Program-made: the position numbers and the translations under genes | Notes under the pieces: generated by a model | What the model saw: the letters and a program-made list of their open reading frames with translations, nothing else | Database searches by the model: none | What the model was told of the DNA's origin: nothing | Assembly: GCA_016745075.1 (NCBI GenBank) | Contig: JADGDD010000008.1 | Span: 10,678 to 74,677 of the forward strand | Source of the DNA: Planctomycetota bacterium | GTDB taxonomy: Bacteria > Planctomycetota > UBA11346 | DNA: 64,000 nucleotides | Reading direction: 5' to 3' | In this document: positions 1 to 64,000 of the stretch, one piece after another | Layout of the letters: every line of letters starts with the position of its first letter | How positions within the stretch are numbered: the first letter of the stretch is position 1

Positions 1-500
1 CCTTAGAGATAGGTACATACACAGGATACAGTACACTAAGCGTAGCATTGGCAATGCCAGCTGACAGCATGACTATTACTTGTGACATTAATTCAGACTG
101 GGCAAGTATTGGCAAGAAATACTGGAAACAAGCTGGTGTAGACAATAAAATCGACCTGAGAATAGGCCCTGCATTGGATACTCTTGATAAGCTGATACAT
201 GACGGACAAGAAAACTCCTTTGACTTCTCTTTTATAGACGCAGATAAGATAAATTATGATGGGTATTTTGAAAAATCACTGAAGCTATTACGTCCCGGTG
301 GGCTACTGGCTATTGATAATGTGTTTCTTTTTGGTTCTGTTGTTGATTTAGGATTATTGGACAAAGATTTGAGAGCAAGGATATCTGATACAGACATTTT
401 AACAATGCGTATTCTTAATGAAAAAATAAAACATGATGAACGGGTAGATTTGACAATGTTATCCATAGCCGATGGCCTGACACTGGTACGTAAGAGATAA
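1..500 (+). CDS. Class I SAM-dependent O-methyltransferase, family 3 (caffeoyl-CoA OMT-like); 5' end lies upstream of the window
   Basis: Open frame runs from the window edge (frame of nt 3) to TAA at 498-500; translation LEIGTYTGYSTLSVALAMP ... FIDADKINYDGYFEKSLKLLRPGGLLAIDNVF carries SAM-binding and OMT family-3 blocks. Confidence 0.75.
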   Translation, partial: LEIGTYTGYSTLSVALAMPADSMTITCDINSDWASIGKKYWKQAGVDNKIDLRIGPALDTLDKLIHDGQENSFDFSFIDADKINYDGYFEKSLKLLRPGGLLAIDNVFLFGSVVDLGLLDKDLRARISDTDILTMRILNEKIKHDERVDLTMLSIADGLTLVRKR

Positions 501-1028
501 AATAAAGAAACAGAACAATACCCTCCAGCCGAAATACAAATACACCGCTAATCTGTACTTCTACATTAAGTATTAATAACAAGCCTTATAATGTCTGCCT
601 GCTAACGTGAGAGAGGTATCCATATGGTGTTAGGGAAATAGGTTATTAACATTAAGAACTGAAAACCATAGACCGACACTTACTGTAGCAGATCTTTGCG
701 ATGAAGGTAACATTAGCTCTATATCTACAGAAAAGGTAAACAACATCTTTCCATCACTAAAACTATATTTCGGTGCAGAAGCGCAGGCGAGTAGAGTACT
801 ATAGACATCTCTATCCACTTCTGACACTTCATTTCATTCTATCAGCTTTCCCGAATCCCCTTGCACCCATCTACTATAGGCGTAGTATATAAACAGAATT
901 ACCTTTCTTCTTCTTGTCCTTTGCGAAGGAGCACACGCACATCCACCACACTCTTCATGAACGTACCTAAAATCGAAACTGCTCTTTTGACTCCAGAACA
1001 ACACGTACAGGCGAGGAAACAACATGCC

Positions 1029-3626
1029 ATGCACACACCAAAACACGTAGACATTGCACGCAAACTTCTGTTCAGTTTCCTTTTGATGTGGTTAATTTTT
1101 CTGTCTTTTGGGGTGTTATCAGTTTATTGGGTTGATAACGCCAGCACGCTCACACGTACGTTTTACAACCAACCCTTAGTCGTTTCCAATGCAGTTCTAC
1201 AAGCAAATATTTCCATCACCAAAATGCATCGTAATATGAAGGATGTTGTGCTCTTCTCAGGGATAGAACGTAGCCAAAATGCTATTGCAAACGTAAAACA
1301 ACACGAACAAGAGGTCTATGAGCAACTAACCATCATACAGTCAAAGATATGGGGGGCAGACGGGCAAAAGCGAGTAACCGAAACTCGTAGAGTATTTGAT
1401 CAATGGAGACCCATTCGTATGGAAGTGATTGATCTCGCCTCAAATGGTAAACGTCAAGAAGCGTCTGAAATAACAATAGAAAAAGGGGCAAAGCATGTTG
1501 CCGAGTTAGAAAAGAAAATACTTCAACTCACGCAATATGCACAAAACAGATCGCTGCTCTTTATTCAGGAAGCTGAAGACACTCAATTTCACACCACAAT
1601 TTTTACCGTAACATTTCTATGTTTGGGTACGCTTGGCTCCTTTCTCATTGCACATGTTACCATACAGCAAACAACACGCTCTGAAGAAAAACTCCTAGAG
1701 AGTGAAGAAAAATACCGTGTTTTAGTTGAAAATATGGATGATGGCGTCAGCACTATGGATAAACATGGTATTTTCCACTACGCAAATGAACGGTTTGCAG
1801 AAATTTTTGGCTATCAACTTAATGAAATTATCGGAACACACTGGACTGATATTTTTGACAACACATCACATAAAATGATACGTAACCAAATTGCTCAGCG
1901 TAAAGCTGGAGTGACCAGCGTTTATGAAATAGAACATACCACGTGCGATGGTAAAGAATTGTTTTTGCGAGTCTCTGCTGTACCGGTCTACAACCGTAAC
2001 GGCGAAATGAACGGTAGCACTGGAGTCGTTTCTGACATTACCAATCACAAACAGTTTGAGCAAACACTGATGCAAGCAAAAACGGAAGCTGATGTTGCTA
2101 ACCGTACAAAATCAGAATTCCTTGCCAATATGAGCCATGAAATCCGTACACCTATGAATGCAATAATCGGATTTAGCGACCTTCTACTTAATGAGAACAA
2201 AAAACGAGCACAATATGATAAACTCTCCGCAAAAGACATCACTCAAATACAAAAAATATCTATCTCGGCAAAAAACTTACTCTCTGTTATTAATGACATT
2301 CTTGATTTCTCTAAAGTTGAAGCTGGAAAGTTAGAAATTGAAAGCATCGACTTTGATCTTCGTATTATCCTCCATAACATGCAGACTCTTCTCCAAAAAA
2401 GCGCACAACAAAATAACGTCACCTTCTCTGTGACTATTGCCGAGAATGTTCCTTATTTTTTGAAAGGTGATCCTCATAGACTGTACCAAGTACTTCTCAA
2501 CCTCACTAATAATGCGATTCAATTTACACATAATGGTACTGTCTCCATATATATCACGCAAGAAAAGCATGCTTCTACAGGAGTGCAACTACGGTTCATG
2601 GTGGAAGATACTGGAATTGGCATTCCAGCCAAACTACAAAACAAAATATTTAATGCATTTAGTCAAGCTGACTCGTCTCATGCCCGCCGCTACGGAGGCA
2701 CAGGTTTAGGATTGGTCATTTCCAAACGGCTTGCACAATTGATGGGTGGGGAAATAACATTCTCCAGCACCGAAGGTAGAGGTAGCACATTTTACTTCAC
2801 GACCACTTTCGATGTTGGCACCATGCCAATACGTAATGACCATACGGCAGATTTCAAAGTCCACAATTTACGCATTCTCTTAGTTGAAGACAACCTGTTC
2901 AATCAAGAACTCATTACTGCCATTCTTAACAATCAGAAAATCACCATTGCCAACAACGGTAAAGAGGCGGCAAATATTTTGGAACAAGAATGTTTTGATA
3001 TGATCTTAATGGACATTCAGATGCCCATTATGGATGGATTTGAAACAACCACTCTTATCCGCGATCGTCATTCAAATATTCTTGATCACGATGTTTTTAT
3101 TACTGCAATGACTGCCCATGCTACAAAAGAAGACCGTCAAAAATGTTTTGACACAGGAATGAATAAATATTTACCCAAACCACTTGAGGCCGATGCCTTA
3201 CTCTTCATTATTAATCAACACTTTGGCAAGACCCACAGCGCCAGCACTTTCCGAAAACAGCAATCACACAGTACATTATTAAATATACCATTATTTCTAG
3301 ATAACATACGCAATAATAAACAATTAGCGGCTAAAATGATTGGTATTTTTCTTGATGGTTGCCGAGAAAAATGTACGACTATCAAGACAGCCATCCACAA
3401 CAATGATGCAAACATGCTGAGCTCTTCTGCCCACTCCTTCAAAGGCATGTTGTCTTATTTCTGTCAGCAAGGCACAAAACTGTCCTATCAGCTCGAACAA
3501 ATAGGAACATCAGGAGAAATTAAGCAAGAAGATGCTATTTTATTCTTTGACCAACTTGAAAGCATCGTACATCGTATAGAACCAGAGCTTAAAGACCTTA
3601 AGTCTACATGGGATACCTGCGCTTAA
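1029..3626 (+). CDS. Hybrid sensor histidine kinase/response regulator (TM sensor region, PAS, HisKA, HATPase_c, receiver, C-terminal HPt)
   Basis: Two hydrophobic segments flank a ~160-aa putative periplasmic region; PAS-like block; H-box ANMSHEIRTPMNAIIGFSDLL; ATPase G-boxes EDTGIGIP and GGTGLGLVISKRLAQLMGG; receiver ILLVEDN...LMDIQMPIMDGFE; HPt-like SAHSFKGMLSYF. Start ambiguous (in-frame candidates 861 TTG/ATG, 957, 1029); 1029 chosen because GAGG lies ~12 nt upstream and a TM helix follows. Confidence 0.85.
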   Translation: MHTPKHVDIARKLLFSFLLMWLIFLSFGVLSVYWVDNASTLTRTFYNQPLVVSNAVLQANISITKMHRNMKDVVLFSGIERSQNAIANVKQHEQEVYEQLTIIQSKIWGADGQKRVTETRRVFDQWRPIRMEVIDLASNGKRQEASEITIEKGAKHVAELEKKILQLTQYAQNRSLLFIQEAEDTQFHTTIFTVTFLCLGTLGSFLIAHVTIQQTTRSEEKLLESEEKYRVLVENMDDGVSTMDKHGIFHYANERFAEIFGYQLNEIIGTHWTDIFDNTSHKMIRNQIAQRKAGVTSVYEIEHTTCDGKELFLRVSAVPVYNRNGEMNGSTGVVSDITNHKQFEQTLMQAKTEADVANRTKSEFLANMSHEIRTPMNAIIGFSDLLLNENKKRAQYDKLSAKDITQIQKISISAKNLLSVINDILDFSKVEAGKLEIESIDFDLRIILHNMQTLLQKSAQQNNVTFSVTIAENVPYFLKGDPHRLYQVLLNLTNNAIQFTHNGTVSIYITQEKHASTGVQLRFMVEDTGIGIPAKLQNKIFNAFSQADSSHARRYGGTGLGLVISKRLAQLMGGEITFSSTEGRGSTFYFTTTFDVGTMPIRNDHTADFKVHNLRILLVEDNLFNQELITAILNNQKITIANNGKEAANILEQECFDMILMDIQMPIMDGFETTTLIRDRHSNILDHDVFITAMTAHATKEDRQKCFDTGMNKYLPKPLEADALLFIINQHFGKTHSASTFRKQQSHSTLLNIPLFLDNIRNNKQLAAKMIGIFLDGCREKCTTIKTAIHNNDANMLSSSAHSFKGMLSYFCQQGTKLSYQLEQIGTSGEIKQEDAILFFDQLESIVHRIEPELKDLKSTWDTCA

Positions 3627-3882
3627 TGGTTCTTTTTTCCTCTGACAATATCCCGTCGTGCAAGCTATCGGCTAGGGCAACATGGTACAAAACACCTCTG
3701 TACGTAGGGTTCGTATGCCAACTGGTTATACATAGGCTGTTTTCAATCGGTCATCTCTTCTCCTCAACTTGCGCACCAAAGCCGTTCTTATAAGGTCTTG
3801 GTTTTCCACCACCTGTAACGATGTGCCTATGGCCTACCGTTACATTACTCTTGGTAGAGAGTCCTACCGAACGGAGACATCT

Positions 3883-4461
3883 ATGTCTAAAAGCATTATA
3901 GGCACCCAAACCGAAAAAAACCTCTTACTTGCTTTTGCTGGTGAATCACAAGCACGCAACCGCTACACCTTCTTTGCCAGTGCTGCAAAGAAAGAAGGCC
4001 TAGTACAAATTGCTGACATTTTTTCCGAAACTGCTGAACAAGAGAAAGAACACGCTAAACGTTTTTTCAAGTTCTTAGAAGGTGGTGATCTACAAATTAC
4101 AGAAACCTTTCCTGCTGGAAAAGTGGGCAGCACTCTTGAAAATCTACGAGCTGCAGCCGCAGGCGAAGAACATGAATGGGAAGAAGTCTATCCAGCATTT
4201 GCTCAAGTTGCTCGTGATGAAGGTTTCCCACAAATTGCTACTGCCTTCGAAGCCATTGCCATAGCAGAAAAACAACACGGCAAACGCTACAAAGACCTTG
4301 CCGATAACCTTGATGCAGGGCAAGTCTTTAAAAGAAATGGACAAGTTGTGTGGCGCTGCCGTAACTGTGGTTACCTCCATGAAGCAGAAGATGCTCCTAA
4401 AGTTTGTCCTGCCTGTTTGCATGCACAAGCTCACTTTGAAATACTAGCCGAAAACTGGTAG
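3883..4461 (+). CDS. rbr: Rubrerythrin (ferritin-like diiron domain plus C-terminal rubredoxin-like CxxC...CxxC)
   Basis: NLLLAFAGESQARNRYTFFA ... EEHEW ... C-terminal RCRNCGYLHE...VCPACLHAQ; start moved to ATG 3883 (MSKSIIGT) inside the longer listed ORF. Confidence 0.9.
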   Translation: MSKSIIGTQTEKNLLLAFAGESQARNRYTFFASAAKKEGLVQIADIFSETAEQEKEHAKRFFKFLEGGDLQITETFPAGKVGSTLENLRAAAAGEEHEWEEVYPAFAQVARDEGFPQIATAFEAIAIAEKQHGKRYKDLADNLDAGQVFKRNGQVVWRCRNCGYLHEAEDAPKVCPACLHAQAHFEILAENW

Positions 4462-4508
4462 CACGTCTTCACTTAGTATCAGCTGATTCTAAGAATTTCT
4501 AGAAGCGA

Positions 4509-4551
4509 ATTCTATGAAACAGGCTCACTGTGTAAGCCTGTTTCATAGAAT
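4509..4551. terminator. Bidirectional hairpin between convergent rubrerythrin and glycyl-radical-enzyme genes
   Basis: Perfect 16-bp inverted repeat attctatgaaacaggc / gcctgtttcatagaat with an 11-nt loop, lying between the two stop codons; T-rich flank on the + side. Confidence 0.5.
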
Positions 4552-4558
4552 ATAGATT

Positions 4559-6913
4559 TTAGTTCAAAGTCCGTTCTAACACCTCTCTCTGAACCTTAGG
4601 CGGAAGCTCAACAAAACGTGCGGAAAAACCACCGACTCGTACAATAAGGTTCTGCCATTTCTCTGGTTCTTTCAGTGCAGCCTCAAGGTCTCCTTTGCCA
4701 ACGACGTTAATCATGGCTTGTGGTCCGCCAGAACGAAAATAGACGGCAAGTAGGGCTTCAAATTTTGTACGCGTTTTGGTGACAGTCTCTTTGGAAAATT
4801 TCATATTTTGAGTCGTGCCTGCATGGCAGTCTGTACGCAATGATAACAATGAATTCAAAAAGGCGGTTACGCCGGACTTGTCTGCACCAGGCTGAGGGTT
4901 GTTAGCATTAGCAAGATGATCCCAATCATATCGACCATCAGCAGAAGCCATGGTTTGGCTTCCCAATCCAACATTAGCCTGGTTATTGATCACAACAATT
5001 AAATAGGAAGCAAGCCCAATACGCTGCGCTTGTGCTGCTGTGCTTTCACAACAACGTTCGTGAATACAGGCGGCCATGGCATCTGCCTCTGTATGTTCAT
5101 TTCCATATTTTGGGACCGCTAGCAATTGTTGGCGTATATGTTCATGTCCTTCAAAGTTAACAGCGAGTGCAGACATCAATTCATCTGCACTGATTTTTTT
5201 CTGTTCATACACGAGGTGCTTTATTGCGAGGAGAGAGTCTGCGACGTTTATTTGCCCGTAGGATTCTAGCGTTCCCCCGAGGTGAGCCAAGCCACCATCA
5301 AACATACCTGCACCTGCTTCCAAGCAGTCATCATATAACAAACTCCAAAGTCCATAGGCGCAGTGGTCTGCTACAACTTTATACTCCAATGCCTGTTGAT
5401 CTGCGAGTAACTCTATCCAATAATCCATATTTTGGAAATACATCTTTAACAACTGATCAAAATCAGGGATGTCACGCAGCAAGGCACAAGCCGGCATGTA
5501 GGTTTTTCTCCCTGTATAGGGCTCGGTATTATTATGGAGCATGCATTCTAATATTTTGCTATGATTAAAAACACCAGACGGTGTGCCAAAGCTCTTTTTA
5601 TACAATACATATTCACCACAGCCATAGGGCACATACTGTTCTGCCCATTCTTCTGATACCTGAAATGCTTTTTGTACCGATGGTATATTAACATCATCGT
5701 TGTATAACATCGGGAAGGTGTGTCCTTCCGCGATACTATCCAAGGCATGACTATATAATTCTGGATCTTGGCCAGTATAAAAACGCAGAGACAATTGTGG
5801 AGCTGGCAAGCAAACACGTCTTGTTGCTTCTATGGCCACATGGGCAAAACGATTTGCTGCCTGCTCGTTACGTCGCCCTTTACCACCAATGATAATACGG
5901 TTATCGTAGGGCGCTCCATTATAGTTTATTATGTCCCAAAGGTTTGCACAAAGGTCTAGCGCTTCGGCTTCTGTTAATCGACCAGCTTCCAAATCAGCAA
6001 CAAGAAAATCCCCTAAATATTCATCCATTCGCCCCCATGAATACGTAGCAGAATACACACCATAGAGTAAGGTTAATTGCATCGCCTCATGTAAGGTTTG
6101 AGGAGCATTTTTTGTAATAGCAAGCAAAGCTGTGCGCATCTGCATGCATCCCAAGCGCTGCTGTTCGTCTATACACGTATGTGCGATTAAGCCCGCGTGC
6201 TCTGCTAATGCCACGGCGCAGGTTTTTATTCCATCGAGAGAAATAAGTAGGCCATCATACATGGCCACAGGCTCATTGGCCGCTTCAGCTCGCATTTTTC
6301 TGTGTTGCACATCTGCATATAAACCGGGTAATCCTTTTTTCATTAATTTATCATAGTCAAAGTGTGGGCCGGTATTGCGCACCAAAGGGTGGCCTACACT
6401 TGCTGCCTCCTTGAGAGACAAATTATTAATGGCAGGCATTTCTCGTTTCATTTCTGGAGTCAATGCCGCTTCAAATCGTGCACAGGTCGTTTCTGTTTCC
6501 CAAAAGTCTACAATACCTTGCAATTCTGTTCGTACCGCATCATCTGGCTGGAGGTCTTCTATTTTTTTGTCCAAAATATTTTTATGACAATAATATCCTG
6601 CACCAGGACCAGAGCCAGGACACAATGGTAGAAAACCCAATGCTGGAATGTGATGCTTGGCCGCATTCCATTTATACAATACCGCATCTACGCCCGGCGT
6701 TGCAATGCAGCGACCTGCTAACAAATCATTCGGTTTCACAGGAGATAAAGTTGCTGGATACTGTGCTGCTAGACAACGGGCTTCTCGAATCGCTTTATCT
6801 TCATCAATGTTCGCTTTATAGACAGCGGTGAACTGGCGTTCTACTTGGAATGCATCTTCACAAAATGGATGTACAGCATGCGTAGATACCGTGTATAATG
6901 GTGCGTTTGTCAT
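4559..6913 (-). CDS. Glycyl radical enzyme (pyruvate formate-lyase / PFL2 superfamily), substrate unknown
   Basis: 784 aa; C-terminal glycyl radical motif IVRVGGFSARFVELPPKVQREVLERT; mid-protein GCGE loop consistent with the thiyl-radical Cys/Glu site; RBS GAAGGA before ATG at 6913. Confidence 0.85.
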   Translation of the reverse strand: MTNAPLYTVSTHAVHPFCEDAFQVERQFTAVYKANIDEDKAIREARCLAAQYPATLSPVKPNDLLAGRCIATPGVDAVLYKWNAAKHHIPALGFLPLCPGSGPGAGYYCHKNILDKKIEDLQPDDAVRTELQGIVDFWETETTCARFEAALTPEMKREMPAINNLSLKEAASVGHPLVRNTGPHFDYDKLMKKGLPGLYADVQHRKMRAEAANEPVAMYDGLLISLDGIKTCAVALAEHAGLIAHTCIDEQQRLGCMQMRTALLAITKNAPQTLHEAMQLTLLYGVYSATYSWGRMDEYLGDFLVADLEAGRLTEAEALDLCANLWDIINYNGAPYDNRIIIGGKGRRNEQAANRFAHVAIEATRRVCLPAPQLSLRFYTGQDPELYSHALDSIAEGHTFPMLYNDDVNIPSVQKAFQVSEEWAEQYVPYGCGEYVLYKKSFGTPSGVFNHSKILECMLHNNTEPYTGRKTYMPACALLRDIPDFDQLLKMYFQNMDYWIELLADQQALEYKVVADHCAYGLWSLLYDDCLEAGAGMFDGGLAHLGGTLESYGQINVADSLLAIKHLVYEQKKISADELMSALAVNFEGHEHIRQQLLAVPKYGNEHTEADAMAACIHERCCESTAAQAQRIGLASYLIVVINNQANVGLGSQTMASADGRYDWDHLANANNPQPGADKSGVTAFLNSLLSLRTDCHAGTTQNMKFSKETVTKTRTKFEALLAVYFRSGGPQAMINVVGKGDLEAALKEPEKWQNLIVRVGGFSARFVELPPKVQREVLERTLN

Positions 6914-6916
6914 AAT

Positions 6917-7894
6917 TTATTTCCTTCTGTTTAATTTTATATAACGCCCACCAAGTAGCCATTCACTGATATACAGATTTCCATCTGCATCTGCGGTTAT
7001 GCCATGAGGGCTGTTTAGTATCCCTACTGGTAAATCAGGTGGTTGTAATTCATTCTTTTCATTAAGAGCATTGGGCCAGCCCGGACGTGATACACATTCT
7101 TTTCCATCTGCCAGAGTTGCTACTACCGCATTCTCTGCATCCAAAACGACTAACTGCGCACATAAATCGACTATAATCACATATGTTTCGACTTGAGCAA
7201 ATGCACTTGGGCTCCGAAATTCTTTATGGGTTATTACTGAGTGAAAACAACCCGTACTATCAAATATTTGGACGCGACCATTTCCTCTATCTGCCACATA
7301 GATCAAGGTCTGTTCTACTCTACGCGTATCAATCCAGACGCTATGCGGACAGGCAAAGAGACCTGCTCCTTCGCTACCATTTATACTGCACACATGCTGA
7401 CCGCTCGCACTGAGACAATGGACAACGCCATACCCATAGCCATCTGCTATCCATATGTGTCCAGTTTCTGTATCTACGGCTACGCCGGTTGGTTTAAATT
7501 GTGTGTCATCTGCACTGTACCCACAGTGTTCTGGACCAAAACGTTGGACCACCGCTCCCGTACCCGTACAGACAAGCACTTGACCAATACCATGTTTGGT
7601 TTCATCACCATCTTTATGACCAATATCCGCTACTAAAATGTAATTTTCATTTTCACTCCGCATACAGCATAAGGCGTGCGTTTCTACCACAGGTGCTGCA
7701 ATTTCAGCAACACGTAGAAGCTTTCCTGCGGGACTATAAAAAGACAAGACGGGATCATTAACATCACCAACGACAATCTCACCATCTGCGGTACAAGCCA
7801 TACCATGATGTGAAAAATATTCTGGTTTAGAGGGACGCTGACCCCAATTTTCTTGCCATTCAAAGTTCAGTGGTCCAGCTTGCAATTGAGTCAT
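6917..7894 (-). CDS. NHL-repeat six-bladed beta-propeller protein
   Basis: Repeated blade motifs such as YVADRGNGRVQIFD, HIWIADGYGYGVV, NLYISEWL; start ATG overlaps the upstream PhyH stop (ATGA). Confidence 0.6.
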   Translation of the reverse strand: MTQLQAGPLNFEWQENWGQRPSKPEYFSHHGMACTADGEIVVGDVNDPVLSFYSPAGKLLRVAEIAAPVVETHALCCMRSENENYILVADIGHKDGDETKHGIGQVLVCTGTGAVVQRFGPEHCGYSADDTQFKPTGVAVDTETGHIWIADGYGYGVVHCLSASGQHVCSINGSEGAGLFACPHSVWIDTRRVEQTLIYVADRGNGRVQIFDSTGCFHSVITHKEFRSPSAFAQVETYVIIVDLCAQLVVLDAENAVVATLADGKECVSRPGWPNALNEKNELQPPDLPVGILNSPHGITADADGNLYISEWLLGGRYIKLNRRK

Positions 7895-8697
7895 TGTTCA
7901 TGCCCTACTGCTTGCCCAATAAGCTTCTCTCGCCATGAATTGTTTATCTCATATGGCTGCGCATAGGTATTGCCCGCCTGATCTTCTCCACGTGCAAGGT
8001 AAATGCGAAAGTCGGGATCATTTTCGTGTTGCGTAAAATGACAATCCGCAGAAAAATATCTGAGCGTTAATCCACAACGACGAATCATACTCGTATTGGG
8101 ATTACTGCCATGAATAATTCGGCCATCATGAATAGAACAATGGTTCGGATCTAATTCAAAAGCAACAGCACTATCTTTATCAAAACTACCAGCATCAATT
8201 TCTTCAGCAAAAACCGCATCATCCTTTACAAGGTGATAATTATGATCTGCAAGCAGGTGACTACCTGGGATAACCTGCAAGCACCCATTTTCTTTGAGAG
8301 ACGGGTCTAAAGCCAGCCACACCGTACAGACCGAATCCATACGGTCCAGCATACCAGCCCAATACGCACTATCTTCATGCCATGGAATACGCCGACCCGT
8401 ACCTGCTGGTTTGGTGATGAAATGGGTAGTAAATAGAACAATATTTGGGCCAATCAATTGCTCTACCATATCTAAAACCGTATCATGCAATGCCCACCTG
8501 AATAATTCAGGGAAAAGAAAATGTGGTTTATCCATTTCTTCTGGACGGCCATTATAGATCTCTTTCCATTCTGTAGCGATAGATTCATGATAGCACTGTA
8601 AATCAGTAAAATCTTGCTCAGATAATAATGGTGCTGTTGGTACTATATAACCTTGTTTTTTATAGGCAGCACACTCAGCGGCAGATAAAATTGCCAT
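7891..8697 (-). CDS. Phytanoyl-CoA dioxygenase (PhyH) family Fe(II)/2-oxoglutarate-dependent oxygenase
   Basis: PWHEDSAYW (HxD iron ligands) and a downstream His in IIHGSNPN; ATG at 8697 preceded by AAGGAG (the listed ORF begins at an in-frame TTG at 8700). Confidence 0.75.
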   Translation of the reverse strand: MAILSAAECAAYKKQGYIVPTAPLLSEQDFTDLQCYHESIATEWKEIYNGRPEEMDKPHFLFPELFRWALHDTVLDMVEQLIGPNIVLFTTHFITKPAGTGRRIPWHEDSAYWAGMLDRMDSVCTVWLALDPSLKENGCLQVIPGSHLLADHNYHLVKDDAVFAEEIDAGSFDKDSAVAFELDPNHCSIHDGRIIHGSNPNTSMIRRCGLTLRYFSADCHFTQHENDPDFRIYLARGEDQAGNTYAQPYEINNSWREKLIGQAVGHEQ

Positions 8698-8826
8698 CAA
8701 ATCTCCTTTTCTTCTCTCATCATTATATGAGCCGATAAAAGGGAAATCCTGTCATATTGTGATGAAAAACGACCCTCTTGTGATGTTTGCTTGCCATTTT
8801 AACCTTCCGCACTATCTTTTCGTGAT

Positions 8827-9666
8827 ATGTCCATGCAATTATTTTGGGATGACATCTGCGAACACAGCCCTGGGAATATGCTCCGCTGTGCTCAAGGTTA
8901 TTACACACCTGGATACCGTTTTCAGCAGCACTATCATGACTTTGCTGAATTCTTTCTCATCACAGAGGGTGAAGGTTATCATTACTGCGATGGCCATCGA
9001 TCTCCCTTACGAGCATCTTCCTGCTGCTTTATTCACCCAGATTGTGAACATTCTCTGACCGCTTCTGAAGAGAGCAGCATGTCCATCATCAACGTGGCCA
9101 TAGCTCCTCAATTATGGACCCATATTCACGATCTCTATTTTGATACTGCACAAGACTGGTTTTGGAGCCGCTCCAAAGGTTGTTCTGTTCATCACGTTCC
9201 CGAACAGGCTCGGCGGTCATTTATGGATGCAGTCACTGAATTAGAACAAGACCACTCAAGTCGCCTAGCAGAAGATGCGCTCCTTTTGCATTTTATCAAT
9301 ACGTTCACCACGACCACCACACAAACAAATAGCAATAAAGCACCACAATGGCTACAAGAACTACTGCTGACCATGAACGAACCAAAATATTTCCAAGACA
9401 GCATGGAGGCTATGGTGCGCTTAAGCGAAAAAAGCAGAGAACATATTAATCGAAGTATTCGTACATACTATCAACAAACGGCCACTGAATATATGAATGG
9501 ATTACGCATGCGCTATTCCTGCCGTCGCTTGCTTGAAAGCACTGATAGCATCATGAAGATTGCTCTTGATTGCGGATTTGAATCTCAAGCCCATTTTTTT
9601 CGCCTCTTTAAAAAGACACACCACTGCACGCCACGACAATTTAGAATGACTCGTAAAGTTCTCTAA
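8827..9666 (+). CDS. AraC family transcriptional regulator (cupin-like N-domain plus C-terminal AraC HTH)
   Basis: C-terminal SCRRLLESTDSIMKIALDCGFESQAHFFRLFKKTHHCTPRQFR is a typical AraC-type HTH pair; divergent from the PhyH-NHL-GRE operon. Confidence 0.8.
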   Translation: MSMQLFWDDICEHSPGNMLRCAQGYYTPGYRFQQHYHDFAEFFLITEGEGYHYCDGHRSPLRASSCCFIHPDCEHSLTASEESSMSIINVAIAPQLWTHIHDLYFDTAQDWFWSRSKGCSVHHVPEQARRSFMDAVTELEQDHSSRLAEDALLLHFINTFTTTTTQTNSNKAPQWLQELLLTMNEPKYFQDSMEAMVRLSEKSREHINRSIRTYYQQTATEYMNGLRMRYSCRRLLESTDSIMKIALDCGFESQAHFFRLFKKTHHCTPRQFRMTRKVL

Positions 9667-9721
9667 ACCGTAGCAGTCACAACTTATTTCTTCATCACAC
9701 GCTATCCAAAGGGTTTCCTCT

Positions 9722-12700
9722 ATGCGTATTCTTACTCTCCTCTTTTTTCTCTGCGGATTATGCTCAGCTTCCGATTGGCCGATGCTCCTGCATGACATTC
9801 AACGAAGTGGCATCAGTGAAGAACAGCCAACATTTCCGTTACACCATAACTGGAGCTATCAACCACTACAGGCTCCAGTACCAGCATGGGACAAACCAGC
9901 TTTACAAGATTATTTTAATGGATTTTCTTCCATACACCACGCACAAGCTTTTAACCGCGCCTACCACAGTATCTGCGCAAATAATAAAGTTTTCTTTGCA
10001 TCGTCTGCTAATGATAGCGTTGTCTGCCTTGATGCTGCCAGTGGCAAAACATTGTGGGTAGCACTCACCAGTGGGCCTATTCGTCTACCACCAACCTTCC
10101 ATAAAGGCTCACTGTACTGTGGTTCTGATGATGGTTTTGTCTACTGCTTTGATGCTAACACTGGAGCACTCTTATGGCGTTCCTGTCCAAGTGCGACCAT
10201 TCTGGCGCAACGCCCCGCTTATTTGCCAGGCAATAAGCGCATTATTTCTCGCATGCCCGTGCGCACTGGTTTTATTATTGATACAGAACAACAAACGATT
10301 TATGGCCAATGTGGTTTATTCCCAGAAGAGAAGGTTATTGCCTTTCAACTTGATCTCAACACCGGAGCAGTTGTGAGCTCCACTCAGGCCAACGCCGCGG
10401 AAGGATCAGTAACACGTATTGGTGATGAAATCTATGCCTCACGTGGACGGAAAAGTTTTATGATTTCTGATAGAACAGGTAAAGAGGTTTTTAAAAGTAA
10501 TAAAACAAAAGGAGCAGGTGTTACCTCTGGCTACGGCACTCTTGCTCTTACTGGCGGTAATGAGCGGAAAGAGCTTATGCTCTTTGATACAGAGAATAAA
10601 AAAATACTTGCTATGTGTACAGGCCTACGCGGTTTATTACTGAAAGACACACTGTATCTCATAGATGGAGCAACCATACAATCTTACAAAATCGCTGATC
10701 TCATACGTTTCCATAAAGAATATAATGACGCTCTCAACGGACCAATTAAACTCACGTGGTCTGATAAAAGCGAGTTGAAAGCGCAACGCAATCTCCAAAT
10801 AGAAAATGCTGTTCTCTGGAAACAACCCTGCACTTCCACCACTGCACTTATTGCCTGCGGATCGACCATCATTACCGGAGCTCCACAGCACATCACGGCG
10901 TTCGACAGCAATACGGGAGCCGTACTCTGGGAGCAACAGGTAGACGGAACCCCCTATTCTCTCGCTTTTTCTCATGGACGTTTATTCGCAAGCATGGACA
11001 ACGGCCATACACTGTGCTTTTCAGCTCAGGATCAAGATCATATTCTTCAAACAGAACAACACGATATAACCGCATTTTCTCCTGTAGATTCCATACAGCA
11101 GTATACCACGAATATCATCAAAGAATCTCCACAGAGCAAAGGATATTGTGTTATTGTCAACCCGAGCACTTGTGAAATAGCTTATGATATTGCCACCCGT
11201 TCTGATATGCATGTACTTTGTCTCATCGATGATGAAGAAGCCTGCTTAACAGCTCAACAACAATTATTGCCGACCGGCTTATATGGCACTCGCATTCACT
11301 ACCTACGCGGATCACTGTCTACTGTTCATATTCAAGATTACATCGCCACGGTTATTGTTAGTGAACAAGCCCTCAGTGATGAGATAGAATCAGAAGCACT
11401 TCGTATTGTTCGCCCAGAAGGTGGAGTCATCTTATGCTTTAATACAAGCACTCCTGCAAACGATAATTGGACCCAACACTCGGATAAAAATATATCATAC
11501 AGCCGTTACCAACGAGGCACACTTGCTGACACAGGAAACTGGAGTCATGCCTATGGTGGACCAGAGGCCACCAGTTGCAGTAATGATGATACCGTTCATG
11601 GACAATTTGAACTGCAATGGTTTGGTGCGCCTGGCCCTGAAAAAATGAATGACCGCCATCACCGCCCAATGCCACCATTGTATGCTCAAGGAAAAATGTT
11701 TGTACTTGGAAATGAGTACCTTTACGGCGTTGATGCATACAATGGAACCATACTTTGGGAACGCCCCGTCCCTGGTTCACGCCGACTTGGTATTATGTAC
11801 GATACAGCCCCAATGATAGCGCATGATCACAGTCTTTTCCTTTCAATCGGAACATCTTGCATTCAGATAGATGCCAACACTGGGGCCACACAACAAGAAT
11901 TTACGCCGCCGCAGACGAATTCCTCCTGGGGGTTTGTTGACCGTTATCAACAACTCCTACTTGGCAGCAGCCAACACAGCAATGCCAGTCTGACAAAAGT
12001 TGGAAAAATCAATAAACTCATGGAGGCAGATAATAGACTTGTTGCCGTAAGCACTCATCTATTTGCCCTTGATCTCAAACATGCAACAAAGAAATGGGAT
12101 CATAATTCAGGGCTTATCGTTAATTCAACTATTGTTCGCAGCGCAAATACGCTCTGCTTTTTAGAATCACGAAATCCAGAGCTGATAACAACAGATGCTG
12201 GTAGATTTGAACTCAATCAACTTGCAGAAAATGCTTCTCTGTATTTTGTAGCTCTGGATATAGAAAACGGACAGGTGCTCTGGGAAAAACAGACCAATCT
12301 TCCTTACAATAATGTGTTCTTTCTGCAAATCGCCAATGATACCCTGCTCGCCAGCGGCTCATATAACCAAGACAAACGTCGTCACTATGGCATGAGTGCT
12401 CTTTCACTGACTGATGGCAGCACGCGTTGGTCTTCCAATTTTGATGAAGGGAAAAAAGGTGGATCACATGGCGAACAATGGCAACACCCTGCTATTGTTG
12501 GCGAAAACATTTATCTGATGCATCACATTATCAGCCTCACAACTGGTACACGTAGCCAAGAGGGTGAAGGTGGCAGGAAATGGCGCAAAGGACATGGCTG
12601 CGGTACTATTTCCATGTCTAACAATGCCATATTTTACCGTGGCCAATGTATTACTGACCTACAAACGTGGAACCAAGAACGCATCTTCCGCGGCAATAAA

Positions 12701-12826
12701 CCAGGCTGCTGGATCAACCTTATTCCCGCAGGTGGCCTCTTGCTGATGCCGGAAGCCAGTGCTGGTTGCTCTTGCTCTGTACAAGTGCAAACGTCTATGG
12801 CATTGCGACCAGTGGGTCACAAATAA
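9722..12826 (+). CDS. Secreted PQQ-like beta-propeller repeat protein (BamB/PQQ-repeat family), ~1034 aa, multi-domain
   Basis: N-terminal signal peptide MRILTLLFFLCGLCSA; recurring propeller motifs (DG.VYCFDANTGALLW, ITAFDSNTGAVLWE, LYGVDAYNGTILWE); central degenerate Rossmann-like segment; paralog of 27528-30551. Confidence 0.65.
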   Translation: MRILTLLFFLCGLCSASDWPMLLHDIQRSGISEEQPTFPLHHNWSYQPLQAPVPAWDKPALQDYFNGFSSIHHAQAFNRAYHSICANNKVFFASSANDSVVCLDAASGKTLWVALTSGPIRLPPTFHKGSLYCGSDDGFVYCFDANTGALLWRSCPSATILAQRPAYLPGNKRIISRMPVRTGFIIDTEQQTIYGQCGLFPEEKVIAFQLDLNTGAVVSSTQANAAEGSVTRIGDEIYASRGRKSFMISDRTGKEVFKSNKTKGAGVTSGYGTLALTGGNERKELMLFDTENKKILAMCTGLRGLLLKDTLYLIDGATIQSYKIADLIRFHKEYNDALNGPIKLTWSDKSELKAQRNLQIENAVLWKQPCTSTTALIACGSTIITGAPQHITAFDSNTGAVLWEQQVDGTPYSLAFSHGRLFASMDNGHTLCFSAQDQDHILQTEQHDITAFSPVDSIQQYTTNIIKESPQSKGYCVIVNPSTCEIAYDIATRSDMHVLCLIDDEEACLTAQQQLLPTGLYGTRIHYLRGSLSTVHIQDYIATVIVSEQALSDEIESEALRIVRPEGGVILCFNTSTPANDNWTQHSDKNISYSRYQRGTLADTGNWSHAYGGPEATSCSNDDTVHGQFELQWFGAPGPEKMNDRHHRPMPPLYAQGKMFVLGNEYLYGVDAYNGTILWERPVPGSRRLGIMYDTAPMIAHDHSLFLSIGTSCIQIDANTGATQQEFTPPQTNSSWGFVDRYQQLLLGSSQHSNASLTKVGKINKLMEADNRLVAVSTHLFALDLKHATKKWDHNSGLIVNSTIVRSANTLCFLESRNPELITTDAGRFELNQLAENASLYFVALDIENGQVLWEKQTNLPYNNVFFLQIANDTLLASGSYNQDKRRHYGMSALSLTDGSTRWSSNFDEGKKGGSHGEQWQHPAIVGENIYLMHHIISLTTGTRSQEGEGGRKWRKGHGCGTISMSNNAIFYRGQCITDLQTWNQERIFRGNKPGCWINLIPAGGLLLMPEASAGCSCSVQVQTSMALRPVGHK

Positions 12827-12978
12827 CTTCTCCATCTGGTAAGATCAATTCATAGAGAGGAAATAGAGTCAGAAAGAGCACTACACGTTTATTTTTTCTA
12901 AGCCTCCTTTTATTTCAGTATTGAGCTGCACAAAGAACTCTCTACTAGACCTTTTCTAAGGCTTGTCAGAATATCAGC

Positions 12979-14853
12979 ATGACCGATATGATGAACGCAC
13001 TCAAGGAAGGCTGGGGCTATGATAGCTTTCGGCCTTTGCAGAAAGATGCAGTGGAAGCTGCGCTTTCTGGAACTGATTGCCTCGTCATTTTACCTACTGG
13101 TGGCGGGAAAAGCCTCTGTTATCAGTTACCGGCTGCCTGTGGTATCGGCCTTGTCATGGTCGTATCTCCACTGATTGCCTTAATGGATGACCAAGTTGCA
13201 TCTGCACGTGATTCCGGCATTATTGCCGCTGCCTTGCATTCCAACTTGCCTGCTGCTGAAAAACACAGTGCTATGCAAGCCATTAGCGATGGCAGCCTGC
13301 AATTACTCTACATTAGCCCAGAACGTTTATCGCTTGGTGATATTATTGGTCAAATTTCTGACCGTCTTGGTTTAATTGCCGTAGATGAAGCCCACTGTAT
13401 TTCGCATTGGGGTCATGACTTCCGACCTGAATACCGGATGCTGGCACAAATATTTAATCGCGTACCCACCGTTCCGCGTATGGCCCTTACCGCCACCGCT
13501 ACTCCACATGTGCAACGTGATATTTGTGTGCAAGTGCCGCTACGTGATGAAATCCATTTATTGGGCCATCCAGATCGCCCCAATTTAATTTACCGCGCCT
13601 TGCCAAGAAAAAATGCTATTAAACAAATGATGTCCATCATAGAACGACACCCCAATGAAGGTGGTATTGTCTATGCACAAACTCGCAAAGAGGTAGAGCG
13701 TATTACCTCCTCTCTTGATGGTCATGGTGTTGGTTGTGCTGGCTATCATGCAGGCATGCCTGCACGCACGCGACAAAAAGTTCAAATGGATTTCGTCAAT
13801 GAGCGCGTTGATGTCGTTGTTGCCACCATTGCTTTTGGCATGGGTATAGATCGCTCCAATGTACGCTACGTTATTCACGCAAATTACCCGCGCAGTATTG
13901 AACATTACCAACAAGAATCTGGACGGGCTGGACGTGATGGCTTAAATGCCGAATGCGTGTTACTGCATAGCTACGCCGATATTGTGATGCACCGTCGTCT
14001 CTCCACTATGGACGGGCCGCTCAGCCCCGAACGACAGCAAGCTTTAGATCAGCAGTTATCTGGAGTAACTCGTTACGCAAGCTCTCCAGTCTGCCGTCAT
14101 CGTCTACTGACTGAACACTTTGGTGAAACGTATTCCATTCCTGAAGGTAATGATTTACAAAAGGGTTGTGGCGCTTGTGATGTATGTCTTGCGGAAACCA
14201 TTGAGCTAGACGCAACAGAAGCTGTTGAAGTTGCCCAAAAAATAATATCCGCAGTCTGGCGTTGCCAAAATCGTTTTGGTGCTGGACACGTTACGGACGT
14301 ATTGATTGGTCGAGATACCGAAAAAATTCGCCGCGCCCAACATGATGAGCTCTCTGTCTTTGGATTACTACGCTTAGAGGGCGATACCTCCGTGCGGTTC
14401 TGGATAGACCAGCTCATCATGCAAGATTTACTCACCGTTATTCCGAATGATGGCTACCCGCTGCTGGCTATTTCCGAACAAGGTAAAGCACTCTGTAAAG
14501 GTGATGGCAGCGTCCGTCTTGGCCAAGTGCAAAAACCAACGAAAAAGAAAAAGTCCAGCGCTGGCAAAGCCCCCGCCGACAACAGCGTGGAGTGGGAAGA
14601 CGTGGACCGCGAACTCTACGAACAACTCCGCGACCTACGCAAATACATCGCCGAAGACATCAACAAACCACCATATATTATTTTCTCCGATGCTTCTCTC
14701 CGCGACATGGCCCGCGAACTACCAGCCAATCGCATAGACATGCTTGCCGTCAAAGGTGTGGGGGATCACAAACTCGAAAAATACGGAGCATCTTTTCTCG
14801 CCTGTATCTCCGGCGAATCTGTTGAAGAAGCGTTTGAGATATTTAAGGCATAA
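12979..14853 (+). CDS. recQ: ATP-dependent DNA helicase RecQ
   Basis: Walker A ILPTGGGKSLCYQLPA, DEAH box LIAVDEAHCISHWGHDFRPEY, Zn-binding/RQC region, C-terminal HRDC domain. Confidence 0.9.
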   Translation: MTDMMNALKEGWGYDSFRPLQKDAVEAALSGTDCLVILPTGGGKSLCYQLPAACGIGLVMVVSPLIALMDDQVASARDSGIIAAALHSNLPAAEKHSAMQAISDGSLQLLYISPERLSLGDIIGQISDRLGLIAVDEAHCISHWGHDFRPEYRMLAQIFNRVPTVPRMALTATATPHVQRDICVQVPLRDEIHLLGHPDRPNLIYRALPRKNAIKQMMSIIERHPNEGGIVYAQTRKEVERITSSLDGHGVGCAGYHAGMPARTRQKVQMDFVNERVDVVVATIAFGMGIDRSNVRYVIHANYPRSIEHYQQESGRAGRDGLNAECVLLHSYADIVMHRRLSTMDGPLSPERQQALDQQLSGVTRYASSPVCRHRLLTEHFGETYSIPEGNDLQKGCGACDVCLAETIELDATEAVEVAQKIISAVWRCQNRFGAGHVTDVLIGRDTEKIRRAQHDELSVFGLLRLEGDTSVRFWIDQLIMQDLLTVIPNDGYPLLAISEQGKALCKGDGSVRLGQVQKPTKKKKSSAGKAPADNSVEWEDVDRELYEQLRDLRKYIAEDINKPPYIIFSDASLRDMARELPANRIDMLAVKGVGDHKLEKYGASFLACISGESVEEAFEIFKA

Positions 14854-14887
14854 GAAAAACAAAAGAAACACTCCCATGCCGTTTGTT

Positions 14888-15766
14888 TTACAGAGACGAC
14901 ACTTGCAATTGTTGGCGATAGGACTTTGGCGTTTGCCCCACTTCTTTTTTGAAGATCCGAGAAAAATAATTACTGTCATTGAAACCACTCGCAAAAGCGA
15001 TCTTGGTAATACTGTCATTCGTTGTGGTTAATAATGCTTTTGCATGATTAAGACGTAAGCGATTCAGGTACATAATGGGGGTCACACCATAGTCTGATTT
15101 GAAACGACGAATAAATTGATTAACAGATAAATGAGCTGCATCTGCTAACTCCGCCAAAGAAATATCTCTGCTGTATTCGCTTTCAAGGAGGGCAACGCTT
15201 TCTGCTAAAGCCATTAACGGGTTTGCCTCTGAATTTTCTTCTGAAAAGATACTACAAAGTTCAACAATTAACCGTTGCATCGCAGCAACTTTCCTTGCCT
15301 GAGGTGCTTGCGTGTGCCGAATAGGTTCAGTGAGATCGACACAGAGCGGCTTGATCATTTTCAATTGTTGAGCACTTAGTCTTAAACGATTATAATTACG
15401 TTCCTGTTCTCGATACACTGGCTCCAAAATAAAAAGCGCATGATAACCAGACAATGCAGTAAGATCATAGGTGTGTGCTTGTAACCACGTTGGTAAAAAC
15501 ATGCAGTTAATGATTTCCATATCCCGTGAATGGGCAAAGCCATGTACTTGCCCTGGCGCTATTGCAAAAACATCTCCGGCAGCAATCGGCACTAGGCCCC
15601 ACTCCGTTTGATGTTGGCCACTACCACGACAAACGATAACCAATTCGCTAAAATCATGGCGGTGAATGGGGTAATCATCACGCGGAAAACGCCAAAAGGA
15701 AGCTTGCACCGGAGCTGCTGGATGAAGCCCCTGTTTCTCTAAAGCAATAGTCGGAATCTGATGCAT
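14888..15766 (-). CDS. AraC family transcriptional regulator (cupin plus HTH)
   Basis: C-terminal LSVNQFIRRFKSDYGVTPIMYLNRLRLNHAKALL...ITKIAFASGFNDSNYFSRIFKKEVGQTP; divergent from the PhyH/URO-D-like operon. Confidence 0.85.
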   Translation of the reverse strand: MHQIPTIALEKQGLHPAAPVQASFWRFPRDDYPIHRHDFSELVIVCRGSGQHQTEWGLVPIAAGDVFAIAPGQVHGFAHSRDMEIINCMFLPTWLQAHTYDLTALSGYHALFILEPVYREQERNYNRLRLSAQQLKMIKPLCVDLTEPIRHTQAPQARKVAAMQRLIVELCSIFSEENSEANPLMALAESVALLESEYSRDISLAELADAAHLSVNQFIRRFKSDYGVTPIMYLNRLRLNHAKALLTTTNDSITKIAFASGFNDSNYFSRIFKKEVGQTPKSYRQQLQVSSL

Positions 15767-15864
15767 GGTGATATTATGCTAAAGAATGGTGACAAGGTCA
15801 AGGCTCAGCATCATCAACACTATAGACTCTTAGAATAAACATACGATAAAATAAAGGAATTTAC

Positions 15865-16620
15865 ATGCCAGCACTCACGAAAGCTCAGATAACGGATTAC
15901 CATGAACATGGTTTTGTTATGCTGGGAAAAATTATGGATGATGCAACCTTAGATGTCATTCGCTCAGAAGAGCAGAGGCTCATGGCAACCGTTGGTTCTG
16001 CCCATGATGAAGATCTTGCTAACCGCAGTGTCTTCATTTCTTTATGCCACCATCATAGTGCTGCGTTTCGTAACGTTGCCACGCAAGGGCCACACCTTGA
16101 TGCGGTAGAACAAATTGTTGGCGAAGACTTCTTACTATGGTACACGCAGTTTGTTATAAAACATCCAGACACGGGGGATGCTAAGAGTGAGTTTCCGTGG
16201 CATCAAGATAATGGCTATGGCGCAATTACTCCCGATAATAACGTAACAGTTTGGATTGCTCTTGATGACGTGACCGAAGAAAACGGATGCGTATGGGTTG
16301 TGCCCGGCAGTCATAAACAGGGGCTACTTGACCATCAGAAAAAAAATGACTCATGGCATTTACATTTAGACGTCGAGACCGATGGTATTCCTGCCATTAT
16401 GAAAGCAGGCGAAGCGGTGATGTTTAGTGGATTAACCCTGCACCGTTCAAAATTAAATCACACGAATGCTCCACGCCGCGCTATGTTTATGGAATACGCA
16501 CATGCCAGTAGTCACTTAATTGAAGATCAGCAAGCACTTATCCATAAATCTCACACATGGATGGTACGTGGACAATTGCCCCTAGACATTCCCAATCAAG
16601 CACCGGAGACACAATCATGA
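15865..16620 (+). CDS. Phytanoyl-CoA dioxygenase (PhyH) family Fe(II)/2OG oxygenase
   Basis: FPWHQDNGYG (HxD), VVPGSHKQG, GLTLHRS; RBS AAGGAA upstream of ATG 15865. Confidence 0.75.
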   Translation: MPALTKAQITDYHEHGFVMLGKIMDDATLDVIRSEEQRLMATVGSAHDEDLANRSVFISLCHHHSAAFRNVATQGPHLDAVEQIVGEDFLLWYTQFVIKHPDTGDAKSEFPWHQDNGYGAITPDNNVTVWIALDDVTEENGCVWVVPGSHKQGLLDHQKKNDSWHLHLDVETDGIPAIMKAGEAVMFSGLTLHRSKLNHTNAPRRAMFMEYAHASSHLIEDQQALIHKSHTWMVRGQLPLDIPNQAPETQS

Positions 16621-17678
16621 CATGCACTCAAACACCCGTTGAGGAGATGCAAAAACGTATTCTCCATGCTTACGACCATCCAGATGAGCAAGCCTGTTTT
16701 TATAGTGGTAATGTAGAACGCACCGGTAGTACCCGCTTAGATCATCTACCCTATTGGGACTGGAGTTGCCAACCTGCCCGCTCTGTCCCAAGCAATACGA
16801 CTTGCCTTTTTCCACTCGCACTGAATTGCCCACAAATACACACCACCGAAGGGAAACTATGGGTCAATCCAATTTTTGAAGACGAGGACGAAGAAGATTT
16901 TATTCTGGAACTGCCAGATATACGTAGCGGTTTTGGCGACACCATTTTACAAGAAATGGCGACAATGGCTCGTGATTTACCCGCGGGTGAAACCATACGT
17001 GAAGTTGATATTCAATCCTCACTGGGCATTGCTGAACTCGTCTGTGGGCAAAATTTGTATATAGCCTTACTAGAAGAACCTGAAGCCATCAAAAAAATGC
17101 TCACACGCATTACTGATTTCGTTATTGATTTTGTTCACGAAATGCGCCGTGTTTGTGGACCACGTTTAAACGGTGCAGGCTTTCCTTTTATTTGGTCAGA
17201 CCAACACAGCACGCTTGTCAGTGATGATACACTGACCTTAGTTTCTCCACAGCAACATCTGGAATTTAGTCTCCCGTACGTGAATCAATTTGCTGATGCC
17301 TGCGGCCCCATTCATTACCATTCTTGCTCATGGTATGAACGCTTTTTTGATAATATTAAACAAGTCCGTAATGTCCGCACCTATAATTGGAATACCGGTA
17401 ACAGCGACGATCCACATCATATTATTCGAGAGTTTTCTGGACGAGCTGTACTCGCGCCACACATCTGTAAAGATATGCATCTCAGCAACGATGTTGCTCG
17501 TTGGGGCCATTCTTTCTCCGACGAAGTAGATCTACTCAGCTATGTGTTAGATGGCATGCTCGATAATACCAGCTTTCATTTCTGGCTTGGTGAATTTGAT
17601 GAGAAGCCAGATGTACTTGAACGGATGTATGATATTTTGCATGAACGAGGGTACTCACCACAAGCACAACTCGGCTAA
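16617..17678 (+). CDS. Uroporphyrinogen decarboxylase (URO-D)-like family protein, function unknown
   Basis: Fold-level similarity to URO-D/MtaA-like proteins and to the paralog at 46534-47562; ATG 16617 overlaps the PhyH stop (ATGA) with GGAG 8 nt upstream, so the listed start at 16557 is rejected. Confidence 0.55.
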   Translation: MTCTQTPVEEMQKRILHAYDHPDEQACFYSGNVERTGSTRLDHLPYWDWSCQPARSVPSNTTCLFPLALNCPQIHTTEGKLWVNPIFEDEDEEDFILELPDIRSGFGDTILQEMATMARDLPAGETIREVDIQSSLGIAELVCGQNLYIALLEEPEAIKKMLTRITDFVIDFVHEMRRVCGPRLNGAGFPFIWSDQHSTLVSDDTLTLVSPQQHLEFSLPYVNQFADACGPIHYHSCSWYERFFDNIKQVRNVRTYNWNTGNSDDPHHIIREFSGRAVLAPHICKDMHLSNDVARWGHSFSDEVDLLSYVLDGMLDNTSFHFWLGEFDEKPDVLERMYDILHERGYSPQAQLG

Positions 17679-17721
17679 TATTATCCATTCACTTTCCTTG
17701 GCAGGCCATAGGGTCTAAAAC

Positions 17722-18546
17722 ATGGATATATCTGTCATTTTTACGACCTACAATCAGCCACGCTGGCTGGAGCTCGTGCTCTGGGGTTTTTCTATCCAGA
17801 GCCACAGTGATTTTGAGATTGTCATTGCTGATGATGGCTCCAAGCCAGAAACCGCTGCCCTCATTGCAGATATTCAGAAAAAAACAGCACTCACCATCCA
17901 ACATATTTGGCATGAAGACAATGGCTTTCAGAAATGTAGTATTCTGAACAAAGCCATTGTTGCGGCCAAACATGATTACTTGGTTTTTACTGATGGCGAT
18001 TGTATTCCTCATCCTGATTTTTTAAAAACACATAACAAACATGCTCAAAAAAATGCATTCCTCTCTGGCGGCTACTTCAAATTGCCGCAAGACATAAGTG
18101 AGGCTATTACCATTGATGAAGTACTCCAAGGCTTACCCTGTTCCCCTGCGTGGCTGCGCAGCAACGGCATGTCTTGGACCCCAAAAATGTTAAAGCTACA
18201 GGCCAAAGGGGCCTCATCATCTCTACTAGATATGCTGACAACCACCCGCCCAACGTGGAATGGCCATAATGCTTCCACATGGAAAGAATACGCGCTAGCG
18301 ATAAATGGTTTTGACGAGCGTATGCAATATGGCGGCCAAGATCGAGAATTTGGTGAGCGCCTTGAAAACATTGGCGTACGCGGCAAACAAATTCGACACA
18401 AAGCATGTTGTGTACATCTACACCATAAACGTGGTTATGCGACACCTGAGAGTATTGCCAAAAATAAAGCGATACGCGCAGACACGGTTTCGCAAAAAAT
18501 AACGAAAACGGAACATGGCATCGAACAGATGCTCACCGCTCCATAA
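17722..18546 (+). CDS. Glycosyltransferase family 2
   Basis: N-terminal ISVIFTTYNQPRWLE...FEIVIADDGS...VFTDGDCIP (GT2 DxD-type motifs). Confidence 0.75.
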   Translation: MDISVIFTTYNQPRWLELVLWGFSIQSHSDFEIVIADDGSKPETAALIADIQKKTALTIQHIWHEDNGFQKCSILNKAIVAAKHDYLVFTDGDCIPHPDFLKTHNKHAQKNAFLSGGYFKLPQDISEAITIDEVLQGLPCSPAWLRSNGMSWTPKMLKLQAKGASSSLLDMLTTTRPTWNGHNASTWKEYALAINGFDERMQYGGQDREFGERLENIGVRGKQIRHKACCVHLHHKRGYATPESIAKNKAIRADTVSQKITKTEHGIEQMLTAP

Positions 18547-18552
18547 ACAATA

Positions 18553-19599
18553 TTAGAGGTAGAGGCTCTCCCACTGCTCAATAACCTGTGCAGCAGATAC
18601 GGCTTCTAAGGTATTTGCTGCTGCCCACGCCTCTGGTCCTGGCGCACAGGCTTCAATACTTGTTTGCGCAGCAATCAGCACAGGGCTTGTTTCTGCACGT
18701 GGGCAGAATAAACGCGGATCTGTCTGGCCAAATAAAACCAACAGAGGACAGCCAACCGCAGCCGCAATATGGGCAGGGCCTGTATCAACACTCACACAAC
18801 AATCAGCCATTTCCATTACAGCCAACAGGCGGCGAATCGGCAACTGATCAGCAACGGAAATGACCTGCGGCAACTGCACCTGCGCCGCCAAAGATTCTGT
18901 ATACTCTTGTTCTGGTGGCGCACCACAAAGTAGCACAACGGCATCTGGGTTACTTAAGACCATATGACGCATCACCTGTACCCAGCGCTCATCTGGCCAA
19001 AACTTGACATTGCTAGACCGGTCTCGGGCACCCGCTCTCATGGTTTTTTTATTACCTGGCTGAATTAAAATAATAGGTCGGTCTTGCCAGCCATTCTTCT
19101 CCAACCAAGCACGACACTCTCTGCGTTCTTCTTCACTCACAACTAATTGGGTGCCAGTGACCGAACACGGAGGCCAAGCTGTCTTAACCGTCTCTTTAAG
19201 AGCCAAACGTTGCCAATGCTCTATAGTATGTTCATCCTGATGGCGCTCATCGACCAAAGAATCTACCGCATCTTGTTTGAGGTCATAGCCAGCCCGTTCT
19301 AACAAACGGTAGACTTTGGGCATTTCTTCCAACACCCACACGGGACTGTTCCCACGTTCTTTGAGAGATGTGACCAACTGTTTCTGTTCACTACTCAAAA
19401 GATATGGCGTTTTTCGAGAACCAATCACATAGACATCTCGAACCCACGGGCAATTGGCATAGAGTACCTTGGTCCACGCCCCAGAGCCAACCACATCACA
19501 TGGCTCCCCGCTACGCTCTGCGAGCATACGCAAAAGCGGCGTTAACATCACCATGTCTCCAAGCGCACCAAAGCGCACTACTAGGGGGTTGTTCGGCAT
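18553..19599 (-). CDS. Glycosyltransferase family 9 (LPS heptosyltransferase-like)
   Basis: N-terminal RFGALGDMVMLTPLLRML and overall GT9 organisation. Confidence 0.75.
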   Translation of the reverse strand: MPNNPLVVRFGALGDMVMLTPLLRMLAERSGEPCDVVGSGAWTKVLYANCPWVRDVYVIGSRKTPYLLSSEQKQLVTSLKERGNSPVWVLEEMPKVYRLLERAGYDLKQDAVDSLVDERHQDEHTIEHWQRLALKETVKTAWPPCSVTGTQLVVSEEERRECRAWLEKNGWQDRPIILIQPGNKKTMRAGARDRSSNVKFWPDERWVQVMRHMVLSNPDAVVLLCGAPPEQEYTESLAAQVQLPQVISVADQLPIRRLLAVMEMADCCVSVDTGPAHIAAAVGCPLLVLFGQTDPRLFCPRAETSPVLIAAQTSIEACAPGPEAWAAANTLEAVSAAQVIEQWESLYL

Positions 19600-19799
19600 T
19601 CTTTCGGCCTCCGCTTTTGTCTGGGCGCACTCTAGCGGCTCCTCCAGCTTTTCCAGTGCAAGTCAGAGCGCAGCCTTGCCTTATGAGTAGTCAGCTCATG
19701 ATGAGCAGCCATTCAAAACCATGATTTTTACTGGTGTTGAGCCATACCTGCCCAGCATTCAGACTATAAACGATTCCCACGAACAGCAAAGAATACCCT

Positions 19800-20939
19800 A
19801 TGACTCGAGACATTGCACCAGATAAAAAGCTCCTCTTCAAAGTCCATATGCCAAAATCGGTAGATGGCCCCTTGCTAGAAACTTTACATAGCGGCTTTAT
19901 TGGCCAAGGCACCAAAGTTGACGAATTTGAAGAAAAACTTCGTGCTTACTTCAACCATGAACATGTAGTTACCGTGAACTCTGGTACTTCTGCTCTCCAA
20001 TTGGCACTTCGTCTCGCCAATGTTGGTCCTGGCGATGAAGTCATCTCAACTCCTATGACTTGTACGGCCACCAATATGCCCGTTCTCGCTATGGGGGCAA
20101 AACTGGTCTGGGCAGACAGCAATCCTGTAACCGGCTTGATTGATGCGGAATCTATTCGTTCTAAAATTACAGAAAAAACAAAAGCCATTATTATGGTACA
20201 TTTTGGCGGATTGCCTTGTGATATTGATGGCATTAATGCCCTCGCACAAGAACATCAGATCAAAACAATTGAAGATGGTGCACACGCCTTTGGCGTTTCC
20301 TACAAAGGTAAAAAAGTAGGCTGCCATTCTGATTTTGTTATGTTCTCTTTACAAGCAATTAAACATATCACCACCATAGATGGCGGACTCTTATTCTGCA
20401 AGAATGCAGAAGATTACAAACGTGCTGTACTCTTACGTTGGTACGGCATTGATAGAAATGCCAAACGCAAAGAATTCCGTTGCGAAGAAAATATTGCTGA
20501 ATTTGGTTATAAATTTCATATGAATGATATTTGTGCAGTCATTGGCATAGAGCAATTAAAATATGTTGATGATTTACTGCAACGCCACCGTGATAATCAA
20601 CTCTTTTATGATGAGCGCCTCAAAGCGATTCCTGGCATTCAACTCATACCCAAACCATCAGACATCGTCTCATGCCCGTGGTTATATGTCTTACATGTCA
20701 CCGATGGCAGACGTAATGATTTTATGGCATGGATGGATACACAAAACGTTATGGCCTCCCGCGTACATGAACGCAACGATATCCACGATGCCTTCGCTGA
20801 AAGCAACTGTCAACTGCCTGGTGTTGATACATTTAATGCCAGCCAAGTTTCTATTCCGGTTGGCTGGTGGATTACCGACGACGACCGTGCCTATATTGCG
20901 GATAAAATAGAAGAGTTCTCGCAAACTTTCGTCCAATAA
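19800..20939 (+). CDS. DegT/DnrJ/EryC1/StrS family PLP-dependent sugar aminotransferase
   Basis: GDEVISTPMTCTATNMP...KTKAIIMVHFGGLPCDIDGI...IEDGAHAFG...FSLQAIKHITTIDGG with the PLP lysine present. Confidence 0.85.
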   Translation: MTRDIAPDKKLLFKVHMPKSVDGPLLETLHSGFIGQGTKVDEFEEKLRAYFNHEHVVTVNSGTSALQLALRLANVGPGDEVISTPMTCTATNMPVLAMGAKLVWADSNPVTGLIDAESIRSKITEKTKAIIMVHFGGLPCDIDGINALAQEHQIKTIEDGAHAFGVSYKGKKVGCHSDFVMFSLQAIKHITTIDGGLLFCKNAEDYKRAVLLRWYGIDRNAKRKEFRCEENIAEFGYKFHMNDICAVIGIEQLKYVDDLLQRHRDNQLFYDERLKAIPGIQLIPKPSDIVSCPWLYVLHVTDGRRNDFMAWMDTQNVMASRVHERNDIHDAFAESNCQLPGVDTFNASQVSIPVGWWITDDDRAYIADKIEEFSQTFVQ

Positions 20940-20968
20940 GTTCTCTCTAGCCACACAAGGTTCCCGCC

Positions 20969-21778
20969 ATGTCCATGCAACATATTATTATTACTCGTTT
21001 CAATATTCCGATGGTGGAACACACCGAAGATAAAAACGGTCAGAAAACACAGACTGATGCATGGATGGAAGAACGTTTTGCCCTGTTTGAAAAATTCTGC
21101 ATGCCGTCTATCATGGCACAGACCAACCAGAACTTTCAATGGGTGGTATTATTTGGCGCACATACCAGCCAACAATGGCGAGACCACATTACAGCAATAG
21201 AAGAACGCTATGATCGATTTACACCACTCTTTATGGATCACCCCAATATTGCTGAACCAATTAATGAGCTCGTTACTGATACCACCAAAAAAGTGCTCAC
21301 AACTCGTTTAGATAACGATGATGCGCTTCATAAAGAATATGTTGAAGTTATTCAGAAAAATGCTGAGTCCAAACAAGACAATTGTTTTCTGCTGTTCCGT
21401 TTTGGCTATTCCTTTAATGGAGAAATGGCAGTTGTTCGTTCACACAAATACAACCCCTTTAGTACTTTTATTGAATGCATTAACGATGAGAGAGCACCCA
21501 TTCAAACGGCTTATTGCAGCAGACATGGCCGCACCCATGAGGTAGCGCCTCTGCATTACATTAAAGAACGCCCTTTTTGGCTGGTTGGCATTCACGATAG
21601 AAACGCGGTTAATTTACACGTTGGGGAGACCAGAGATTATTCACTAAGCAAACCCAAAGATGTGCTCAAACTTATTCGTAATAGATATCTTCGCCCACTG
21701 CGTAGGTATTTTTGGCCAAAAGCTTACAGACAAACCTATACCTTAGCAGACATTCAAAAAGAATTTGGTGTGAAATAA
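20969..21778 (+). CDS. Putative glycosyltransferase (rhamnosyltransferase-like family)
   Basis: N-terminal HIIITRFNIP... resembles the putative rhamnosyltransferase family; placement inside a glycosylation cluster; weak assignment. Confidence 0.45.
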   Translation: MSMQHIIITRFNIPMVEHTEDKNGQKTQTDAWMEERFALFEKFCMPSIMAQTNQNFQWVVLFGAHTSQQWRDHITAIEERYDRFTPLFMDHPNIAEPINELVTDTTKKVLTTRLDNDDALHKEYVEVIQKNAESKQDNCFLLFRFGYSFNGEMAVVRSHKYNPFSTFIECINDERAPIQTAYCSRHGRTHEVAPLHYIKERPFWLVGIHDRNAVNLHVGETRDYSLSKPKDVLKLIRNRYLRPLRRYFWPKAYRQTYTLADIQKEFGVK

Positions 21779-21800
21779 AAGAACTGACTCAGACGTTCAT

Positions 21801-22709
21801 TTACCCACGTCTATTCTTTCGCCACAATCGCGCTACATGGCGACGGTCTGAGGGAATGCGTTGTAAAGCTGGAAGGCGACGGTAATTGACTCCGCCATCT
21901 GCGAGCACCACTTCTAAACCAAGCTCCCAAGCAATACGCAACGTTTCGTAAGACCAATCTCCTCCGCGACCAAAAGGCGCTGCAAAGACAGGGATATATC
22001 CGGGCAAATCTTGCAGAGCTGTTTGATCATCACGTAAAGCCTGCTGTTGCCACTGTGCAGATTTATGGATAAAACGTTCATGGTCACGACCATGCAACCC
22101 AACATGAAATACATGACTATCTAATTGGCTCAATGCTTCGTAAGAAAGAAAGCGGCTCGTGCCAAGCGACACTCCTGCCACCAACGCTTCTATTTTCTGG
22201 GTGCCATCACGATAAAACTCCGCATCGTCACAATGACGCAGATCTCGTGAAAGCTGCTCATATTCTGGAGTCCACAATTTCTGTAACGTTGAATCTGGAT
22301 GCTGCCGTAAAGCTTGTGCTATCGTAATCCAAACGGCATAAGGCTGGTTAAAAACACCACTATTCACAAATAATGTTGCCGGTATCTGCTGTTGCTGTAG
22401 CCACGGCAAAGCTTGTTCCGCTATGCTGTTATCTCCATCATCAAAGGTCAATACAGCATAATTACGGTCTAATGGCCCAGTACGCAATCGTTCTATCGCC
22501 TCTATCAAAGAAATAATAGGCATACGGCTGTGAAGAAAGCGCACACTGGCAGTAAATGTTTTTTGAGAAGTCCATGTCTCACGCGTATGTCGCTGTGGAC
22601 AAAAAGATTCACTGACTTGATGATAATTATAGACAGCTACATGAGGCCTGCCGTGTAAAGCCCGAGTAATGGCACCGGGGATTTTTTGTATTTCTCTAGC
22701 AATACTCAT
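21801..22709 (-). CDS. Polysaccharide deacetylase (NodB-like) family protein
   Basis: YAVLTFDDGDNSIAEQALPWLQQQQIPATLFVNSG; ATG overlaps the upstream GT4 stop (ATGA). Confidence 0.7.
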   Translation of the reverse strand: MSIAREIQKIPGAITRALHGRPHVAVYNYHQVSESFCPQRHTRETWTSQKTFTASVRFLHSRMPIISLIEAIERLRTGPLDRNYAVLTFDDGDNSIAEQALPWLQQQQIPATLFVNSGVFNQPYAVWITIAQALRQHPDSTLQKLWTPEYEQLSRDLRHCDDAEFYRDGTQKIEALVAGVSLGTSRFLSYEALSQLDSHVFHVGLHGRDHERFIHKSAQWQQQALRDDQTALQDLPGYIPVFAAPFGRGGDWSYETLRIAWELGLEVVLADGGVNYRRLPALQRIPSDRRHVARLWRKNRRG

Positions 22710-23872
22710 GACCGCACCAATTCATCATACAGTGCTTCTAAGGTTTTGCATTGCGTCTGAATATTAAAATATTCTTCCATACGTTGCCGCCCTTGCTGCC
22801 CAAACGTCATTCGTAGATGCACATCTGAAAGCATGTCATCTAAGCAACGGGTTAAATCTTTGGAGTCATTTTTCTTCGCCAACAAACCAGTACGTTGATC
22901 TTGAATCACTTCACCAATTCCACCACAGTCATAAGCGACCACGGGAAGCCCTGAAGCTGACGCTTCAGCACAAGCAAGAGACAAAGCTTCTTCTGCACCA
23001 GTGTCCATTACCCGAGATGGCACACAGGACACATCTGCTTCCTGAACAACTTTACGTACTTCTTCTGGTGGTAATAATCCGTAAAATGTGCACCGATCAG
23101 CTAAAGGGGCAGCCTGCTCTTCAAGCGCCTGCCGACTGGGGCCATCCCCAACGATATGATACTGCCAGTCTGGATATTTTTGAGACAACTCGATTGCTGC
23201 TCGTAATAAATCTTGGCAGCCCTTCTGTTCGTTTAATCGGCCAACAAAAACAACCCGTGGTGGATGATCTGTTTTATGAACTGCGGGTGTAAAGAGCGAG
23301 GTATCCAAACCAATATAATGGACTCGCACAGATGATTCGTCAGCGCCACCCGCTATGAGTTTTTTTTGCACAAATGCAGACACTGCCAACACGGGTGATT
23401 TTCGCTCAAATAACCGACGACGCGCACGCCCATATTGTGCGTTACTAGATTGAATCGTGATATCACTACCATGAAAGGTTGTCAGCAAGGGAACATCAAG
23501 CGCATCTGCCAGAGCCAGAGCTGGTGCAGCACTCCAACCAAAGTGGGCATGCACTAATTGCGGTTGATAAGCCCGCACCTTTTTCAACCATGCTGGAGGA
23601 ATCTTTCCAAAAACTCGTAAATAGATTTGTTGCAATAAAGAACAGCAGCCAGACTCAGACAAACAACAGGTATCCAAGCCATCCAATAAATGAGCACCAC
23701 TACGATCATAGGTGTAACCCGCCAATACTGCCCGCCAGTTTTCTAAATGACGAACTTGGCTGGCAATAAATGTTTCCGAGGCAGGCAACAAACGCTTACG
23801 AAACACCGCCACACAGGGTTTTCTCTCTGAGTCAGATTCTGTCGCAGTAAATGTTGATGAAGAGGCCGTCAT
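22706..23872 (-). CDS. Glycosyltransferase family 4 (GT-B fold)
   Basis: VVFVGRLNEQKGCQDL...SRVMDTGAEEALSLACAEASASGLPVVAYDCGGIGEVI; start moved to the in-frame ATG at 23872 (listed ORF begins 23971). Confidence 0.8.
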   Translation of the reverse strand: MTASSSTFTATESDSERKPCVAVFRKRLLPASETFIASQVRHLENWRAVLAGYTYDRSGAHLLDGLDTCCLSESGCCSLLQQIYLRVFGKIPPAWLKKVRAYQPQLVHAHFGWSAAPALALADALDVPLLTTFHGSDITIQSSNAQYGRARRRLFERKSPVLAVSAFVQKKLIAGGADESSVRVHYIGLDTSLFTPAVHKTDHPPRVVFVGRLNEQKGCQDLLRAAIELSQKYPDWQYHIVGDGPSRQALEEQAAPLADRCTFYGLLPPEEVRKVVQEADVSCVPSRVMDTGAEEALSLACAEASASGLPVVAYDCGGIGEVIQDQRTGLLAKKNDSKDLTRCLDDMLSDVHLRMTFGQQGRQRMEEYFNIQTQCKTLEALYDELVRS

Positions 23873-24080
23873 ACGTTCATGGAATACTTGCAGCTCTACC
23901 CATTGGCGCAACGCCCTGTTTTTGCAACCCTCTCCCACACCATCCAAAAACAACCGAACAGAAGGAGTCAAAACTCAAGCAAAACCAAAAGACAAACGAA
24001 CAGGCGGAGAGAAGGGGCCAAAGGCCCCGACCGACCGCCGAGATACGTTTTTGCTGATACAATGGGCAAAGCCCATCAGC

Positions 24081-24112
24081 AAAACACCCCAAGCGTAAAA
24101 CGCTTGGGGTGT
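24081..24112 (-). terminator. Rho-independent terminator downstream of the tRNA-Phe/tRNA-Ala pair
   Basis: 12-bp stem acaccccaagcg / cgcttggggtgt with 5-nt loop, followed on the minus strand by UUUU. Confidence 0.5.
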
Positions 24113-24171
24113 TATCGACAAAGGTCGTGGGGTGTGCGCCGAAGGCGCGAGGGGCAAAGCCCCTATACAAA

Positions 24172-24247
<76 letters not shown>

Positions 24248-24308
24248 ATATCTATTTTCAATTTAGCGTTTTAAGAACACTTGTAACCGCTTCTCAATAA
24301 CACTGTAG

Positions 24309-24384
24309 TGGTGGCCTCGGGCAGATTCGAACTGCCGACACAAGGATTTTCAGTCCTCCGCTCTACCAACTGAGCTACAAGGCC
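24309..24384 (-). tRNA. tRNA-Phe (anticodon GAA), CCA encoded
   Basis: 76-nt cloverleaf folded by hand: acceptor GGCCTTG/CGAGGCC, anticodon loop CT-GAA-AA, T-loop TTCGAAT, 3' ACCA. Confidence 0.95.
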
Positions 24385-24411
24385 GTCTCTACAACTTGTT
24401 ACCGCTGACGC

Positions 24412-24448
24412 GGGGGCGAAAAATAGGGCAGTTCTGGCTGCTGTCAAT
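24412..24448 (-). promoter_or_regulatory. Candidate sigma70-type promoter of the tRNA operon with GC-rich discriminator
   Basis: On the minus strand TTGACA (24448-24443), 17-nt spacer, TATTTT (24425-24420), then CGCCCCCG about 28 nt before the tRNA-Phe 5' end. Confidence 0.3.
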
Positions 24449-24528
24449 GGCTTCTTTTAGCAAACACTATGAAGAGAGCTCTTCTCTACTCTTTACACCG
24501 TTTCTCACACTGTTTTTGCACTGTTCTA

Positions 24529-25110
24529 TTACGTACTTTCACCACTTGCTTGGATACTATCCTTGATGTTTTCTGACTGCCCTTCGGCAAGATCACCTTC
24601 ATCGTCAGCGTCCAAAGGGACACCAAAGAGTTCCAATTGATGGTGTACAAGCTTAAACCCAAGCTCATGAGCAATACGCTCTTTGATAGCTTCGAGCTCC
24701 TCGTTAACGAACTCAATTACTTCACCGGTTTGCATATTGATCAAATGGTGATGATGATGCTTGGACATAATTGGCTCAAATGAAGCCGTTCCTGTACCAA
24801 AATCTCGTTTAACCGCTGCACCAATTTCAACAAGGAGGTTGATCGTACGATAGACGGTAGCTGTGCTGACCGTTGGATCTACTTCACGTACACGTTGATG
24901 CAGGTCTTCTGCAGTTACATGCTCTCTACAGCCAATAAACATTTCAACAATACTCTGCCGCTGATTCGTCCAACGAACATTTCTGGCCCGCGCCTCTTTG
25001 CGAACGCGTCCAACCAATTCTGCAACACTCTCTACAGGGAAATCTACTGGAGATTCCACGGGGCTTTCCACGGCACCGTCCGGCCCTTGGCGAATGGCTT
25101 CGTCTTTCAT
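24529..25110 (-). CDS. Fur family metal-responsive transcriptional regulator (Fur/Zur/PerR-like), with N- and C-terminal extensions
   Basis: Core SKHHHHHLINMQTGEVIEF parallels the Fur HHHDH metal-site block; winged-helix region TVYRTINLLVEIG; 193 aa. Confidence 0.75.
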   Translation of the reverse strand: MKDEAIRQGPDGAVESPVESPVDFPVESVAELVGRVRKEARARNVRWTNQRQSIVEMFIGCREHVTAEDLHQRVREVDPTVSTATVYRTINLLVEIGAAVKRDFGTGTASFEPIMSKHHHHHLINMQTGEVIEFVNEELEAIKERIAHELGFKLVHHQLELFGVPLDADDEGDLAEGQSENIKDSIQASGEST

Positions 25111-25351
25111 GCCCTATTCGTATACGCAGCGTGAGCAAAGGCAACGGTTTGCCGTTTTCTCATACCCCTAAGGCATGCACACACTGATTTAGAATTCACT
25201 TTATCGCAGCTTACTGCCTAAACGCTTGGCTTAGCGATTTTGCCCCTATCATCCCGCGTATCTACTCATTGCGGATTCTAGCGCTGCCTCCGTGCCATAG
25301 GTCCTAGCCCGCCCCACACTCTTTGGATACTCTCTAAAGAAAGGAATATAC

Positions 25352-26335
25352 ATGACTGCTCCTATTCGCGTTGCCGTTACTGGCGCTGCTGGTCAAATTT
25401 GCTACAGCCTTCTCCCACGCATTGCTGCTGGTGAAATGTTTGGCAAAGATCAACCGGTCATTCTTCAATTGCTAGAAATCCCTGTTGAAAAAGCACAACA
25501 AGCTCTTGTTGGTGTGGCTATGGAACTTGACGACTGTGCATTCCCATTACTACAAGATATTATCTGCACTGATGACCCAAAAGTTGCTTTTAAGGACGCA
25601 AACTGGTGTTTGCTAGTTGGCTCTAAGCCACGCGGACCTGGCATGGAACGTGCAGACCTTCTGAAAGACAATGGTAAAATATTCATTGGCCAAGGCCAAG
25701 CTATTGACGAAGTAGCCGCAGACGATTGCCGCGTTGCCGTTGTTGGTAACCCATGCAACACCAATGTGATGATTGCCGCTGCTCAAGCTAAACGCTTACC
25801 AGCAGAACGTTTTACTGCTATGACTCGCCTTGACCAAAACCGTGGCTGCACCCAGCTTGCACAAAAAGCAGGCGTTGCTGTTACTGAAGTAGAAAACTTA
25901 ATCATCTTTGGCAACCACTCACCAACAATGTACCCAGACTTTACTCATGCAACTATTGGTGGCAAACCTGCTGCTGAAGTGATCAACGACGATGCATGGC
26001 TCAAAGAAACCTTTATTCCAACGGTTGGCAAACGCGGCGCTGCAATTATTGCTGCTCGTGGCCTTTCTAGCGCTGGCTCTGCTGCCAATGCTTTAATCGA
26101 CCATGTTAAAGCTCTCCACACCCCATCAGACACGGTTCATTCTATCTGCGTGAAGAGCGACGGTAGCTACGGCTTCACTGCTGGCGTTTGGGCTAGCGTT
26201 CCTGTACGCACTACTGCTCCTGGCACCTATGAAATTGTTCAAGGCGTTGAACTTGATGAGTTCTCTCAAGGCCAAATCGCCATCACCAATGATGAACTTA
26301 CTGGTGAACGCGAAACCGTAAAAGACATGCTCTAA
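25352..26335 (+). CDS. mdh: Malate dehydrogenase (NAD-dependent)
   Basis: N-terminal [27 protein letters not shown] dinucleotide fold and MDH-type catalytic region. Confidence 0.9.
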
Positions 26336-26361
26336 AAACTCGTTCTTTAAAGAACACCCAT

Positions 26362-26396
26362 AAGCCTGACACATATTTGTGTCAGGCTTATTTTTG
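26362..26396 (+). terminator. Rho-independent terminator of mdh
   Basis: Stem aagcctgacac / gtgtcaggctt with 6-nt loop followed by ATTTTT. Confidence 0.6.
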
Positions 26397-26448
26397 ATGC
26401 TGACAAACTGTTTATTTACAAATAAGACAAGCCCCTTACATAGGGGAC

Positions 26449-26670
26449 GTGCCAACCATTCTCTTTGCTCTTATTGGATTGATCACCGGAATTATTCTGC
26501 TCACCCTCGCACCATTCTTTTGGGACCTCCAAGAACGATGGTGCTTTGGTGTACTGTTTTTATCCTTTGGGTTATTACTCGTTATTGGCTCATCTTTATT
26601 GGCCGCCGCAAGTCTCGTATTTAAGGCCACTCGAAAAAACTCTTCAACACCACCATTAGGACACCCATGA
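26449..26670 (+). CDS. Small two-TM membrane protein (hypothetical)
   Basis: 73 aa with two hydrophobic helices; stop overlaps the next start (ATGA); no recognisable family. Confidence 0.35.
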   Translation: MPTILFALIGLITGIILLTLAPFFWDLQERWCFGVLFLSFGLLLVIGSSLLAAASLVFKATRKNSSTPPLGHP

Positions 26671-27524
26671 GCGATAAACACATAAAACTCCTCTGCATCG
26701 GTAATAGTTTCACTGGAAGTGCGCTTGCCCATTTACCGAGTATGATTGCAGCCTCTCCACAGAACCATACCTTAATTTTAGGGGCGGCAATTATTGGCGG
26801 CGGGCCATGGGATCAACACTGGGGTGAAGTAGAAGCCAATAAAGCGAATCCTGCTCATGGTAAGCCCTATGATGGTAAAAGCCTCATAGAGATGCTTCAT
26901 CAAGAAACATGGGACATGATTACCATTCAGCAAAATAGCTGGAAAAGTTGTGACATGTCTACCTATTACCCCTACGCACAACTTATGTATGATTTTATTC
27001 GCAGCCACGCACCACAAGCCGAAATTATTATCCACCAAACATGGGCCTATCGAGATGACGAAAATATTCTCCCAGAGGGCTACTCATGTGAACACATGTA
27101 TCAAGACCTCACCACCAATTATCACGCCATTGCTAAAGAGCTTGGTATTCGTCGTATCATTCCGGCTGGCGATGCCTTCAGGAATGCTTACGATCATCCT
27201 CATTGGCAGTGCACTGCACCCGACCCACATTTTGATTACAAAAACCCGATTTTTCCACAGCTCCCAGATCAAACACATTCGTTAAGCAGAGGCTGGGGAT
27301 GGGATGAACAAAAAACACTGTGCATGGACCATCACGCAAACCTCTTAGGCGAATTTCTTGCCGGTGCCGTCTGGTTTGAATTCTTTTTTGAAGAAAGCAT
27401 TATTGGTAATAGTTATCGTTTTGAAGGCATGCAGGATACAGACGCGCAACTCTTGCAAGAAGTTGCACATGCAACCGTTCATCATGGCCACAAACCAGCA
27501 TTGTATCCGAAACACCTCAATTAA
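26667..27524 (+). CDS. SGNH/GDSL-hydrolase-like protein (possibly DUF4886-type)
   Basis: N-terminal LLCIGNSFTG resembles the SGNH block-I motif; weak assignment. Confidence 0.45.
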   Translation: MSDKHIKLLCIGNSFTGSALAHLPSMIAASPQNHTLILGAAIIGGGPWDQHWGEVEANKANPAHGKPYDGKSLIEMLHQETWDMITIQQNSWKSCDMSTYYPYAQLMYDFIRSHAPQAEIIIHQTWAYRDDENILPEGYSCEHMYQDLTTNYHAIAKELGIRRIIPAGDAFRNAYDHPHWQCTAPDPHFDYKNPIFPQLPDQTHSLSRGWGWDEQKTLCMDHHANLLGEFLAGAVWFEFFFEESIIGNSYRFEGMQDTDAQLLQEVAHATVHHGHKPALYPKHLN

Positions 27525-27527
27525 TAA

Positions 27528-30500
27528 CTACTGCACACACAATACCGATCCGTTTTGCAAAGCGACGAAAAGACGATCTCCACAGGCACTTAAACCATCC
27601 ACTACAGGCATTGCTGGCAAGGGCTGACTCCACTGCTCTGCTCCGCTCGTACTATTAAAAGCTGTTAATACAAATTGTGGGTCGTCATTGCCTCCTACTT
27701 GATGGGCACTCACAACCGTACTGCGACAAAGCAACAATGCCATGCTATTGTGTCCCTTCACTTCCCATACACGTAGCGCATCTTCATCTTTTTCCTGTTT
27801 ATCAAAATAATACCCAGACACCGCTTTTTTAGCCGATTGTTTACCACGGTAACGTGCCACGAATTGCTCTGTATCCCAACAAATAAGACGGTGGTTGGTA
27901 TTTTGTGTGCCACCAGACCCCATACGGATGAAAAAACGTTCATTCCAAACAGGAGGAATACGAGAAATTTCTGGAATACGAAATTCTTTACTGATCCCCG
28001 CTTCATCGGTCATAAACACATGTAACCCATTATTAACAACCGCATGTGTTGTTTCCATATGTAACATCCGTCCACCATGAATAATAATACCGTCGGCAAT
28101 ACGCCCAACAAAAGAACCGCCCGTTCTATAAGATCTCAGACGCTTATCCCATTGTGTTTTTTTGATACGACCATCGGCAAGCGCAACATGGAGAGGCTCA
28201 CTTCCTGCACCGCTAGCAAACACTGCATATTCACCATCACGACAAGCACCACCTTGGTTATGAGCTGCTTCTGGTAAACGTACCGCCCAGTTATGCTGAC
28301 CGGTTTGAATATCCAAACTCACTGCATAAACCCCATCGAATGCAAGCATGCCGCAACTTGTTACAACTGAATTTTCCGTGACAATCAGCGGCCCCATTAT
28401 TGGCCAGGTATCAATAAGTTGACCGTAATAAGGTATCCGTCGTTCTTGTGGTGTAAGCTGTGTCCGCCAAACAATCACACCTGTTTCTAAGCAACGCGCA
28501 CTGACAAAACCATCACTTGATCCAGCAATAACTAAACCTTGTGTTATATGCGGTGCCACAAAATAAGGCGAGCGTTCTTGTTTCTGCCAGACTACCGAGC
28601 CATCATCTGGCTGCACACGTCTTATGCTGCCATCTGTACCGCAAATAAAGACCGCTGTTGCTGTTGGTGTAACAAATAACCGAACATCGTTTGCTTCTGC
28701 TTGATAGACCCACTGCTGTTTTCCTTCAGCACAGATACTATCGTAAAATCCATTGCGATCTGTATGTCCACGCACAGCCGCAGGTGCAGGTGCACTCTGA
28801 TTATTTTTTGCAGATCCACCTGCACGCGTTACCGGAACATATGTTTCTGGAACCGTACTCGGAAATGCTCCACGTGCCGTCCACGCGCTCATTTCTTGTG
28901 AACATGAACAATCCATCGGTACACGCACCAACAAACCGCCAGCTGGTAACTCTCCATCCCAGCAATTCGAGCGTGACCATCGACTAAATAACGTTTCTCC
29001 AGTAACCACATTATATTGTTTACTAGCGCCATTCAGCATCCAATCACCAACCGCTGTGATACGTGAACAACCTCGCCCACCAAACTTTACTTTCTCTTGA
29101 ATAAGTGTTCCGTCTGCTGCATTGATAAGTACATTTTCGCCACGTTCTTTCTTCGGATGAGCAATCTTTGTGAGCAATCCATTTTTTGTCGCAAGAATAT
29201 GTATACTAAACTGACTCTTCTTCGGTTTTTCATAACTCCATATTTCTGCCCCAGTCTCTGGGTGAAAAGCTATAATATGACGACGTGCAGGAATTTCTAA
29301 AACATAGGCATCATCCATAAGCAGTGAGGCAGGTGTTGTCATCATCTTTTCACCAATGTGCACTTCATCAATGCGTTCAACAACAGCTGTATCCCTATTA
29401 CGCCAGCGCTCTGCCCCGGTGTTCGCATCAAGAGAGACAATCGATCCACCAACAGTATAATAACACATAATATTATTACGTAGTGCGCAGGTACGTGCAT
29501 CAATTGGCTTCTCTTCTTGTTTTTCCCACAATACGTTTCCATCTCGTACAGCTATAATCCGAAAACCAAAAACATGTTCTATCATACCCGTGACACGGTT
29601 TTCCCAACTAGGGCATTGAGCCAAAGTACCTTTATGCTCACCCGCATAGCGAACTGTTTTCACTGGTTCATCTGCTGGTCCTGCTAAAAGATACATGGTA
29701 TCATCTACGACCACCATCCATTTCAGGCTTTCACTTTCTTTACCATAGGTCCACGTTTGCAGCGTTTTTCCTGTTTCTGGTTCTATATCCTCAACTACAC
29801 CATCATGCATATAATAAAAATGATCAGGCTGGGCCACATACGCACTACGATGAACCTGCGTTCCTTTTGGAAGATCTCTCTGCCATAAAACAGTACCGTT
29901 ATACAAACTGCGAGCAGTTAATTTATAGAGATAGTTCCATTCACGTTTATGATCTGCACCCCAGCCAGTTGCTGTAAATATTCTACCGCCAGATATGGTA
30001 CTGGTAATGCCGGCTGGCTGATGGGCTGGGCCGCTAATCCACTGAAACGCACCTTTCAAACTCACCCGTTGATCTTCTGAAACATTATTATTATCTGGGC
30101 CGTGCTGCCAATGACTCCAATCATCTGCACCTTCTAAGGCCGGCTTACGAATAAGCGTATGAGTAGCTCCCTTAATAGCGACGACACGAGACCACGTTTT
30201 ATATTCAGGTGGTACAGTTGCCTGACCCGCCACCACCAGCGCCCCAAAGGGAGCAACCACCTGCATGGCCGCTGTCCATGGCACTGAAGCAGGGTCTGCG
30301 CAATAGACTATATCAATTAAATTTTCACCATAGGGCAACGAGCTGCCCTCAAACAATTCCAATAGGATTCCATCTGTATTTTGTAATTGCGTGACAAGAC
30401 TTTTTTCAGTCGCTGAGGAGCAGACAACAAGTCCACGTTGTTTGCCAACCGTTTGCAATAAAGCATCTGCCTCTACTGCTTCCACAGCATTCCAACACAG

Positions 30501-30551
30501 AAAAAGACAACAGACACTGAGCAGATACGACATACACGTAAAGGTTCTCAT
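27528..30551 (-). CDS. Secreted PQQ-like beta-propeller repeat protein, ~1007 aa (paralog of 9722-12826)
   Basis: Signal peptide; shared blocks with the paralog (ADDWSHWQHGPD vs TGNWSHAYGGPE; CWDGELPAGGLLVRVPMDCSCS vs CWINLIPAGGLLLMPEASAGCSCS); multiple propeller blades. Confidence 0.65.
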   Translation of the reverse strand: MRTFTCMSYLLSVCCLFLCWNAVEAVEADALLQTVGKQRGLVVCSSATEKSLVTQLQNTDGILLELFEGSSLPYGENLIDIVYCADPASVPWTAAMQVVAPFGALVVAGQATVPPEYKTWSRVVAIKGATHTLIRKPALEGADDWSHWQHGPDNNNVSEDQRVSLKGAFQWISGPAHQPAGITSTISGGRIFTATGWGADHKREWNYLYKLTARSLYNGTVLWQRDLPKGTQVHRSAYVAQPDHFYYMHDGVVEDIEPETGKTLQTWTYGKESESLKWMVVVDDTMYLLAGPADEPVKTVRYAGEHKGTLAQCPSWENRVTGMIEHVFGFRIIAVRDGNVLWEKQEEKPIDARTCALRNNIMCYYTVGGSIVSLDANTGAERWRNRDTAVVERIDEVHIGEKMMTTPASLLMDDAYVLEIPARRHIIAFHPETGAEIWSYEKPKKSQFSIHILATKNGLLTKIAHPKKERGENVLINAADGTLIQEKVKFGGRGCSRITAVGDWMLNGASKQYNVVTGETLFSRWSRSNCWDGELPAGGLLVRVPMDCSCSQEMSAWTARGAFPSTVPETYVPVTRAGGSAKNNQSAPAPAAVRGHTDRNGFYDSICAEGKQQWVYQAEANDVRLFVTPTATAVFICGTDGSIRRVQPDDGSVVWQKQERSPYFVAPHITQGLVIAGSSDGFVSARCLETGVIVWRTQLTPQERRIPYYGQLIDTWPIMGPLIVTENSVVTSCGMLAFDGVYAVSLDIQTGQHNWAVRLPEAAHNQGGACRDGEYAVFASGAGSEPLHVALADGRIKKTQWDKRLRSYRTGGSFVGRIADGIIIHGGRMLHMETTHAVVNNGLHVFMTDEAGISKEFRIPEISRIPPVWNERFFIRMGSGGTQNTNHRLICWDTEQFVARYRGKQSAKKAVSGYYFDKQEKDEDALRVWEVKGHNSMALLLCRSTVVSAHQVGGNDDPQFVLTAFNSTSGAEQWSQPLPAMPVVDGLSACGDRLFVALQNGSVLCVQ

Positions 30552-30553
30552 TA

Positions 30554-31567
30554 TTATTTCTCCGTCAGTAATCGAGGTGGAATGAGATGCAGACAGGCTG
30601 GACCTTTGTCTCCACGCATTCGTTGTAATAAACGTTTGGCACCAATCCGCGCCATATCCGCGATGGGATATTCTAAAGCAAAACAGTGGTCCGGCCTATT
30701 TGTTGGCAATTCGACAACACCTGTTGTTAACGATACAATAGTCACACCATATATATCATGTTGCGTACATAAATCATGCAGCTGAGTGGCCAATGTATCT
30801 GTTGGACAAATAACTGCTTCCAAATCTTCTTCACTGAGCCACTGCCGTAAGAGATTACTATCGTCTTTTCTGAACCAATGATTATGAGGCGTAGTCACTA
30901 CCACCGGTTTTTTCTGCTGCATAAGCATACCCGTAATAGCCCCTGCTTGCCGAGCGATAAATGATGGATCATGAGCCACACTTTCTACAGATGGGCCAGC
31001 AAAACCAATTCGCTCATAGCCTTGTCGATATAACTCCTCACAAGCTTGCCGAGCAACAGCATTATCATCTACCGTGACACTATCATACACACCATGATGA
31101 TTGAGGCCAAGACAAACAACGGGAGTAGTTAACCCTGCTTCCAGATCTGGGATCACACCGGTAAAATACAGCATACCATCTGCGGCATTCATCTCATCTC
31201 TGTCTGGCACATACGGTAACAAAAAGACCTCATAGCCCTGTTGCTGAAACCATGTACGCACTGTGTTAAAACAGAGGGCGACAACTTGACCGACATGACT
31301 CTCTGGAATGGAGACCAATACCCGCCCTGTGTACACTTTTTCATCCCGCACAAAATACCCACTACGTGGACGGCTCTCAATCAGTCCTACTTCTATGAGT
31401 TGTTGTAAGCCTGTAACCACTTCATGCTGGGTGGCACCATACTGCTCTCGCAGACCTGGTATAGACAAAAGCTTATCACCAACAGCTAAATCACCTCTTC
31501 CAATACGAGCACGCACATCCTTCACAAGCTGGCGTTGGCTATCACGAACACGATCTGTCATAACCAT
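30554..31567 (-). CDS. Transcriptional regulator with GntR-type N-terminal HTH and LacI/periplasmic-binding-protein-like C-terminal domain
   Basis: N-terminal GDKLLSIPGLREQYGATQHEVVTGLQQLIEVGLIESRPRSGYFV; ~270-aa sugar-binding-like C-domain; stop 3 nt from the downstream propeller gene start. Confidence 0.7.
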   Translation of the reverse strand: MVMTDRVRDSQRQLVKDVRARIGRGDLAVGDKLLSIPGLREQYGATQHEVVTGLQQLIEVGLIESRPRSGYFVRDEKVYTGRVLVSIPESHVGQVVALCFNTVRTWFQQQGYEVFLLPYVPDRDEMNAADGMLYFTGVIPDLEAGLTTPVVCLGLNHHGVYDSVTVDDNAVARQACEELYRQGYERIGFAGPSVESVAHDPSFIARQAGAITGMLMQQKKPVVVTTPHNHWFRKDDSNLLRQWLSEEDLEAVICPTDTLATQLHDLCTQHDIYGVTIVSLTTGVVELPTNRPDHCFALEYPIADMARIGAKRLLQRMRGDKGPACLHLIPPRLLTEK

Positions 31568-31839
31568 CTATATTATCTGTAAGATTTATAATATCAACAA
31601 GAGAATAACATCACTGAAAGATCAAAAAACGATCAATAATTAAAATATTAACTACGGGATGATCTATAATTAACCTATTGTATTATTAATGAATTTCAAG
31701 AAGAGAGGGAAATACGTATAAGATGAGTCCTATATCATGTCACTAACATAACTTACATACAGAATACAACAATAGTGGCACAGTATATGCCTAGAGGTTT
31801 AGCACCACCACTCCTCTACCTCTTTTTTGGAGCTTTCCT

Positions 31840-33201
31840 ATGCTATCCTCTCTTCTTCGGCACACAGCCATAATTTGCGCAAGTGCAACATTTTGTCTAC
31901 CTCTGCATACAGCAGAAACAGAACAACTTGAACTAGAAAAATCAGAATTGAAATTTGGATTTATTAAACTAACAGATTGCGCACCACTAGTTATCGCCAA
32001 AGAAAAAGGGTTTTTCTCTGATGAAGGACTCTCTGTAGAAGTCGTTGCTCAATCCAACTGGAAAATCTTGCTTGATAATGTTATCTCAGGAGAACTTGAT
32101 GGCGCACATATGCTCTCTGGTCAACCCATTGCCGCCACGATTGGCATAGGGACCAAGGCTCATATTGTAACCGCCTACACCATGGACTTAAACGGCAATG
32201 CCATCACTGTTTCTAATTCTGTCTGGTCACGCATGCAAGAGGCTGATGAGAGTCTCGATACAGAAACACCACCACACCCAATCTCTGCCCAATCACTGCG
32301 CCCTGTTGTTGATGAATATTTAGAAAATGGCGAAAAGCTGCAAATGGGGATGGTTTTTCCGGTAAGTACCCATAATTATGAATTACGATACTGGCTTGCA
32401 TCCTCTGGTATTCATCCAGGTATGTATAGCGCATCTGATGTTGGCGGACGTACCAGTGCTGAAGTAGAATTGTCCGTCACCCCACCTCCAATGATGCCAG
32501 CAACGCTAGAAGCGGGAAACATTCAAGGTTACTGCGTTGGTGAACCGTGGAATCAAAAAGCGGTCAGCACCAGCATTGGTGTACCCGTTGTTACCAATTA
32601 TGATATTTGGAAAAATAATCCAGAAAAAATTTTTGGTGTTTCTGCCGCCTGGGCAGAAGAAAATCCACAAACACATCTAGCTGTGGTTAAAGCGCTTATT
32701 CGCGCAGGACAATGGTTAGATGCCACAGATACACAAGGCACCCTAATAAACAGGAGTGAAGCTGCTCGTATTTTATCTGGCTCAAATTATGTCGGTGCTG
32801 ATTTTGATATTATTAAAAACTCTATGACTGGATTTTTCTACTTTCAAAAAACAGACAAACGGGCTATGCCAGAATTTAATGTATTTTTTGATCACTTCTG
32901 TACTTATCCGTGGTATTCTGATGGCGTTTGGTTTCTCACTCAAATGCGACGCTGGGGACAAATTACCGAAGCGAAACCTGCTTCATGGTATGCAGAAACG
33001 GCTCAAAAAGTTTACCGCCCAGATGTCTACCGTGAAGCTGCTAAGCTGTTACTCGCAGAAGGCTTTATTACTGAAGAAGATATTCCTTGGGATACCGATG
33101 GCTATAAAGCACCAACCAAAGAATTTATTGACGGCATTCTCTATGACGGTCACGATCCACTTGGCTACCTCAGCAAGCATACTATTGGACACAAGGAATA
33201 A
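31840..33201 (+). CDS. ABC transporter substrate-binding protein, NrtA/CmpA-like (NMT1 family)
   Basis: Signal peptide; [34 protein letters not shown]...; size (453 aa) fits NrtA-type rather than SsuA-type binding proteins. Confidence 0.75.
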
Positions 33202-33206
33202 ACAGC

Positions 33207-34829
33207 ATGTCTGACGAAAACAGGCGCACAGCAACAGAGCGCATCAAACATTTTCTTTTACAGGTGATTGACCTGACGGCTTTAGGCTTCTTAGAACCCG
33301 TTGTCCGCCTTATCTATGGGGAAGAACCACGTGTACAGATACGGAAAATAGGACGATTTGTTGCTGTTCCCATACTCGCCTTTCTCTGCTTTGTTGGCAT
33401 TTGGGCAGCATGGGCACCACACCACAAAACAAAGGCTGGAGAAGTACCAACCCCAAGCGTTGTCAGCGAAGCTTATACAACCATTCTGACTTTTAGTGAA
33501 CGAGAGGATAGCAAAGAGGAAGCTTATCTCCTCTCAGAAGCAGAACGGGTTCCCCTATTACAACAGGCAGAAGCTCAATTGCTGAAAGCGCGCACTACTG
33601 CACAAGCTGCTGATGAAGCAGTAGCACATGCACAAGAAGCTGATACAGCCAGTAAAAAACAACTGACAGAACGTATTAGCGAGCAATTAAAAACGCATAA
33701 GTCCACCTACAAGCAGGAGAGAAAAACACGGGAGAACGCTCTCAAAACAGAGCTTGGTACCCTGAGTAGCAACGAAAGTATTGCCCGTGTTGCTGCATTC
33801 CGTGAATGGAAAAGCAAGCAAACACGTCTACAAAAATCTATGAAGGAAGATCTTGCACGCATACGCGCACAAGTAAATCCCAAGGTACAAACTGCCTTAG
33901 CACAACAAACATCTTGTGCTGAAGAAGTACAATACCTGTCGAGCTATTGCGACATTCTCAGCAAAAGTAACAAGGAAAGCAAACTCGCTGCTATAGACGC
34001 AGAAATTCTTGCATTACAGAATAGCATGAAACAAGCTGACACAAAAAATAGATACAAACAAGCAGATAAAATACTCGTCTTACATGAACGTCGTAAAAAG
34101 GTTGAAGCGAGCAGCTACGCAAAAGCATCAACCTTACCCATGCAAATTATCCGTAGTATTGCATGTGTCTTTGCTGGTTTTCTTATTGGCACCGTCATTG
34201 CCGTTCCCATAGGTGTATGCTGTGGTTTAAGCAGCACTTTTATGGCAGCAGTAACACCGTTTATAGCACTCTTTAAACCAGTCTCCCCCATTGTCTGGCT
34301 TCCTATTTTACTCATTATTGTTGGTGGCTTTATTCCTGATCCGGAAACACATTGGTTGATTCAATGGCTCTGGGATGCGCCACTTATCGGTGAATTAAAA
34401 ATAAACCCTGCTTTTCTCGCTTCTGCTCTTACCGTAGCTATGTGCTCACTTTGGGCAACCATGGTCAATGCCGCGTTGGGTGTTGCTTCCGTAGATGAAG
34501 ACCATCTTAATGTTGCAAAAGTCTTACGTTTAGGTTTTTGTGCACGATTATTTAAAATTATTTTACCATCTTCACTGCCACTTATTTTTGCAGGCATGCG
34601 CATTAGCCTCGGCGTTGGTTGGATGGTATTAATTGCAGCGGAATTACTAGCCAGCTCAGAAGGGATTGGTAAATTTGTTTGGGACCAATTTAACAATGGC
34701 GCATCGGACTCTTTTGCAAAAATGTTTGTGGTCGTCTTTGTCGTTGGTTTCGTCGGACTGATTTTGGATCGTATTATGATCATCTTCCAACGCCTCGTTA
34801 GTTTCGAAGGCTCTGTTGCAGCCATTTAA
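33207..34829 (+). CDS. ABC transporter permease (NrtB-like) with a ~230-aa insertion after the first TM helix
   Basis: C-terminal 250 aa match binding-protein-dependent permease TM core; N-terminal TM followed by a long charged, Lys/Glu/Gln-rich coiled-coil-like region. Confidence 0.75.
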   Translation: MSDENRRTATERIKHFLLQVIDLTALGFLEPVVRLIYGEEPRVQIRKIGRFVAVPILAFLCFVGIWAAWAPHHKTKAGEVPTPSVVSEAYTTILTFSEREDSKEEAYLLSEAERVPLLQQAEAQLLKARTTAQAADEAVAHAQEADTASKKQLTERISEQLKTHKSTYKQERKTRENALKTELGTLSSNESIARVAAFREWKSKQTRLQKSMKEDLARIRAQVNPKVQTALAQQTSCAEEVQYLSSYCDILSKSNKESKLAAIDAEILALQNSMKQADTKNRYKQADKILVLHERRKKVEASSYAKASTLPMQIIRSIACVFAGFLIGTVIAVPIGVCCGLSSTFMAAVTPFIALFKPVSPIVWLPILLIIVGGFIPDPETHWLIQWLWDAPLIGELKINPAFLASALTVAMCSLWATMVNAALGVASVDEDHLNVAKVLRLGFCARLFKIILPSSLPLIFAGMRISLGVGWMVLIAAELLASSEGIGKFVWDQFNNGASDSFAKMFVVVFVVGFVGLILDRIMIIFQRLVSFEGSVAAI

Positions 34830-34838
34830 GGACACACT

Positions 34839-35705
34839 ATGTCACTGCTTACTTTAGAACATGTCAACAAAGGTTTTGGCCCTGCGGCAAACAGATATGA
34901 AGTTCTTCATGATATTAACCTGAGCGTGGAAGAAAACGAATTTGTTGCTATTATTGGTTTCTCTGGCTCTGGAAAAAGCACTCTCATGTCTCTACTGGCT
35001 GGTTTAACCCAGCCAGATAGCGGCACAATGCGCTTACGTGGCGAAATCGTCAACAAACCGGGCCCAGAGTTAGGAATTATGTTTCAAAATTATTCCCTGC
35101 TTCCTTGGCTTTCTGTTTATGAAAATGTAGAAATTGCAGTTCGCCAAGTTTTTCCAAAAATGGAGAAAGGTGAACGAGCTGATTATATCCGCCATTACAC
35201 CAGTATGGTCGGGCTTGATAACGCTGAGTGGAAAAAACCCAGTGAGTTATCTGGCGGTATGCGCCAACGTTTATCGCTCGCTCGTACACTCTCTATGAAA
35301 CCAGATATTTTATTACTTGATGAACCGCTCTCTGCTTTAGATGCAATAACTCGTTCAAGTCTACAAGATGAAATTATTCGTATTTGGAATGATGATAAAA
35401 AAACAGTGGTGATGATTACGAACGATGTAGACGAAGCCGCACTGATGGCTGACCGTATTGTACCGCTTACCCTTGGTCCTGCGGCCACCCTAGCATCAGA
35501 CTTCCCCGTAACACTTGATCGGCCACGAGACCGCACCACGCTCAATTACAATGACACCTTCAAAACACTTCGCAATGATGTCAGCCAATTCATGATGAGC
35601 CTCAGTGATGAGGCACAAACTGAAACAAACGACACTTATATATTACCAGACATACAACCAAAAGACTTCACTCAGCATACCGTTTTATCAAGGGCCCACT
35701 CATGA
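34839..35705 (+). CDS. ABC transporter ATP-binding protein (NrtD/SsuB-like)
   Basis: Walker [10 protein letters not shown], signature LSGGMRQR, Walker B LLLDEP. Confidence 0.9.
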
Positions 35706-36577
35706 ATGAACCATATGTCGATATCACTGGGCTCGTTAAAGAATACCCCAACCCCAAAGGAGATCCGATACGGGTTGTCGATCGTTTTAATTTATCGGTA
35801 CAACGCGGAGAATTCATTGGGCTTATTGGCCACTCTGGCTGTGGTAAATCTACCGTGTTAACAATGGTTGCAGGGCTCAACGACATCACCAGCGGATCAG
35901 TCATCGTTGACGGCAGAGAAACAAGTGGCCCCGGCCCAGACCGAGCGGTGGTATTTCAATCACCTTGTTTATTACCGTGGATGACTGCTTATAATAATGT
36001 GATGCTTGGAGTGAAGCGTGTCTATCCCACAGCCACACAACAAGAACGACATGATTTAGTATGCTACTATATGAACCGTGTTGGGCTTGCAGACAGCATG
36101 GATAAATATCCAGGAGAGATGTCTGGCGGTATGCAACAACGCGTTGGTATTGCTCGAGCTATTGCCCTCAAACCGAAAGTATTGCTCTTAGATGAACCCT
36201 TTGGCCGGCTCGATTCATTAACACGAATGGAATTACAAGATGTTATCTTACAGATTTTAAGTACGGAAAAAATAACAACACTTATGGTGACTCATGATCC
36301 AGACGAAGCCGTTTTTATGTGTGACCGTATTTGCATGATGACCAATGGTCCACGAGCAAAGGTTGGACAAATTGTTAGTATTCCTTTCGGCCAAAATCGT
36401 GTGCGCGCTGATGTTCTTAGTGATCCACGTTATTATGATTTACGTGTCAGCTTAATTGATTTTCTTGATAAATGTGAAAAAGAAAAAGAACAGGCACCTG
36501 TTACCGATAGCCATAATCCGTATGAAACAACACTGCAACCACAATTAGCACTTGGTCGCCTAGGAGTCTCTTCATGA
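35702..36577 (+). CDS. ABC transporter ATP-binding protein (second ATPase, NrtC/D-like)
   Basis: Walker [10 protein letters not shown], signature MSGGMQQR, Walker B LLLDEP; start overlaps previous stop. Confidence 0.9.
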
Positions 36578-37500
36578 ATGACCAGACAATGATTCGCGCT
36601 GTTGAAATATGGACTCAGAAAGAAAAGAGATGGCACTGCGATGCCCAAGTTGGTACGGATGATGTTGGTGGAGTTGAACGCCAAGCATACGACAACGATC
36701 TCTTCGCCGAACAGATGCTTGATCCGCAACCACGCCTCTACACTGATTCAGACAGCATACACAACGAATGTATTGCTCGTACTTCTATCGCAGAACCACA
36801 CAATATTGGCGCACTGCTCTGCCTGCCTTGTATCGAACACAATACCATACAAGCACTCGTTCTATTCTTTCTTGCGCCAGAAGCGGTCACACAAGGAGCA
36901 GTAGAAATATGGAGTGGCACCCACGGCAGTCACGAATTACACGTGTGCCAAGGCTATTACCCGCAAGCACAACAATTTGGCACCCTAAGCAGTTCTATCG
37001 GCCTACCCTATGGAAGTGGACTACCTGGACGTGCTTGGAGCATTGCTGCTCCACAAGTAGTTCCTGATATTGGAACTGCCCAACGTTTCTTGCGCTCATC
37101 CAGCGCTGATAATGAATCACTCGGCCTTGGTATCGCCATACCCATCATTTCTACACACACCTTACTTGGTGTCTGCACACTCTTATCTCCACGACAATAT
37201 CCATCTACCCGAGTTGTCGAAATATGGAGACCACATCACAGCAAACAAGGTAAAATGGATTGTGCCGATGCATTTTACCAAGATGGCATCCTACTTTCAA
37301 AAGCTCCCGCTCATATCGCCCCTGGAAATGGCCTTGCTGGTCGCGCTTGGTCCGAACGTACACCTGTTTGTTGCAACGACCTCTCTACCGCCTGCCATAA
37401 GCGCACAACTGATTTTGCAGAGAGTCCACTCACCTATGGCCTAGCCCTTCCTATTATTGTAGGCGAAGACATACGTTCGGTTATCTGTTTGTATTGGTAA
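36574..37500 (+). CDS. Tandem GAF-like domain protein (putative ligand sensor), last gene of the ABC operon
   Basis: Repeated blocks [10 protein letters not shown] / [10 protein letters not shown] and three VEIW segments; start overlaps the preceding ATPase stop; GAF assignment by motif only. Confidence 0.45.
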
Positions 37501-37560
37501 AAGGCTGGACAGCTCTTCACCTTATGGTCATACAATCACTTGAATATACTTACATATGCA

Positions 37561-37593
37561 AACGCCTCTTCGTACAAGAAGAGGCGTTTTTTT
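37561..37593 (+). terminator. Rho-independent terminator of the ABC/GAF operon
   Basis: Stem aacgcctcttc / gaagaggcgtt with 6-nt loop followed by a T7 run. Confidence 0.6.
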
Positions 37594-37621
37594 ACACAAT
37601 AAGGTAGGTATCACTCAAACT

Positions 37622-39175
37622 TTATTCCCACTCAATAGTGCCTGGAGGCTTACTGGTAATGTCATAGACAACACGATTAATGCCGCGAACTTCGTTGATG
37701 ATACGGCTACTCATGCGACCGAGGAGATCGTGTGGAAGCTGGGCGAAGTCGGCGGTCATGCCGTCTGTAGCGGTGATGGCGCGGATCGCACAAACGTTTT
37801 CAAAAGTTCGTTCGTCACCCATGACACCGACTGTTTTTACTGGCAACAATACTGCAAAATATTGCCACACTTCGCGGCCAAATCCCGCGTCTTCAATTTC
37901 TTGACGAACAATAGCATCGGCTTCTTGCAGTACGCGTGTTTTCTCAGCAGTGATGTCTGAGCAGATACGGACGGCTAAGCCTGGGCCTGGGAATGGCTGA
38001 CGCCAAACAACACTATCTGGCAGACCAAGTTCTGTTCCGACGGCGCGCACTTCATCCTTAAACAAAAAACGGAATGGTTCGAGTAAATCAAGCTCAAGGT
38101 CTTCTGGTAAACCACCAACATTATGGTGACTCTTAATAACAGAAGCTGGGCCACCGTGTACGCTTTGTGATTCAATAACGTCTGGATACAGAGTTCCTTG
38201 AGCAAGGAACTTCACTTCCCCTTCACCTGATAATTTAATTTTCTCAGCTTCTCTCCGGAAAACTTCAACAAACTCGTTACCAATTATTTTACGTTTCTTT
38301 TCTGGGTCACTAACACCAGCTAATAAACCGAGGAAATCATCAGTTGCGTCAACATAGACCAGCTTGGCTTCTGCAATATGTTCTGCATACATGTCTTGTA
38401 CAGATTGTGCTTCATCTTTGCGGAGCAATCCATTATTAACGAACACACACGTCAGTCGACTACCAATAGCTTTGTGAATAAGCACAGCTGCCACGGAAGA
38501 GTCTACACCGCCAGACAGACCCAGTACAACGTGCGCATCACCAACGGCTGCACGAATGCGAGCAACTTCTTCTTCTATGAAGTCACCCATTTCCCAATCA
38601 CCTTTGCAATTACAAATATGAAAGAGGAAGTTTTTCAGAATAGCAAAGCCATGCTCACTGTGTACAACTTCTGGATGAAACTGCACACCGTAAAATTTAA
38701 TGTCTGGTATTTCTACCGCAGCTAGCGGGCAATTATCACTCTTGGCAATCGCATTGACACCTGGAATATTTTCAATGCGGTCGCCATGCGACATCCATAC
38801 CGTTTGCCGCTGCGGTAAATCTTTAAACAATGGGTTGGCAATATCACAGACAATTTCGGTGCGACCAAATTCACGTTCGTCAGCAGGTTTTACCGTCCCA
38901 CCATTCAAATGTGCGGTTAACTGCATACCATAACAAATGCCCATAACAGGGATACCAAGTCCGTAGACTTTTTTATCAACAGTTGGCGCATATTCACCAT
39001 ATACAGACGCAGGCCCACCAGACAAAATAATACCTTTTACCTCTGGGCGACGCATCTCATCAACAGATGCGGTGCAGGGTAAAATTTCGCAGTAAACCCC
39101 AGCCTCACGAACACGGCGCGCAATAAGCTGCGTTACCTGTGAACCAAAATCAAGAACTATAATTGTTTCATGCAT
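37622..39175 (-). CDS. guaA: GMP synthase (glutamine-hydrolysing)
   Basis: N-terminal class-I glutamine amidotransferase, central PP-loop SGGVDSSV, C-terminal ...KPPGTIEWE. Confidence 0.97.
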   Translation of the reverse strand: MHETIIVLDFGSQVTQLIARRVREAGVYCEILPCTASVDEMRRPEVKGIILSGGPASVYGEYAPTVDKKVYGLGIPVMGICYGMQLTAHLNGGTVKPADEREFGRTEIVCDIANPLFKDLPQRQTVWMSHGDRIENIPGVNAIAKSDNCPLAAVEIPDIKFYGVQFHPEVVHSEHGFAILKNFLFHICNCKGDWEMGDFIEEEVARIRAAVGDAHVVLGLSGGVDSSVAAVLIHKAIGSRLTCVFVNNGLLRKDEAQSVQDMYAEHIAEAKLVYVDATDDFLGLLAGVSDPEKKRKIIGNEFVEVFRREAEKIKLSGEGEVKFLAQGTLYPDVIESQSVHGGPASVIKSHHNVGGLPEDLELDLLEPFRFLFKDEVRAVGTELGLPDSVVWRQPFPGPGLAVRICSDITAEKTRVLQEADAIVRQEIEDAGFGREVWQYFAVLLPVKTVGVMGDERTFENVCAIRAITATDGMTADFAQLPHDLLGRMSSRIINEVRGINRVVYDITSKPPGTIEWE

Positions 39176-39353
39176 AATACTAACCTTTAATGTTTTTAAT
39201 TTAAGAGTGGGAATCGGGGGTTTTTTCTGGAGAAAGATTCATCTGTAATCTAAATTCCTATCGCTAAATTTGACGCACAAACTCAACGGCTTCTTTAAAT
39301 CGATCTCCTGAAGCTCCAACAATTCCCATCATCTCTTTTTTCTGTACCACCAC

Positions 39354-40814
<1,461 letters not shown>

Positions 40815-40890
40815 TTATCTCTCAAGGAGACATCTTTTACAGACGGTTTCCGCAAGGCAAGCAGGCCGTTGAGGCACCGATGTATAAACG

Positions 40891-41814
40891 TTGCCCCACA
40901 GCCCCACGCTCATACGATCTCTGGCTATGCGACCTGAACTACGAAACCGTCTTCTCTTCGGCCTCCCCATGGCAGCACTTGTCATGGGCTGCATCATCTA
41001 CGACCTCAACTCTGGCAATCACTGGGGTATACTCAGTCTACTCAGTATCTGTGTAATTATGGCTTGTGGCGAGATAAAAGGGCTTGGTAAAGCCCATGGC
41101 TATTCTATACCACTTATTCCCTTAACCGTTAGCTGCCTTGCACTTATGGGATGGTTTGCTGCGCAAGCCCTAAATCTTATTCCGCTAGAATTGCAAAAAA
41201 TCCCTGGAGTTGCCTTAATTATAGGCATGGCCTTTGTCTGGCAAAGCCTGTCTCATTTAAGTAAACACGGCTATGCAGACTACACTCGGCATTTAGGGCT
41301 TGGTAGCTTTGGTTTGGTCTATGTTGGCATCTGCGGCGGCATGATCTTTAACTTAGCTGTGATAGAACAACCTGGCAACGTCAGTGCTGGGACACAACTG
41401 GTTATTATGATGATTTGCGCCTGTAAACTAGGTGACGTCTTCGCCTACTTTGGTGGACGTGCCTTTGGCAAACATAAGCTCGCTCCCCGTGTAAGTCCCG
41501 GCAAAACGTGGGAAGGCTTCTTTAGTGCCTTCTTTGGCGCTGTAGTAGGCACCCTCTTTGCCTGTTGGATTATTGGTATGGCCGTACCAGAACAAAGCCT
41601 AGCATTGCCTGAGCTCTGGCAGCAAATTGTTTGGGGGCTTCTTTTGGCACCAATTGGAGTCGTTGGCGATCTTGTAGAGAGCTGTCTCAAACGGGATGCA
41701 GATGTGAAAGATTCCAGCACTGCCATTCCTGGCTTTGGTGGTTTTCTTGATTTATTTGATGCCGTGTTATTTGCTGCTCCAGTTGCCTACGTCTTAACGC
41801 TCTTTCTTCTGTAG
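40891..41814 (+). CDS. cdsA: Phosphatidate cytidylyltransferase (CdsA family) membrane protein
   Basis: Multi-TM protein with the CdsA signature region RVSPGKTWEGFFSAFFG. Confidence 0.7.
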   Translation: MPHSPTLIRSLAMRPELRNRLLFGLPMAALVMGCIIYDLNSGNHWGILSLLSICVIMACGEIKGLGKAHGYSIPLIPLTVSCLALMGWFAAQALNLIPLELQKIPGVALIIGMAFVWQSLSHLSKHGYADYTRHLGLGSFGLVYVGICGGMIFNLAVIEQPGNVSAGTQLVIMMICACKLGDVFAYFGGRAFGKHKLAPRVSPGKTWEGFFSAFFGAVVGTLFACWIIGMAVPEQSLALPELWQQIVWGLLLAPIGVVGDLVESCLKRDADVKDSSTAIPGFGGFLDLFDAVLFAAPVAYVLTLFLL

Positions 41815-41831
41815 AGCCTGCTTTCGGAAAC

Positions 41832-42788
41832 ATGCCCATGCGATTAGTTATACTCTCTTTATGCGTTCTTACCCTTACCATAACAACCAGCACAGTATCA
41901 GCAGCAAGCTACACCGCCCAATCCGTTGCTGACGACGGGCGTATCATTGTGCTCTTTAATCGTATTCCGGTCTCTCTTACTTTAGCACACATCACGCTGC
42001 CTGATGACCAACAATTACATAAACAAGCCATAGCCCAGATAGAGCAACTTATTAAGGGCAAAAGAATCCGAGTTGATTTTCGTAATACATTTGGTGTTGA
42101 TCGCTTGGGAGCTGGTCGCGTTCATATGACCATAGATAAAACAAATATCGCCCGTGAACTGGTTGAAGCTGGCCTTGCTCGTTACCAAGCTGCTTCACAA
42201 ACAGAGAATGCCTATGAAAAACCACTGATCTCCCTCGAAGAAAAAGCCAAGAAAAAAGAAAAGGGCATCTGGGCGGCCAACAAACGAGTAAGCACACACA
42301 ATGAGCACACAACACCGGCTGCAACAACTAAACCCAAGAAAAAAAAGAGCACAAAACGCACTGCTCAAAAAACAATTACTGGTCCATATTGCGCAGAACT
42401 CAACTCTAAATTTTATTACCCAAGTGATGCGTCCGCTGTCCGTCATGCCAAAAATTTAATCTATTATAAAAATGAACGAGAAGCCAAACGTGCCGGTAAA
42501 AAACCAGCACCTAAAAATACAGGTGATGTACAACTCAGTTCAGCCACTGAACAACAAGCAGATGAATACCTTAAAAAAGGAACCATCGATTACGTAAAAG
42601 CAGTCAATTTGCCCCCCACTCACGAACGTGACAAACTCTACGGTGCCTGCATGCCAAACCTTATGAAAGCCGCACAAATTTACAGCCACCTTATCGAAAA
42701 CGGCAAAGGTAATGATGACATGCAAGAAAAACTACGGAAAGCAATGATGTACCGTTATGGTGCCATGAAATCAAAACGTCATCACTAA
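41832..42788 (+). CDS. Secreted thermonuclease (SNase-like) domain protein with uncharacterised C-terminal domain
   Basis: Signal peptide; SNase-like block RIRVDF...GRVHMTIDKTNIARELVEAGLARY...EEKAKKKEKGIWA; C-terminal ~150 aa Lys-rich with no recognised family. Confidence 0.65.
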   Translation: MPMRLVILSLCVLTLTITTSTVSAASYTAQSVADDGRIIVLFNRIPVSLTLAHITLPDDQQLHKQAIAQIEQLIKGKRIRVDFRNTFGVDRLGAGRVHMTIDKTNIARELVEAGLARYQAASQTENAYEKPLISLEEKAKKKEKGIWAANKRVSTHNEHTTPAATTKPKKKKSTKRTAQKTITGPYCAELNSKFYYPSDASAVRHAKNLIYYKNEREAKRAGKKPAPKNTGDVQLSSATEQQADEYLKKGTIDYVKAVNLPPTHERDKLYGACMPNLMKAAQIYSHLIENGKGNDDMQEKLRKAMMYRYGAMKSKRHH

Positions 42789-42819
42789 TAGACCTTTATT
42801 TATTCCACTAGGATTCCTT

Positions 42820-43668
42820 ATGAAACAACTCCTCTTCCTGACCATCACCTGCCTTGTTCTTCTCCTGAGCAGCTGTGGAAACACTACTCATCGCACCCAT
42901 CTCCCGCAAGACACCACCCATACTTCTGACCTTACTCGACTCACCGCAAGTGGTGTGGTAAAAGTGGGTATTAAAGTAGATGCCGCTCCCTTTGGCTACA
43001 CCATTGGTAGTATTAATGCAGGATATGATGTAGATGTTATTGTTGCCGTCTGTAGCCGAATTGGCCTCTCCAACATCAGATTTGTACCAGTAACCAGCAG
43101 CAACCGTTTTGACCTCCTGCAAAGTGGTGCAGTTGATATTGTTATTGCTTCAACCTCTATTACCCGCTCTCGTGAGGCACATGTAGATTTTAGCATTCCT
43201 TATTTCCAAGATGGCCAAGGATTGCTCACCGCGACTACATCAGACATCACCAGTTACCAAGACCTGACCGATAAAAAAGTTGGCTGTGTAACCGGCGCAA
43301 CCAGTGCTGGTATCATTAGTAAAGTTGCACCATCATCTACCGTTGTTCTCTTCCCTGATTACACAGCTCTGACCGCCGCTTTACTTGAAAAAGAAATTGA
43401 CGCTGCCTCATCCGATAGTCTTATTTTAATGGGCATGCAAAACGCCGCTCCAAGTGGCCGCCTCCACCTTGCTGGCCCTATTTTCACCACAGAACCATAC
43501 GGCATCGCCGTTCGTGAAAACCAATCAGACCTACGCGACGCGCTTTCTGGAGCGCTGCAAGACATGTGGGATGCCGGAGAGCTGCAAAACATTATCGATA
43601 TTTGGTTTGGCCCCGCCACCAAATACAAAGGCAATCTTTCATTTACGATGACAACACTTCCTGAATAA
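42820..43668 (+). CDS. Polar amino-acid ABC-type substrate-binding lipoprotein (SBP family 3), orphan
   Basis: Lipobox LLLSSCG; VKVGIKVDAAPFGY...DIVIASTSITRSREAHVDFSIPYF typical of family-3 binding proteins; no permease or ATPase adjacent. Confidence 0.8.
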   Translation: MKQLLFLTITCLVLLLSSCGNTTHRTHLPQDTTHTSDLTRLTASGVVKVGIKVDAAPFGYTIGSINAGYDVDVIVAVCSRIGLSNIRFVPVTSSNRFDLLQSGAVDIVIASTSITRSREAHVDFSIPYFQDGQGLLTATTSDITSYQDLTDKKVGCVTGATSAGIISKVAPSSTVVLFPDYTALTAALLEKEIDAASSDSLILMGMQNAAPSGRLHLAGPIFTTEPYGIAVRENQSDLRDALSGALQDMWDAGELQNIIDIWFGPATKYKGNLSFTMTTLPE

Positions 43669-43720
43669 AAAACACCGCTGGTAAGACCTTTTTACCTCAT
43701 ACAATCGGTATAAAACCCTT

Positions 43721-44086
43721 TTACCGGCCAGCGCCCTCAACAAGCCCTATACCAACAGTCATATCCTGAGTGCTACGATGAGCAGCGGCATCGATTGCAA
43801 AAACCGTCACCTTATACCTGCCATCATCTACAATACCAAAACTACTATCATTCAGTGGCACATTCACACGATATGCGACTGAACTAACATCTGTATCAGC
43901 GTGATTATTCACCGTCACTATAGTGCCAGGGTCAATTGAACCAGCAATCGTGAGGGCCGTAATGTTAAAACTTGGCGCTCTCTCCACAGACGTCGAAGTT
44001 GTATTGTGACTGCTCTTATCAACGCCATCACTGCAACCAGACAAAAAACAAGCCACACAACAGAGCACAATGTGGTGTATACGCAT
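43721..44086 (-). CDS. Small lipoprotein, hypothetical
   Basis: Signal peptide with lipobox FLSGC; beta-rich; no family recognised. Confidence 0.5.
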   Translation of the reverse strand: MRIHHIVLCCVACFLSGCSDGVDKSSHNTTSTSVERAPSFNITALTIAGSIDPGTIVTVNNHADTDVSSVAYRVNVPLNDSSFGIVDDGRYKVTVFAIDAAAHRSTQDMTVGIGLVEGAGR

Positions 44087-44116
44087 AGGTTCTCCCTTTT
44101 CTTTTTCACATATGTT

Positions 44117-44575
44117 TTAGTTATTTGTATCTGGTACCACCTGAACTGGATCAGCTTGCAAAGTAACGACTTCAGTGCTCACTTTTCTCTGATCATCCAT
44201 CATCACTATGATGGCTTTGGTTGCTGGTGCACCTGATGATACCATCACGCTGTACGACCAAACGCCATCATACATTGGAATAGCCTGCACAGCACTCTCA
44301 TTGATACTGATCCCGAATAAGATAACCGCTTCGTTATCACTAACAGTTCCAGAAAGTGTTATGGTTGTTGTCGGTCCCATATTATCACATGCCAAACCCC
44401 AATCTTGCTTCTCTTCCTTACTAACAAAATGGTGACCTCTACCAGCACTAGCAACATCACTGGTAACATCACTGGTAACAATCATGTCTTCAGCAGCAGT
44501 AGGCAGCGCGAGCAAACTACCACCCACACACGATGCCAAAAACAATAGAAGAAAAATTAAAACAAGGTATTTCAT
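44117..44575 (-). CDS. Small lipoprotein, hypothetical
   Basis: Start moved to ATG 44575 (MKYLVLIFLLLFLASC) preceded by AAGGAGG; lipobox LASC. Confidence 0.5.
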   Translation of the reverse strand: MKYLVLIFLLLFLASCVGGSLLALPTAAEDMIVTSDVTSDVASAGRGHHFVSKEEKQDWGLACDNMGPTTTITLSGTVSDNEAVILFGISINESAVQAIPMYDGVWSYSVMVSSGAPATKAIIVMMDDQRKVSTEVVTLQADPVQVVPDTNN

Positions 44576-44716
44576 ACGAAAAATCTCCCTCCTTGACCAA
44601 GACAAGCACACAGACAATTGTCACCCTTATTTTAGGCCCATCCACATATGCTCACATTTATGTGAGAATTACAAGTCTTTTCTGTTATACGTACTACTCA
44701 CCACTATCATTACTTA

Positions 44717-45076
44717 ATGCTATCACCGTTCGGGGATCTTTTTGAGCACTACAGACAACGATCAGGTCTGTCTAAACGGAAGCTTGCCGCAGCAGCTGGC
44801 ATTACCTCAAGCTCTGTAATGACCGATGTTTTGCGTGAACGAGGACAAGGTATCCGTGCCTACGGACCACCTCTGCATGCCTTAGCAATTTGGGCAAAAA
44901 CACTAGAATTGGATCCAATGGAAACCGAATGGTTCTGCTTACTCGGTCGCCTTGAGCATGGCGACCAGATTGCACGAGACCAAGTTATTCAACTATATGA
45001 AGAACTTCGTGCGCATAAGGATGCTGCAATGCACACACAGAGACATGTTGCTGAGCCAACAAAATACCAGCCATAA
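44717..45076 (+). CDS. Putative XRE-type HTH DNA-binding protein
   Basis: N-terminal RQRSGLSKRKLAAAAGITSSSVMTDV resembles an HTH_XRE helix-turn-helix; weak assignment. Confidence 0.45.
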   Translation: MLSPFGDLFEHYRQRSGLSKRKLAAAAGITSSSVMTDVLRERGQGIRAYGPPLHALAIWAKTLELDPMETEWFCLLGRLEHGDQIARDQVIQLYEELRAHKDAAMHTQRHVAEPTKYQP

Positions 45077-45202
45077 TACTGACCATACCATATCAGCACT
45101 AATCATTCTTATGTTGTCATTGCATGCAGGCCCTGATCACAATTCCTCAGCTTGCATGTAGCAACATCAAGATTCTTATGGGGCAAACTTTAGGAGAGTA
45201 GT

Positions 45203-46156
45203 ATGTACCGTGAGACAATCAAAATTATGGACTGCACCGTTCGTGACGGCGGGCTAATGAATGCATGGCAATTTGATGATGACTTTGTGAAAGGTATTTA
45301 TACCGCCTGTGTTGATGCTGGCATTGATTACATGGAGATTGGCTACAAAAGCAGCGAGCATGCGTACTCACGTGAAGAAAATGGTCCGTGGAAGTTCTGT
45401 GATGAAACCGATTTGCGCCGTATTGTTGGTGACAATAATACAGATCTTAAACTGTCAGCCATGGCTGACATTGGTCGAATTGACGAAGAAGATATTCCAC
45501 AAGCAAGCGACAGCGTCATCGATATGCTGCGCGTCGCTTGTTATACCCATCAGGTAGATAAGGGTATAGCCCTTGCTGAACACGTTTTAGACAAGGGCTA
45601 TGAAACCACGCTTAACATTATGGCTGTTTCTACCACCATGGAACGAGACCTTGATGAAGCGCTAAATGATATTGCTAAGAGCCGTGTGAAAGCAGTTTAT
45701 ATTGTTGATAGCTTTGGTTCAATGTACAGCGAACAAATCCAAAGCCTCTGCGAAAAATACCGCAGTATCTTAGGTGATGATGTCACCCTTGGTTTTCATG
45801 GCCATAACAACCAACAATTGGCCTATGCAAATACAGTTGAAGCCGTTATTCGTGGCGTTGATATGTTAGACGGTTCCTTGCTTGGCATGGGACGTGGAGC
45901 CGGAAACTGCCCTACAGAATTGTTACTCGGCTTTTTGAAAAACCCAAAATACAGTTTACGTCCTGCTCTTCAGGCCATTCAAGACCAGATGATTCCAATG
46001 CAACAAAAAGTAGATTGGGGCTACCACCTCCCCTACATGATTGTTGGCATGCTGAATCAACACCCACGCTCTGCCATGGCCTGCATGGATGGCGACGACC
46101 GTAACAACCTAACCGGATTCTTTGATAAAGTCACAGACGAAGCTATTATTGATTAA
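45203..46156 (+). CDS. HMGL-like (DRE-TIM metallolyase) aldolase family protein, 4-hydroxy-2-oxovalerate aldolase-like
   Basis: IKIMDCTVRDGG N-terminal block; GFHGHNNQQLAYANTVEAV...LGMGRGAGNCPTE metal-site blocks typical of the pyruvate carboxyltransferase/HMGL-like fold. Confidence 0.65.
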   Translation: MYRETIKIMDCTVRDGGLMNAWQFDDDFVKGIYTACVDAGIDYMEIGYKSSEHAYSREENGPWKFCDETDLRRIVGDNNTDLKLSAMADIGRIDEEDIPQASDSVIDMLRVACYTHQVDKGIALAEHVLDKGYETTLNIMAVSTTMERDLDEALNDIAKSRVKAVYIVDSFGSMYSEQIQSLCEKYRSILGDDVTLGFHGHNNQQLAYANTVEAVIRGVDMLDGSLLGMGRGAGNCPTELLLGFLKNPKYSLRPALQAIQDQMIPMQQKVDWGYHLPYMIVGMLNQHPRSAMACMDGDDRNNLTGFFDKVTDEAIID

Positions 46157-46159
46157 ACT

Positions 46160-46533
46160 CCATCTTCGGTGATTTGCTCCTCGGAAAGCGGACGTCCTCG
46201 TCCGCTAGCCACAGTGACATACTTTCGAACAGGGACATTACTGATCTCTTCCTATTCTACCATATATCCTAGGCGGACGGGGACGTCCGCCCTCCGGGCT
46301 ACTAAACCCACGCTCTGCTATCGCAACAACTTCACCAGATTTTTTGATGAAGTTACAGACGAAGCTATTATTGATTAAACTCCGCCCTCGGTGACAGGGA
46401 CATTAGCCCGGAAAGCGGACGTCCTCGTCCGCTAGCGATAGCCCCTGTGAAAATCTTTCAAGCAGGGACATTACTAATCTCTTCCTATTGTATCGTATAT
46501 CCTAGGCGGACGGGGACGTCCGCCCTCCGGGCT
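46160..46533. repeat. REP array 1: two ~190-bp units, each with an inverted REP pair (GCGGACGTCCTCGTCCGC and GCGGACGGGGACGTCCGC); unit 2 begins with a duplicated copy of the upstream gene's last ~44 nt
   Basis: REP-A at 46188-46205 and 46415-46432; REP-B at 46273-46290 and 46506-46523; 46339-46382 repeats 46118-46161 with few mismatches. Confidence 0.8.
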
Positions 46534-47562
46534 TTAACTCAATGCGGTCAAACAATGTTCAGCTCCGTTCGTCGCTCTATCTAAATAGGTCTTTATGTTT
46601 TCCAGTGGGACATCTCCACTAATGCTATGTGATGGCGATAAAATATAACCGCCGCCCGGCATCATTATATTAATCAACTCTTCTGTATCTTTGCGCACAT
46701 CATCTATACTACCAAAGGGCATAGTTTTTTGCACGCTGAGTCCACCCCAAAACGCAAGCTTATTACGGTATTTTTCTCTAAGCTTCCAAATATCCATTGC
46801 TTCTGGTTGGAATGGGTCAAATACATCTACACCGCATTCAACAATATCGTCCATTAAATCTTCTACATTACCACAACAATGAAGACTAACAAGTAGCCCA
46901 GCCTCTTTGGCAACCGCACAACTTTGCGCAAAGCGTGGTTTAATAAATTCTCGCCACATTGGTGGAGAAATAAGCGTACCAAGCTGACTGCCCCAATCAT
47001 CACCAAAGTGCACACAGTCTACACCAAGGGCGGCGGCGTTTTTTATAACGGCATCGTTATACTCGGTAATTTTATCTAATAATTCGTGAATGAATTCTGG
47101 CTCTGCAATGAGATCCATCATAAATTCTTCCATACCATATAAAGCCCAAGCTCGTTCAAAGAGAGAAAAACCAATGCTAACCATATGAAAATGATCTGGA
47201 TACTTTTCTTTATCACGTCGAATGAAATCATAGACGGGAAGATCGTTAGGATTCGGAAATTCATAATCGCCAAATTCTGCATCTTCTAATACTGGCTGAT
47301 CAACGATACCCAGTGTCTTGTCTTGCGTTTTATTCCAGACCACCCCAAAGTAATCTTTAAAATACCCCGGCTTCACTTCTTCCCAGCCGTTATTCGTATG
47401 AGAAGCAACCACACCACTTCCGGTTTCAAGCACAGGATCAAAAGGACGACCAAGAAATCTCTCAATATTCTCTTTCGCTTCTACAGTAAATTTAATAGAA
47501 TGCGGCAATTGTTCTGGTTCTTGATGTGTAATGGCTTGGATAAAGTCGCTACGGTAAGTCAT
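46534..47562 (-). CDS. Uroporphyrinogen decarboxylase (URO-D)-like family protein
   Basis: Typical URO-D family C-terminal region ...LHCCGNVEDLMDDIVECGVDVFDPFQPEAMDIW...; start moved to ATG 47562 preceded by AGGAG (listed ORF extends to 47838 through a hydrophobic, non-homologous leader). Confidence 0.7.
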   Translation of the reverse strand: MTYRSDFIQAITHQEPEQLPHSIKFTVEAKENIERFLGRPFDPVLETGSGVVASHTNNGWEEVKPGYFKDYFGVVWNKTQDKTLGIVDQPVLEDAEFGDYEFPNPNDLPVYDFIRRDKEKYPDHFHMVSIGFSLFERAWALYGMEEFMMDLIAEPEFIHELLDKITEYNDAVIKNAAALGVDCVHFGDDWGSQLGTLISPPMWREFIKPRFAQSCAVAKEAGLLVSLHCCGNVEDLMDDIVECGVDVFDPFQPEAMDIWKLREKYRNKLAFWGGLSVQKTMPFGSIDDVRKDTEELINIMMPGGGYILSPSHSISGDVPLENIKTYLDRATNGAEHCLTALS

Positions 47563-47722
47563 CTTCAGAGCTCCTATCAGGAAAGATATTTCTATAAGGC
47601 GAGCGGCTTTGCTCATCATACATTTTACCTGCACTCCCTTTATGATCAACAAAAAGTACAAGAGATGATCGTTTCTGATCAAAAGCATTGACCCCAAGCA
47701 TTTTATCAGCAAGGATAGTACA

Positions 47723-48148
47723 ATGGAAACAGATGACCTCATCATTTCTAACCGCGTCACCATCCCCCAACGGGAAATAACCATGACGGCAATCCGAGCG
47801 CAGGGTGCCGGTGGCCAACATGTGAACACGTCCTCCACAGCTATCCACCTACAATTTGATATACATGCATCATCATTACCCGCATATTACAAAGAACGAT
47901 TACTCGCCGTAAAAGACAAACGTATTTCAAGCGCAGGTATTATTACCATCAAAGCACAAGAATATCGTAGCCAAGAACAAAATCGTCAACATGCCCTCAA
48001 TAGACTTGCTGACATGATTCGTGCCGTTACCGTTGTTCAGCGTAAACGCATTGCCACACGCCCAAGCAAGGGTTCCAAAACACGACGACTCGACAGCAAA
48101 AACAAGCGTGGTCAATTAAAAGCAAGACGACGCGAACGTTTCGACTAG
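47723..48148 (+). CDS. arfB: Peptidyl-tRNA hydrolase ArfB (alternative ribosome-rescue factor B)
   Basis: GGQ motif in [16 protein letters not shown] and the basic C-terminal tail [14 protein letters not shown]. Confidence 0.85.
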
Positions 48149-48589
48149 TACCATATGTTTGTTCTCAGCCACTATTATATTCATGTCTTGATACGTCGTA
48201 TTATTGATAACCGTTCTACTGCCAAGCAACAATTCAGTTTTCACTGACGAAGGTGGGCGCAAAGTTTTACCGTAGGTTCTCACCTTTAGCACCAGTTCAA
48301 TCATTAACAGTGCTAAAAAAATGAACAAGACAGAACTGCACCGCCTACGCTCAAGCACTCGTAGCTGGGAACACAACAGATCTCCATGCACAGTTTGATA
48401 AGACAATGAAAGGTGCCATTAGTCTTGAACAAATAGAGACACTCTGGATAGAACTTCAAGAAAAAAGCAGACATAGCATTTAATTTGGGAAAGGGGAAGT
48501 TAAAACCATTAACGGGCACCGCACCACAGTGCTCCCTTTGCTGGACGGAAAAACAATCCCTTACAATTTACAGATAACCATCAATAAAA

Positions 48590-48917
48590 CAGCCGCAAGA
48601 CTGGGCATTTTCATTTTACCCGCAAGATGAATAGCTCGGAGAGCGGACGTCCTCGTCCGCTTTGGAGATACGGAAGAGTATCGATGAGGTAGGAGTAATT
48701 CTTGCGCGGATAAAAGGAACAAAGGGCTAACGCTAGCGGACGGGGACGTCCGCTTTCCGGGCTGAGGTAAAAGGAATGCCAGCGGCATGGAGAGAAGCTC
48801 GGAGGGCTAACGCTTTGGAGATACGGAAGAGTATCAATAAGGCGGGAGAAATTCTTGCGCGGATAAAAGGAACAAAGGGCTAACGCTAGCGGACGGGGAC
48901 GTCCGCTTTCCGAGCTG
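48590..48917. repeat. REP array 2 upstream of the RAYT gene; starts with a copy of the RAYT 3' end
   Basis: 48590-48640 matches the last ~50 nt of the RAYT CDS (49489-49539); REP-A at 48643-48660; REP-B at 48736-48753 and 48889-48906; the second unit has lost REP-A. Confidence 0.8.
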
Positions 48918-48960
48918 TATTTTTGCTTGTTTTGGGCTGTCGTCTTCTATTCTTTGATTT

Positions 48961-49539
48961 ATGGCGGTTCATAAAGAATGGTATGATCGTGGACATCTTC
49001 CACATTATGATACGGGAAACTGTTATCAATCTTTGACGTATCGTTTGGGAGATAGCCTCCCGCAAGCTGTTCTACAACACATGAAAAATAACGTGCTTTA
49101 TGAACCAGAACAATACCGACAAAAATTGCTACGTAAACAAATTGAACACTACCTTGATGCGGGGTATGGCTCCTGCCTTCTTGGAGAACCAGCGGCAGCA
49201 CAGGCCGTTATTGATACGTGGAAATACAATGATGGACATGCCTATCGCTTAATTGCTGGCTGTGTTATGCCAAATCATGTGCATGTTCTTATTCAAGAAC
49301 TCAGAGGACATCCGCTTGGTTCGATTATACAAACGTGGAAAAGCTACAGTGCCAGAATTATCAACAAAATATTTGCACGTTCTGGCCAACTGTGGATGCA
49401 AAGTTATTGGGATAGATATATACGCGATGATAAACATTTCTGGCGTACCGTTCATTATATCAGAGATAATCCCGTTCAAGCAGGGCTGGTAAAACAGCCG
49501 CAAGACTGGGCTTTTTCATTGTACCCGCAGGATGAATAG
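48961..49539 (+). CDS. REP-associated tyrosine transposase (RAYT; IS200/IS605-like Y1 HUH transposase)
   Basis: HUH motif PNHVHVLIQ and C-terminal catalytic block SYWDRYIRDDKHFWRTVHYIRDNPVQAGLV; flanked on both sides by REP arrays. Confidence 0.85.
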   Translation: MAVHKEWYDRGHLPHYDTGNCYQSLTYRLGDSLPQAVLQHMKNNVLYEPEQYRQKLLRKQIEHYLDAGYGSCLLGEPAAAQAVIDTWKYNDGHAYRLIAGCVMPNHVHVLIQELRGHPLGSIIQTWKSYSARIINKIFARSGQLWMQSYWDRYIRDDKHFWRTVHYIRDNPVQAGLVKQPQDWAFSLYPQDE

Positions 49540-49835
49540 CTCGGAGAGCGGACCTCCTCGTCCGCTTTGGAGATACGGAAGAATATCGATGAGGCGGGAG
49601 AAATTCTTCCGCGGATGAAAGGAACAAAGGGCTAACGCCTGCGGACGGGGACGTCCGCTTTCCGGGCTGAGGTAAAAGAAATGCCAGCGGCACGGAGGGA
49701 AGCTCGGAGGGCGGACGTCCTCGTCCGCTTTGGAGATACGGAAGAATATCGATGAGGCGGGAGAACCTCTTGCGCGGATGAAAGGAACAAAGGGCTAACG
49801 CCTGCGGACGGGGACGTCCGCTTTCCGGGCTGAGG
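49540..49835. repeat. REP array 3 downstream of the RAYT gene: two ~145-bp units each with REP-A and REP-B
   Basis: REP-A 49548-49565 (variant GCGGACCTCCTCGTCCGC) and 49711-49728; REP-B 49641-49658 and 49804-49821. Confidence 0.8.
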
Positions 49836-49887
49836 TCTTCGTGAGCCCAGAAAGATAACGCTAGCGTTATCTTTCTGGGCTCAACAA

Positions 49888-49930
49888 ACACAGCCTGTGA
49901 CTTTTGTCACAGGCTGTGTTTTATTTTATG
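49888..49930 (+). terminator. Intrinsic terminator (14-bp stem, U-tract), likely bidirectional between the REP-RAYT unit and PFOR
   Basis: acacagcctgtgac-tttt-gtcacaggctgtgt followed by TTTATTTTAT; preceded by a perfect 40-bp palindrome at 49843-49882. Confidence 0.6.
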
Positions 49931-49942
49931 CTCTTGTCGGTG

Positions 49943-52900
49943 CTACAGTGACTTGAGGTATTCTTTTTGTGCTTCGTAGTCGGCGTTGGTTACACCTGCG
50001 CGGCTTTGCAGCATACGCCATGCTTTACGGCGTTCGATACAGAAGAGAACCATTTGACGGGTGATTAAATGGTACACTGGTGTGCCGTCTGCTTTGTAGT
50101 CTATCGCATAGACACCTTTATTGGGAATGTATGCGCGATGTGTTTTATCCAAGAAGCGGCGGTTAACCACATCGTCTTGGGTAATGTTTTTCATCAACTC
50201 GTTCAGCTCAAGGAGGCCATCCACATTGCCATCTTTGATGATTTTGTGGTGATTACGGAAGCGTGCTTCTGTGAAAGCCCAATGCGCGGTGGTGTAGTTA
50301 TATTTTTCTTTAGTGCCTGGGATCTTTTTCGTCATCCAGTCATTCTTACCTTGTGCATTACCTTTAAGGCTGAGTGCTTCGCCGTAGGTTTCACCAAGAC
50401 CAGAGTTAAAGACAAATTCTGGCATACAACGACTATCACGGGCAAGCATGGCTTGGGCTTGTGATGCGTCATCAGCGACACCGTGTTCTGGTTGGCAAGT
50501 GGTGTAGGCTTGGACATAACACGTACCACGGTAGCAAAGACCATCGATAACTGCTTTGTAGAAGTTCGCGCTGTTTGCCATGCTGACCTGTGCAACAAAT
50601 GGTGAACCGTGACCATTCATGAAGATTTCTGAAACAGATTTCTTCTCGGTCAGTTTACCTTCTGTGGCTGGACCAATTTGGTTCATGTCAAATCCACCAG
50701 TCATAACAGAACTATCCGAGTTTTGACCACCAGTGTTTGAGTAAACCTGTGTATCCAACATCAAGATGTTTACGTTTGGACGGTTTTGCAGGACAACTTT
50801 AGACATGTTTTGGAAACCAATGTCACCCATGCCGCCATCACCACCAACTGCCCAGATTTTTGGCAATTCGTTAATTTCAAGATCAGTCATGTACATATCA
50901 GAGAAGTGCGTGTACGTGAAGTAATCCTCTGCGGTGTATCCTTCAGCAAAACTAGCAAGTAAGCTGTCAGCAAGGCGTTCTGGAATAACCGAACGACTAC
51001 CGTGGTTTTGAATAAAGCTTTCCGCTACCAACCAACCAATGGTTACACCGTCTTGGAACAAACTGTTCATCCATGGGTATGGATGCGGGTTATTTGGTGG
51101 GGTAGAACCGTACACACTATTACAACCAGTGTGGGCAGTCATCGCCATAGCGCACATACCGTTTGCCAAGGTACCTTCGATAGTTTGTAGGTCACGATGG
51201 TTAAAGGCATCTTGTGTCAGCACTGCTACAACAGCATCAACTAAATCAGCATCAGAACCATTCCAGTCAGCAAGACGAACGTCGGTGTCTGCTGTATCTG
51301 AACCGCCAAGACCACAAAGCACATGCAGAACAGTACGTTTATATGCTTCGTATCCGGCTTCATCAGCAGCCTTGAATGATTCAAGCGATTTCAATCCAGT
51401 TTCTTTTAATTGTTTAGCTTTGGCAGTTAAACGATCTGCTTTGGCGTGGAACATTGGGCGCATCAAGGTTTCTGTTACGGTAGCGATACCGCGAAGAACA
51501 CTCTTCTCACCACAACCAGCACAGCCGCCGTCACCTGCAAGGAAGCTGGTATATTTGCTACGCAGCATCAAGTGGTAGCGCAGAGCCGCAGCGCGTGTTT
51601 CTGCTGGATTTTCTGCATCAAACATACCAAGGAATTTTTGTGGAGTATCAGCAAGTAGCTTATGGAAGCCTTCTGAGGTTTCCATGTCTGCGTGAATTTC
51701 TTCGGTTTCTGTTGCCATATAGATAGCATCATCACCACAAACATCAACACACTCGCCGCAACCTTTACACTTATCATTAACAGAAATGCTAAAGATACCG
51801 CCAGCGCCTTCTTCTTTCTTCTCAAGCAAGCTAAAGATACTCATGGTACGTTGGTAAGCCCATTTTGTTTTACCAAGAATGGTTTCTACAGCAGCCAATG
51901 CTTCTTTACTTACTGCACTGTCACCTTCTGCACTTTTGGTTAATGCGTTCATTGCAATTTCTGCAAAGCTGGTGCCAGCTTTTTCTGCTACAGATGCTTT
52001 CATAGCATCGCGGGCAAGCGCAGAGGCCGGGATAACATGTTTCAACAGTACTTCACGAGCAGCGTCATCACCAACGTAGTTTTGAACCGCAGTACGGATA
52101 ACCGTGGTAATTTCTTGAGCGCTATTCGGCAAGGCCGTATCTGGGCAAATGCTGATACAGTCCATACATTGGGTACAGTTTTCTGAGACCCAGATTGGCA
52201 CTTCACGACGAGCAACATATTTACTGACGTTTTCTGTGTTACCGGATGCAACATTACCAACAGCAGCGAGTGCGCTGGCTGGCTGATTGTAGCCGTAACC
52301 TGCGCGATATTCGCTATCGAAGTAGCTTGATTTTTGAATGTTTGGACGTGGTTGTTCTACAATTGATGTATCGCAACCAGATGTGGTTGGGCAGATACTA
52401 CCAGAAACAAAGCTTGAACGGTCTGCTGCATCAAGCTTGCCATAGGCAACTTCTTGTAAGGTGCTGAATCCGTCTTCCATTACTTTCATGTTAGAATCAA
52501 CAACAGCATCACCAAAACGGCCAAATTTCTTCACATACTGTGCGCGCACTGTGCTAGCAAAGTTTTCTTCGGTGATTTTGTAGTCGCCAAGGAAGCTAGA
52601 CACTTTAAAGAATGCACCAAGGAACGCGTTACCTTGCATACGAGTTTGCAATTCTGGGCGATCTGTTGCTTCTTTAGCAATGTTAAAGCCAGCAAGTGTG
52701 TAAACTTTAATATTTTTGTCGACAATTTCTTGACGATATTGTGGTGGAATACGTTGCCATGCAACATCAGGCGACTCGCTGCTTTCCCATACAAATGCAC
52801 CGCCTTCACGTAGGCCGTCAAGTGGGTTTGAGTGAAGGAAGATTTTTGGGTCACAGCAGAGAACCACGTTTACGTGACGAAGGTCACAGTTCATACGGAT

Positions 52901-54514
52901 ACGTTCTGGGGCAGCTACCATAAAGTAGTTGGTTGGCGCGCCTTTTTTCTCTGAACCGTATTTTGGATTCGCACTAATATTAACAATTTCTTTCAAGGTG
53001 CCGTCATCTTCGCGCAAGTCGTCACGCTCAGCAACCATGTTCGAGAAAGTACCAAGAATTTCACCAAGGTTTTTACCAGTGGTGATCATACCCCAGCCAC
53101 CGATAGAGTGGAGGCGAACCGCGATAGAGCCTTCTGGCAAGAAGGAGCGAACATCGTCAGAGATAACCGCGTATGGGTGATCAATACCGACATAGAAGAA
53201 TGCTTCACCGTCAGTTGCTTTTTTGCCATCTTGGCGAGCAATTTGACCAGTTGCATATTCGTACGCGCCAAGAATACCTTCTGGACGGAAGTCACGAGAA
53301 CCGAGACCGTACACACCAGAGTAGATTTCTGGTTTTTCAGTTGCTGGGTCAATAGCAGACAAACCTGCATGACGGTTTGATTTTTTATTTTCGCATGCTT
53401 TAGAGATAGCAACGCGAATGTCACGAGTAAGTGGGTTATCACCAGACAGTGATTCGTCTGTACGTTCCAGAACGATAACGCGCTTCTTACCTTTAACAGC
53501 TTTAACAATAGCGTCTTCTGGGAATGGGCGAATAACGTTGACGTGGATAACGCCAGCTTTTTCACCTTTGTTACGCAAGTGGTCAACACCAGCTTCAATA
53601 TTTTCTGCTGCACTACCAAGGGCAATAAAGACAGTTTCTGCATCATCGCAACGGTATTGGCTAATAAGACCATACTCACGACCTGTTAATTCAGCAAATT
53701 CTTCATAGGCTTGTTCGAAAAAGCCAAGAACACCTTCAGAGAAGTTGTTACGACGAGCGGCAATACCGTTCATGTAATGTTCTTGGTTTTGCACTGGGCC
53801 AAGCAACTGAGGTGCTTTTAAGCTGAGAACTTCAGGCACACGACGACGGGTTTCACCGAAGAGTTCTTTTTGTGCTGGAGTTGGACATTCAATTTGATCA
53901 TTTGGATGGCCAAGGAATTCACGAACAAGACCTGGCTCTGGACGACGGAAGGTACGCTCAAGATGGGTGGTTAAGAAGCCATCTTGGATATTCATACCTG
54001 GAGTTAAAGTTGCTTCGGTAACTTTGCGCAAAATTAACGCTTGGTCACTTGCTTGTTGAGCGTCTTTTGCAAAACACATCAACCAACCAGTGTCGAGTGT
54101 CGCGTAAATATCATCATGTGCACAATGTACATTCAGCGCATGTTTGGTCAGCGCGCGAGCACCAACTTGTAAGACCATAGTGCTGAGTTTGCCTGGCGCG
54201 TGATAATATTGCTCTACACCGTAGACAATACCTTGGCCAGAAGTGAAGTTGACCGTACGTTTACCGGTAACGGATACCGCAATGGCACCACCCATAGCAG
54301 CGTGTTCGCCTTCAGCTTCAATGGCTATAAAAGAATCGCCAAAGGCATTTAACTGACCTTTGGCGTATTGGAGTTGAAAGTTTTCACCTTGTTCTGTAGA
54401 TGGAGTGATTGGGTAAAACACACCAGCCTCGGCCACAAGTGGCTCTGTGTAAAAGGCGACTAATTGGTTACCATTTGTCGTAACACGTGTTCCTGGATAC
54501 TTGGGTGAAGTCAT
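49943..54514 (-). CDS. nifJ: Pyruvate:ferredoxin (flavodoxin) oxidoreductase, single-polypeptide type (NifJ/Por-like), unusually long (1523 aa)
   Basis: N-terminal pyrimidine-binding domain, two 4Fe-4S ferredoxin motifs (CTQCMDCISICP, CKGCGECVDVCG), C-terminal ThDP-binding GGDGGMGDIG...; start at 54514. Confidence 0.9.
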   Translation of the reverse strand: MTSPKYPGTRVTTNGNQLVAFYTEPLVAEAGVFYPITPSTEQGENFQLQYAKGQLNAFGDSFIAIEAEGEHAAMGGAIAVSVTGKRTVNFTSGQGIVYGVEQYYHAPGKLSTMVLQVGARALTKHALNVHCAHDDIYATLDTGWLMCFAKDAQQASDQALILRKVTEATLTPGMNIQDGFLTTHLERTFRRPEPGLVREFLGHPNDQIECPTPAQKELFGETRRRVPEVLSLKAPQLLGPVQNQEHYMNGIAARRNNFSEGVLGFFEQAYEEFAELTGREYGLISQYRCDDAETVFIALGSAAENIEAGVDHLRNKGEKAGVIHVNVIRPFPEDAIVKAVKGKKRVIVLERTDESLSGDNPLTRDIRVAISKACENKKSNRHAGLSAIDPATEKPEIYSGVYGLGSRDFRPEGILGAYEYATGQIARQDGKKATDGEAFFYVGIDHPYAVISDDVRSFLPEGSIAVRLHSIGGWGMITTGKNLGEILGTFSNMVAERDDLREDDGTLKEIVNISANPKYGSEKKGAPTNYFMVAAPERIRMNCDLRHVNVVLCCDPKIFLHSNPLDGLREGGAFVWESSESPDVAWQRIPPQYRQEIVDKNIKVYTLAGFNIAKEATDRPELQTRMQGNAFLGAFFKVSSFLGDYKITEENFASTVRAQYVKKFGRFGDAVVDSNMKVMEDGFSTLQEVAYGKLDAADRSSFVSGSICPTTSGCDTSIVEQPRPNIQKSSYFDSEYRAGYGYNQPASALAAVGNVASGNTENVSKYVARREVPIWVSENCTQCMDCISICPDTALPNSAQEITTVIRTAVQNYVGDDAAREVLLKHVIPASALARDAMKASVAEKAGTSFAEIAMNALTKSAEGDSAVSKEALAAVETILGKTKWAYQRTMSIFSLLEKKEEGAGGIFSISVNDKCKGCGECVDVCGDDAIYMATETEEIHADMETSEGFHKLLADTPQKFLGMFDAENPAETRAAALRYHLMLRSKYTSFLAGDGGCAGCGEKSVLRGIATVTETLMRPMFHAKADRLTAKAKQLKETGLKSLESFKAADEAGYEAYKRTVLHVLCGLGGSDTADTDVRLADWNGSDADLVDAVVAVLTQDAFNHRDLQTIEGTLANGMCAMAMTAHTGCNSVYGSTPPNNPHPYPWMNSLFQDGVTIGWLVAESFIQNHGSRSVIPERLADSLLASFAEGYTAEDYFTYTHFSDMYMTDLEINELPKIWAVGGDGGMGDIGFQNMSKVVLQNRPNVNILMLDTQVYSNTGGQNSDSSVMTGGFDMNQIGPATEGKLTEKKSVSEIFMNGHGSPFVAQVSMANSANFYKAVIDGLCYRGTCYVQAYTTCQPEHGVADDASQAQAMLARDSRCMPEFVFNSGLGETYGEALSLKGNAQGKNDWMTKKIPGTKEKYNYTTAHWAFTEARFRNHHKIIKDGNVDGLLELNELMKNITQDDVVNRRFLDKTHRAYIPNKGVYAIDYKADGTPVYHLITRQMVLFCIERRKAWRMLQSRAGVTNADYEAQKEYLKSL

Positions 54515-54882
54515 GTGAACCTTTCAAAAAAACGCTGAAAACCAGCGGAGTGACATAAATCTGGCGCTACACTCTTCGTGCGACACGCCTTTGTGACTTG
54601 ATTACAACCTTCGTGGCTTAGCCACGGCTGGACCTTCGGGCCCAAAATTGAACTAAGGAAGGTACGGTAGTTCACCTCACACGCTAGTAACAATTTCTTC
54701 ATTTTGTCTTAATTTGGGACCCTTCAGATGCTGAAATAGACTGACCGCCATCCCTTGCATACGGTGCTCTTCTGACCCTACTTCCACTTGACTGACCAGT
54801 TCAGCTACAAGGATGCTTTGCCACCAGAGACAAGGGGTTGCCATGAGCAACCTCATCACCCCCCTAGCGGACGGTATCAACG

Positions 54883-55293
54883 ATGGAATCGTATTCTCTT
54901 ATCGGTATTTTCGCCATTCTTGGCATACTTTATGTTGGTGGCGCTATTCTTGTATCACGCATCCTCGGCCCTAAGGGCGCAACTGGCGAAGCGGCGGGCA
55001 AGAAGTTTCAGCCCTACGAATGCGGTATAGACCCAACCGGATCGGCCCGCATTCAGTTCCGCATTGGTTACTATCTTTTTGCTTTGGTTTTCATGGTTTT
55101 TGATGTGGAAAGCCTTTTCCTTTTTCCCTGTGCAAAAATCTTTAATGCTGTAGCAAGTCCAGACAGTACACTGCCAGAAGCCGCTGCGAACATTGGCCAA
55201 GGCCAAATTTTAATCGAACTCTTAGTTTTTGTCTCAATCCTTGGCCTTGGCCTCATCTTTGCTTGGCGAAAGAAGGTGCTTGAATGGGAATAG
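54883..55293 (+). CDS. nuoA: NADH-quinone oxidoreductase subunit A
   Basis: 136 aa, 3 TM; [11 protein letters not shown]...[10 protein letters not shown] conserved NuoA blocks. Confidence 0.9.
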
Positions 55294-56519
55294 ACCTTCA
55301 GCTCATCCCCAAGGTACTGGACCCCCTTCCTGGTGGAAAAGGCCTCACTAACGCAGTTGACTACATTGTAAACTGGGCTCGCTCCAGTTCTTTATGGCCC
55401 TTGGTCTACGGTACCTCGTGCTGTGCCATTGAGATGATGGCAACCGGTGCTGCCCGCCATGATATTTCTCGTTTTGGCGCAGAGGTCTTCCGAGCCTCTC
55501 CGCGACAAGCCGACCTCATTATTTTAGCAGGTACGCTCACTGAAAAAATGAGCCACCATCTCAAGACGCTCTATGAGCAAATGCCAGAGCCAAAGTACGT
55601 TATAGCAATGGGTGCCTGCACTATTTCTGGCGGCCCATTTTACTACGATAATTACTCCGTGATTAAAGGCGCAGACCGTATTGTACCGGTTGATGTCTTT
55701 ATTCCCGGCTGCCCACCACGACCAGAAGCCCTGTTACACGGCATTCTCGAATTACAAAAACTTATATCTGGTGAAACGATTCGCCAGCCACGCGTTCCGC
55801 GCCCCCTCAACGATGACCCCATGATCGACCGTCATAGTGCTGATGCCGCCGCTTGGAAAGAAGAAGACAAAAAGATTCAGGAAGAACTTGCAGGCAAACG
55901 CGAGCAGTGGGCCGCAGAGAACCCAGACTTCAAAGCCTATAAAGGCGAACGTTTCAAAAACGTCAGCGGCCCCAAAATGGGACACACTCCAGTTGAACGC
56001 AGTTGTACCAGCGTTGCCGACATTTGCGCTGCCGTACATGACAAATTCCCAGACATTCCACTGTACAATAAAGCTGAAATTACAGATGAAGAGCTAGCCG
56101 AGCTTTCACCACAATACATTCCAGATTTTGTTGTTGGTCAAGAACAATACACTGCTTTTATCAGCTTTCTCAAAAACCATGCCGACCTGAATATGGATTT
56201 ACTGTTACAGGTTACAGCCGTAGACTGGAAAGACCATTTTGATGTCTTGGTGCATCTCTACTCCACCACTGGCAAACATAAAATATTTGTTCGCTGTAGC
56301 GTAGACTATAGTAAAGAGAACGATACTCCAGAAATTGACACCATCAGTCATCTTTTCTCAGGTGCAAACTGGCATGAACGTGAAATATTTGATTTATTTG
56401 GCATCACCTTTACCAACCATCCAGATATGCGCCGCATCTTATTACGCGACGATTTTGTTGGCCACCCGCTGCGTAAAGATTTTGAAGATAGCAGCCGTAT
56501 TGTGAAGAGGCCCTACTAA
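55284..56519 (+). CDS. nuoB/nuoC: NADH-quinone oxidoreductase subunits B and C, fused
   Basis: N-terminal NuoB motifs [25 protein letters not shown]; C-terminal NuoC block [26 protein letters not shown]...GHPLRKDF; single 411-aa frame. Confidence 0.9.
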
Positions 56520-57670
56520 TGGATTTAGTGCAGACAGAAATTCCAGAAGGCTTCACCCGTTCTGCTGGTGGCGGTCATACAGAAGAATATTATTTAAATA
56601 TGGGGCCGCAGCACCCATCTACCCACGGTGTGTTACGCTTAATGGTACGCCTTGATGGTGAAACGGTTAAAGAAATTGTTCCACACATTGGCTATATTCA
56701 TCGTTCCATTGAAAAAATGGCCGAGTCCCAAAGCTTAATACAAAACATTCACCTGACCGACCGCTTAGATTATTTATCGTGCCACATGACCAACCTCGGT
56801 CTCTGCTTAGCCATTGAACAAGGTGCAGATGTTGGTGTACCAGAACGCGCTGAATACATTCGTATTATTGTGTGTGAATTACAACGTATCCAAAGCCACT
56901 TGCTCTGGTGGGGTTGTTTTGCGATGGACCTTGGTGCGCTGACTGCTTTCTTATACGGGTTTGATGAACGTGAAAAAATAACAGATCTCTTTGAAGAGCT
57001 CTGCGGCGCGCGCTTAACCATGAATTACTTTCGCCCCGGCGGCTGTGTGTCAGATCTCCCAAATGAGTTCATTCCACGCATTCTCAAGATTTGCGAACAT
57101 ATGAAAACCACCTTGGACGAATACGATAATCTCGTCAGTAAAAATATGATTATCCGTGAGCGCACTCAAGGCGTTGGCATTCTCAGCAAAGAACGCGCAT
57201 TATCCCACGGTTGCACCGGCCCTGTTGCCCGCGCCTCTGGCATTAATTACGATGTGCGCAAAGACGAACCCTATGGCATTTACAATCGTTTTGACTTTGA
57301 TGTACCATTGGGTGCAACCGGTGACTGCTATGACCGCTACACCGTTCGTATTGAAGAAATGCGACAAAGCATACGCATACTGGAGCAGGCTTGTAAAGAC
57401 CTTCCAGATGGCGACTTCCGCAGCAAAGAAAAACCCAATTATAAGATACCAAAAGATGAACACAGCTTTAGCTCTGTAGAAACGGCACGTGGTAATTTTA
57501 GCACCTATGTCGTTAGTGATGGTGGAAAAACACCTTACCGGATTAAATACCGTTCACCAAACTTCTCTCATATTGGCGCGATTAACGACATGGCTTCTGG
57601 CTATAAACTTGCAGACCTTGTAACTGTTCTTGCCACCCTTGACCCTGTGATTCCGGATATCGATAGATAA
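56519..57670 (+). CDS. nuoD: NADH-quinone oxidoreductase subunit D
   Basis: 383 aa; NiFe-hydrogenase-large-subunit-like NuoD blocks; start overlaps the nuoBC stop. Confidence 0.93.
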   Translation: MDLVQTEIPEGFTRSAGGGHTEEYYLNMGPQHPSTHGVLRLMVRLDGETVKEIVPHIGYIHRSIEKMAESQSLIQNIHLTDRLDYLSCHMTNLGLCLAIEQGADVGVPERAEYIRIIVCELQRIQSHLLWWGCFAMDLGALTAFLYGFDEREKITDLFEELCGARLTMNYFRPGGCVSDLPNEFIPRILKICEHMKTTLDEYDNLVSKNMIIRERTQGVGILSKERALSHGCTGPVARASGINYDVRKDEPYGIYNRFDFDVPLGATGDCYDRYTVRIEEMRQSIRILEQACKDLPDGDFRSKEKPNYKIPKDEHSFSSVETARGNFSTYVVSDGGKTPYRIKYRSPNFSHIGAINDMASGYKLADLVTVLATLDPVIPDIDR

Positions 57671-58785
57671 TGGATACTTCAACACACCAACCAGTACAAC
57701 AGTCAGTAGCAGAACGCCTCGATCCACATACGGCAACCACACCACTTGGTGACTGGGTTCGTGAACTCTGTGATGCACCGGACGGCGGCAACCTGCTGTC
57801 CATGACTATTAATGTCATCATTATCATTATAGCAATCTGTGCATTTTCATCCCTTACGGCTATGGTACTCGTGTGGATGGAGCGCAAACTTGCAGGCCGT
57901 TTCCAACGCCGCTTGGGCCCAACCCGCACTGGCCCTTTTGGCTTACTGCAAACAGCTGCGGATGGCTTGAAATTATTCTTAAAAGAAGGTTTCCGTCCAA
58001 ACGCCTCTGACCCCTTCACCTATTATCTTGCACCGCTGCTGCCGCTGACTGGTGCGTTTATGGTGTTAGCCGTTATTCCTTTTGGCCCCAGTATGTGGAT
58101 AGCAGACCCAGAACTTGGCCTCATCTTTATCAGTGCGATTGCGGGACTGGGCGTACTGGCCTTACTTATTGGCAGCTGGGGTTCTAATAATAAATATTCA
58201 CTTATGGGTGGCTTGCGTGCTGGTGCGCAGGCCATTTCTTATGAAGTCTCTCTTATTCTCTGCTTTTTACTCATTGTACTCGCTAGTGGTGAAACAAATT
58301 TGCTGAACATTGTTGAAGGACAGCAAGGCAATTTCTGGAACTGGTGGATCATTAAACTGCCCGGGGCTGGCTTCATTGCATTTATCTTCTTTATTATTAC
58401 CAGTACCGCAGAATTAAACCGAACACCATTTGATACCACAGAAGCAGAATCTGAATTAACAGGTGGCTTTCATACGGAATATTCTGGCATCGCCTTTTCC
58501 ATGTTCTTCTTGGCTGAATACGTGCACATGTTCATCGCAGCAGCCATTGGCGCAACTTTATTCCTTGGTGGCTACAATGCTCCTTTTGAGTTCCTACCAG
58601 ACGGTTGGTGGTGGCTTATGGCAAAATCGTATGCAATTATTTTCCTCTACATCTGGTTCCGTTGGACCTTCCCACGTTTACGTATTGACCAATTGATGGC
58701 GCTTGAATGGAAATTTCTGCTGCCGTTATCACTGATCAATCTAGTTTTTGCAGGAATTCTTATTGCGATGGGATGGATACTCTAA
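57670..58785 (+). CDS. nuoH: NADH-quinone oxidoreductase subunit H
   Basis: WMERKLAGRFQRRLGPTRTGPFGLLQTAADGLKL block; multi-TM; ~45-aa N-terminal extension. Confidence 0.93.
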   Translation: MDTSTHQPVQQSVAERLDPHTATTPLGDWVRELCDAPDGGNLLSMTINVIIIIIAICAFSSLTAMVLVWMERKLAGRFQRRLGPTRTGPFGLLQTAADGLKLFLKEGFRPNASDPFTYYLAPLLPLTGAFMVLAVIPFGPSMWIADPELGLIFISAIAGLGVLALLIGSWGSNNKYSLMGGLRAGAQAISYEVSLILCFLLIVLASGETNLLNIVEGQQGNFWNWWIIKLPGAGFIAFIFFIITSTAELNRTPFDTTEAESELTGGFHTEYSGIAFSMFFLAEYVHMFIAAAIGATLFLGGYNAPFEFLPDGWWWLMAKSYAIIFLYIWFRWTFPRLRIDQLMALEWKFLLPLSLINLVFAGILIAMGWIL

Positions 58786-59352
58786 ATGACCACGCCAGAC
58801 CAACATCAAGACACGCCTCCACAAAACCGTCCACAAAGCCGTCCACAAAACATGGGCGCATTCACTCCTGAAGCACAGGCAGAAGACACGTGCACTAAAC
58901 CGAGTTTTTACGCCTATTTTATTAAGCGCCCTATTGTTGGTGCTTTTTCTTTGCTCACAGGCATGGGCATTACTCTTAAAACCTTGTGCAATGTCACTAG
59001 TACAGTCACGCAAGAGTACCCGGAAAACCGCGACACCCTGACTATGCCACCAGCCTTTCGTGGCCAAGTTATTATGCCACATGACGAAGAGGGCGAGCAT
59101 AAATGCACAGCTTGTACCTTATGCGAAAAAGCTTGCCCCAACGGCACCATTTCTGTGTTGCCGATGAAAAATATCGCTAACAAAAAAGTACTCGGCAAAT
59201 ACATTTACCGTTTTGACCAATGTACGCTCTGTTCGCTCTGTGTTGAAGCCTGCCCTTTTGATGCGATTCGTATGGGAAATGACTTCGAGCACGCCACCGT
59301 TGATAAGGATAGCCTTGTTATGGTCCTGAATGAAAAAGAAGGGCGGCTGTAA
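58786..59352 (+). CDS. nuoI: NADH-quinone oxidoreductase subunit I (2x[4Fe-4S])
   Basis: CTACTLCEKACP and CTLCSLCVEACP ferredoxin motifs. Confidence 0.9.
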   Translation: MTTPDQHQDTPPQNRPQSRPQNMGAFTPEAQAEDTCTKPSFYAYFIKRPIVGAFSLLTGMGITLKTLCNVTSTVTQEYPENRDTLTMPPAFRGQVIMPHDEEGEHKCTACTLCEKACPNGTISVLPMKNIANKKVLGKYIYRFDQCTLCSLCVEACPFDAIRMGNDFEHATVDKDSLVMVLNEKEGRL

Positions 59353-59912
59353 TGGAAGCAACACTGACCACAGACATCCTCTTTTATTTATTTTCTGCGG
59401 CTATTCTTGGCTGTGGCCTTATGGCGGTCACAGTTAAAAACCTGCTGCATTCTGCCATCGCTTTAATGGGCTGCCTCTTTGGAACGGCTGGTTTGTTTCT
59501 GCTTCTGGATCATGAATTTGTCGCCCTAATGCAAATCCTCGTCTACATTGGCGGGGTTGTTATTTTTATTATTTATGCAGTTTTGCTGACCACCCATTTG
59601 GGCACACGTTACCTCCCCGCCTCTACCCTCAAATACATTTCCGGCGTTACCCTAGCCGCTATTGTTCTGGGCTTAGTTCTCCACATAGATCCACAGGCAA
59701 CCCACACAGCTGTCAATCCAGACCGCACAGCCACTACCATAGATGCTATTGGCTACCGTTTACTTGATGGCAGCACCAATGGCTTCCTTATTCCTTTTGA
59801 GGTCATTTCTGTTCTCTTGCTCTCTGCAATGATTGGCGCGGCAACAATTGCCAAACATCAGAAGCCAGGCGCTACTAATGATGAAGACGAAACAGGAGGG
59901 TCAGCATCATGA
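59352..59912 (+). CDS. nuoJ: NADH-quinone oxidoreductase subunit J
   Basis: 186-aa multi-TM protein in the conserved operon position; start overlaps the nuoI stop. Confidence 0.85.
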   Translation: MEATLTTDILFYLFSAAILGCGLMAVTVKNLLHSAIALMGCLFGTAGLFLLLDHEFVALMQILVYIGGVVIFIIYAVLLTTHLGTRYLPASTLKYISGVTLAAIVLGLVLHIDPQATHTAVNPDRTATTIDAIGYRLLDGSTNGFLIPFEVISVLLLSAMIGAATIAKHQKPGATNDEDETGGSAS

Positions 59913-60220
59913 ATCTAACCGCCTGTTTAAGCCTTTCTGCGATACTGTTTTCTTTTGGTATTTTCGGTCTGATGACGCGCCGGAAAATTATTGCCATGTT
60001 GCTCGCTATTGAGCTCATGCTCAATGCTGCACTTATTAACTGCGTTGCTTTTGCCTACTATGCCCCCGCCGGTGCAGACACCGACGTTGGCTCCATTCTC
60101 CCTATTTTCATTGTTGCTATTACCTCTGCGGAAATGGCCGTGGCCCTTGCTGTTATTGTTGCGATGTACCGCAAACGCAAAGTCATAGATATTGAACGAC
60201 TGGAGGATCTCCATGATTGA
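59909..60220 (+). CDS. nuoK: NADH-quinone oxidoreductase subunit K
   Basis: 103 aa, 3 TM, LLAIELMLNAA block. Confidence 0.9.
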   Translation: MNLTACLSLSAILFSFGIFGLMTRRKIIAMLLAIELMLNAALINCVAFAYYAPAGADTDVGSILPIFIVAITSAEMAVALAVIVAMYRKRKVIDIERLEDLHD

Positions 60221-62198
60221 ATCCTCGTGGATGATTCTACTGCTACCGTTTATCAGCTTCATCGGCGGTATCCTTTTCTTACACAAACAACCAAAGCTCG
60301 CTGCAGGTTTTTCTATTCTCTGCAATGGTGCTGCTATGGTTATGGCGCTTATCCTTGCTGTGGGTTTTCTCAGCAGTGATGACACTGGTTATCATGCGCT
60401 AGCACACACCTGGTCTTATGACTGGTTTGCCATTACCGATACCTTAACCGTTAGCATTGGTGCATTGCTCGACCCAATCTCTATTATGATGTTGGTTGTC
60501 ATTACGGTTATTTCAACACTGGTACACACTTATTCTATTGGTTATATGGAAAATGATGCTTCTGCGGGGCGCTTTTTTCCGCTCTTATCGTTTTTTGTAT
60601 TCAGTATGCTTGGTCTCGTGATTGCACCGACCCTTGTACAAATGTTTGTATTTTGGGAACTAGTTGGCGTTTCTTCTTATATGTTAATTGGCTTTTGGTA
60701 TCATAAACCATCAGCTGTCGCTGCCAGTAAAAAAGCATTCATTATTACCCGCTTTGCCGATGCCTTCTTCTTGACTGGCATTATTCTTATGGCCACTCAA
60801 TTTGGTTCAATCGGATTTGATGCAATTAACCAAGGTGCCACTGCATTTAGCAGTATGAATACAGCAAACCCAAGCTTTAGTCTCGAAGGCGGTGCCGTTC
60901 AAGTCTTTACTGCTCTGGCTGCGCAAGAAGGCAGCGCTGGATTCCTTGGGCTCAACCTGCTCTCTTGGGCTACTATTCTGATCTTCATTGGTGGCTGGGG
61001 TAAATCGGCCATGTTCCCACTCCACGTTTGGTTGCCTGATGCGATGGAAGGGCCTACTCCAGTTTCTTCTATCATCCACTCAGCCACTATGGTTGTTGCA
61101 GGAATTTATTTAACAGCCCGACTTTTCCCAGTTTTTGCCGTTGCCGAATACACGCTTTCTGTCGTTGAATTTACCGGAGCCATTACAGCACTCTTTGCTG
61201 CTATTATTGCCTGTACTCAACGCGATATCAAACGCATCCTCGCTTTCTCAACGTTATCTCAACTTGGCTACATGATGTTCTCGCTTGGCGTAGCCGACAT
61301 GGAACACACCGCAGGCTTTACAGCCTCTATGTTCCACGTCTTTACTCACGCTTTCTTTAAATGCCTCTTATTCTTGAGCGCTGGCTTGATTATCCATTCC
61401 GTTCACAGCAATGACATTGCCCTAATGGGTGGTCTGCGCAAAAAACTCAAAGGCACCTACTTTGTTACACTCTTAGCTGTATGTGCCATCGCTGGTGTTC
61501 CTTTTCTGTTTTCCGGCTTCTGGTCCAAAGAAGAGATTATCATGGCTGCATGGTCAAATGGCCATCAATGCAGCGCTATCATTGGCTTGCTGGTTGGCGG
61601 CCTTACGGCTTTTTACATGGGCCGCTACTTCTTCCTTATCTTCCATGGCGAATATCGTGGTGACGCACATCACCTTGAACATGCACATGAAAATAAGTTC
61701 ATGCTTTTTCCTATGGTTCTGCTTGCCATCCCAACAATCATAGCTGGCTACCCAATGCTCACTGGGCACACTTTCTTTAATACGGTTATCCCACAAGCAA
61801 CTCTACCGACTCATCCTGATCATAGCGCTAGTTGGATTATGCCAGTTGCTATTGCAATGGCCATTGGCGGCCTGCTTGTTGCATGGCTGAAATATGGTCG
61901 TCGTGCAGTATCCTTTGATACGCCATCAACAAATATTGTATACCGTTGTATTAGTAATAAATTCTACATCGATGAATGCTATATTTTTGTAACGAAAAAG
62001 ATTATCTTCCGTTGCGTTGCCGCACCGATGAAACTCTGTGATGATTACATCGTTGATGGCATCATTCATTCCAGCGCTGCTATTATGCGTGGTTGCGCTG
62101 CCGTGATTCGTCATTGGCAAAATGGGCAAACCCATGTTTATCTGGGACTTATGATTATTGGCCTTGCCTTACTCGCTTGGTTTGGAGGCGCACTCTAA
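60213..62198 (+). CDS. nuoL: NADH-quinone oxidoreductase subunit L (antiporter-like)
   Basis: WLPDAMEGPTPVSSIIHSATMVVAGIYL block; ATG 60213 with GGAGG 7 nt upstream (listed ORF starts at TTG 60192). Confidence 0.9.
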   Translation: MIESSWMILLLPFISFIGGILFLHKQPKLAAGFSILCNGAAMVMALILAVGFLSSDDTGYHALAHTWSYDWFAITDTLTVSIGALLDPISIMMLVVITVISTLVHTYSIGYMENDASAGRFFPLLSFFVFSMLGLVIAPTLVQMFVFWELVGVSSYMLIGFWYHKPSAVAASKKAFIITRFADAFFLTGIILMATQFGSIGFDAINQGATAFSSMNTANPSFSLEGGAVQVFTALAAQEGSAGFLGLNLLSWATILIFIGGWGKSAMFPLHVWLPDAMEGPTPVSSIIHSATMVVAGIYLTARLFPVFAVAEYTLSVVEFTGAITALFAAIIACTQRDIKRILAFSTLSQLGYMMFSLGVADMEHTAGFTASMFHVFTHAFFKCLLFLSAGLIIHSVHSNDIALMGGLRKKLKGTYFVTLLAVCAIAGVPFLFSGFWSKEEIIMAAWSNGHQCSAIIGLLVGGLTAFYMGRYFFLIFHGEYRGDAHHLEHAHENKFMLFPMVLLAIPTIIAGYPMLTGHTFFNTVIPQATLPTHPDHSASWIMPVAIAMAIGGLLVAWLKYGRRAVSFDTPSTNIVYRCISNKFYIDECYIFVTKKIIFRCVAAPMKLCDDYIVDGIIHSSAAIMRGCAAVIRHWQNGQTHVYLGLMIIGLALLAWFGGAL

Positions 62199-63703
62199 TG
62201 CCTTTCTTGCTTAACTGTACGTGGATATTGCCGACACTCATCGCTTTGAGCCTCATGTTTGTGCCTAAACAAAAGGTTGGTGTCATTCGTGGCATGAGCG
62301 TTGCCGGAGTGCTCGGCATTCTTGCCCTCGTTGTTAGCCTTATCATTGCTTTCCTTGCCGGTGATTATGCCAGCCCTGTGGGCAGTGCTGAAACCACCCT
62401 CGCTTTTTCTTATCGTACACCGTGGTTTGAAGCCATTGGCAACCAGTTCTATACTGGTGTTGATGGGTTCTCTTTGTTAATGATGCTCATGGCCTCTATT
62501 ATTGCCCTCTGTGGTGTGCTGGTCAGCTGGACTATTACCGATCGCTGCAAAGAATTCTTCATCCTGCTCTTTATTTTACTAGCCGGCACCTTTGGCTGCT
62601 TTATTAGCTTTGATTTACTGACCTTTTTCTTGTTTAACGAAATCACGCTTATTCCAACCTACTTGCTGATCGCTATTTTTGGCAGTGGCAAAAAAGAGTT
62701 CGCAGCAATGAAGTTAAACCTCATGCTGTTTGGCGGCTCTGCCCTTATCATCCTCGGCATGGCTGGCACCTACTCTGCCACTGGCAGCTTTGATATGATT
62801 GCCATTGCAAACAACCAATCAGAAACGCTTGGCTCCATAGCCATGTGGGCCTTCCCTGCTTTGTTTATGGGTTTTGGCATTTTAGGTAGTGTCTTCCCAT
62901 TTCATACGTGGTCTCCAGTTGGTCATGCTTCTGCACCAACCGCTATCTCTATGTTCCTTGCTGGTGTGCACATGAAGTTAGGCGGCTACGGCTGTCTTCG
63001 TGCTGCTATTTACCTGATGCCTGAAGGGGCTCAGGAATGGATGCCTCTATTTATGGTACTTGCCACTATCAGCGTTGTTTACGGTGCCTTTATTGCCATT
63101 CGTCAACGCGATCTGAAATACATCAATGCTTATGCTTCTATTTCACACGTTGGCCTTGTTACTTTTGGCTTTGCAACCCTGACCGCTGTTGGCCTAAAAG
63201 GCGGTGTTTTGCAAATGATTAGTCATGGTTTTGTAACCGCTGTTGTTTTTGCGCTGATCGGCTGCATCTATGGCCGCACTCATACCCGCAACATTGATGA
63301 AATGGGTGGCTTAATGAAGAAGATTCCATTCCTGAGCGTCTGTTTTGTTCTCGCTGGCTTTGCGGTGGTTGGCATGCCGGGCACCTCAAGTTTTGTTGCC
63401 GAATTAACCATTTTTATTGCAGGTTTTAGTGGCTCACTAGATGACACCCTGCGCCTTGTTTGTGGCGCACTATGTATTTCATCCATCGTCATCACTGCTG
63501 TCTATGTTTTGCGCACTGTTAACTCTGTCGTTCATGGTCCACTTGTTGATAACGGTCATGAATTTACCGACGCTCGTTTCATTGAAAAGGTTCCGCTTAT
63601 CATCTTGCTGACCTGCATATTTGCCATGGGGCTGTTTCCTGGTTGGATTATTGAACTTGCTGAACAATCACTCACTCCTGTTGTTACCAATCTGGGACGC
63701 TAA
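62198..63703 (+). CDS. nuoM: NADH-quinone oxidoreductase subunit M (antiporter-like)
   Basis: Antiporter-like TM core; ATG 62198 overlaps the nuoL stop (TAATG) with GGAGG upstream; listed ORF start 62093 rejected. Confidence 0.9.
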   Translation: MPFLLNCTWILPTLIALSLMFVPKQKVGVIRGMSVAGVLGILALVVSLIIAFLAGDYASPVGSAETTLAFSYRTPWFEAIGNQFYTGVDGFSLLMMLMASIIALCGVLVSWTITDRCKEFFILLFILLAGTFGCFISFDLLTFFLFNEITLIPTYLLIAIFGSGKKEFAAMKLNLMLFGGSALIILGMAGTYSATGSFDMIAIANNQSETLGSIAMWAFPALFMGFGILGSVFPFHTWSPVGHASAPTAISMFLAGVHMKLGGYGCLRAAIYLMPEGAQEWMPLFMVLATISVVYGAFIAIRQRDLKYINAYASISHVGLVTFGFATLTAVGLKGGVLQMISHGFVTAVVFALIGCIYGRTHTRNIDEMGGLMKKIPFLSVCFVLAGFAVVGMPGTSSFVAELTIFIAGFSGSLDDTLRLVCGALCISSIVITAVYVLRTVNSVVHGPLVDNGHEFTDARFIEKVPLIILLTCIFAMGLFPGWIIELAEQSLTPVVTNLGR

Positions 63704-63706
63704 CTT

Positions 63707-64000
63707 ATGACCCTGCCGACAGCACTTTGGACAGACATCGCTCTTGGAAGCCTTGCTTGTATTATCTTATTAAGCGAATCACTACTTGGCCCACGCCTTC
63801 GCAAGGCCATTGTTTTTCATGGTGCGTGGATTGGTTTAGTGCTGATTGGAATACTCACCGTCTGTACCGCTCCTGAATCTGAACAAGCAATTGGCAACTA
63901 CCTCATCCGCCCGTGGACGATTCCTTTTCGTTTATGTTTTTGTATTGCTGGCGCATTAAGCGTTTTACTCTCCCGCAATTTACTCAGCGGTACCGGCCAT
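63707..64000 (+). CDS. nuoN: NADH-quinone oxidoreductase subunit N, 5' part (continues beyond window)
   Basis: ATG 63707 after nuoM; hydrophobic N-terminus in the conserved operon position; open to the window edge. Confidence 0.75.
   Translation, partial: MTLPTALWTDIALGSLACIILLSESLLGPRLRKAIVFHGAWIGLVLIGILTVCTAPESEQAIGNYLIRPWTIPFRLCFCIAGALSVLLSRNLLSGTGH

Follow-up and report, generated by a model that had tools for sequence, protein, structure and literature searches.

Why does a gene for a protein resembling uroporphyrinogen decarboxylase (URO-D) lie directly behind the gene for a PhyH-family dioxygenase and across a short intergenic region from that of an AraC-family regulator? This arrangement was described in a first-pass annotation of a 64,000-nucleotide stretch of Planctomycetota DNA (referred to here as the window), and our analysis confirmed it: the divergent AraC2 gene, the gene order, and the ATGA overlap between PhyH2 and the URO-D-like open reading frame (ORF) were all found (Table 1). 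AraC2 and PhyH2 are separated by 98 bp. The PhyH2 stop codon TGA (16618 to 16620) and the URO-D-like start codon (16617 to 16619) form a 4-nt overlap, and a GGAG lies 8 nt upstream of this ATG within the 3' end of PhyH2. The two enzymes, both predicted to be cytoplasmic, would be made in a coupled fashion through this overlap. A longer URO-D-like ORF, starting at the ATG at 16557, was considered and rejected because the homologs are 341 to 356 aa long and align from approximately residue 2 to 10 of the shorter form, which is also the form given by public gene calls. As to taxonomic placement, the best RecQ matches were only about 60% identical and were scattered among MAGs of Omnitrophota, Elusimicrobiota, and Planctomycetota.

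Table 1. Features of the two AraC/PhyH modules and of the adjoining region of the window
Feature	Position	Strand	Description	Basis
Other module	4559-9666		AraC1, PhyH1, NHL-repeat protein, glycyl radical enzyme	Pfam, NCBIfam, pairwise comparison, junctions and motifs
Glycyl radical enzyme	4559-6913	-	after NHL-repeat protein	
NHL-repeat protein	6917-7894	-	after PhyH1	
PhyH1	7891-8700	-	first gene of divergent run	
AraC1	8827-9666	+	divergent from PhyH1	
AraC2	14888-15766	-	292 aa; AraC/XylS-family regulator	Pfam
Candidate AraC2 operator	15758-15792		direct repeat CTGATGCATGGTGA / CTAAAGAATGGTGA, 21-bp spacing	repeat search
Sigma-70-like promoter candidate, PhyH2 operon	15823-15852	+	TAGACT-18-TAAAAT	consensus scan, 9/12 matches
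PhyH2	15865-16620	+	251 aa; PhyH-family Fe(II)/2-oxoglutarate dioxygenase	PF05721
Coupling junction	16605-16620	+	GGAG Shine-Dalgarno 16605-16608, then ATGA 16617-16620	direct sequence reading
URO-D-like protein	16617-17678	+	353 aa; UroD-superfamily (beta/alpha)8 barrel	
GT2 glycosyltransferase	17722-18546	+	Glycos_transf_2 3.1e-18; last gene on this strand	Pfam

The regulator AraC2 carries a C-terminal double helix-turn-helix (HTH_18, 2e-25 and 89.3 bits; HTH_AraC, 3.7e-24 and 84.8 bits) and an N-terminal cupin sensor domain (AraC_binding, 1.8e-10 and 41.1 bits), all above the Pfam cut-offs, which together define an AraC/XylS regulator. It shares this architecture and the divergent arrangement with the RhaS/RhaR-type activators, and RhaS and RhaR were its best NCBIfam matches, although far under the equivalog cut-offs; with 138.5 bits versus 288 for RhaS (NF010028), AraC2 is not a RhaS equivalog. 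Unlike the targets of RhaS/RhaR, the presumed target operon of AraC2 lacks genes for a classical sugar isomerase, kinase, or aldolase. Over its entire length AraC2 shared 33% identity (E 6e-57) with the AraC protein encoded divergently from a URO-D-like ortholog in Bacteroidales, and at six Bacteroidales loci an AraC2-like gene (E 1e-41 to 1e-50) was both divergent from and adjacent to such an ortholog. The direct repeat between AraC2 and PhyH2, whose spacing is a further resemblance to RhaS/RhaR, flanks an ATGCTA core, and its first copy overlaps the AraC2 start codon. The TGCTA of this core (15777 to 15781) was invariant in an alignment with six Bacteroidales AraC/URO-D intergenic regions, and those sequences carry ATGTC-N16-ATGTC, likewise spaced by 21 bp. 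Since the motif is short and the sequences compared were few, we regard the repeat as a candidate operator only. The promoter candidate for the PhyH2 operon is weak, and sigma-70-like sites in the region were no more numerous than in shuffled sequences. Neither a cobalamin riboswitch nor any other riboswitch or RNA element was found between positions 14000 and 20000.

PhyH2 matched PF05721 with 124.7 bits (8.3e-36; cut-off, 22), and its iron triad, His113-x-Asp115...His193, is intact; H113, D115, H193, and R204 were invariant across 57 orthologs. In profile comparisons the closest solved relative was human PHYH (E 1.6e-24), with which PhyH2 aligns end to end and shares matching iron-site motifs, followed by SnoK, MysH, SnoN, and EvdO2. 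Several members of the PhyH family (PHYH, SnoK/SnoN, EvdO, MysH, EctD, and PhnY*) have sugars or small polar metabolites as substrates. None of the known enzymes provided an equivalog of PhyH2, for which the top NCBIfam match scored 68.5 bits versus a cut-off of 500. Unlike the characterized enzymes, the PhyH2 subfamily is rich in PVC bacteria (approximately 50% identity) and lies behind a divergent AraC gene with variable partners.

The identification of the third ORF as URO-D-like held at the level of fold, where structure comparison confirmed a URO-D type (beta/alpha)8 barrel, although its sequence label is weak. The PF01208 score was 19.6 bits, below the gathering cut-off of 23.9, whereas orthologs scored 28 to 42 bits; by these scores the clade appears to belong to the Pfam-level UroD superfamily, this copy only marginally so. 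The ORF had no NCBIfam match and no PDB match by phmmer, and a profile search against the PDB returned a weak HemE match (E 1.2e-4). Long stop-to-stop ORFs at four ortholog loci (L014, L015, L020, and L021) contained the URO-D domain only, with no domain fusion. A literature search found nothing on the clade or on the PhyH/URO-D-like pair beyond superfamily background.

The clade is small and occurs in PVC bacteria, Bacteroidales, and Chloroflexota. The 120 genes within two positions of the URO-D-like gene at 37 ortholog loci included 7 encoding sulfatases, 5 beta-helix proteins, 3 GH94, 2 GH2, and 2 GH123 enzymes, together with single GH1, GH39, GH106, GH10, GH63-like, and apiosidase-like genes, 7 AraC and 3 GntR/LacI-type regulators, and 8 other URO-D paralogs; these counts are approximate, as longest-ORF gene calling took some shadow ORFs (at L001, for example). 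Glycan contexts included a locus in Pontiellaceae, a beta-helix/URO-D-like/GH2 arrangement, and, in Limnocylindrales (Chloroflexota), an operon of overlapping genes in the order GH123-like, melibiase-like, PhyH, GH39, URO-D-like, GH29 (fucosidase), one unassigned gene, and GH38. Contexts across the family were heterogeneous, and some loci carried no carbohydrate genes, so that a housekeeping or other small-molecule role may also apply to the clade.

Our preferred reading, to which we assign a probability of about one-half, is that the locus is an inducible cytoplasmic catabolic cassette acting on a glycan-derived small molecule rather than a part of haem biosynthesis. AraC2, as a RhaS/RhaR-like activator with a cupin sensor, would bind the direct repeat in the divergent region and switch on the PhyH2/URO-D-like operon, possibly with read-through into GT2. 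The substrate would be a small molecule of carbohydrate origin, freed from a complex glycan within the cytoplasm, such as a short oligosaccharide or a deoxy-sugar that is methylated or otherwise substituted; a carbohydrate-derived compound appears most likely because URO-D-like orthologs are found among glycoside hydrolases, sulfatases, and sugar-type regulators and because of the Chloroflexota operon. PhyH2 would use O2 to hydroxylate or dealkylate this compound, and the UroD-fold enzyme would act on it or on its product in a step that is assisted by a metal and independent of O2. The clade inhabits glycan-degradation loci of bacteria specialized in complex and sulfated polysaccharides, and identification of its reaction could fill an accessory step that limits full glycan breakdown, such as the removal of a non-glycosidic substituent, and would end the annotation of these genes as "uroporphyrinogen decarboxylase."

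The first-pass annotation had considered that the barrel might retain the catalytic residues of decarboxylases or of MtaA-type methyltransferases. Neither option was confirmed, since the decarboxylase signatures are absent, the set of MtaA zinc ligands is incomplete, and there is no corrinoid partner. Among 72 clade members, H235 and C237 were present in every one, H214 in 100%, H288 in 97%, H282 in 96%, and C71 in 96%. His235-x-Cys237 is located at the C-terminal end of the barrel strand at 232 to 236, and His-x-Cys is a motif that we take to supply zinc ligands in MtaA; the UroD paralogs adjoining PhyH2 orthologs keep H-C-C. Together with His214, His282, His288, and Cys71, the motif is reminiscent of the metal (zinc) site found in the MtaA/MetE branch of the superfamily. 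Metal binding is something that we only infer, because the distal Cys ligand is not conserved and the alignment to MtaA is not significant: no conserved Cys follows position 237 in the clade, the topological equivalents (325 and 326) of the MtaA distal Cys (PGCG near the C terminus) being Ser/Gly and Asn, and the best hhalign alignment to a partial MtaA sequence (4ay7), which placed YHSCT on LHICG, had an E value of 0.18. MetE, MetE-like single-barrel proteins, and epoxyalkane:CoM transferase differ from the URO-D-like protein in ligand spacing, and its loci offer no thiol-metabolism context; a relationship to MetE was set aside, as no profile similarity was detectable (hhalign E 0.56).

These comparisons make it unlikely that the protein is a corrinoid-dependent methyltransferase, either an MT1 O-demethylase like MtvB, OdmB, or MtoB or an MT2 enzyme like MtaA. 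It would in that case remove or transfer methyl groups anaerobically (from O-methyl sugars or methoxylated compounds) with PhyH2 as the O2-dependent route, and the genes for its corrinoid protein and activase would lie in another part of the genome. The URO-D-like protein does show fold similarity to MtaA. Against this, MtaA 4ay7 gave no phmmer or hmmsearch match, and identity in the structural alignment was approximately 13%. MtaA-like proteins have been defined by more than 25% identity to a characterized CoM methyltransferase (PMC10418091), a threshold well above the 13% measured here. No gene for a B12-binding corrinoid protein, a partner methyltransferase, or an activase lay within 10 kb of the locus in either direction or in nine further annotated contexts, even at the one locus (L023) that has MTTB and two more URO-D genes, and the cobalamin riboswitch is likewise missing. 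In comparison with MtaA, MtbA, MtsA, and the MT1 demethylases MtvB, OdmB, MtoB, and CdmB, the clade lacks a conserved distal Cys, and its gene here has those of an O2-dependent dioxygenase and an AraC regulator as partners.

Haem biosynthesis and methyl transfer that depends on corrinoid or zinc are the roles for which the UroD superfamily is known, and this clade fits neither. A more far-reaching interpretation, which we consider quite improbable, is that the clade is a new metal-dependent, corrinoid-free UroD-fold enzyme acting on sugars from complex glycans alongside its PhyH and AraC partners. Such an enzyme might remove or relocate a substituent (O-methyl or another alkyl or acyl group) on residues of the fucose, xylose, or galactose type, as an O2-independent counterpart to oxidative demethylation, and in the presence of oxygen would team with an Fe/2OG oxygenase of the PhyH type under the control of a dedicated AraC protein that senses sugars. 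The cassette would in that case amount to a hitherto unrecognized accessory step in the breakdown of glycans by PVC bacteria, Bacteroidales, and Chloroflexota. At present the clade is a well-delimited family rather than a surprise.

Phylogenetic profiling, which had been suggested for the PhyH-URO-D pair, upheld the pairing from the PhyH2 side and made it the exception from the URO-D side. A UroD-superfamily gene was immediately downstream at 6 of 24 de-duplicated PhyH2-ortholog loci versus 0 of 24 distant PhyH loci (Fisher p = 0.022), a modest association in which the URO-D similarity behind one of the six positives (L077) was marginal (hhalign 92.5%, no Pfam match). From the URO-D side, a PhyH gene was nearby at 2 of 39 ortholog loci, the recurrent neighbors being AraC2-type regulators and glycan-degrading genes, and AraC2 orthologs were more faithful partners of the URO-D-like gene than PhyH was. 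PhyH2 orthologs elsewhere usually had a divergent AraC gene and varied downstream partners: a UroD-superfamily gene, or AKR, creatininase-like, and Zn-ADH genes, or GH39. One could argue from the low URO-D-side count, from these alternative partners, and from six loci where AraC2-type regulators are directly adjacent without any PhyH that PhyH2 was simply inserted between AraC2 and its original URO-D-like target, the two enzymes having unrelated substrates. We doubt that the adjacency is so devoid of functional meaning. The 4-nt overlap is accompanied by a Shine-Dalgarno sequence internal to PhyH2, members of the PhyH2 subfamily in separate lineages have partners from at least three UroD-superfamily subclades that are divergent (25% mutual identity), and two further pairings (L011 and L066) are immediate overlaps. 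In addition, one operon places PhyH and URO-D-like genes around GH39, and the distant PhyH loci yielded no pairing at all.

Downstream, GT2 starts 43 nt after the URO-D-like stop codon on the same strand with no terminator-like site in the gap, and it may be co-transcribed with the operon by read-through. Beyond GT2 are GT9, DegT aminotransferase, rhamnosyltransferase, deacetylase, and GT4 genes. No terminator is predicted between the PhyH2 operon and the cluster for cell-envelope glycan biosynthesis that it adjoins. PhyH2 and the URO-D-like protein could for this reason be viewed as tailoring enzymes of the adjacent envelope glycan (LPS core or O-antigen-like), co-transcribed with GT2 and modifying a nucleotide sugar or lipid-linked glycan, much as SnoK, SnoN, and EvdO of the PhyH family modify sugars in biosynthesis. 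Such a role is highly doubtful, however. GT2 is not a conserved partner, with no homolog near URO-D-like orthologs at 59 loci, the neighbor counts are dominated by degradative enzymes, and the downstream partners examined for PhyH2 orthologs were not glycosyltransferases. Moreover, Bacteroidales retain the AraC2/URO-D-like pair at loci that have no biosynthetic cluster, and divergent placement of a cupin-type AraC activator and its target is a typical feature of catabolic operons.

For haem biosynthesis itself, we used the PROSITE patterns PS00906 (P-x-W-x-M-R-Q-A-G-R, with the substrate-binding Arg pair) and PS00907 (G-F-..-P-[FYW]-T-..-Y, with the catalytic Tyr), and E. coli HemE, the control, matched both. 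Neither pattern matched any of the 72 clade members, and RQAGR occurred in none. The equivalent of HemE Tyr164 is Leu141, those of Arg37 and Arg41 are lost, and an ungapped hhalign extension beyond the confident alignment placed human Asp86 in a Ser/Thr/Asn/Gly column without Asp. Where the clade has its invariant His-x-Cys, HemE has F-T-K. HemE/UROD (PF01208, EC 4.1.1.37) is found in the context of the haem pathway, whereas the clade is found with glycan degradation and AraC genes; no tetrapyrrole genes were present within 10 kb on either side of the locus or among the 25 commonest Pfam families in each of two neighbor sets (120 neighbors, 37 ortholog loci; 65 and 54 Pfam families matched in all). 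An ordinary HemE serving haem or sirohaem biosynthesis is thus effectively refuted by the lost signatures and residues, the subthreshold PF01208 score, the 13 to 15% identity to HemE, and the lack of haem genes nearby, even though HemE structures gave the best matches by fold and by profile and some relatives are named "uroporphyrinogen decarboxylase family protein" in databases.

The same AraC-PhyH head occurs a second time in the window, the two modules being about 6 to 7 kb apart. Both modules proved to be real and to have different partners, as had been claimed, and their PhyH and AraC pairs are homologous: PhyH1 and PhyH2 were 34% identical over 162 aa (E 7e-18), and AraC1 and AraC2 were 24% identical (E 7e-17), values that suggest relationship only at the family level. 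Of the two outcomes named beforehand as refuting the annotation, unrelated PhyH proteins and absence of a URO-D fold from the third ORF, neither was observed. The proposal that such modules represent a family of inducible oxidative modification pathways was supported in part by the AraC-PhyH heads with variable partners found elsewhere, while its "oxidative modification" remains conjectural. A recurring head with interchangeable partners provides a handle for finding related pathways. The two modules are not recent duplicates, because AraC2 is far closer to the Bacteroidales AraC protein encoded beside a URO-D-like ortholog than it is to AraC1.

The second AraC-PhyH operon proposed in the first-pass annotation was confirmed as three genes, with AraC2 divergent from PhyH2 across a 98-bp intergenic region and PhyH2 overlapping a URO-D-like ORF. 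In a mechanical ORF list the third gene started further upstream, with the ATG at 16557 (373 aa); because its homologs are 341 to 356 aa long and the public annotation of this contig has a 353-aa protein, the start was placed at 16617. No obvious signal peptide was present in PhyH2 or the URO-D-like protein when the sequences were read directly. The earlier AraC/PhyH module, module 1, was also genuine, and pairwise alignment showed that its proteins are homologous to those of module 2: PhyH1 and PhyH2 were 34% identical over 162 residues (E 7e-18), and AraC1 and AraC2 were 24% identical (E 7e-17). Judged from these alignments, each pair consists of old paralogs.

Positions and supporting matches of the features discussed in the text
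Feature	Position	Strand	Evidence or remark
Hybrid sensor histidine kinase and rubrerythrin	861-4461		adjoin glycyl radical enzyme
Module 1 operon	4559-8700	-	PhyH1, NHL-repeat protein, glycyl radical enzyme
PhyH1	7891-8700	-	divergent from AraC1
AraC1	8827-9666	+	Pfam, NCBIfam
PQQ-like beta-propeller repeat proteins	9722-12826; 27528-30551	+; -	1034 and 1007 aa (PQQ_2, Beta-prop_ACSF4)
RecQ	12979-14853
AraC2	14888-15766	-	Pfam HTH_18 2e-25, AraC_binding 1.8e-10
Intergenic direct repeat	15758-15792		CTGATGCATGGTGA / CTAAAGAATGGTGA, 21-bp spacing
PhyH2	15865-16620	+	Pfam PF05721 8.3e-36
GGAG ahead of URO-D-like start	16605-16608	+	sequence
PhyH2/URO-D-like junction	16617-16620	+	ATGA; PhyH2 stop shares bases with next ATG
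URO-D-like gene	16617-17678	+	353 aa
GT2 glycosyltransferase gene	17722-18546	+
Envelope-glycan cluster	17722-23971		directly downstream of module 2 operon

The surroundings of URO-D-like orthologs were surveyed by a Pfam scan of 120 neighbours lying within two genes at 37 of 39 ortholog loci. These included seven sulfatases, five right-handed beta-helix proteins (a GH141 insertion domain matched one of them below threshold), three GH94, two GH2 and two GH123 proteins, and one each of GH1, GH39, GH106, GH10, GH63-like and apiosidase-like proteins, together with seven AraC and three GntR/LacI-type regulators and eight further URO-D paralogs. At a Pontiellaceae locus the URO-D-like gene stood between GH1 and GH94 genes, and sulfatases, CE2 esterases and another URO-D gene were present as well; another locus carried a GntR-LacI regulator followed by beta-helix, URO-D-like and GH2 genes, and another paired a sulfatase with the URO-D-like gene. 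A Limnocylindrales operon of overlapping genes read GH123-like, melibiase-like, PhyH2-like, GH39, URO-D-like, GH29 fucosidase, unknown and GH38. The carbohydrate theme was missing at some loci. The best-supported reading of module 2 is an AraC2-controlled catabolic cassette of two cytoplasmic enzymes acting on a carbohydrate-derived small molecule, with PhyH2 as the Fe/2OG dioxygenase and its partner as a probably metal-dependent UroD-fold enzyme. Because fucosidase, GH39, GH141-like, GH106 and apiosidase-like neighbours occur along with a RhaS-like regulator, a substituted (e.g., O-methylated) deoxy-sugar or pentose is an attractive but speculative candidate substrate. In a Pontiellaceae metagenome-assembled genome (MAG), a more canonical PF01208 protein (L061, 13002-14084; 66.8 bits) was flanked by two sulfatase genes and shared its locus with a URO-D-like ortholog; sulfated-glycan loci of Kiritimatiellota seem to contain UroD-superfamily genes repeatedly.

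The pairing of PhyH with URO-D was profiled from both sides. Eighty metagenome loci were examined, and de-duplicated PhyH2-ortholog loci with enough downstream sequence were counted (n = 24). A UroD-superfamily gene lay just downstream at 6 of these, compared to 0 of 24 loci of distant PhyH proteins (~33% identity; Fisher p = 0.022); one of the six positives, L077, was marginal (hhalign 92.5%, no Pfam match), and the URO-D assignment at L081 was solid at 99%. From the URO-D side, however, a PhyH2-like gene was nearby at only 2 of 39 loci in representative genomes (L005 and L011). The proposed gene pair thus held up as a recurrent arrangement, spread over several divergent subclades, yet a minority one. 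That the adjacency of the two genes is meaningless would fit the latter count and is improbable given the former. AraC2-like genes (E 1e-41 to 1e-50) were divergent from and directly adjacent to the URO-D-like gene in six Bacteroidales loci, and one of these regulators was 33% identical to AraC2 over its full length (E 6e-57), far closer than AraC1. The core conserved unit is AraC2 with the URO-D-like gene, PhyH2 being an add-on here and in a few other genomes; such an addition would be sensible if the dioxygenase acts, in a step that requires O2, on substrates of the same family.

The subfamily that contains PhyH2 is large and rich in PVC members (~50% identity; Opitutus, Phycisphaerae, Chthoniobacterales), and its His-x-Asp...His triad is invariant; the nearest solved relatives of PhyH2 were human PHYH, followed by the sugar-tailoring SnoK, SnoN and EvdO, and MysH. 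A divergent AraC gene was upstream in all three annotated ortholog contexts, and the downstream partners varied: AKR, creatininase-like and Zn-ADH genes in Opitutus sp. GAS368; in a Phycisphaeraceae MAG, a 369-aa URO-D-superfamily protein overlapping the PhyH stop, with H-C-C kept but just 25% identity to the URO-D-like protein of the window; and an unannotated 341-aa protein on an ENA contig, where a fucosidase is encoded too. Further partners were AKR/creatininase-like/ADH sets, a rhamnogalacturonase-like lectin protein and unknowns. The order divergent AraC, PhyH, aldo-keto reductase, creatininase-family amidohydrolase, Zn-ADH was conserved at L065 (Opitutus sp. GAS368, LT629735.1), L079, L086, L067, L071 and L096, and in Opitutus the set adjoins genes for GH31 and for a LacI regulator; it is another putative AraC-PhyH pathway, found in a cultured strain. 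At L077 (contig Ga0105046_10042230, 771-5865), two consecutive PhyH/distant-UroD-like pairs had a divergent AraC between them, and the very divergent UroD-like partners (hhalign 92.5% to the clade) had H-x4-C in place of H-x-C.

We collected 82 homologs of the URO-D-like protein, all at most 65% identical, drawn from PVC bacteria (Pontiellaceae among them), Bacteroidales, Chloroflexota and further groups, and built an alignment of 72 sequences. Invariant in this alignment were D131, Q133, W82, W193, D203, D204, H214, Y234, H235, C237, N246, N257, W258 and D265, with H282, H288 and C71 conserved at 96 to 97%. An AlphaFold2 model built from the alignment (mean pLDDT 96.4) placed His235-x-Cys237 where barrel strand 232-236 ends. 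A putative metal site may be formed by His235 and Cys237 together with one or two residues out of Cys71, His214, His282 and His288; its topology would be analogous to that of the strand 6-8 zinc sites in MetE and MtaA (PMC539065). The first-pass annotation had raised MtaA-type methyltransferase residues as one possibility, and this was not confirmed for the full ligand set: MtaA has LHICG at the His-x-Cys position in the best, statistically non-significant, alignment to the 4ay7 sequence, but its distal Cys (PGCG) is without a conserved counterpart in the clade. That the protein is a corrinoid-dependent methyltransferase whose partners lie elsewhere in the genome is unlikely, as no B12-binding corrinoid protein or activase was found in any annotated context checked (in the window, 10 kb to either side). 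No riboswitch was found in window region 14000-20000. At L023 (4429-13751), from a Candidatus Zipacnadum vermilionense MAG, URO-D, glycyl radical enzyme, URO-D-like, URO-D, MTTB-family methyltransferase-like and GH20 genes followed one another, with no corrinoid protein among the genes scanned; this locus repeats the glycyl radical enzyme and UroD-like families of the window in another lineage, with MTTB replacing PhyH.

Repeats spaced by 21 bp, such as that between AraC2 and PhyH2, have the geometry expected of tandem AraC-family half-sites. TGCTA was invariant in the window and in the six Bacteroidales AraC/URO-D-like intergenic regions (L024, L026, L028, L033, L035 and L038), where it was surrounded by ATGTC-N16-ATGTC with the same 21-bp spacing (ATGGTGA in the window). 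The repeat and TGCTA, short motifs in a few partly related sequences, are a candidate AraC2 operator. A TAnnTTTG -7 promoter motif was also seen upstream of the Bacteroidales URO-D-like genes. In this region of the window, promoter-like and terminator-like matches were no commoner than in shuffled sequence.

The cluster downstream of module 2 encodes cell-envelope glycan (LPS-core-like) biosynthesis, with GT2, GT9 heptosyltransferase-like, DegT aminotransferase, rhamnosyltransferase-like, polysaccharide deacetylase and GT4 genes, followed by Fur and malate/lactate dehydrogenase. PhyH2 and the URO-D-like protein might be tailoring enzymes of this cluster, and no terminator-like site was seen in the 43 nt that separate the operon from the GT2 gene; given the catabolic neighbours of the orthologs, we consider this very unlikely.

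The decarboxylase active site, by alignment, is not kept in the clade; its retention was one of the points that the earlier annotation proposed to check. None of the 72 members matched either of the two PROSITE URO-D signatures in the form used here, which the E. coli HemE control matched. Leu141 occupies the catalytic Tyr position of HemE, the Arg-x-x-x-Arg motif was missing from all 72, the catalytic Asp position, reached by alignment extension only, is a Ser/Thr/Asn/Gly column, and HemE has F-T-K where the clade has His-x-Cys. With the signatures, the Tyr and the Arg pair lost, and a score against Pfam URO-D of 19.6 bits (cut-off 23.9), there is almost no chance that the protein is a true HemE. 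It had no match in NCBIfam or in a PDB sequence search. Orthologs score 28 to 42 bits, above the PF01208 threshold, and the clade is therefore a marginal member of that family. When 1.84 billion representatives were searched with a profile, only 1372 matched at E<=1e-3; the stricter limits of E<=1e-10 and E<=1e-30 left 515 and 53, respectively, and ~10 to 20 representatives make up the clade proper. No informative domain fusions were found among orthologs. The UroD superfamily has been described as HemE, MetE, epoxide-CoM transferase, many corrinoid methyltransferases and "uncharacterised clades" (PMC10418091, PMC13222342); the literature searched mentioned neither this clade nor the gene pair. 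The clade is a new variant inside a known superfamily, with a distinct active-site signature and without a corrinoid partner, set apart further by its glycan-catabolic context and repeated AraC and PhyH association: a clean, testable family, and no major surprise.

Elsewhere in the window, the 1034-aa PQQ-like protein is encoded immediately downstream of AraC1. The nearest relatives of RecQ among 5.8 billion proteins were only ~60% identical and scattered over Omnitrophota, Elusimicrobiota and Planctomycetota MAGs, and each window protein looked up was a singleton cluster. By these searches, the source organism appears to be from a poorly sampled lineage without close database relatives.

In the tight operon of module 1, a PhyH that needs O2 is encoded together with an NHL-repeat protein and a glycyl radical enzyme, which is O2-sensitive (4-nt PhyH1-NHL overlap, 3-nt gap to the glycyl radical enzyme gene). 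RVGGF occurs at 759 and GCGE at 431 of the glycyl radical enzyme, whose top NCBIfam match was the PFL2/glycerol dehydratase family, far under every equivalog cut-off. No activase ORF of at least 180 aa with a CxxxCxxC radical-SAM motif was found among the ORFs checked (861-4461 and 20969-63703). The adjoining sensor kinase is 921 aa long (4HB_MCP, PAS, HisKA, HATPase, receiver and Hpt), and its neighbour is a rubrerythrin (NF045767, 296 bits). Kinase, rubrerythrin and glycyl radical enzyme together suggest that the organism lives anaerobically or microaerobically, although it has two PhyH genes whose products depend on O2.

Follow-up and report, generated by a model that had tools for sequence, protein, structure and literature searches.

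How did the 3' end of an aldolase-like gene in an uncultured Planctomycetota bacterium come to stand a second time just downstream of the gene, on both occasions next to a pair of REP elements, and what part did the REPs play in it? The window, i.e. the whole analysed stretch of 64,000 nt (GenBank assembly GCA_016745075.1, contig JADGDD010000008.1, positions 10,678 to 74,677), lies on a short-read metagenome scaffold of which about 80 kb were read in all. Features are on the plus strand unless the minus strand is named.

The aldolase-like gene and the copy of its tail

The aldolase-like gene (45203-46156) is intact and encodes a protein of 317 aa with an HMGL-like/DRE-TIM domain (Pfam PF00682, E 3e-22). 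Its homologues are 313-333 aa long, mostly 315-317 aa, with alignments covering 98-100% of the 317-aa query, and in the C-terminal region HPRSAM..WM and F(Y/F)D are conserved among them. Judging from these homologues, the tail of the gene is native sequence, and because it is native to the protein family the tail found downstream derives from the gene. The opposite case, a stop codon and C-terminus supplied to the gene by a REP, is ruled out by the homologue lengths and the conserved C-terminal positions. The convergent neighbour (46534-47562, minus strand, 342 aa) encodes a URO-D/MtaA-like methyltransferase (Pfam PF01208), with an NCBIfam MtaA/CmuA-like match below the cut-off.

The end of the aldolase-like gene and the region between the two genes hold two units, each consisting of a gene tail, a short linker and a REPIN. 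Unit 1 extends from 46062 to 46300 (plus 5 nt) and unit 2 from 46306 to 46533. Positions 46100-46300 and 46322-46533 are 82.5% identical over 212 nt (blastn, E 1.9e-45), so in self-comparison the two segments first reported as repeats align far above chance. A repeat search paired 46100-46172 with 46322-46394 (86%) and 46193-46300 with 46426-46533 (85%), and the 29-mer ACAGACGAAGCTATTATTGATTAAACTCC has two exact occurrences in the window, with none expected. The longest stretch identical between the units measures 38 nt and consists of REP-B and 10 nt of spacer. A second stretch without differences, 28 nt long, lies at REP-A. Between the units the REP arms differ little or not at all (REP-B 28/28, REP-A 25/28, the three differences all in the degenerate head of the first REP-A), while tail and spacer are 88% and 84% identical, respectively, with indels.

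The tail part of unit 1 is the native 3' end of the coding sequence (46062-46156), including the stop codon TAA (46154-46156), as delimited by repeat search and alignment. Its 95 nt are represented by 73 nt in the copy (46306-46378), which matches the gene at 17/19 and 50/57 nt in two parts, lacks 22 nt of coding sequence between them as a frameshifting deletion, and keeps the TAA at 46376-46378. The score of the first part (46062-46080 against 46306-46324) was reached by none of 2000 shuffles, and the copy was also detected by tblastn (RNNLTGFFDKVTDEAIID versus RNNFTRFFDEVTDEAIID, E 6e-5). The first-pass annotation had placed the last ~44 nt of the gene at 46118-46161 and their copy at 46339-46382. 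The recurrence is real and these positions are correct to within 1 nt, but the offset is 222, so that 46118 pairs with 46340 and not with 46339, and ~44 nt is too short. No further remnants of the aldolase-like or RAYT genes were detected beside the tail copies by tblastn and Smith-Waterman alignment. A role of the copy as a silent cassette or alternative C-terminus was dropped, given its frameshift and its place beyond a stop codon.

The left breakpoint falls at about 46050-46062, in unique coding sequence with no REP, whereas the right end of each repeated block lies 0-5 nt from the outer edge of a REP. Alignment places the junction of the units at ACTAA (46301-46305). The sequence there is too diverged for any microhomology to be assigned, which weakens the case for a slippage step.

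The 69-aa ORF at 46169-46378 reads through REPIN 1 into the copied tail, its C-terminal 18 aa being that tail with its stop. No Pfam family matches it and no Shine-Dalgarno sequence can be recognised; it is most likely spurious, in agreement with its earlier description as an artifact of the duplication. The main value of the analysis is in annotation: this ORF is best left out of the gene calls, the DNA that separates the aldolase-like from the URO-D-like gene consists of repeats, and a nearby gene of 192 aa is a RAYT gene and not an ordinary IS200 transposase gene.

REP elements, REPINs and the RAYT gene

The REP core is GCGGACG-NNNN-CGTCCGC, a GC stem of 7 bp with a 4-nt loop, preceded by the conserved 5' head AGCYCGGARR. 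It is present in 11 copies in the window versus 0.04 expected. All copies fall in three clusters within 3.7 kb of the ~80-kb scaffold, with none in the remaining ~76 kb, including an extension of ~16 kb beyond the window. All are extragenic, one REP head being overlapped for 2 nt by the stop codon of the RAYT gene. Designation of the elements as REPs, made at first sight, is upheld by the extragenic hairpin, the excess of copies, their arrangement as inverted doublets and their position around a RAYT gene.

In both units the tail is followed by the REP-A/REP-B pair that had been seen from the start. Each pair forms a REPIN of two inverted 28-nt REPs around a spacer of 67-73 nt, with inverted arms of 24-29 nt that are 88-90% complementary. 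REPIN 1 (46178-46300) contains REP-A at 46178-46205 (hairpin 46188-46205, degenerate head), the spacer at 46206-46272 and the inverted REP-B at 46273-46300; its predicted ssDNA fold has -25.7 kcal/mol (z -4.5). REPIN 2 (46405-46533) contains REP-A at 46405-46432, the spacer at 46433-46505 and REP-B at 46506-46533, with a predicted ssDNA fold of -41.2 kcal/mol (z -9.0), and on its outer side it is followed at once by the convergent gene's stop codon (46534-46536). In all five REP doublets the predicted ssDNA folds pair REP-A with REP-B in stems of ~29 bp (z -4.5 to -9.0). By analogy with established REP biology, the REPINs probably serve as 3'-end hairpins between two convergent genes, if they are functional at all. 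A promoter/terminator scan gave counts not above those of shuffled sequences, and Rfam held no family for the REPINs, only sub-threshold chance matches to nearby palindromes.

The RAYT / TnpA-REP gene (48961-49539, 192 aa) is located 2.4 kb from the tandem REPIN pair. The protein matches NF047646 with 89.2 bits (cut-off 80) and PF01797, and its best PDB match is the TnpArep structure 4ER8 (E 2.5e-7). The HUH motif is found in PNHVHVL and the catalytic tyrosine in HYIRDNP; in the alignment to 4ER8, HVH stands opposite HMH and the tyrosine of HYIRDNPV opposite that of DYIYINPV. Cognate REPs bracket the gene at 48643-48906 and 49548-49821, the head of the latter being the one overlapped by the stop codon. 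Two other classes of element were considered for the doublets: for a MITE of a DDE transposon the inverted ends are present, but no target site duplication lies outside the five doublets, and for an integron attC site the RYYYAAC/GTTRRRY cores are absent from the ends; in both cases the enzyme that goes with the doublets is of the Y1 HUH type.

The gene stands between two colinear direct blocks, and both of them begin with its own final 16 codons. The upstream block (48585-48917) is 89.5% identical over 343 nt to the downstream one (49490-49832; E 2e-120). It starts with 49 nt copied from the 3' end of the RAYT gene (encoding IKQPQDWAFSFYPQDE and the stop), followed by a REPIN and, after a linker, a partial REPIN without the REP-A hairpin, and in the public scaffold this upstream array holds a 100-N gap at 48704/48705. 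The downstream block comprises the last 49 nt of the gene, then one REPIN at 49538-49668 and another at 49701-49831 with a linker between them. The spacers of the two local REPIN types, at the aldolase and at the RAYT locus, are unrelated. A reading of the 32-nt linker between the RAYT REPINs as a decayed RAYT tail was rejected, the 7-mer GGTAAAA being all they have in common (p ~0.19). As an observation against simple duplication, the upstream block is not explained by one simple tandem duplication and calls for another event or for some other process.

Known systems and parallels in other genomes

The architecture is of the type already described as 'ordered REPIN clusters'. In Pseudomonas fluorescens SBW25 there are 16 tandem REPIN clusters with a unit of 5' flank, REPIN and shorter 3' flank, and REPIN clusters lie beside each RAYT gene (Bertels and Rainey 2011, PMC3116915); no mechanism was put forward for the ordered clusters (Bertels and Rainey 2011, PMC3337134). 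The locus studied here shares with them the head-to-tail order of 5' flank, REPIN and short 3' flank with few unrepeated bases between units, and the vicinity of a cognate RAYT gene. It differs in that the 5' flank extends 95 nt into a protein-coding gene, that the host is not a pseudomonad but an uncultured member of the Planctomycetota, and that the REP family looks low-copy and local, judged from ~80 kb. The units are only 82-86% identical as opposed to the nearly identical ones of SBW25, which is a point against the simple duplication as well, and the two-unit array is an older, decayed example of an ordered REPIN cluster. It is also a clear-cut case, with a recognisable coding sequence as the duplicated flank, from a lineage of which few genomes have been sampled and whose nearest named relatives, judged by GuaA, are Planctomycetota MAGs. 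Since that flank is coding, the polarity is unambiguous, with the gene as source and the downstream unit as copy, and the breakpoints can be placed approximately.

TnpA-REP/RAYT genes flanked by REPs, termed REPtrons, are said to have been reported by Nunvar in 2010 and Ton-Hoang in 2012. Such REPtrons are also treated by Corneloup (2021, PMC8266576). The RAYT locus resembles them in its Y1 HUH transposase-like gene (NF047646; 4ER8) bracketed by cognate REPs with short palindromes, and the short perfect palindrome is like that of the small-REP group in PMC8266576. Unlike in REPtrons, the blocks on either side are directly repeated and contain the end of the RAYT gene, and no GTAG tetranucleotide precedes the hairpin.

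BIME arrays of E. coli, which PMC3337134 mentions, consist of tandem REP-linker-REP units. The BIME linkers are family-specific motifs. Alternating inverted REPs in regular tandem arrays, intergenic at gene 3' ends, are common to BIMEs and to the present locus, but here the repeated flank copies the adjacent gene. Large tandem chromosomal duplications in Salmonella, reportedly found by Shyamala, Schneider and Ames in 1990 (EMBO J 9:939, cited in PMC7661048), arose by recombination of two REPs that lay far apart. Both cases are tandem duplications joined at a REP; here, however, the join has a REP on one side only and unique coding sequence on the other, and the unit has ~230 bp.

Parallels were surveyed among the loci listed from a genome-collection scan with the 18-nt REP core, a generic pattern that also matched unrelated phyla. 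Among these matches, an Opitutaceae MAG (L052; JAEUHA01) carries four units, each made of an M16 peptidase gene's 3' tail and a REP doublet, and a Pyrinomonadaceae MAG (L109; JBHELZ01) two units of an ORF tail plus a REP unit. With 93-97% identity these units are younger, and their junctions have been preserved better. The arrays suggest that gene tails are repeatedly copied as a by-product when REP clusters form. In the Pyrinomonadaceae array the junction falls within the REP hairpin, and this speaks for slippage stimulated by the hairpin rather than for precise cleavage by an enzyme. The Opitutaceae tail copies have an internal deletion of 39 nt between 10-nt direct repeats; together with the 22-nt deletion described above, this shows that ordinary slippage acts on such arrays. 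At the loci of RAYT homologues, REPIN arrays occur on both sides of the gene (L130, L133) or a single inverted REP on each side (L128), and none of these three includes a gene tail. A scan of JGI metagenomes with the 28-nt REP pattern gave no matches. In the databases searched there were no related strains for a comparison of before/after state or copy number: the best identities were 73% for the aldolase-like protein, 56% for RAYT and 79% for GuaA, and exact-protein look-ups matched the same sample only.

Origin of the duplication

The two-unit ordered REPIN cluster probably arose by a local, selectively neutral tandem duplication promoted by REP hairpins. The ancestor would most likely have consisted of the aldolase-like gene, ~21 nt, one REPIN and the stop codon that ends the convergent URO-D-like gene. 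A tandem duplication of ~230-240 bp would then have begun ~95 nt inside the aldolase coding sequence and ended at the REPIN's outer edge or a few nt past it. As the left breakpoint lies within the gene and the right one past it, the upstream gene is left complete and the event is selectively neutral. Later, the downstream tail would have decayed through the frameshifting deletion of 22 nt and 12% substitutions, and the spacers would have diverged by ~16%.

That the tail was copied along with the REP unit, as first proposed, is borne out by its presence as a native part of the full-length homologues. The further proposal of a REP-mediated duplication is sustained in one respect: the right breakpoint at the outer edge of the REPIN points to involvement of the REP. 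It is not sustained in the other, since the left breakpoint in unique coding sequence means that the event was not classical REP-by-REP homologous recombination. We infer that the most likely mechanism is illegitimate, by replication template switching or unequal sister-strand exchange at a stable REP/REPIN hairpin. The REPs belong to a REP/RAYT system, and the RAYT gene explains their presence but is not needed for the duplication, in which a catalytic role of RAYT is possible.

Such a role would consist in the copying of an 'extended' unit, with Y1 HUH cleavage of ssDNA off-target in the gene and at the outer edge of the REPIN, and rejoining beside a REP, giving tail-plus-REPIN units both beside the aldolase-like gene and upstream of the RAYT gene. 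Both tail duplications do lie within 3.7 kb of the only RAYT gene, REPs being absent elsewhere in the ~80 kb, and for the RAYT-upstream block, which is not adjacent to its source, a transposition-like step is the simpler account. The REP outer edge ends in GGGCT, the left breakpoint in the RAYT gene follows GGGCTGGT (49484-49489), a GCT is located ~12 nt upstream of the aldolase breakpoint, and TnpA-REP enzymes cleave in vitro at short CT/CA sites near REPs (PMC8266576). This motif match of 3-6 nt is, however, statistically weak, and the similarity of linker and RAYT tail is not significant. The junction in L109 falls within the hairpin and not at a fixed edge, the arrays in L130 and L133 flank RAYT genes without any gene tail, capture of a 5' flank is not predicted by IS200/IS605-type chemistry, and the mechanism of REPIN transposition in vivo has not been established (PMC3337134). 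Catalysis of this kind is accordingly considered unlikely.

It is similarly doubtful that the gene-tail footprints record REPIN multiplication as such. In this reading, at both local loci and in the Opitutaceae and Pyrinomonadaceae arrays, a REPIN would have been copied together with 45-95 nt upstream of REP-A and the copy placed at a REP's outer edge. If that were true and depended on RAYT cleavage and rejoining at a GCT-like site, such tails, though decayed, would serve as natural maps of the breakpoints in the cluster-forming reaction; plain replication slippage is the alternative to that RAYT-dependent reading. A survey of such tails could separate hairpin-induced slippage from RAYT-mediated events.

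A history in two steps would begin with tandem duplication of the whole gene together with its REPIN(s), at the aldolase and the RAYT locus alike, followed by deletion of the redundant copy down to its 3' tail. Both loci, including the RAYT-upstream block, would thereby come under one scenario. Divergence of 12-16% fits an old paralogue remnant, and the lack of second-position changes among the tail substitutions (0/7) is a weak hint of former coding evolution, though this codon-position bias is non-significant (p ~0.06). Against it, two events are required per locus, each deletion would have to end exactly at a REP edge, no more coding remnant is found upstream of the tail copies (tblastn, Smith-Waterman), and repeated duplication and deletion of gene-sized segments would not readily yield the four short tail units in L052. 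Compared with a single tandem duplication promoted by REP hairpins, this history appears improbable.

An assembly artefact, in which unit 2 would be a mis-join or a strain-variant path through shared REP sequence, can be dismissed almost entirely: despite the short-read source, the break of independent k=31 contigs at both REP-B copies and the 100-N gap in the neighbouring RAYT array, the deletion in the tail copy and its unique junction to REP-B could not be supplied by any strain variant with an intact gene, the 38-nt maximum of identity between units is shorter than typical final assembly k-mers, and the same architecture occurs in independent assemblies from other phyla. Unit 2 is present in the scaffold in at least one copy. 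The two independent Logan contigs (k=31) end at 46292 and 46504, exactly as a true 38-mer in two contexts predicts; these ends are the expected collapse point of the identical block in a k=31 graph and thus fit the tandem structure.

The copied gene tail

The region around 46 kb in the window was analyzed by direct reading, repeat search, MAFFT and blastn. The aldolase-like gene (45203..46156, + strand) is followed by two tandem units of gene tail, linker and REPIN, the latter consisting of two inverted REPs (REP-A left, REP-B right) around a spacer. Unit 1 begins at 46062 and contains REPIN 1 (46178..46300); unit 2 (46306-46533) contains REPIN 2 (46405..46533). With blastn, 46322-46533 aligns to 46100-46300 (82.5% over 212 nt, E 1.9e-45), and a 29-mer comprising the end of the aldolase-like CDS, the stop codon TAA and 5 nt further occurs exactly twice in 64 kb (expected 0). 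The recurrence reported in the first-pass annotation is thus real and its coordinates are right within one base, but the copied tail, described there as about 44 nt, is larger: 46306-46324 matches 46062-46080 at 17 of 19 positions, a score reached in 0 of 2000 shuffles. Between this 19-nt stretch and a terminal stretch of 57 nt the copy lacks 22 nt of the CDS, so that the 73-nt pseudo-tail (46306..46378) corresponds to 95 nt of coding sequence and is frameshifted.

The two units are identical at 50 of 57 positions in the terminal CDS, 25 of 28 in REP-A and 28 of 28 in REP-B, and share an identical 38-mer (46263-46300 and 46496-46533). The REPIN spacers show 56 matches, 11 mismatches and a 6-nt indel; the stop-to-REP linker is diverged, with indels. 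Three of the seven terminal-CDS substitutions fall in codon position 1 and four in position 3, a bias that is not significant. The 12-mer ACAGGGACATTA is present in both spacers (46229-46240, 46462-46473) and just upstream of the REP-A of unit 2 (46394-46405), where unit 1 carries unrelated bases; this third copy could stem from a small templated insertion, or unit 2 may have had a more complex history. A sigma-70-like match (TTGATA/TTGATG, 16 nt, TATTAT) lies inside the gene tail (46122-46149) and inside its copy (46344-46371); the number of promoter-like matches in the gene-tail region is not above chance.

The aldolase-like protein carries an HMGL-like domain. Its homologues number in the thousands, measure 313-333 aa (mostly 315-317), cover 98-100% of its length and share the conserved C-terminal-region positions HPRSAM..WM and F(Y/F)D. 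This marks the tail as native to the gene and the downstream copy as derived from it, in agreement with the proposal that it was duplicated along with the REP unit. Since the terminal residues VTDEAIID are absent from all 44 homologue C-termini inspected, the copy stems from this gene lineage. No relative of the gene exceeds 73% identity, and those homologues that are named are spread across Fibrobacterota, Planctomycetota and Bacteroidota. The gene is convergent with a URO-D/MtaA-like methyltransferase gene (46534..47562, - strand), the pair spanning 45203-47562. The 69-aa ORF at 46169-46378, regarded earlier as an artefact of the duplication, runs through REPIN 1 into the pseudo-tail, has no family match and is most likely spurious.

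REPINs and the RAYT gene

The REP core GCGGACG-NNNN-CGTCCGC occurs 11 times in the window (0.04 expected), with four copies in the two units, three at 48643-48906 and four at 49548-49821; no further copies were found in about 16 kb of extra scaffold flanking the window. The REP clusters are the sole direct repeats of at least 30 nt in the window apart from two adjacent tRNA genes (24175-24384, - strand), which are its sole Rfam gathering-level matches; the REPINs match no Rfam family. On one side of its hairpin each REP carries a conserved head of 10 nt, AGCYCGGARR, and the REPs form inverted pairs, 67-75 nt apart, whose heads face outward. For all five pairs, single-strand folding predicts a stem of about 29 bp in which REP-A pairs with REP-B (z -4.5 to -9.0); they are thus REPINs as defined by Bertels and Rainey. 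The abundance of the core, the inverted pairing and the folding of REP-A onto REP-B bear out the identification of these repeats as REPs. The REPINs of the aldolase locus (46178-46533) and of the RAYT locus (48633-49831) have REP arms in common and unrelated spacers of 67-73 nt versus 75 nt, with swapped head variants (GGAAAGC/GCCCTCC versus GGAGRGC/GCTTTCC), so that one REP core is associated with at least two subtypes of REPIN.

The second and third REP clusters enclose an ORF of 192 aa (48961-49539, + strand). It matches Pfam Y1_Tnp and scores above the cut-off (89.2 against 80 bits) for the NCBIfam equivalog 'REP-associated tyrosine transposase' (RAYT). Among solved structures its best relative is that of E. 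coli TnpArep (4ER8), with which the HUH motif and catalytic tyrosine align. The duplicated units thus lie 2.4 kb from the cognate RAYT of their REPs. A gene for an RF-1-domain protein of 141 aa with a GGQ motif (ArfB-like peptidyl-tRNA hydrolase; 47723-48148, + strand) is located between the two REP regions.

The RAYT gene is flanked by colinear direct repeats (48585-48917 and 49490-49832; 89.5%, 343 nt, E 2e-120). Each repeat starts with the final 49 nt of the RAYT CDS, which are followed by two REPINs joined by a 32-nt linker; the RAYT stop codon TAG overlaps a REP head. The upstream tail copy translates as IKQPQDWAFSFYPQDE followed by a stop, and no more RAYT remnant was found upstream of 48585. 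At window 48704/48705, inside a REPIN spacer, the public ENA scaffold is interrupted by a gap of 100 N (13503-13602 in L001, the own-scaffold locus) where the window reads through, so that content and copy number of the RAYT-upstream array are uncertain; the leftward joining of the tail copy to non-RAYT sequence is real contig sequence despite the gap.

The partial REPIN at 48796-48917 retains the REP-A head AGCTCGGAGGGC, lacks the hairpin and passes straight into CTAACGCTTTGGAG, as if part of the hairpin had been deleted (about 9-19 nt, depending on the alignment). Just past the last REPIN lies a perfect 40-nt palindrome, GAGCCCAGAAAGATAACGCTAGCGTTATCTTTCTGGGCTC (49843-49882), with no other copy in the window; its outer 11 nt resemble a REP head (AGCCCGGAAAG) and its centre has TAACGCTAGCG in common with the REPIN spacer end. 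The palindrome is reminiscent of the 'a-palindrome-a(c)' relics that Bertels and Rainey ascribe to REPIN excision. At about 49890-49930 there is a further hairpin with a T-run, which resembles a terminator that the convergent PFOR gene would share.

Known clusters and parallels in other genomes

Bertels and Rainey found 16 such REPIN clusters in P. fluorescens SBW25, whose units, separated by a short unrepeated stretch, have a REPIN between a 5' flank f1 and a shorter f2; they also report a REPIN cluster next to each RAYT (PMC3116915). The feature described here fits this unit layout point by point and is an ordered REPIN cluster beside a RAYT, a kind already known; its special feature is that f1 is coding sequence. 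Its value lies in this clear coding-sequence footprint and in the recurrence of such footprints in other phyla.

The survey set comprised 119 listed REP-core matches (L006-L124) from a scan with an over-generic 18-nt core; nine of these 119 show local direct repeats of at least 60 nt, and two of the nine have the architecture found here. In an Opitutaceae MAG (JAEUHA010000683.1, 3948-4730) the tail of an M16 peptidase gene (Pfam) and a REP doublet make up a unit present in four tandem copies (period about 207 nt); the unit includes the last ~45-85 nt of the gene with its stop, and one unit has a 39-nt deletion between 10-nt direct repeats. In a Pyrinomonadaceae MAG (JBHELZ010000003.1) a 162-nt unit is present twice (2784-2945 and 2948-3108, 93.8%), each with the last ~55 nt of an ORF including TAA, a REP and a spacer, and the unit junction falls inside the REP hairpin. 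The ORF is a 70-codon C-terminal fragment located between REP doublets, the whole feature spanning 2540-3115.

Among the matches listed, the 18-nt core GCGGACGGGGACGTCCGC, often followed by GCGCTCCCAG or CCCTCCG, is found in many MAGs of Acidobacteriota, Verrucomicrobiota, Planctomycetota, Myxococcota, Cloacimonadota and others, several genomes having multiple matches, which suggests a REP core common to distant phyla. Four loci of distant RAYT homologues were compared: the gene lies between REPIN arrays in two (L130, L133) and between single inverted REPs in L128, and L131 has no clear REPs; the RAYT gene tail occurs in the flanking REP arrays of none of the four.

Origin of the duplication and genomic setting

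The analysis establishes the repeat structure, its polarity and the location of the right breakpoints on or close to the outer edge of the REP. The second unit most likely arose by local tandem duplication through template switching or unequal exchange, probably stimulated by the REP/REPIN hairpin. Such a duplication would be neutral, because with a start inside the gene and an end beyond it the first gene copy stays intact. Slippage is favoured by the ordinary slippage deletions within copies and by junctions that vary in position, the one in the Pyrinomonadaceae MAG falling inside the hairpin; the RAYT-upstream block, which is not adjacent to its source, argues against a single simple model. 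The interpretation given in the first-pass annotation is essentially supported; the REP involvement proposed there is probable, judging from the position of the right breakpoints. The classical REP-by-REP recombinational duplication, reportedly described by Shyamala et al. in 1990, does not fit, as one parental breakpoint lies in unique CDS.

Copying mediated by the RAYT, with which the duplication is co-located and to which the weak GCT/GGGCT similarity at the breakpoints might point, is considered unlikely, and to the same degree so is a two-step history of gene duplication and subsequent deletion. The window belongs to scaffold_15 of the metagenome assembly of SAMN14087006. Independent Logan contigs (k=31, run SRR11072027) stop at window 46292 and 46504, exactly where a k=31 graph must break at a 38-mer that has two contexts on its left and two on its right. 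The tandem structure is consistent with this, and other genomic REPIN copies could add contexts too. An assembly artefact is very improbable, as the pseudo-tail carries a deletion and a frameshift and joins REP-B at a unique junction, which a strain variant with an intact gene cannot mimic; the copy number of unit 2 given here is that of the assembly.

The databases searched contained no close relative of the host; judged by GuaA, the nearest named relatives are Planctomycetota MAGs with about 72% identity. Two IS110-family transposase genes of 348 aa each (DEDD_Tnp_IS110 and Transposase_20; 1581-2627 and 3571-4617 in L126, the other own-scaffold locus) lie about 1 kb apart on scaffold_15, 1.5-4.5 kb left of the window start.

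Follow-up and report, generated by a model that had tools for sequence, protein, structure and literature searches.

A stretch of 64,000 nucleotides (hereafter the window) from an uncultured, moderately AT-rich planctomycete contains a gene for a 192-residue protein resembling tyrosine transposases, and arrays of short GC-rich palindromes lie on both sides of it. Is this a REPIN-RAYT system, that is, a REP-associated tyrosine transposase (RAYT) with inverted doublets (REPINs) of its cognate REPs, and have the repeats traveled beyond the gene? We consider it very probable that the locus is such a system, which adds an example from an uncultured member of the Planctomycetota. It is an ordinary representative of a system known from bacteria, in which an apparently single-copy, “domesticated” RAYT gene is flanked by its cognate hairpin repeats.

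The RAYT Gene and Its Protein

The RAYT gene occupies positions 48961-49539 of the forward strand. The HUH motif and C-terminal tyrosine attributed to its product in the original prediction are both present: HVH is found at residues 106-108 and YIRDNP begins at residue 166. In an alignment with 22 homologs (23 sequences), H106-V-H108 is invariant, as are Y166 and N170 of the Y166-I-R-D-N170-P motif. The open reading frame is intact and full-length relative to these homologs, and its GC content is host-like (42.7% vs. 45.1% for the window). The NCBIfam equivalog model NF047646 (REP_Tyr_transpos) matches the protein at 89.2 bits (cut-off 80), whereas the IS200 model NF033573 reaches 28.5 bits, below its cut-off of 55; Pfam Y1_Tnp matches at E 1.1e-9. 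An AlphaFold model (pLDDT 87.9) was compared with the PDB using Foldseek, and the top match was 4er8_A, the E. coli TnpA-REP of a RAYT-REP complex (E 8.2e-8), which outranks the IS200, IS608, and ISDra2 transposases. H106-V-H108 aligns to PEHMHC of 4ER8 and the Y166 motif to its YIYINP. Every feature of sequence and predicted fold examined supports identification as a RAYT, and the 192-residue reading frame should be annotated as such and not as an IS transposase.

The likeness to E. coli TnpA-REP (YafM; REP-BIME, group 2) extends to the C-terminal YIxxNPV...DW block, but in sequence the window RAYT scores only 34 bits against 4er8_A (phmmer, E 2.5e-7), and its strand 1 and core are separated by a helical segment (about 45 residues, H35-66). 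RAREFAN calls group 2 at an E-value below 1e-30 to E. coli YafM, and the value obtained with 4ER8 places the window RAYT outside that group by this measure. A search for close relatives of the protein returned none, the best match being 52% identical. The closest PFOR homolog found is 70% identical and keeps the nuo-PFOR synteny, with no RAYT or REPs at the syntenic site; so low an identity precludes dating the RAYT insertion.

Anatomy of the Repeats

The palindrome GCGGACG-N4-CGTCCGC, predicted to flank the RAYT gene in inverted pairs, has 11 copies in the window, where 0.04 would be expected. The same number of matches (0.00 expected) was obtained when the pattern was lengthened to 24 nt, CGGARRGCGGACGTCCYCGTCCGC, with plus and minus copies strictly alternating. 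The REP sites lie at 46182, 46273, 46409, 46506, 48637, 48736, 48889, 49542, 49641, 49705, and 49804, and their consensus, CGGARR-GCGGACG-TCCY-CGTCCGC, consists of a tag and a 7-bp stem closed by a TCCY loop. Together they form six inverted doublets of about 120-131 nt with outward-facing tags and stems of ~29 bp. Two are found upstream of the RAYT gene, two downstream, and two after an aldolase gene, where a second occurrence 2.4 kb away had correctly been predicted (46180-46533). The five intact doublets have spacers of 67-75 nt, and their folding is much more stable than that of shuffled sequence (z -4.7 to -8.2).

Upstream of the gene, REPIN R1 (48633-48763) contains REPs at 48637-48660 (+) and 48736-48759 (-), whose tags point outward, and its ~29-bp stem has a folding energy of -33.7 kcal/mol (z -5.3). 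R2 (48798-48916) is degenerate: its right REP (48889-48912, -) is intact and its left REP is lost, the REPIN alignment showing that the hairpin was converted to GCTAACGC with a net deletion of 10 nt. Downstream, R3 (49538-49668) has REPs at 49542-49565 (+, with one mismatch) and 49641-49664 (-; -35.5 kcal/mol, z -5.5), and R4 (49701-49831) has REPs at 49705-49728 (+) and 49804-49827 (-; -37.2 kcal/mol, z -5.4); the two are 163 nt apart from start to start. REPINs thus lie within ~200 bp of the RAYT gene on both sides, R2 ending 44 nt before the start codon and R3 overlapping the stop codon by 2 nt. The whole element at the gene spans 48587-49832, and the bounds first proposed for it, 48590-49835, were essentially right. 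REPINs of the window sit between convergent genes and abut stop codons. These observations support the interpretation of the flanking palindromes as REP doublets abutting the RAYT gene.

The tag of the window REPs reads GGAG or GGAA, not literal GTAG, and is set one base off the stem. In other genomes, the position before the identical hairpin holds GTAGC, GGAGC, or GGACC at 92 of 143 sites among the matches listed. The window tag occupies the same place and therefore behaves as a variant tag. A strand asymmetry in G-T wobble pairs, weighed as a sign of an RNA role, was inconsistent between the two loci and was dropped. A CRISPR array was also considered and rejected, as the repeats alternate in orientation, the intervening sequences are 92-94% conserved, and there are no cas genes in the neighborhood.

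Duplication of Gene Ends Together With REPINs

The upstream array opens, as predicted, with a copy of the RAYT 3′ end. This non-coding segment (48587-48635, +) repeats the last 49 nt of the gene including its stop codon and is identical to 49492-49540 at 46 of 49 positions. To the left of the copy similarity ends abruptly, making it the left edge of a duplicated block (48587-48917 vs. 49492-49832) in which 305 of 341 positions are identical. This alignment identifies the upstream array as a segmental copy of its downstream counterpart, and to label the two as independent flanks would be misleading.

A comparable arrangement is found at the aldolase locus. REPIN A1 (46180-46300; REPs 46182-46205, +, and 46273-46296, -; z -4.7) lies downstream of the aldolase (HMGL-like) gene and has the REP ends of R1-R4 with a different interior. 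A2 (46405-46533; REPs 46409-46432, +, and 46506-46529, -; -41.2 kcal/mol, z -8.2) ends one base short of the stop codon of the convergent URO-D gene. The 5′ flank of this second tandem unit is a duplicate of the aldolase 3′ end plus 16 nt (46306-46394, +), which corresponds to 46062-46172 with a 22-nt gap and 86-89% identity; the tandem blocks 46062-46300 and 46306-46533 agree at 191 of 239 positions. On the same kind of evidence, gene 3′ end and REPIN were duplicated in tandem at the aldolase locus. The window thus provides a clean display of REPIN arrays growing by duplication of a “gene 3′ end + REPIN” unit; the segmental copying seen at the RAYT gene and the tandem duplication seen at the aldolase gene are both already described for Pseudomonas REPIN clusters. 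The REPIN alignment also shows that REP ends are alike at both loci and interiors unlike, as expected if the ends are the recognized part.

Extent of the Repeats in the Scaffold

How widely are these repeats distributed? Within the 181-kb scaffold, the sequence was extended by 10 kb on each side of the window via the proteins at the window ends, and in the resulting ~84 kb no REP occurs beyond 46182-49827. The two extensions lack a REP even with 3 mismatches allowed. All 11 REPs are therefore within 3.7 kb of the RAYT gene, at two loci 2.4 kb apart, and what is documented in these ~84 kb is a local set of repeats. The same ~84 kb contain one full RAYT gene and the 49-nt remnant (16 aa in tblastn). 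The original prediction had called the element dispersed; the aldolase locus stands as a second site, but there is no other copy in the window or the 10 kb on either side, and dispersal is weakly supported. Elsewhere, the bare 18-mer was found in at least 119 stretches of genome contigs, unrelated and mostly from GC-rich genomes, while the tagged REP gave five matches in metagenome contigs, all unrelated and of 64-70% GC.

Comparison With Known Systems and Homologous Loci

The closest structural parallel, E. coli TnpA-REP, is likewise encoded by a gene flanked by cognate REP hairpins, in which each REP is a 5′ tag followed by a GC-rich stem-loop. The window differs from it in a GGAR rather than GTAG tag, in symmetric REPINs with a 67-75 nt spacer, and in its planctomycete host. 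In Pseudomonas fluorescens SBW25 (group 3), inverted REP doublets also form long hairpins, REPIN clusters adjoin the RAYT gene, and ordered clusters are tandem repeats of 5′ flank and REPIN; tandem REPIN clusters with flanking sequence, and clusters beside RAYTs, have been described in Pseudomonas (Bertels and Rainey, 2011; PMC3116915). Each REPIN family of SBW25 numbers hundreds of dispersed copies, whereas six doublets at two neighboring loci are documented here.

The GTAG-tagged REP superfamily, of 24 families, and REPtrons are described by Di Nocera (2013; PMC3733652), with Rhodopirellula baltica and Opitutus terrae as examples from the PVC superphylum. They share several features with the window: stems of 6-9 bp with short loops, head-to-head dimers with tags outward 20-100 bp apart, a position between convergent genes, clusters reiterated along with flanking DNA, REPs overlapping the 3′ end of the transposase gene, and GTAG tags that are degenerate at positions 2-3. 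The (C)GGAR tag of the window is not among the variants that the article's text gives (GYAG, GYRG, GTRG, GTMG, and GTGG). IS200/IS605 TnpA proteins such as those of IS608 and ISDra2 share the HUH/Y1 fold and motifs, and they recognize subterminal DNA hairpins on single-stranded DNA; by analogy the same scheme may apply to the window RAYT.

RAYT homologs of 45-52% identity in other phyla are accompanied by the same (CT)GGGAGC-type tag and GC-rich hairpin, sometimes with the identical 18-mer. Six contexts were compared, and in five of them a tag of (CT)GGGAGC or GGGAC type with a GC-rich hairpin lies next to the RAYT gene. Single inverted REPs flank the gene on both sides in L127, L132 has REPIN arrays upstream and downstream, L133 has one REPIN downstream, and in L138 a REPIN precedes the gene and REPs follow it. 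In L137, REPINs on both sides have the stem GCCGACG/CGTCGGC, a compensatory variant of the window stem. The sixth context, L134, has repeat arrays of a different sequence type on both sides of the gene. The homologs occupy unrelated single loci among housekeeping genes. The 18-mer GCGGACGTCCYCGTCCGC is multi-copy in metagenome-assembled genomes of Acidobacteriota, Planctomycetota, Verrucomicrobiota, Cloacimonadota, Bdellovibrionota, Proteobacteria, and others among the matches listed, and it adjoins RAYT homologs in L074 and L048.

It is conceivable, if speculative, that a clade of RAYTs of ~190 residues outside the E. coli-type group 2, the window RAYT among them, shares a REP recognition code across phyla. 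Just as tentatively, that code might combine a GC-rich stem of 7 bp and a TCC(Y) loop with a tag of the (CT)GGGAGC/GGAG type. High-copy repeats have been reported for RAYT groups 2 and 3 only, the other groups having about 12-31 copies of flanking 16-mers (Bertels et al., 2017). The tag and hairpin scheme in many phyla bears on whether REPIN-RAYT systems exist outside two gammaproteobacterial RAYT groups. If the shared code were real, such systems would not be confined to groups 2 and 3, and the REP sequence would not be private to a lineage, suggesting either that the sequence has been conserved since very ancient times or that RAYT and REP have spread together horizontally.

Proposed Mechanism and Alternative Explanations

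How might the RAYT act on its repeats? The mechanism proposed here is based on homology with E. coli TnpA-REP and IS200/IS605 TnpA. The RAYT would be a catalytically active single-domain HUH/Y1 nuclease that binds the REP hairpin (GCGGACG/CGTCCGC stem, TCCY loop) and its 5′ tag on single-stranded DNA, the CGGARR tag being a putative GGAG-type variant of the classical GTAG tag. By analogy, strands would be cut and rejoined via a 5′-phosphotyrosine link to Y166, with H106 and H108 as ligands of the metal. What moves, mobilized in trans, would be the REPIN, a non-autonomous unit in which inverted REPs with outward tags and a 67-75 nt spacer can form a hairpin with a ~29-bp stem, and the RAYT gene would stay uncopied. 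The RAYT and aldolase arrays were enlarged in another way, through segmental or tandem duplication of units of 5′ flank and REPIN, and the duplicated DNA included 49 nt from the 3′ end of the RAYT gene and about 95-111 nt from that of the aldolase gene.

Is the system still alive? The decay of the R2 doublet speaks against it, and with duplicated blocks diverged by 7-20% recent activity is not visible. The locus could be a relic or low-copy system, in which a single-copy RAYT was co-opted and the REPs, including those at the aldolase gene, multiplied by local duplication or recombination with no genome-wide population. The confinement of all 11 REPs to 3.7 kb would fit such a history, as would the two arrays that are demonstrably duplications including gene 3′ ends, the scan for the tagged REP that led only to unrelated GC-rich metagenome contigs, and the modest repeat numbers reported for RAYTs outside groups 2 and 3. 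We nevertheless regard it as doubtful: the aldolase and RAYT REPINs share only their ~29-nt REP ends and have unrelated interiors, a pattern that is hard to produce by segmental duplication and is predicted by end-recognizing mobilization. In addition, an independent assembly breaks exactly in the REPs (see below), and the REP count covers under half of the scaffold. It is far less probable that the locus is an autonomous IS200/IS605-type insertion sequence, whose Y1 transposase moves itself and whose left and right ends are the flanking hairpins. The direct orientation of the REPIN arrays does place same-strand hairpins at both ends, and the fold is common to IS608 and ISDra2 TnpA. But the protein falls below the IS200 profile cut-off and passes that of the RAYT model, its gene is present once in ~84 kb with no tnpB among the neighboring genes and has the GC content of the host, the repeats are non-autonomous doublets in a diverged duplication and not defined IS ends, and the homologs are scattered over unrelated single loci.

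The hairpins might instead be mainly host RNA elements, stabilizing the 3′ ends of mRNAs or terminating transcription between convergent genes, and the adjacent Y1 gene incidental. Their position directly downstream of genes and their great stability are in line with this, stem G-T pairs are tolerable in RNA, and many REPs have been argued to act as RNA (Di Nocera, 2013). However, the tag and hairpin beside the RAYT gene in five of six homologous contexts, each with its own co-varying sequence, make the adjacency systematic, even with repeats of another type in L134. A canonical terminator separate from the REPINs is already present at 49886-49921, and an Rfam scan yielded two tRNAs only, with no family matching the REPINs. 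As the sole explanation an RNA role is therefore unlikely; it is compatible with a REPIN-RAYT system and no alternative to it, and the hairpins may serve the host in this or another way. Least probable of all is an artefact in which the arrays were mis-joined or collapsed in the metagenome scaffold, although their internal order comes from one assembly. The Logan assembly of run SRR11072027 yields no complete RAYT gene product, but its contig is identical to the window over 46504-48661 (2158 nt), confirms the junction with the RAYT 3′-end copy, and has both ends exactly inside a REP, as expected of repeated k-mers; it is because of the repeats that metagenome assemblies break at this locus. 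The divergence of the copies (7-20%) makes them distinguishable by reads, and the RAYT reading frame is undamaged.

The repeats also affect gene annotation. A repaired frame over 48149-48640 gave a sub-threshold match to DUF3887 and nothing else in Pfam. Open reading frames predicted over the arrays (e.g., 46169-46378 and 49460-49891) result from reading through the repeats and should not be taken for genes.

The RAYT protein

An uncultured planctomycete here carries an ordinary REPIN-RAYT unit, a known kind of system; the observation and interpretation in the original prediction are correct, with a reservation over dispersal. The REP-associated tyrosine transposase (RAYT) gene at 48961-49539 (+) encodes a 192-aa protein that matches Pfam Y1_Tnp (E 1.1e-9) and passes the NCBIfam REP-associated tyrosine transposase equivalog (89.2 bits, cut-off 80), whereas the NCBIfam IS200 equivalog stays below threshold (28.5 bits, cut-off 55). 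Among solved structures, E. coli TnpA-REP (4ER8, E 2.5e-7) is closest in sequence, and this alignment pairs vmPNHVHVL with vlPEHMHCI and HYIRDNPVQAGLVKQPQDWAFS with DYIYINPVKHGWVKQVSDWPFS. The predicted HUH motif and tyrosine are borne out by an alignment with 22 homologues, in which H106, V107, H108, Y166 and N170 are invariant. The AlphaFold model obtained from this alignment (mean pLDDT 87.9, pTM 0.81) has 4ER8 as its top PDB match (E 8.2e-8), with the IS200, ISDra2 and IS608 transposases next; it differs from E. coli TnpA-REP in an extra helical segment (approximately residues 35-66) that separates the first strand from the core. The homologue family is large, with RayT a frequent annotation, and the nearest homologue among 5.8 billion proteins is just 52% identical. 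The RAREFAN criterion for RAYT group 2 (E < 1e-30 to YafM) does not place the protein there, the observed value being 2.5e-7. High-copy flanking 16-mers are reported for RAYT groups 2 and 3 only, with about 12-31 copies in groups 1, 4 and 5 (Bertels et al., 2017, PMC5581495).

REP repeats and duplicated blocks

The inverted palindromes expected around the RAYT gene are present: the 64-kb window holds 11 matches to GCGGACG-N4-CGTCCGC where shuffles predict 0.04, and the extended pattern CGGARR-GCGGACG-TCCY-CGTCCGC, with up to three mismatches tolerated, picks out these 11 sites and no others (0.00 expected). These REPs alternate strictly between the + and - strands and group into six units, A1 (46180-46300) and A2 (46405-46533) behind an HMGL-like aldolase gene, R1 (48633-48763) and R2 (48798-48916) upstream of the RAYT ORF, and R3 (49538-49668) and R4 (49701-49831) downstream of it. 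An intact unit is an inverted REP pair, or REPIN, with tags outward and 67-75 nt apart; REPIN GC content is 54-61%. Single-strand folding gives each intact unit a single long hairpin whose stem is ~29 bp (-25.7 to -41.2 kcal/mol; z -4.7 to -8.2 relative to dinucleotide shuffles). R2 differs in that GCTAACGC takes the place of its left hairpin (48798-48820), with a net 10-nt deletion. The 10-mer filling this end, GGCTAACGC(T), normally stands just 5′ of right REPs, which suggests template switching or gene conversion inside the REPIN rather than simple decay.

The upstream array was said to begin with a copy of the RAYT 3′ end, and indeed 48587-48635 and the terminal 49 nt of the gene agree at 46/49 positions, with abrupt loss of similarity leftward. 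The whole block 48587-48917, comprising these 49 nt, R1, a linker and R2 in order, is a copy of 49492-49832 (305/341 positions identical). The upstream REPIN array is a copy of the downstream one and no independent flank, and the RAYT locus therefore has the layout X-Y-X, where Y is the promoter region and the initial 531 nt of the RAYT gene. The 3′-end-copy junction is real, since it is contained in an independent 2158-nt Logan contig (assembly of run SRR11072027) identical to window 46504-48661; both ends of this contig fall inside REPs, which the assembly graph thus treats as repeated k-mers. The aldolase unit at 46062-46300 (gene 3′ end, 16 nt and A1) is tandemly repeated as 46306-46533, with 191/239 positions identical and a 22-nt gap in the copy. 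Both duplicated blocks start within a coding 3′ end on the left and stop exactly with the outer REPIN tag on the right. The same arrangement is seen in the ordered REPIN clusters of P. fluorescens SBW25, which are tandem units of 5′ flank plus REPIN and adjoin each RAYT (Bertels and Rainey, 2011, PMC3116915). Array growth as flank plus REPIN units is therefore an already known feature, described in that study and by Di Nocera et al. (PMC3733652).

Pairing and dispersal of the REPs

Do the REPs belong to this RAYT, and how far have they spread? The RAYT-flanking and aldolase REPIN subfamilies have only their ~29-nt REP ends in common, their interiors being unrelated. Such a pattern is predicted if the ends are recognized, and segmental duplication alone would hardly produce it. 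Dispersal is the weak point of the REPIN-RAYT reading. The REPs reported behind the aldolase gene, 2.4 kb away, are there, but they document just one extra, nearby site: across the window and 10 kb of scaffold on each side, all six doublets fall at two sites 2.4 kb apart. No further tagged copies occur elsewhere in the 64-kb window at up to three mismatches, nor any REP copies in the extra 10 kb on each side, and a tagged-pattern search of JGI metagenome contigs gave five matches, in unrelated GC-rich contigs.

Six RAYT homologues were viewed in their own contigs, and in five the gene is adjoined by a GC-rich hairpin with a (CT)GGGAGC- or GGGAC-type tag in front of it. Contig L127 (protein P0002, 52% identity) has one inverted CTGGGAGC-GCGACCG-TCT-CGGTCGC per side, and L132 (P0007) has REPIN arrays up- and downstream (GGGAC-GCGCGAC...). 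L133 (P0040) carries one REPIN downstream and one tagged REP-like hairpin upstream, and L138 (P0034) an upstream REPIN, CTGGGAGC-GCCGGCT-TCC-AGCCGGC, with REPs of the same type downstream. In L137 (P0015, 51% identity) REPINs of GGGAGC-GCCGACG-TCCC-CGTCGGC lie on both sides, with overlap of the gene 3′ end; their stem is a compensatory variant of the window REP stem. Between the window REP (CTcGGAGaGCGGACG...) and CTGGGAGCGCGGACG... two tag positions differ. The sixth locus, L134 (P0057), has repeat arrays of a different sequence type on both sides. The window architecture is thus typical of its clade, and the sole lead beyond the ordinary is this tag and hairpin scheme, common to the ~190-aa RAYT clade across phyla.

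The REP core across phyla

Among the matches listed in a search of GTDB genomes, all from genomes other than the source genome, MAGs of many phyla carry the exact 18-mer GCGGACGTCC[CT]CGTCCGC in multiple copies, with at least 13 loci in Thermoanaerobaculia DASVLC01, at least eight in Planctomycetota JANLHZ01, at least six in Azotimanducaceae OZ241908 and at least five in Opitutaceae JAEUHA01; Acidobacteriaceae, Cloacimonadales, Bdellovibrionales, Labrys and Prevotella are further examples. In 92/143 of these listed occurrences the bases directly 5′ of the 18-mer are G[G/T]A[G/C/A]N, most commonly as GGAGC (41), GTAGC (15), GGACC (10), GGAAC (9) or GTACC (8). Streptomyces-type matches in this set are without a tag and look like chance. 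Two of the listed 8-kb stretches with the 18-mer (L001-L119) encode a RAYT homologue beside it, an Acidobacteriota MAG (47.5% identical, REP within the gene 3′ end; L074) and a Terracidiphilus MAG (35%, REP 340 nt upstream; L048). The window REP core is therefore not private to its lineage. The GTAGC-tagged form, by sequence, appears to link it to the classical GTAG superfamily, the window tag GGAR standing in the same position. Di Nocera et al. (PMC3733652) had already noted that “evolutionary distant microorganisms” can have REP families in common and that the PVC superphylum contains GTAG REPs. A Candidatus Cloacimonadales MAG (CAXXSY010000004.1; L077, 6452-6854) has five direct copies of GGGAAC-GCGGACGTCCTCGTCCGC at 77-nt spacing, with one gap of 154 and conserved flanks; unlike the inverted doublets of the window, this tandem array keeps one orientation and may be either a REP array or a coding repeat.

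Possible mechanism

Alongside the family membership, motifs, fold, repeat anatomy, duplications and architecture recurring in homologues observed here, what is known of the homologous TnpA-REP and IS200/IS605 TnpA enzymes (Messing et al., 2012, PMC3479197) suggests how the unit might work. RAYT would bind tag and hairpin on single-stranded DNA, cutting and rejoining via Y166 with a metal held by H106 and H108. REPINs would be mobilized in trans while the RAYT gene itself stays put, and arrays would afterwards grow by duplication, the blocks probably arising by slippage or unequal recombination at hairpins.

Host and genomic setting

A 181-kb metagenome scaffold (ENA ERZ28566616, BORC21-1_SAMN14087006 scaffold_15) contains the window. 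The host is a sparsely sampled, uncultured planctomycete, since its IMP dehydrogenase is 70-75% identical to Planctomycetota MAG proteins, the source of all named top matches, and the best PFOR homologue is 70% identical. The RAYT gene looks native because its GC content (42.7%) is near that of the window (45.1%). Both REPIN loci lie between convergent genes, aldolase/URO-D and RAYT/PFOR, and REPINs abut stop codons, with A2 ending one base short of the URO-D stop and R3 overlapping the RAYT stop by 2 nt.

Separate from the REPINs, a strong canonical terminator-like intrinsic hairpin (49886-49921; 16-bp stem and T-run) divides the RAYT/REPIN array from the convergently oriented 1523-aa PFOR gene; A’s flank the other side of this hairpin, so it is potentially bidirectional. 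Between R4 and this terminator is a perfect 42-nt palindrome (49842-49883; 21-nt arms, no loop), TGAGCCCAGAAAGATAACGCTAGCGTTATCTTTCTGGGCTCA, found once in the window; the TAACGCTAGCG at its centre recurs immediately interior to the right REPs of R1 and R2. Region 48310-48590 (+, frame of 48151) has the look of a decayed gene, with an in-frame stop near 48482 and a sub-threshold DUF3887 match (E 0.0016, 19.5 bits, cut-off 31.8); its reading frame continues into the RAYT 3′-end copy, so the duplicated block abuts a pseudogene. ORFs of 69-143 aa in the REPIN arrays (46169-46378 (+), 48561-48788 (-) and 49460-49891 (-)) are repeat read-throughs, not to be annotated as genes; the C-end of the first is the duplicated aldolase C-terminus (...FFDEVTDEAIID). 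Rfam and ARAGORN gave no matches in the window besides adjacent tRNA-Ala(GGC) and tRNA-Phe(GAA) at 24172-24384 (-). Approximately 2.5-5.5 kb left of window position 1 on the same scaffold, two adjacent 348-aa IS110-family transposase genes (L130, 4507-5553 and 6497-7543) lie on the same strand and carry DEDD_Tnp_IS110 and Transposase_20; conventional insertion sequences are therefore present in this genome as well.

Follow-up and report, generated by a model that had tools for sequence, protein, structure and literature searches.

A long-form PFOR-like gene divergently paired with a NuoEFG-less complex I operon that carries a NuoB-NuoC fusion

Where does a complex I that lacks NuoE, NuoF and NuoG obtain its electrons? 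For the 11-subunit complex I of non-photosynthetic bacteria, the identity of the donor is still debated. A route from PFOR through ferredoxin to this complex has already been proposed (PMC11238625; PMC3144371; PMC3534657; 10.1101/765248), and the premise of the preliminary description of the present locus, that complexes without an N-module take electrons from ferredoxin or flavodoxin, is likewise a concept already found in the literature (PMC11238625, PMC3144371, PMC3534657). One previous study that looked for a conserved partner of the 11-subunit complex found none (PMC3144371). The locus analyzed here lies in a 64-kb stretch of DNA (the window, to which all coordinates refer) from an uncultured anaerobic bacterium that GuaB homologues assign to Planctomycetota, and it raises the question of whether a PFOR-like enzyme encoded beside such a complex might be its source of electrons.

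The nuo operon and its missing NuoEFG genes

Open reading frames and their Pfam and NCBIfam matches give the gene order nuoA, a nuoBC fusion, nuoD, nuoH, nuoI, nuoJ, nuoK, nuoL, nuoM and the start of nuoN, all on the forward strand, with junctions that abut or overlap by 1-10 nt; this is the order, with overlapping junctions, that had been described previously. The operon opens with nuoA (54883..55293, 136 aa; PF00507, 98.5 bits) and the nuoBC fusion (55284..56519, 411 aa; PF01058 and PF00329). These are followed by nuoD (56519..57670, 383 aa), which scores 464.7 bits with TIGR01962 against a cutoff of 459, and nuoH (57670..58785, 371 aa), with 335 bits for NF004741 against a cutoff of 305. 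The product of nuoI (58786..59352, 188 aa) has two CxxCxxCxxxCP motifs and a Pro/Gln-rich N-terminal extension of about 55 aa. Next come nuoJ (59352..59912, 186 aa; PF00499) and nuoK (59909..60220, 103 aa; NF004320, 87 bits against a cutoff of 57). For nuoL (60213..62198, 661 aa; NF005141, 585 bits against a cutoff of 556) we used the gene-caller start of contig table L001, although the open frame reaches upstream as far as a TTG at 60192; the start of nuoM (62198..63703, 501 aa; TIGR01972, 384 bits against a cutoff of 264) comes from the same source. Only the 5' part of nuoN (63707..64000) falls in the window. According to the L001 and L170 gene tables, the gene runs past the window end and is whole on the parent contig, where it encodes 481 aa and is the last gene of the operon. 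Every subunit has a Pfam match, and NuoB, D, H, K, L and M all exceed curated NCBIfam cutoffs for Nuo proteins.

NuoD carries the GPQHPSTHG and HIGYIHR motifs and lacks the NiFe CxxC motifs. By these signatures, the NuoI motifs and the NuoB features described below, the cofactor sites of the Q-module are intact and of the complex I type rather than the hydrogenase type. Judged by its gene content, the region encodes a complex-I-type quinone reductase of 11 subunits, consisting of Q-module and membrane arm only and predicted to pump protons. Models of the F420H2 dehydrogenase (Fpo) all score below their cutoffs and below the Nuo models, and the nuo operon has no additional genes of any kind, FpoF and FpoO included.

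Because the nuoD stop codon overlaps the nuoH start codon, nuoE, nuoF and nuoG cannot fit between them, as the preliminary description had stated. On the 181-kb parent contig (L001/L170) a convergent histidine kinase gene comes after nuoN, so they are not 3' of nuoN either. Outside the nuo cluster the window has 39 ORFs of 150 aa or more; Pfam found no NuoE, F or G domain in these or in a few shorter ones, and none is present in the 10 kb past the window. In all 12 of the inspected NuoBC-type operons that are intact through nuoD-nuoH, nuoD leads directly into nuoH.

The NuoB-NuoC fusion

In the 411-aa protein, Pfam assigns aa 46-157 to Oxidored_q6 and aa 283-401 to Complex1_30kDa, corresponding to a NuoB domain (about aa 22-174), a linker (about aa 175-243) and a NuoC domain (about aa 244-411). 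The N2-cluster cysteines, C46, C47, C112 and C143, are invariant in an alignment of 21 homologues. The linker also has invariant residues, and its W191 and ENPDFK motif (212-217) are conserved. A linker helix is predicted at aa 183-212, where AF2 gives a pLDDT of about 76-85 within a model that is mediocre overall (pLDDT 69) and poor in the B domain. The B part scores 196 bits against PSST and 90-123 bits against Mbh and FHL subunits, which places it nearest to complex I PSST/Nqo6 on these comparisons, not to the hydrogenase subunits.

The preliminary description had raised the possibility that this frame is two genes joined by a sequencing or assembly error. We found nothing in its favor and regard it as practically ruled out, and the fusion as real. 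In more than 120 homologues (cluster representatives from NCBI, JGI, ENA and Logan) a single protein of 395-443 aa carries the two domains, and the linker has invariant residues; a stop-to-stop ORF check moreover found a single NuoBC frame in 10 independent loci, and gene tables list one NuoBC gene per locus in 5 more. A metagenome scan with the NuoBC alignment returned, among the matches listed, mostly ordinary NuoB loci. The B-C fusion also occurs at a locus, L104, that encodes NuoE, F and G as well, and is therefore not specific to complexes that lack them.

The arrangement also differs from the familiar C-D fusion, as had been claimed. E. coli-type NuoCD and NuoBCD (NF008728, NF009808) are likewise fusions of adjacent Q-module subunits, whereas here the join is confined to B and C, which are connected through some 70-100 aa of conserved helical linker, and nuoD has an ORF to itself; the NuoCD and NuoBCD models score far below their cutoffs (for NF009808, 281 bits against 1156). 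We found no fused B-C chain among solved structures and no published description of a NuoB-NuoC fusion in the literature, where all text matches to "nuoBC" proved to be "NuoBCD(I)".

A long-form PFOR-like protein and its surroundings

Upstream of nuoA, on the reverse strand, lies a gene for a 1523-aa PFOR-like 2-oxoacid:acceptor oxidoreductase (49943..54514), identified by Pfam and NCBIfam. Its domain order is POR_N, PFOR_II, POR (gamma), a split 2x[4Fe-4S] domain, TPP (beta) and a long C-terminus. Pfam matches are PF01855, PF17147 and PF01558; PorB-type models match aa 1219-1371, and PF02775 is recorded for many homologues. In the PDB it matches the PFORs 6CIN and 1B0P (2e-78). The protein contains the cluster motifs CTQCMDCISICP and CKGCGECVDVCG. 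Across 13 homologues there is no variation at C780, C783, C786, C790, C916, C919, C922, C926, C998, C1001, C1131 and C1340 or in GGDGGMGDIG...YSNTGGQ; the protein thus retains the TPP motif and all 12 ligand cysteines of three [4Fe-4S] clusters, which align to 1B0P and 6CIN. In addition, a Thr (in YPITPST) and an Arg (in VGARAL) align to Thr31 and Arg114 of the PFOR 1B0P, the residues that bind the substrate carboxylate. By these features, the protein is a member of the OFOR (2-oxoacid:ferredoxin oxidoreductase) superfamily.

The earlier label "PFOR" holds in part. The canonical homodimeric enzyme (D. africanus 1B0P, M. thermoacetica 6CIN; NifJ/YdbK, TIGR02176) has the same domain order, TPP motif, 12 cysteines and aligned Thr and Arg, but the protein encoded here is about 300-350 aa longer, with a longer C-terminus. 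Unlike in canonical PFOR, one helical insert (aa 797-912) splits the ferredoxin domain and a second (aa 1009-1123) follows the first two proximal-cluster cysteines. TIGR02176 matches in two stretches and scores 372.2 bits against a cutoff of 911.35, and the EKR domain (PF10371) has no match in this protein or in its long-form counterpart of L042, whereas that domain is present in the canonical PFORs encoded at L163 and L169. Because the gene is a divergent OFOR that falls below every curated PFOR cutoff, its specificity for pyruvate is inferred only.

Long-form proteins of 1505-1590 aa are found in at least 413 species genomes from many phyla, aerobes included, and form a separate and highly conserved clade, with 58-70% identity across phyla. 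We found no published description of this clade in the literature. The AF2 model of aa 700-1523 is poor (pLDDT 51).

The PFOR-like gene and nuoA diverge from a common intergenic region (54515..54882), as previously noted, with a length of 368 bp rather than 369. Within this spacer we found weak repeats but no match to a sigma-70 consensus promoter and no conserved motif, and it does not align with the equivalent spacer of the relative L082; we therefore rejected the idea of a shared regulatory element there. A 55-aa ORF is called within it (54677-54844, reverse strand); this ORF has no Pfam match and no counterpart among the genes called in L082 and in a second close relative, L171. On the other side, an IS200-type transposase gene lies 400 bp from the stop codon of the PFOR-like gene, a hint of local rearrangement. 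The window also shows hallmarks of a fermentative or heterotrophic anaerobe, with genes for a glycyl-radical enzyme and for a dehydrogenase of the Ldh/Mdh family, and a D-lactate-oxidase-like gene lies close by.

Pfam detected no ferredoxin or flavodoxin gene among window ORFs of at least 150 aa. Shorter ORFs were checked for ferredoxin by the CxxCxxCxxxCP motif only, and within the window this motif occurs solely in NuoI and the PFOR-like protein.

Linkage of OFOR and nuo genes and the possible route of electrons

The divergent pairing is kept in L082 and L171, the two nearest relatives, at 67-70% protein identity; in both, nuoN is followed by a gene for an 84-aa ferredoxin, of which neither the window nor L170 has a homologue. 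Beyond these relatives, an OFOR is found next door in three of eight other NuoBC-type operons without nuoEFG (loci reached through NuoBC). In L167 (= L042) a long PFOR follows nuoN; in L165 the genes after nuoN encode a CBS protein and a KorA-like protein; and in L169 a PFOR, a CBS protein and KorAB-like genes precede nuoA. The remaining five (L083, L084, L164, L168 and L172) have no OFOR neighbor. Among EFG-less operons with separate nuoB and nuoC, an OFOR adjoins in four more loci, as a long PFOR in L044 and L041 and as a canonical-type PFOR in L163 and L132. Overall, EFG-less nuo operons have OFOR neighbors, which belong to three subfamilies and are arranged in three ways, at no fewer than seven unrelated loci. 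This recurrent linkage, as read from gene order, supports a functional coupling of the two enzymes.

Seen from the other gene, the association is sparse. A nuo neighbor is absent at 77 of 80 long-PFOR loci, and across the 80 loci no conserved neighbor besides nuo was found. The coupled PFOR-nuo route suggested in the preliminary description is therefore upheld as to the linkage, which recurs in L082, L171 and seven other loci, but tempered by these mostly unlinked genes and by a window that shows no ferredoxin or flavodoxin gene.

From the gene content, the intact cofactor motifs and the recurrent linkage we infer a route for which we see somewhat better than even prospects, namely that the long-form OFOR feeds the NuoEFG-less complex I through ferredoxin or flavodoxin. 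The OFOR would oxidize pyruvate, or a similar small 2-oxoacid, with CoA to acyl-CoA and CO2, and its electrons would pass via the three [4Fe-4S] clusters to a low-potential carrier, presumably a ferredoxin or flavodoxin encoded elsewhere. The reduced carrier would then deliver them to the clusters of NuoI, and from there they would reach the N2 cluster of NuoB and (mena)quinone, with proton pumping. Such a model supposes that the two sets of genes are expressed together. If the coupling is true, many uncultured anaerobes would gain extra energy from pyruvate oxidation, and the ATP yields predicted in metabolic reconstructions would change. OFORs beside the widespread NuoBC clade offer a concrete, testable donor pathway and gene clusters to express and purify, as well as two under-described protein variants, the NuoB-NuoC fusion with its conserved linker and the very conserved long-form PFOR.

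A different explanation is that the adjacency is incidental, the two enzymes working independently and complex I using another donor, so that the gene order would be a lineage-specific accident. The mostly stand-alone long PFORs, the five operons of the same type with no OFOR neighbor, the unconserved spacer and the rearrangement hinted at by the nearby transposase all speak for this view. It does not readily account for the spread of the linkage over subfamilies, unrelated loci and arrangements: three adjacencies in eight have a rough binomial probability of about 1e-3 on the nuo side (assuming a 3% chance per locus), and the corresponding rough value on the PFOR side is about 0.03, so chance adjacency is hard to obtain. 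We consider an accident of gene order unlikely, if some way from negligible. If the linkage is functional, electrons might still flow the other way, with the proton-motive force driving them from quinol to ferredoxin and the OFOR acting as a pyruvate (2-oxoacid) synthase in carbon fixation or anaplerosis. OFOR reactions are reversible, and direction cannot be told from gene linkage. Furthermore, the L169 operon is flanked by both a PFOR and a KorAB-like enzyme, the two enzyme types with which the reductive TCA cycle carries out its ferredoxin-dependent carboxylations. The fermentative or heterotrophic character of genes in and near the window argues weakly against such reverse flow, as does the fact that no carbon-fixation genes were seen in the inspected stretch, and we think it improbable.

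Two further possibilities concern how electrons would enter the complex. A NuoEFG-like module encoded elsewhere could join it, making it an NADH:quinone oxidoreductase of the usual kind whose genes are merely split between loci. There are precedents, since one nuoEFG copy can serve two nuo sets (PMC4453560) and the subunit genes of Melioribacter are scattered over three loci (PMC3534657), and the portion of the genome inspected here amounts to about 74 kb, the window plus 10 kb. Nevertheless, that portion contains no E, F or G domain, the direct passage from nuoD to nuoH holds in every intact NuoBC-type operon inspected, and distant NuoEF-like genes, where they have been studied, act as subunits of hydrogenase or formate dehydrogenase (PMC11238625, PMC12142623); a split set seems to us quite improbable. 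It is a longer shot still that, in the NuoBC clade, OFORs are dedicated input modules that dock directly on NuoI/NuoBC and replace NuoEFG in a carrier-free 2-oxoacid:quinone supercomplex. Contact might then be made through the built-in ferredoxin domain of the OFOR and its family-specific helical inserts, on a surface of NuoI/NuoBC where the linker helix and ENPDFK motif would lie.

The favored route, from OFOR through a soluble carrier to complex I, has a close known parallel in an anaerobe's 11-subunit complex I, which has the same subunits, no nuoEFG in its operon and PFOR as the leading candidate electron source. That system rests on proteomic co-variation and rotenone sensitivity, and it has separate B and C genes and a canonical, unlinked PFOR, whereas the present locus, described from its genes, combines the B-C fusion with a long-form, genetically linked OFOR. 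Cyanobacterial and chloroplast NDH-1, a ferredoxin:plastoquinone oxidoreductase, also consists of the same 11 core subunits with no N-module, and ferredoxin is its established donor (cited in PMC11238625, PMC3144371). Its ferredoxin site is built from additional subunits of oxygenic phototrophs, among them NdhS, V and O. The locus studied here encodes none of these, and the scores of NCBIfam Ndh models on window proteins fall well short of their cutoffs. Finally, Weerakoon and Olson reportedly described in 2008 a complex I of Campylobacter and Helicobacter in which NuoE and NuoF are replaced and which is fed by flavodoxin from POR and OOR. The parallel lies in the sequence from 2-oxoacid oxidoreductase through low-potential carrier and complex I to quinone. 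In those operons, however, two substitute genes and nuoG lie between nuoD and nuoH, which overlap in the operon analyzed here.

A ten-gene nuo operon with a fused NuoB-NuoC subunit

The nuo operon runs on the forward strand from nuoA (54883-55293) through a 411-aa ORF, nuoBC (55284-56519), in which Oxidored_q6 (aa 46-157) is followed by Complex1_30kDa (aa 283-401), to nuoD, H, I, J, K, L and M, in that order; the initial 98 codons of nuoN are inside the window. The gene order in the preliminary description thus matches both our ORF listing and our profile searches. All nuo junctions in the ORF listing either abut or overlap by 1-10 nt, and because the nuoD stop overlaps the nuoH start, there is indeed no space between them for nuoE, nuoF or nuoG. 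Identical DNA on a 181-kb metagenome scaffold (L001, L170), the parent contig, contains the full nuoN (481 aa) and, next to it in convergent orientation, a hybrid histidine kinase gene, implying that the operon consists of ten genes for eleven subunits. Away from the nuo genes, the window has 39 ORFs of 150 aa or more; Pfam scans of these and a few shorter ones detected no NuoE, F or G domains, and none occur in the next 10 kb. More distant nuoEFG genes may lie elsewhere in the genome.

The subunits have the features of complex I. Curated NCBI Nuo cutoffs are passed by NuoB, D, H, K, L and M. Motifs for the cofactors and the quinone site are in place: NuoB has all four N2-cluster cysteines, NuoI has two CxxCxxCxxxCP motifs, and NuoD has GPQHPSTHG and GYIHR and lacks the NiFe-hydrogenase cysteines. 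The B domain of the fusion scores about 196 bits against complex I PSST/Nqo6, compared with 90-123 bits against Mbh or FHL subunits.

The preliminary description raised the possibility that two genes had been merged by a sequencing error. At some loci (L086, 9980-11125, and others like it), tblastn alignments read through the stop that separates in-frame nuoB from nuoC and so mimic a fusion, which is why ORFs must be checked before a fusion is called. Checked stop to stop, NuoBC is one uninterrupted ORF in ten independent loci, which rules out such an error. In a large protein collection, more than 120 cluster representatives (395-443 aa, 52-67% identical to the query) each contain both Pfam domains; their source assemblies are from NCBI, JGI, ENA and Logan, and those with names belong to Fibrobacteres/Fibrobacteria, Desulfobulbaceae, Candidatus Electrothrix and Planctomycetota. 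The linker is about 70-100 aa long, and an alignment of 21 homologues shows little or no variation in it at W191 and in the ENPDFK motif (N213, P214, K217). In the AlphaFold2 model, mediocre as a whole, aa 183-212 form a predicted 30-residue helix (pLDDT about 76-85). Our literature search found no description of a NuoB-NuoC fusion, and the fused chain is in no solved structure.

One of the ten ORF-checked loci, L104 (9983-16537), encodes a 429-aa NuoBC with a longer linker, and its operon is of the classical type, NuoE, F and G included. The fusion is thus also found in 14-subunit enzymes, irrespective of loss of the N module; by itself, it is uninformative about the electron donor. In the cable bacterium Candidatus Electrothrix aestuarii (CP159373.1; L166), nuoA and nuoBC are followed directly by unrelated DUF2868 and GTPase genes, so the operon there is split after nuoBC.

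The divergent long-form PFOR-like enzyme

The divergent gene (49943-54514, reverse strand), previously described as PFOR, encodes a 1523-aa protein. Its domain order is that of PFOR, and it aligns to the Moorella and Desulfovibrio enzymes (2e-78); against this, it scores 372 bits with TIGR02176, well below the 911-bit cutoff, and the profile search gave no match to the EKR domain. Across 13 long-form homologues, all twelve cluster cysteines and the TPP motif GGDGGMGDIG...YSNTGGQ are invariant, as are the residues aligned to the PFOR Thr and Arg that bind the pyruvate carboxylate. The enzyme can safely be called a 2-oxoacid:ferredoxin oxidoreductase (OFOR); that it is specific for pyruvate is inferred.

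The long form makes up a clade of 1505-1590 aa proteins that spans at least ten phyla at 58-70% identity and occurs in at least 413 species genomes. It includes Planctomycetota, Bacteroidota, Verrucomicrobiota, Acidobacteriota, KSB1, Fibrobacteria, Cloacimonadota, Chlorobi and Gemmatimonadaceae, as well as cultured aerobes such as Occallatibacter savannae (Acidobacteriota). The clade is without a curated family model, and no description of it was found in our literature search. Its extra length lies in three places: a helical insert between two ferredoxin-domain cluster motifs (aa 797-912), another after the first two proximal-cluster cysteines (aa 1009-1123), and an extended C-terminus. The AlphaFold2 model of aa 700-1523 is poor overall (pLDDT 51), with confident helices in the inserts. 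These inserts flank the Fe-S clusters and may serve in oxygen protection. The stop codon of the window gene is some 400 bp away from an IS200-type Y1 transposase gene (48961-49539, forward strand), which hints at local rearrangement.

Linkage of OFOR genes to EFG-less nuo operons

Complex I is fed by flavodoxin in Campylobacter, and NDH-1 by ferredoxin in cyanobacteria. N-module-less, eleven-subunit complexes are well known and routinely read as ferredoxin dependent (PMC3144371, PMC3534657, 10.1101/765248), and a PFOR-ferredoxin-complex I model has been proposed for Desulfitobacterium hafniense from proteomics and rotenone sensitivity (PMC11238625). Given these models and precedents, the coupled route in the preliminary description is a standard hypothesis; the observation behind it is confirmed and its interpretation partly supported. 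Apparently new are the clade of fused NuoBC proteins and its conserved linker, the clade of long-form OFORs, and the repeated occurrence of OFOR genes beside EFG-less nuo operons.

Seen from the PFOR side, the evidence for a meaningful pairing is weak. Only three of 80 long-PFOR loci (L041, L042, L044) have nuo genes within 10 kb, a result with a probability of about 0.03 at an assumed 0.8%, which is a rough figure from a small, non-random sample. No other conserved neighbor was found across the 80 loci (L002-L081). Stronger evidence comes from the nuo side. Both nearest relatives, L082 and L171, retain the divergent pairing, at 67-70% protein identity. NuoBC led to eight further lineages in which an EFG-less operon of the NuoBC type is intact, and three of these have an adjoining OFOR. 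A Fibrobacteria genome (L167) has a long PFOR 200 bp 3' of nuoN on the same strand, as in L042; in a Planctomycetota MAG (L165, 19796-21224), genes for a CBS protein and a KorA-like alpha subunit follow nuoN directly; and on a JGI contig (L169, 5640-9539) the operon is divergent from a canonical PFOR, and directly 5' of nuoA are a CBS protein and KorA- and KorB-like genes. The KorA-like protein of these two unrelated contigs is 611 aa long, and the KorB-like protein of L169 (486 aa) has a C-terminal CBS domain. The other five (L083, L084, L164, L168, L172) have no adjoining OFOR. Again as a rough figure from a small, non-random sample, three of eight has a probability of about 1e-3 at an assumed, generous 3% per-locus chance.

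Linkage extends to EFG-less operons with separate nuoB and nuoC. The long PFOR is 3' of nuoN in a Lambdaproteobacteria locus (L044) and divergent in an Akkermansiaceae MAG (L041), and a canonical-type PFOR is divergent in L132. In L163 (4577-20120), a canonical PFOR (1204 aa), a DHODH-like gene, an Rrf2 regulator and nuoABCDIHJKLMN share one strand and look like a single PFOR-nuo operon with D-I-H order. No OFOR was seen adjoining EFG-containing operons among the loci inspected. Proximity could reflect shared ancestry of one gene order; the involvement of three OFOR subfamilies in three arrangements (divergent, upstream tandem and downstream tandem) argues instead for selection for linkage.

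Electron carrier, direction of flow and host

The coupled PFOR-complex I route thus gains from recurrent OFOR linkage, but 77 of 80 long-PFOR loci have no nuo genes nearby and the window has no carrier gene: neither ferredoxin nor flavodoxin was found among ORFs of at least 150 aa or, by the CxxCxxCxxxCP motif only, among shorter ones. An 84-aa acidic single-cluster ferredoxin (Fer4_13/Fer4_15), convergent with nuoN in L082 (14225-14479, reverse strand) and L171 (20620-20874, reverse strand), is a candidate carrier; neither the window nor the 10 kb that follow on its contig have a counterpart. Electrons would pass from pyruvate to quinone. Alternatively, flow may be reversed, from quinol to ferredoxin, driven by the proton-motive force and feeding pyruvate synthase; gene linkage does not tell the direction. 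Direct docking of OFORs on the complex, through an interface formed by the NuoBC linker and the PFOR inserts, would make them its input module; this strikes us as very unlikely, and would be of high interest if true.

In the 368-bp divergent spacer, the repeats are weak, and there is neither a sigma-70 consensus promoter nor any resemblance to the L082 spacer. A 55-aa ORF annotated within it in the source (54677-54844, reverse strand) has no Pfam match and no counterpart in L082 or L171, and so is probably spurious.

Homologues of the window IMP dehydrogenase are 68-75% identical, and all named ones are "Planctomycetota bacterium". A glycyl-radical enzyme and rubrerythrin point to an anaerobic host. 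Their genes adjoin at 3769-8700; that for the glycyl-radical enzyme (784 aa) has no activating radical-SAM gene beside it, and genes for an NHL-repeat protein and a PhyH-family dioxygenase come next. A second PhyH-type oxygenase is at 15865-16620, and such oxygenases are odd beside anaerobe markers. Two proteins of about 1000 aa have PQQ-like beta-propeller domains (9722-12826, forward strand; 27528-30551, reverse strand). Past nuoN and the window end, the parent contig (L170, 13003-18957) encodes a response regulator as well as the hybrid histidine kinase, together with a FAD-oxidase/Fe-S protein of 978 aa. The latter is similar to D-lactate or glycolate oxidase and could supply pyruvate.
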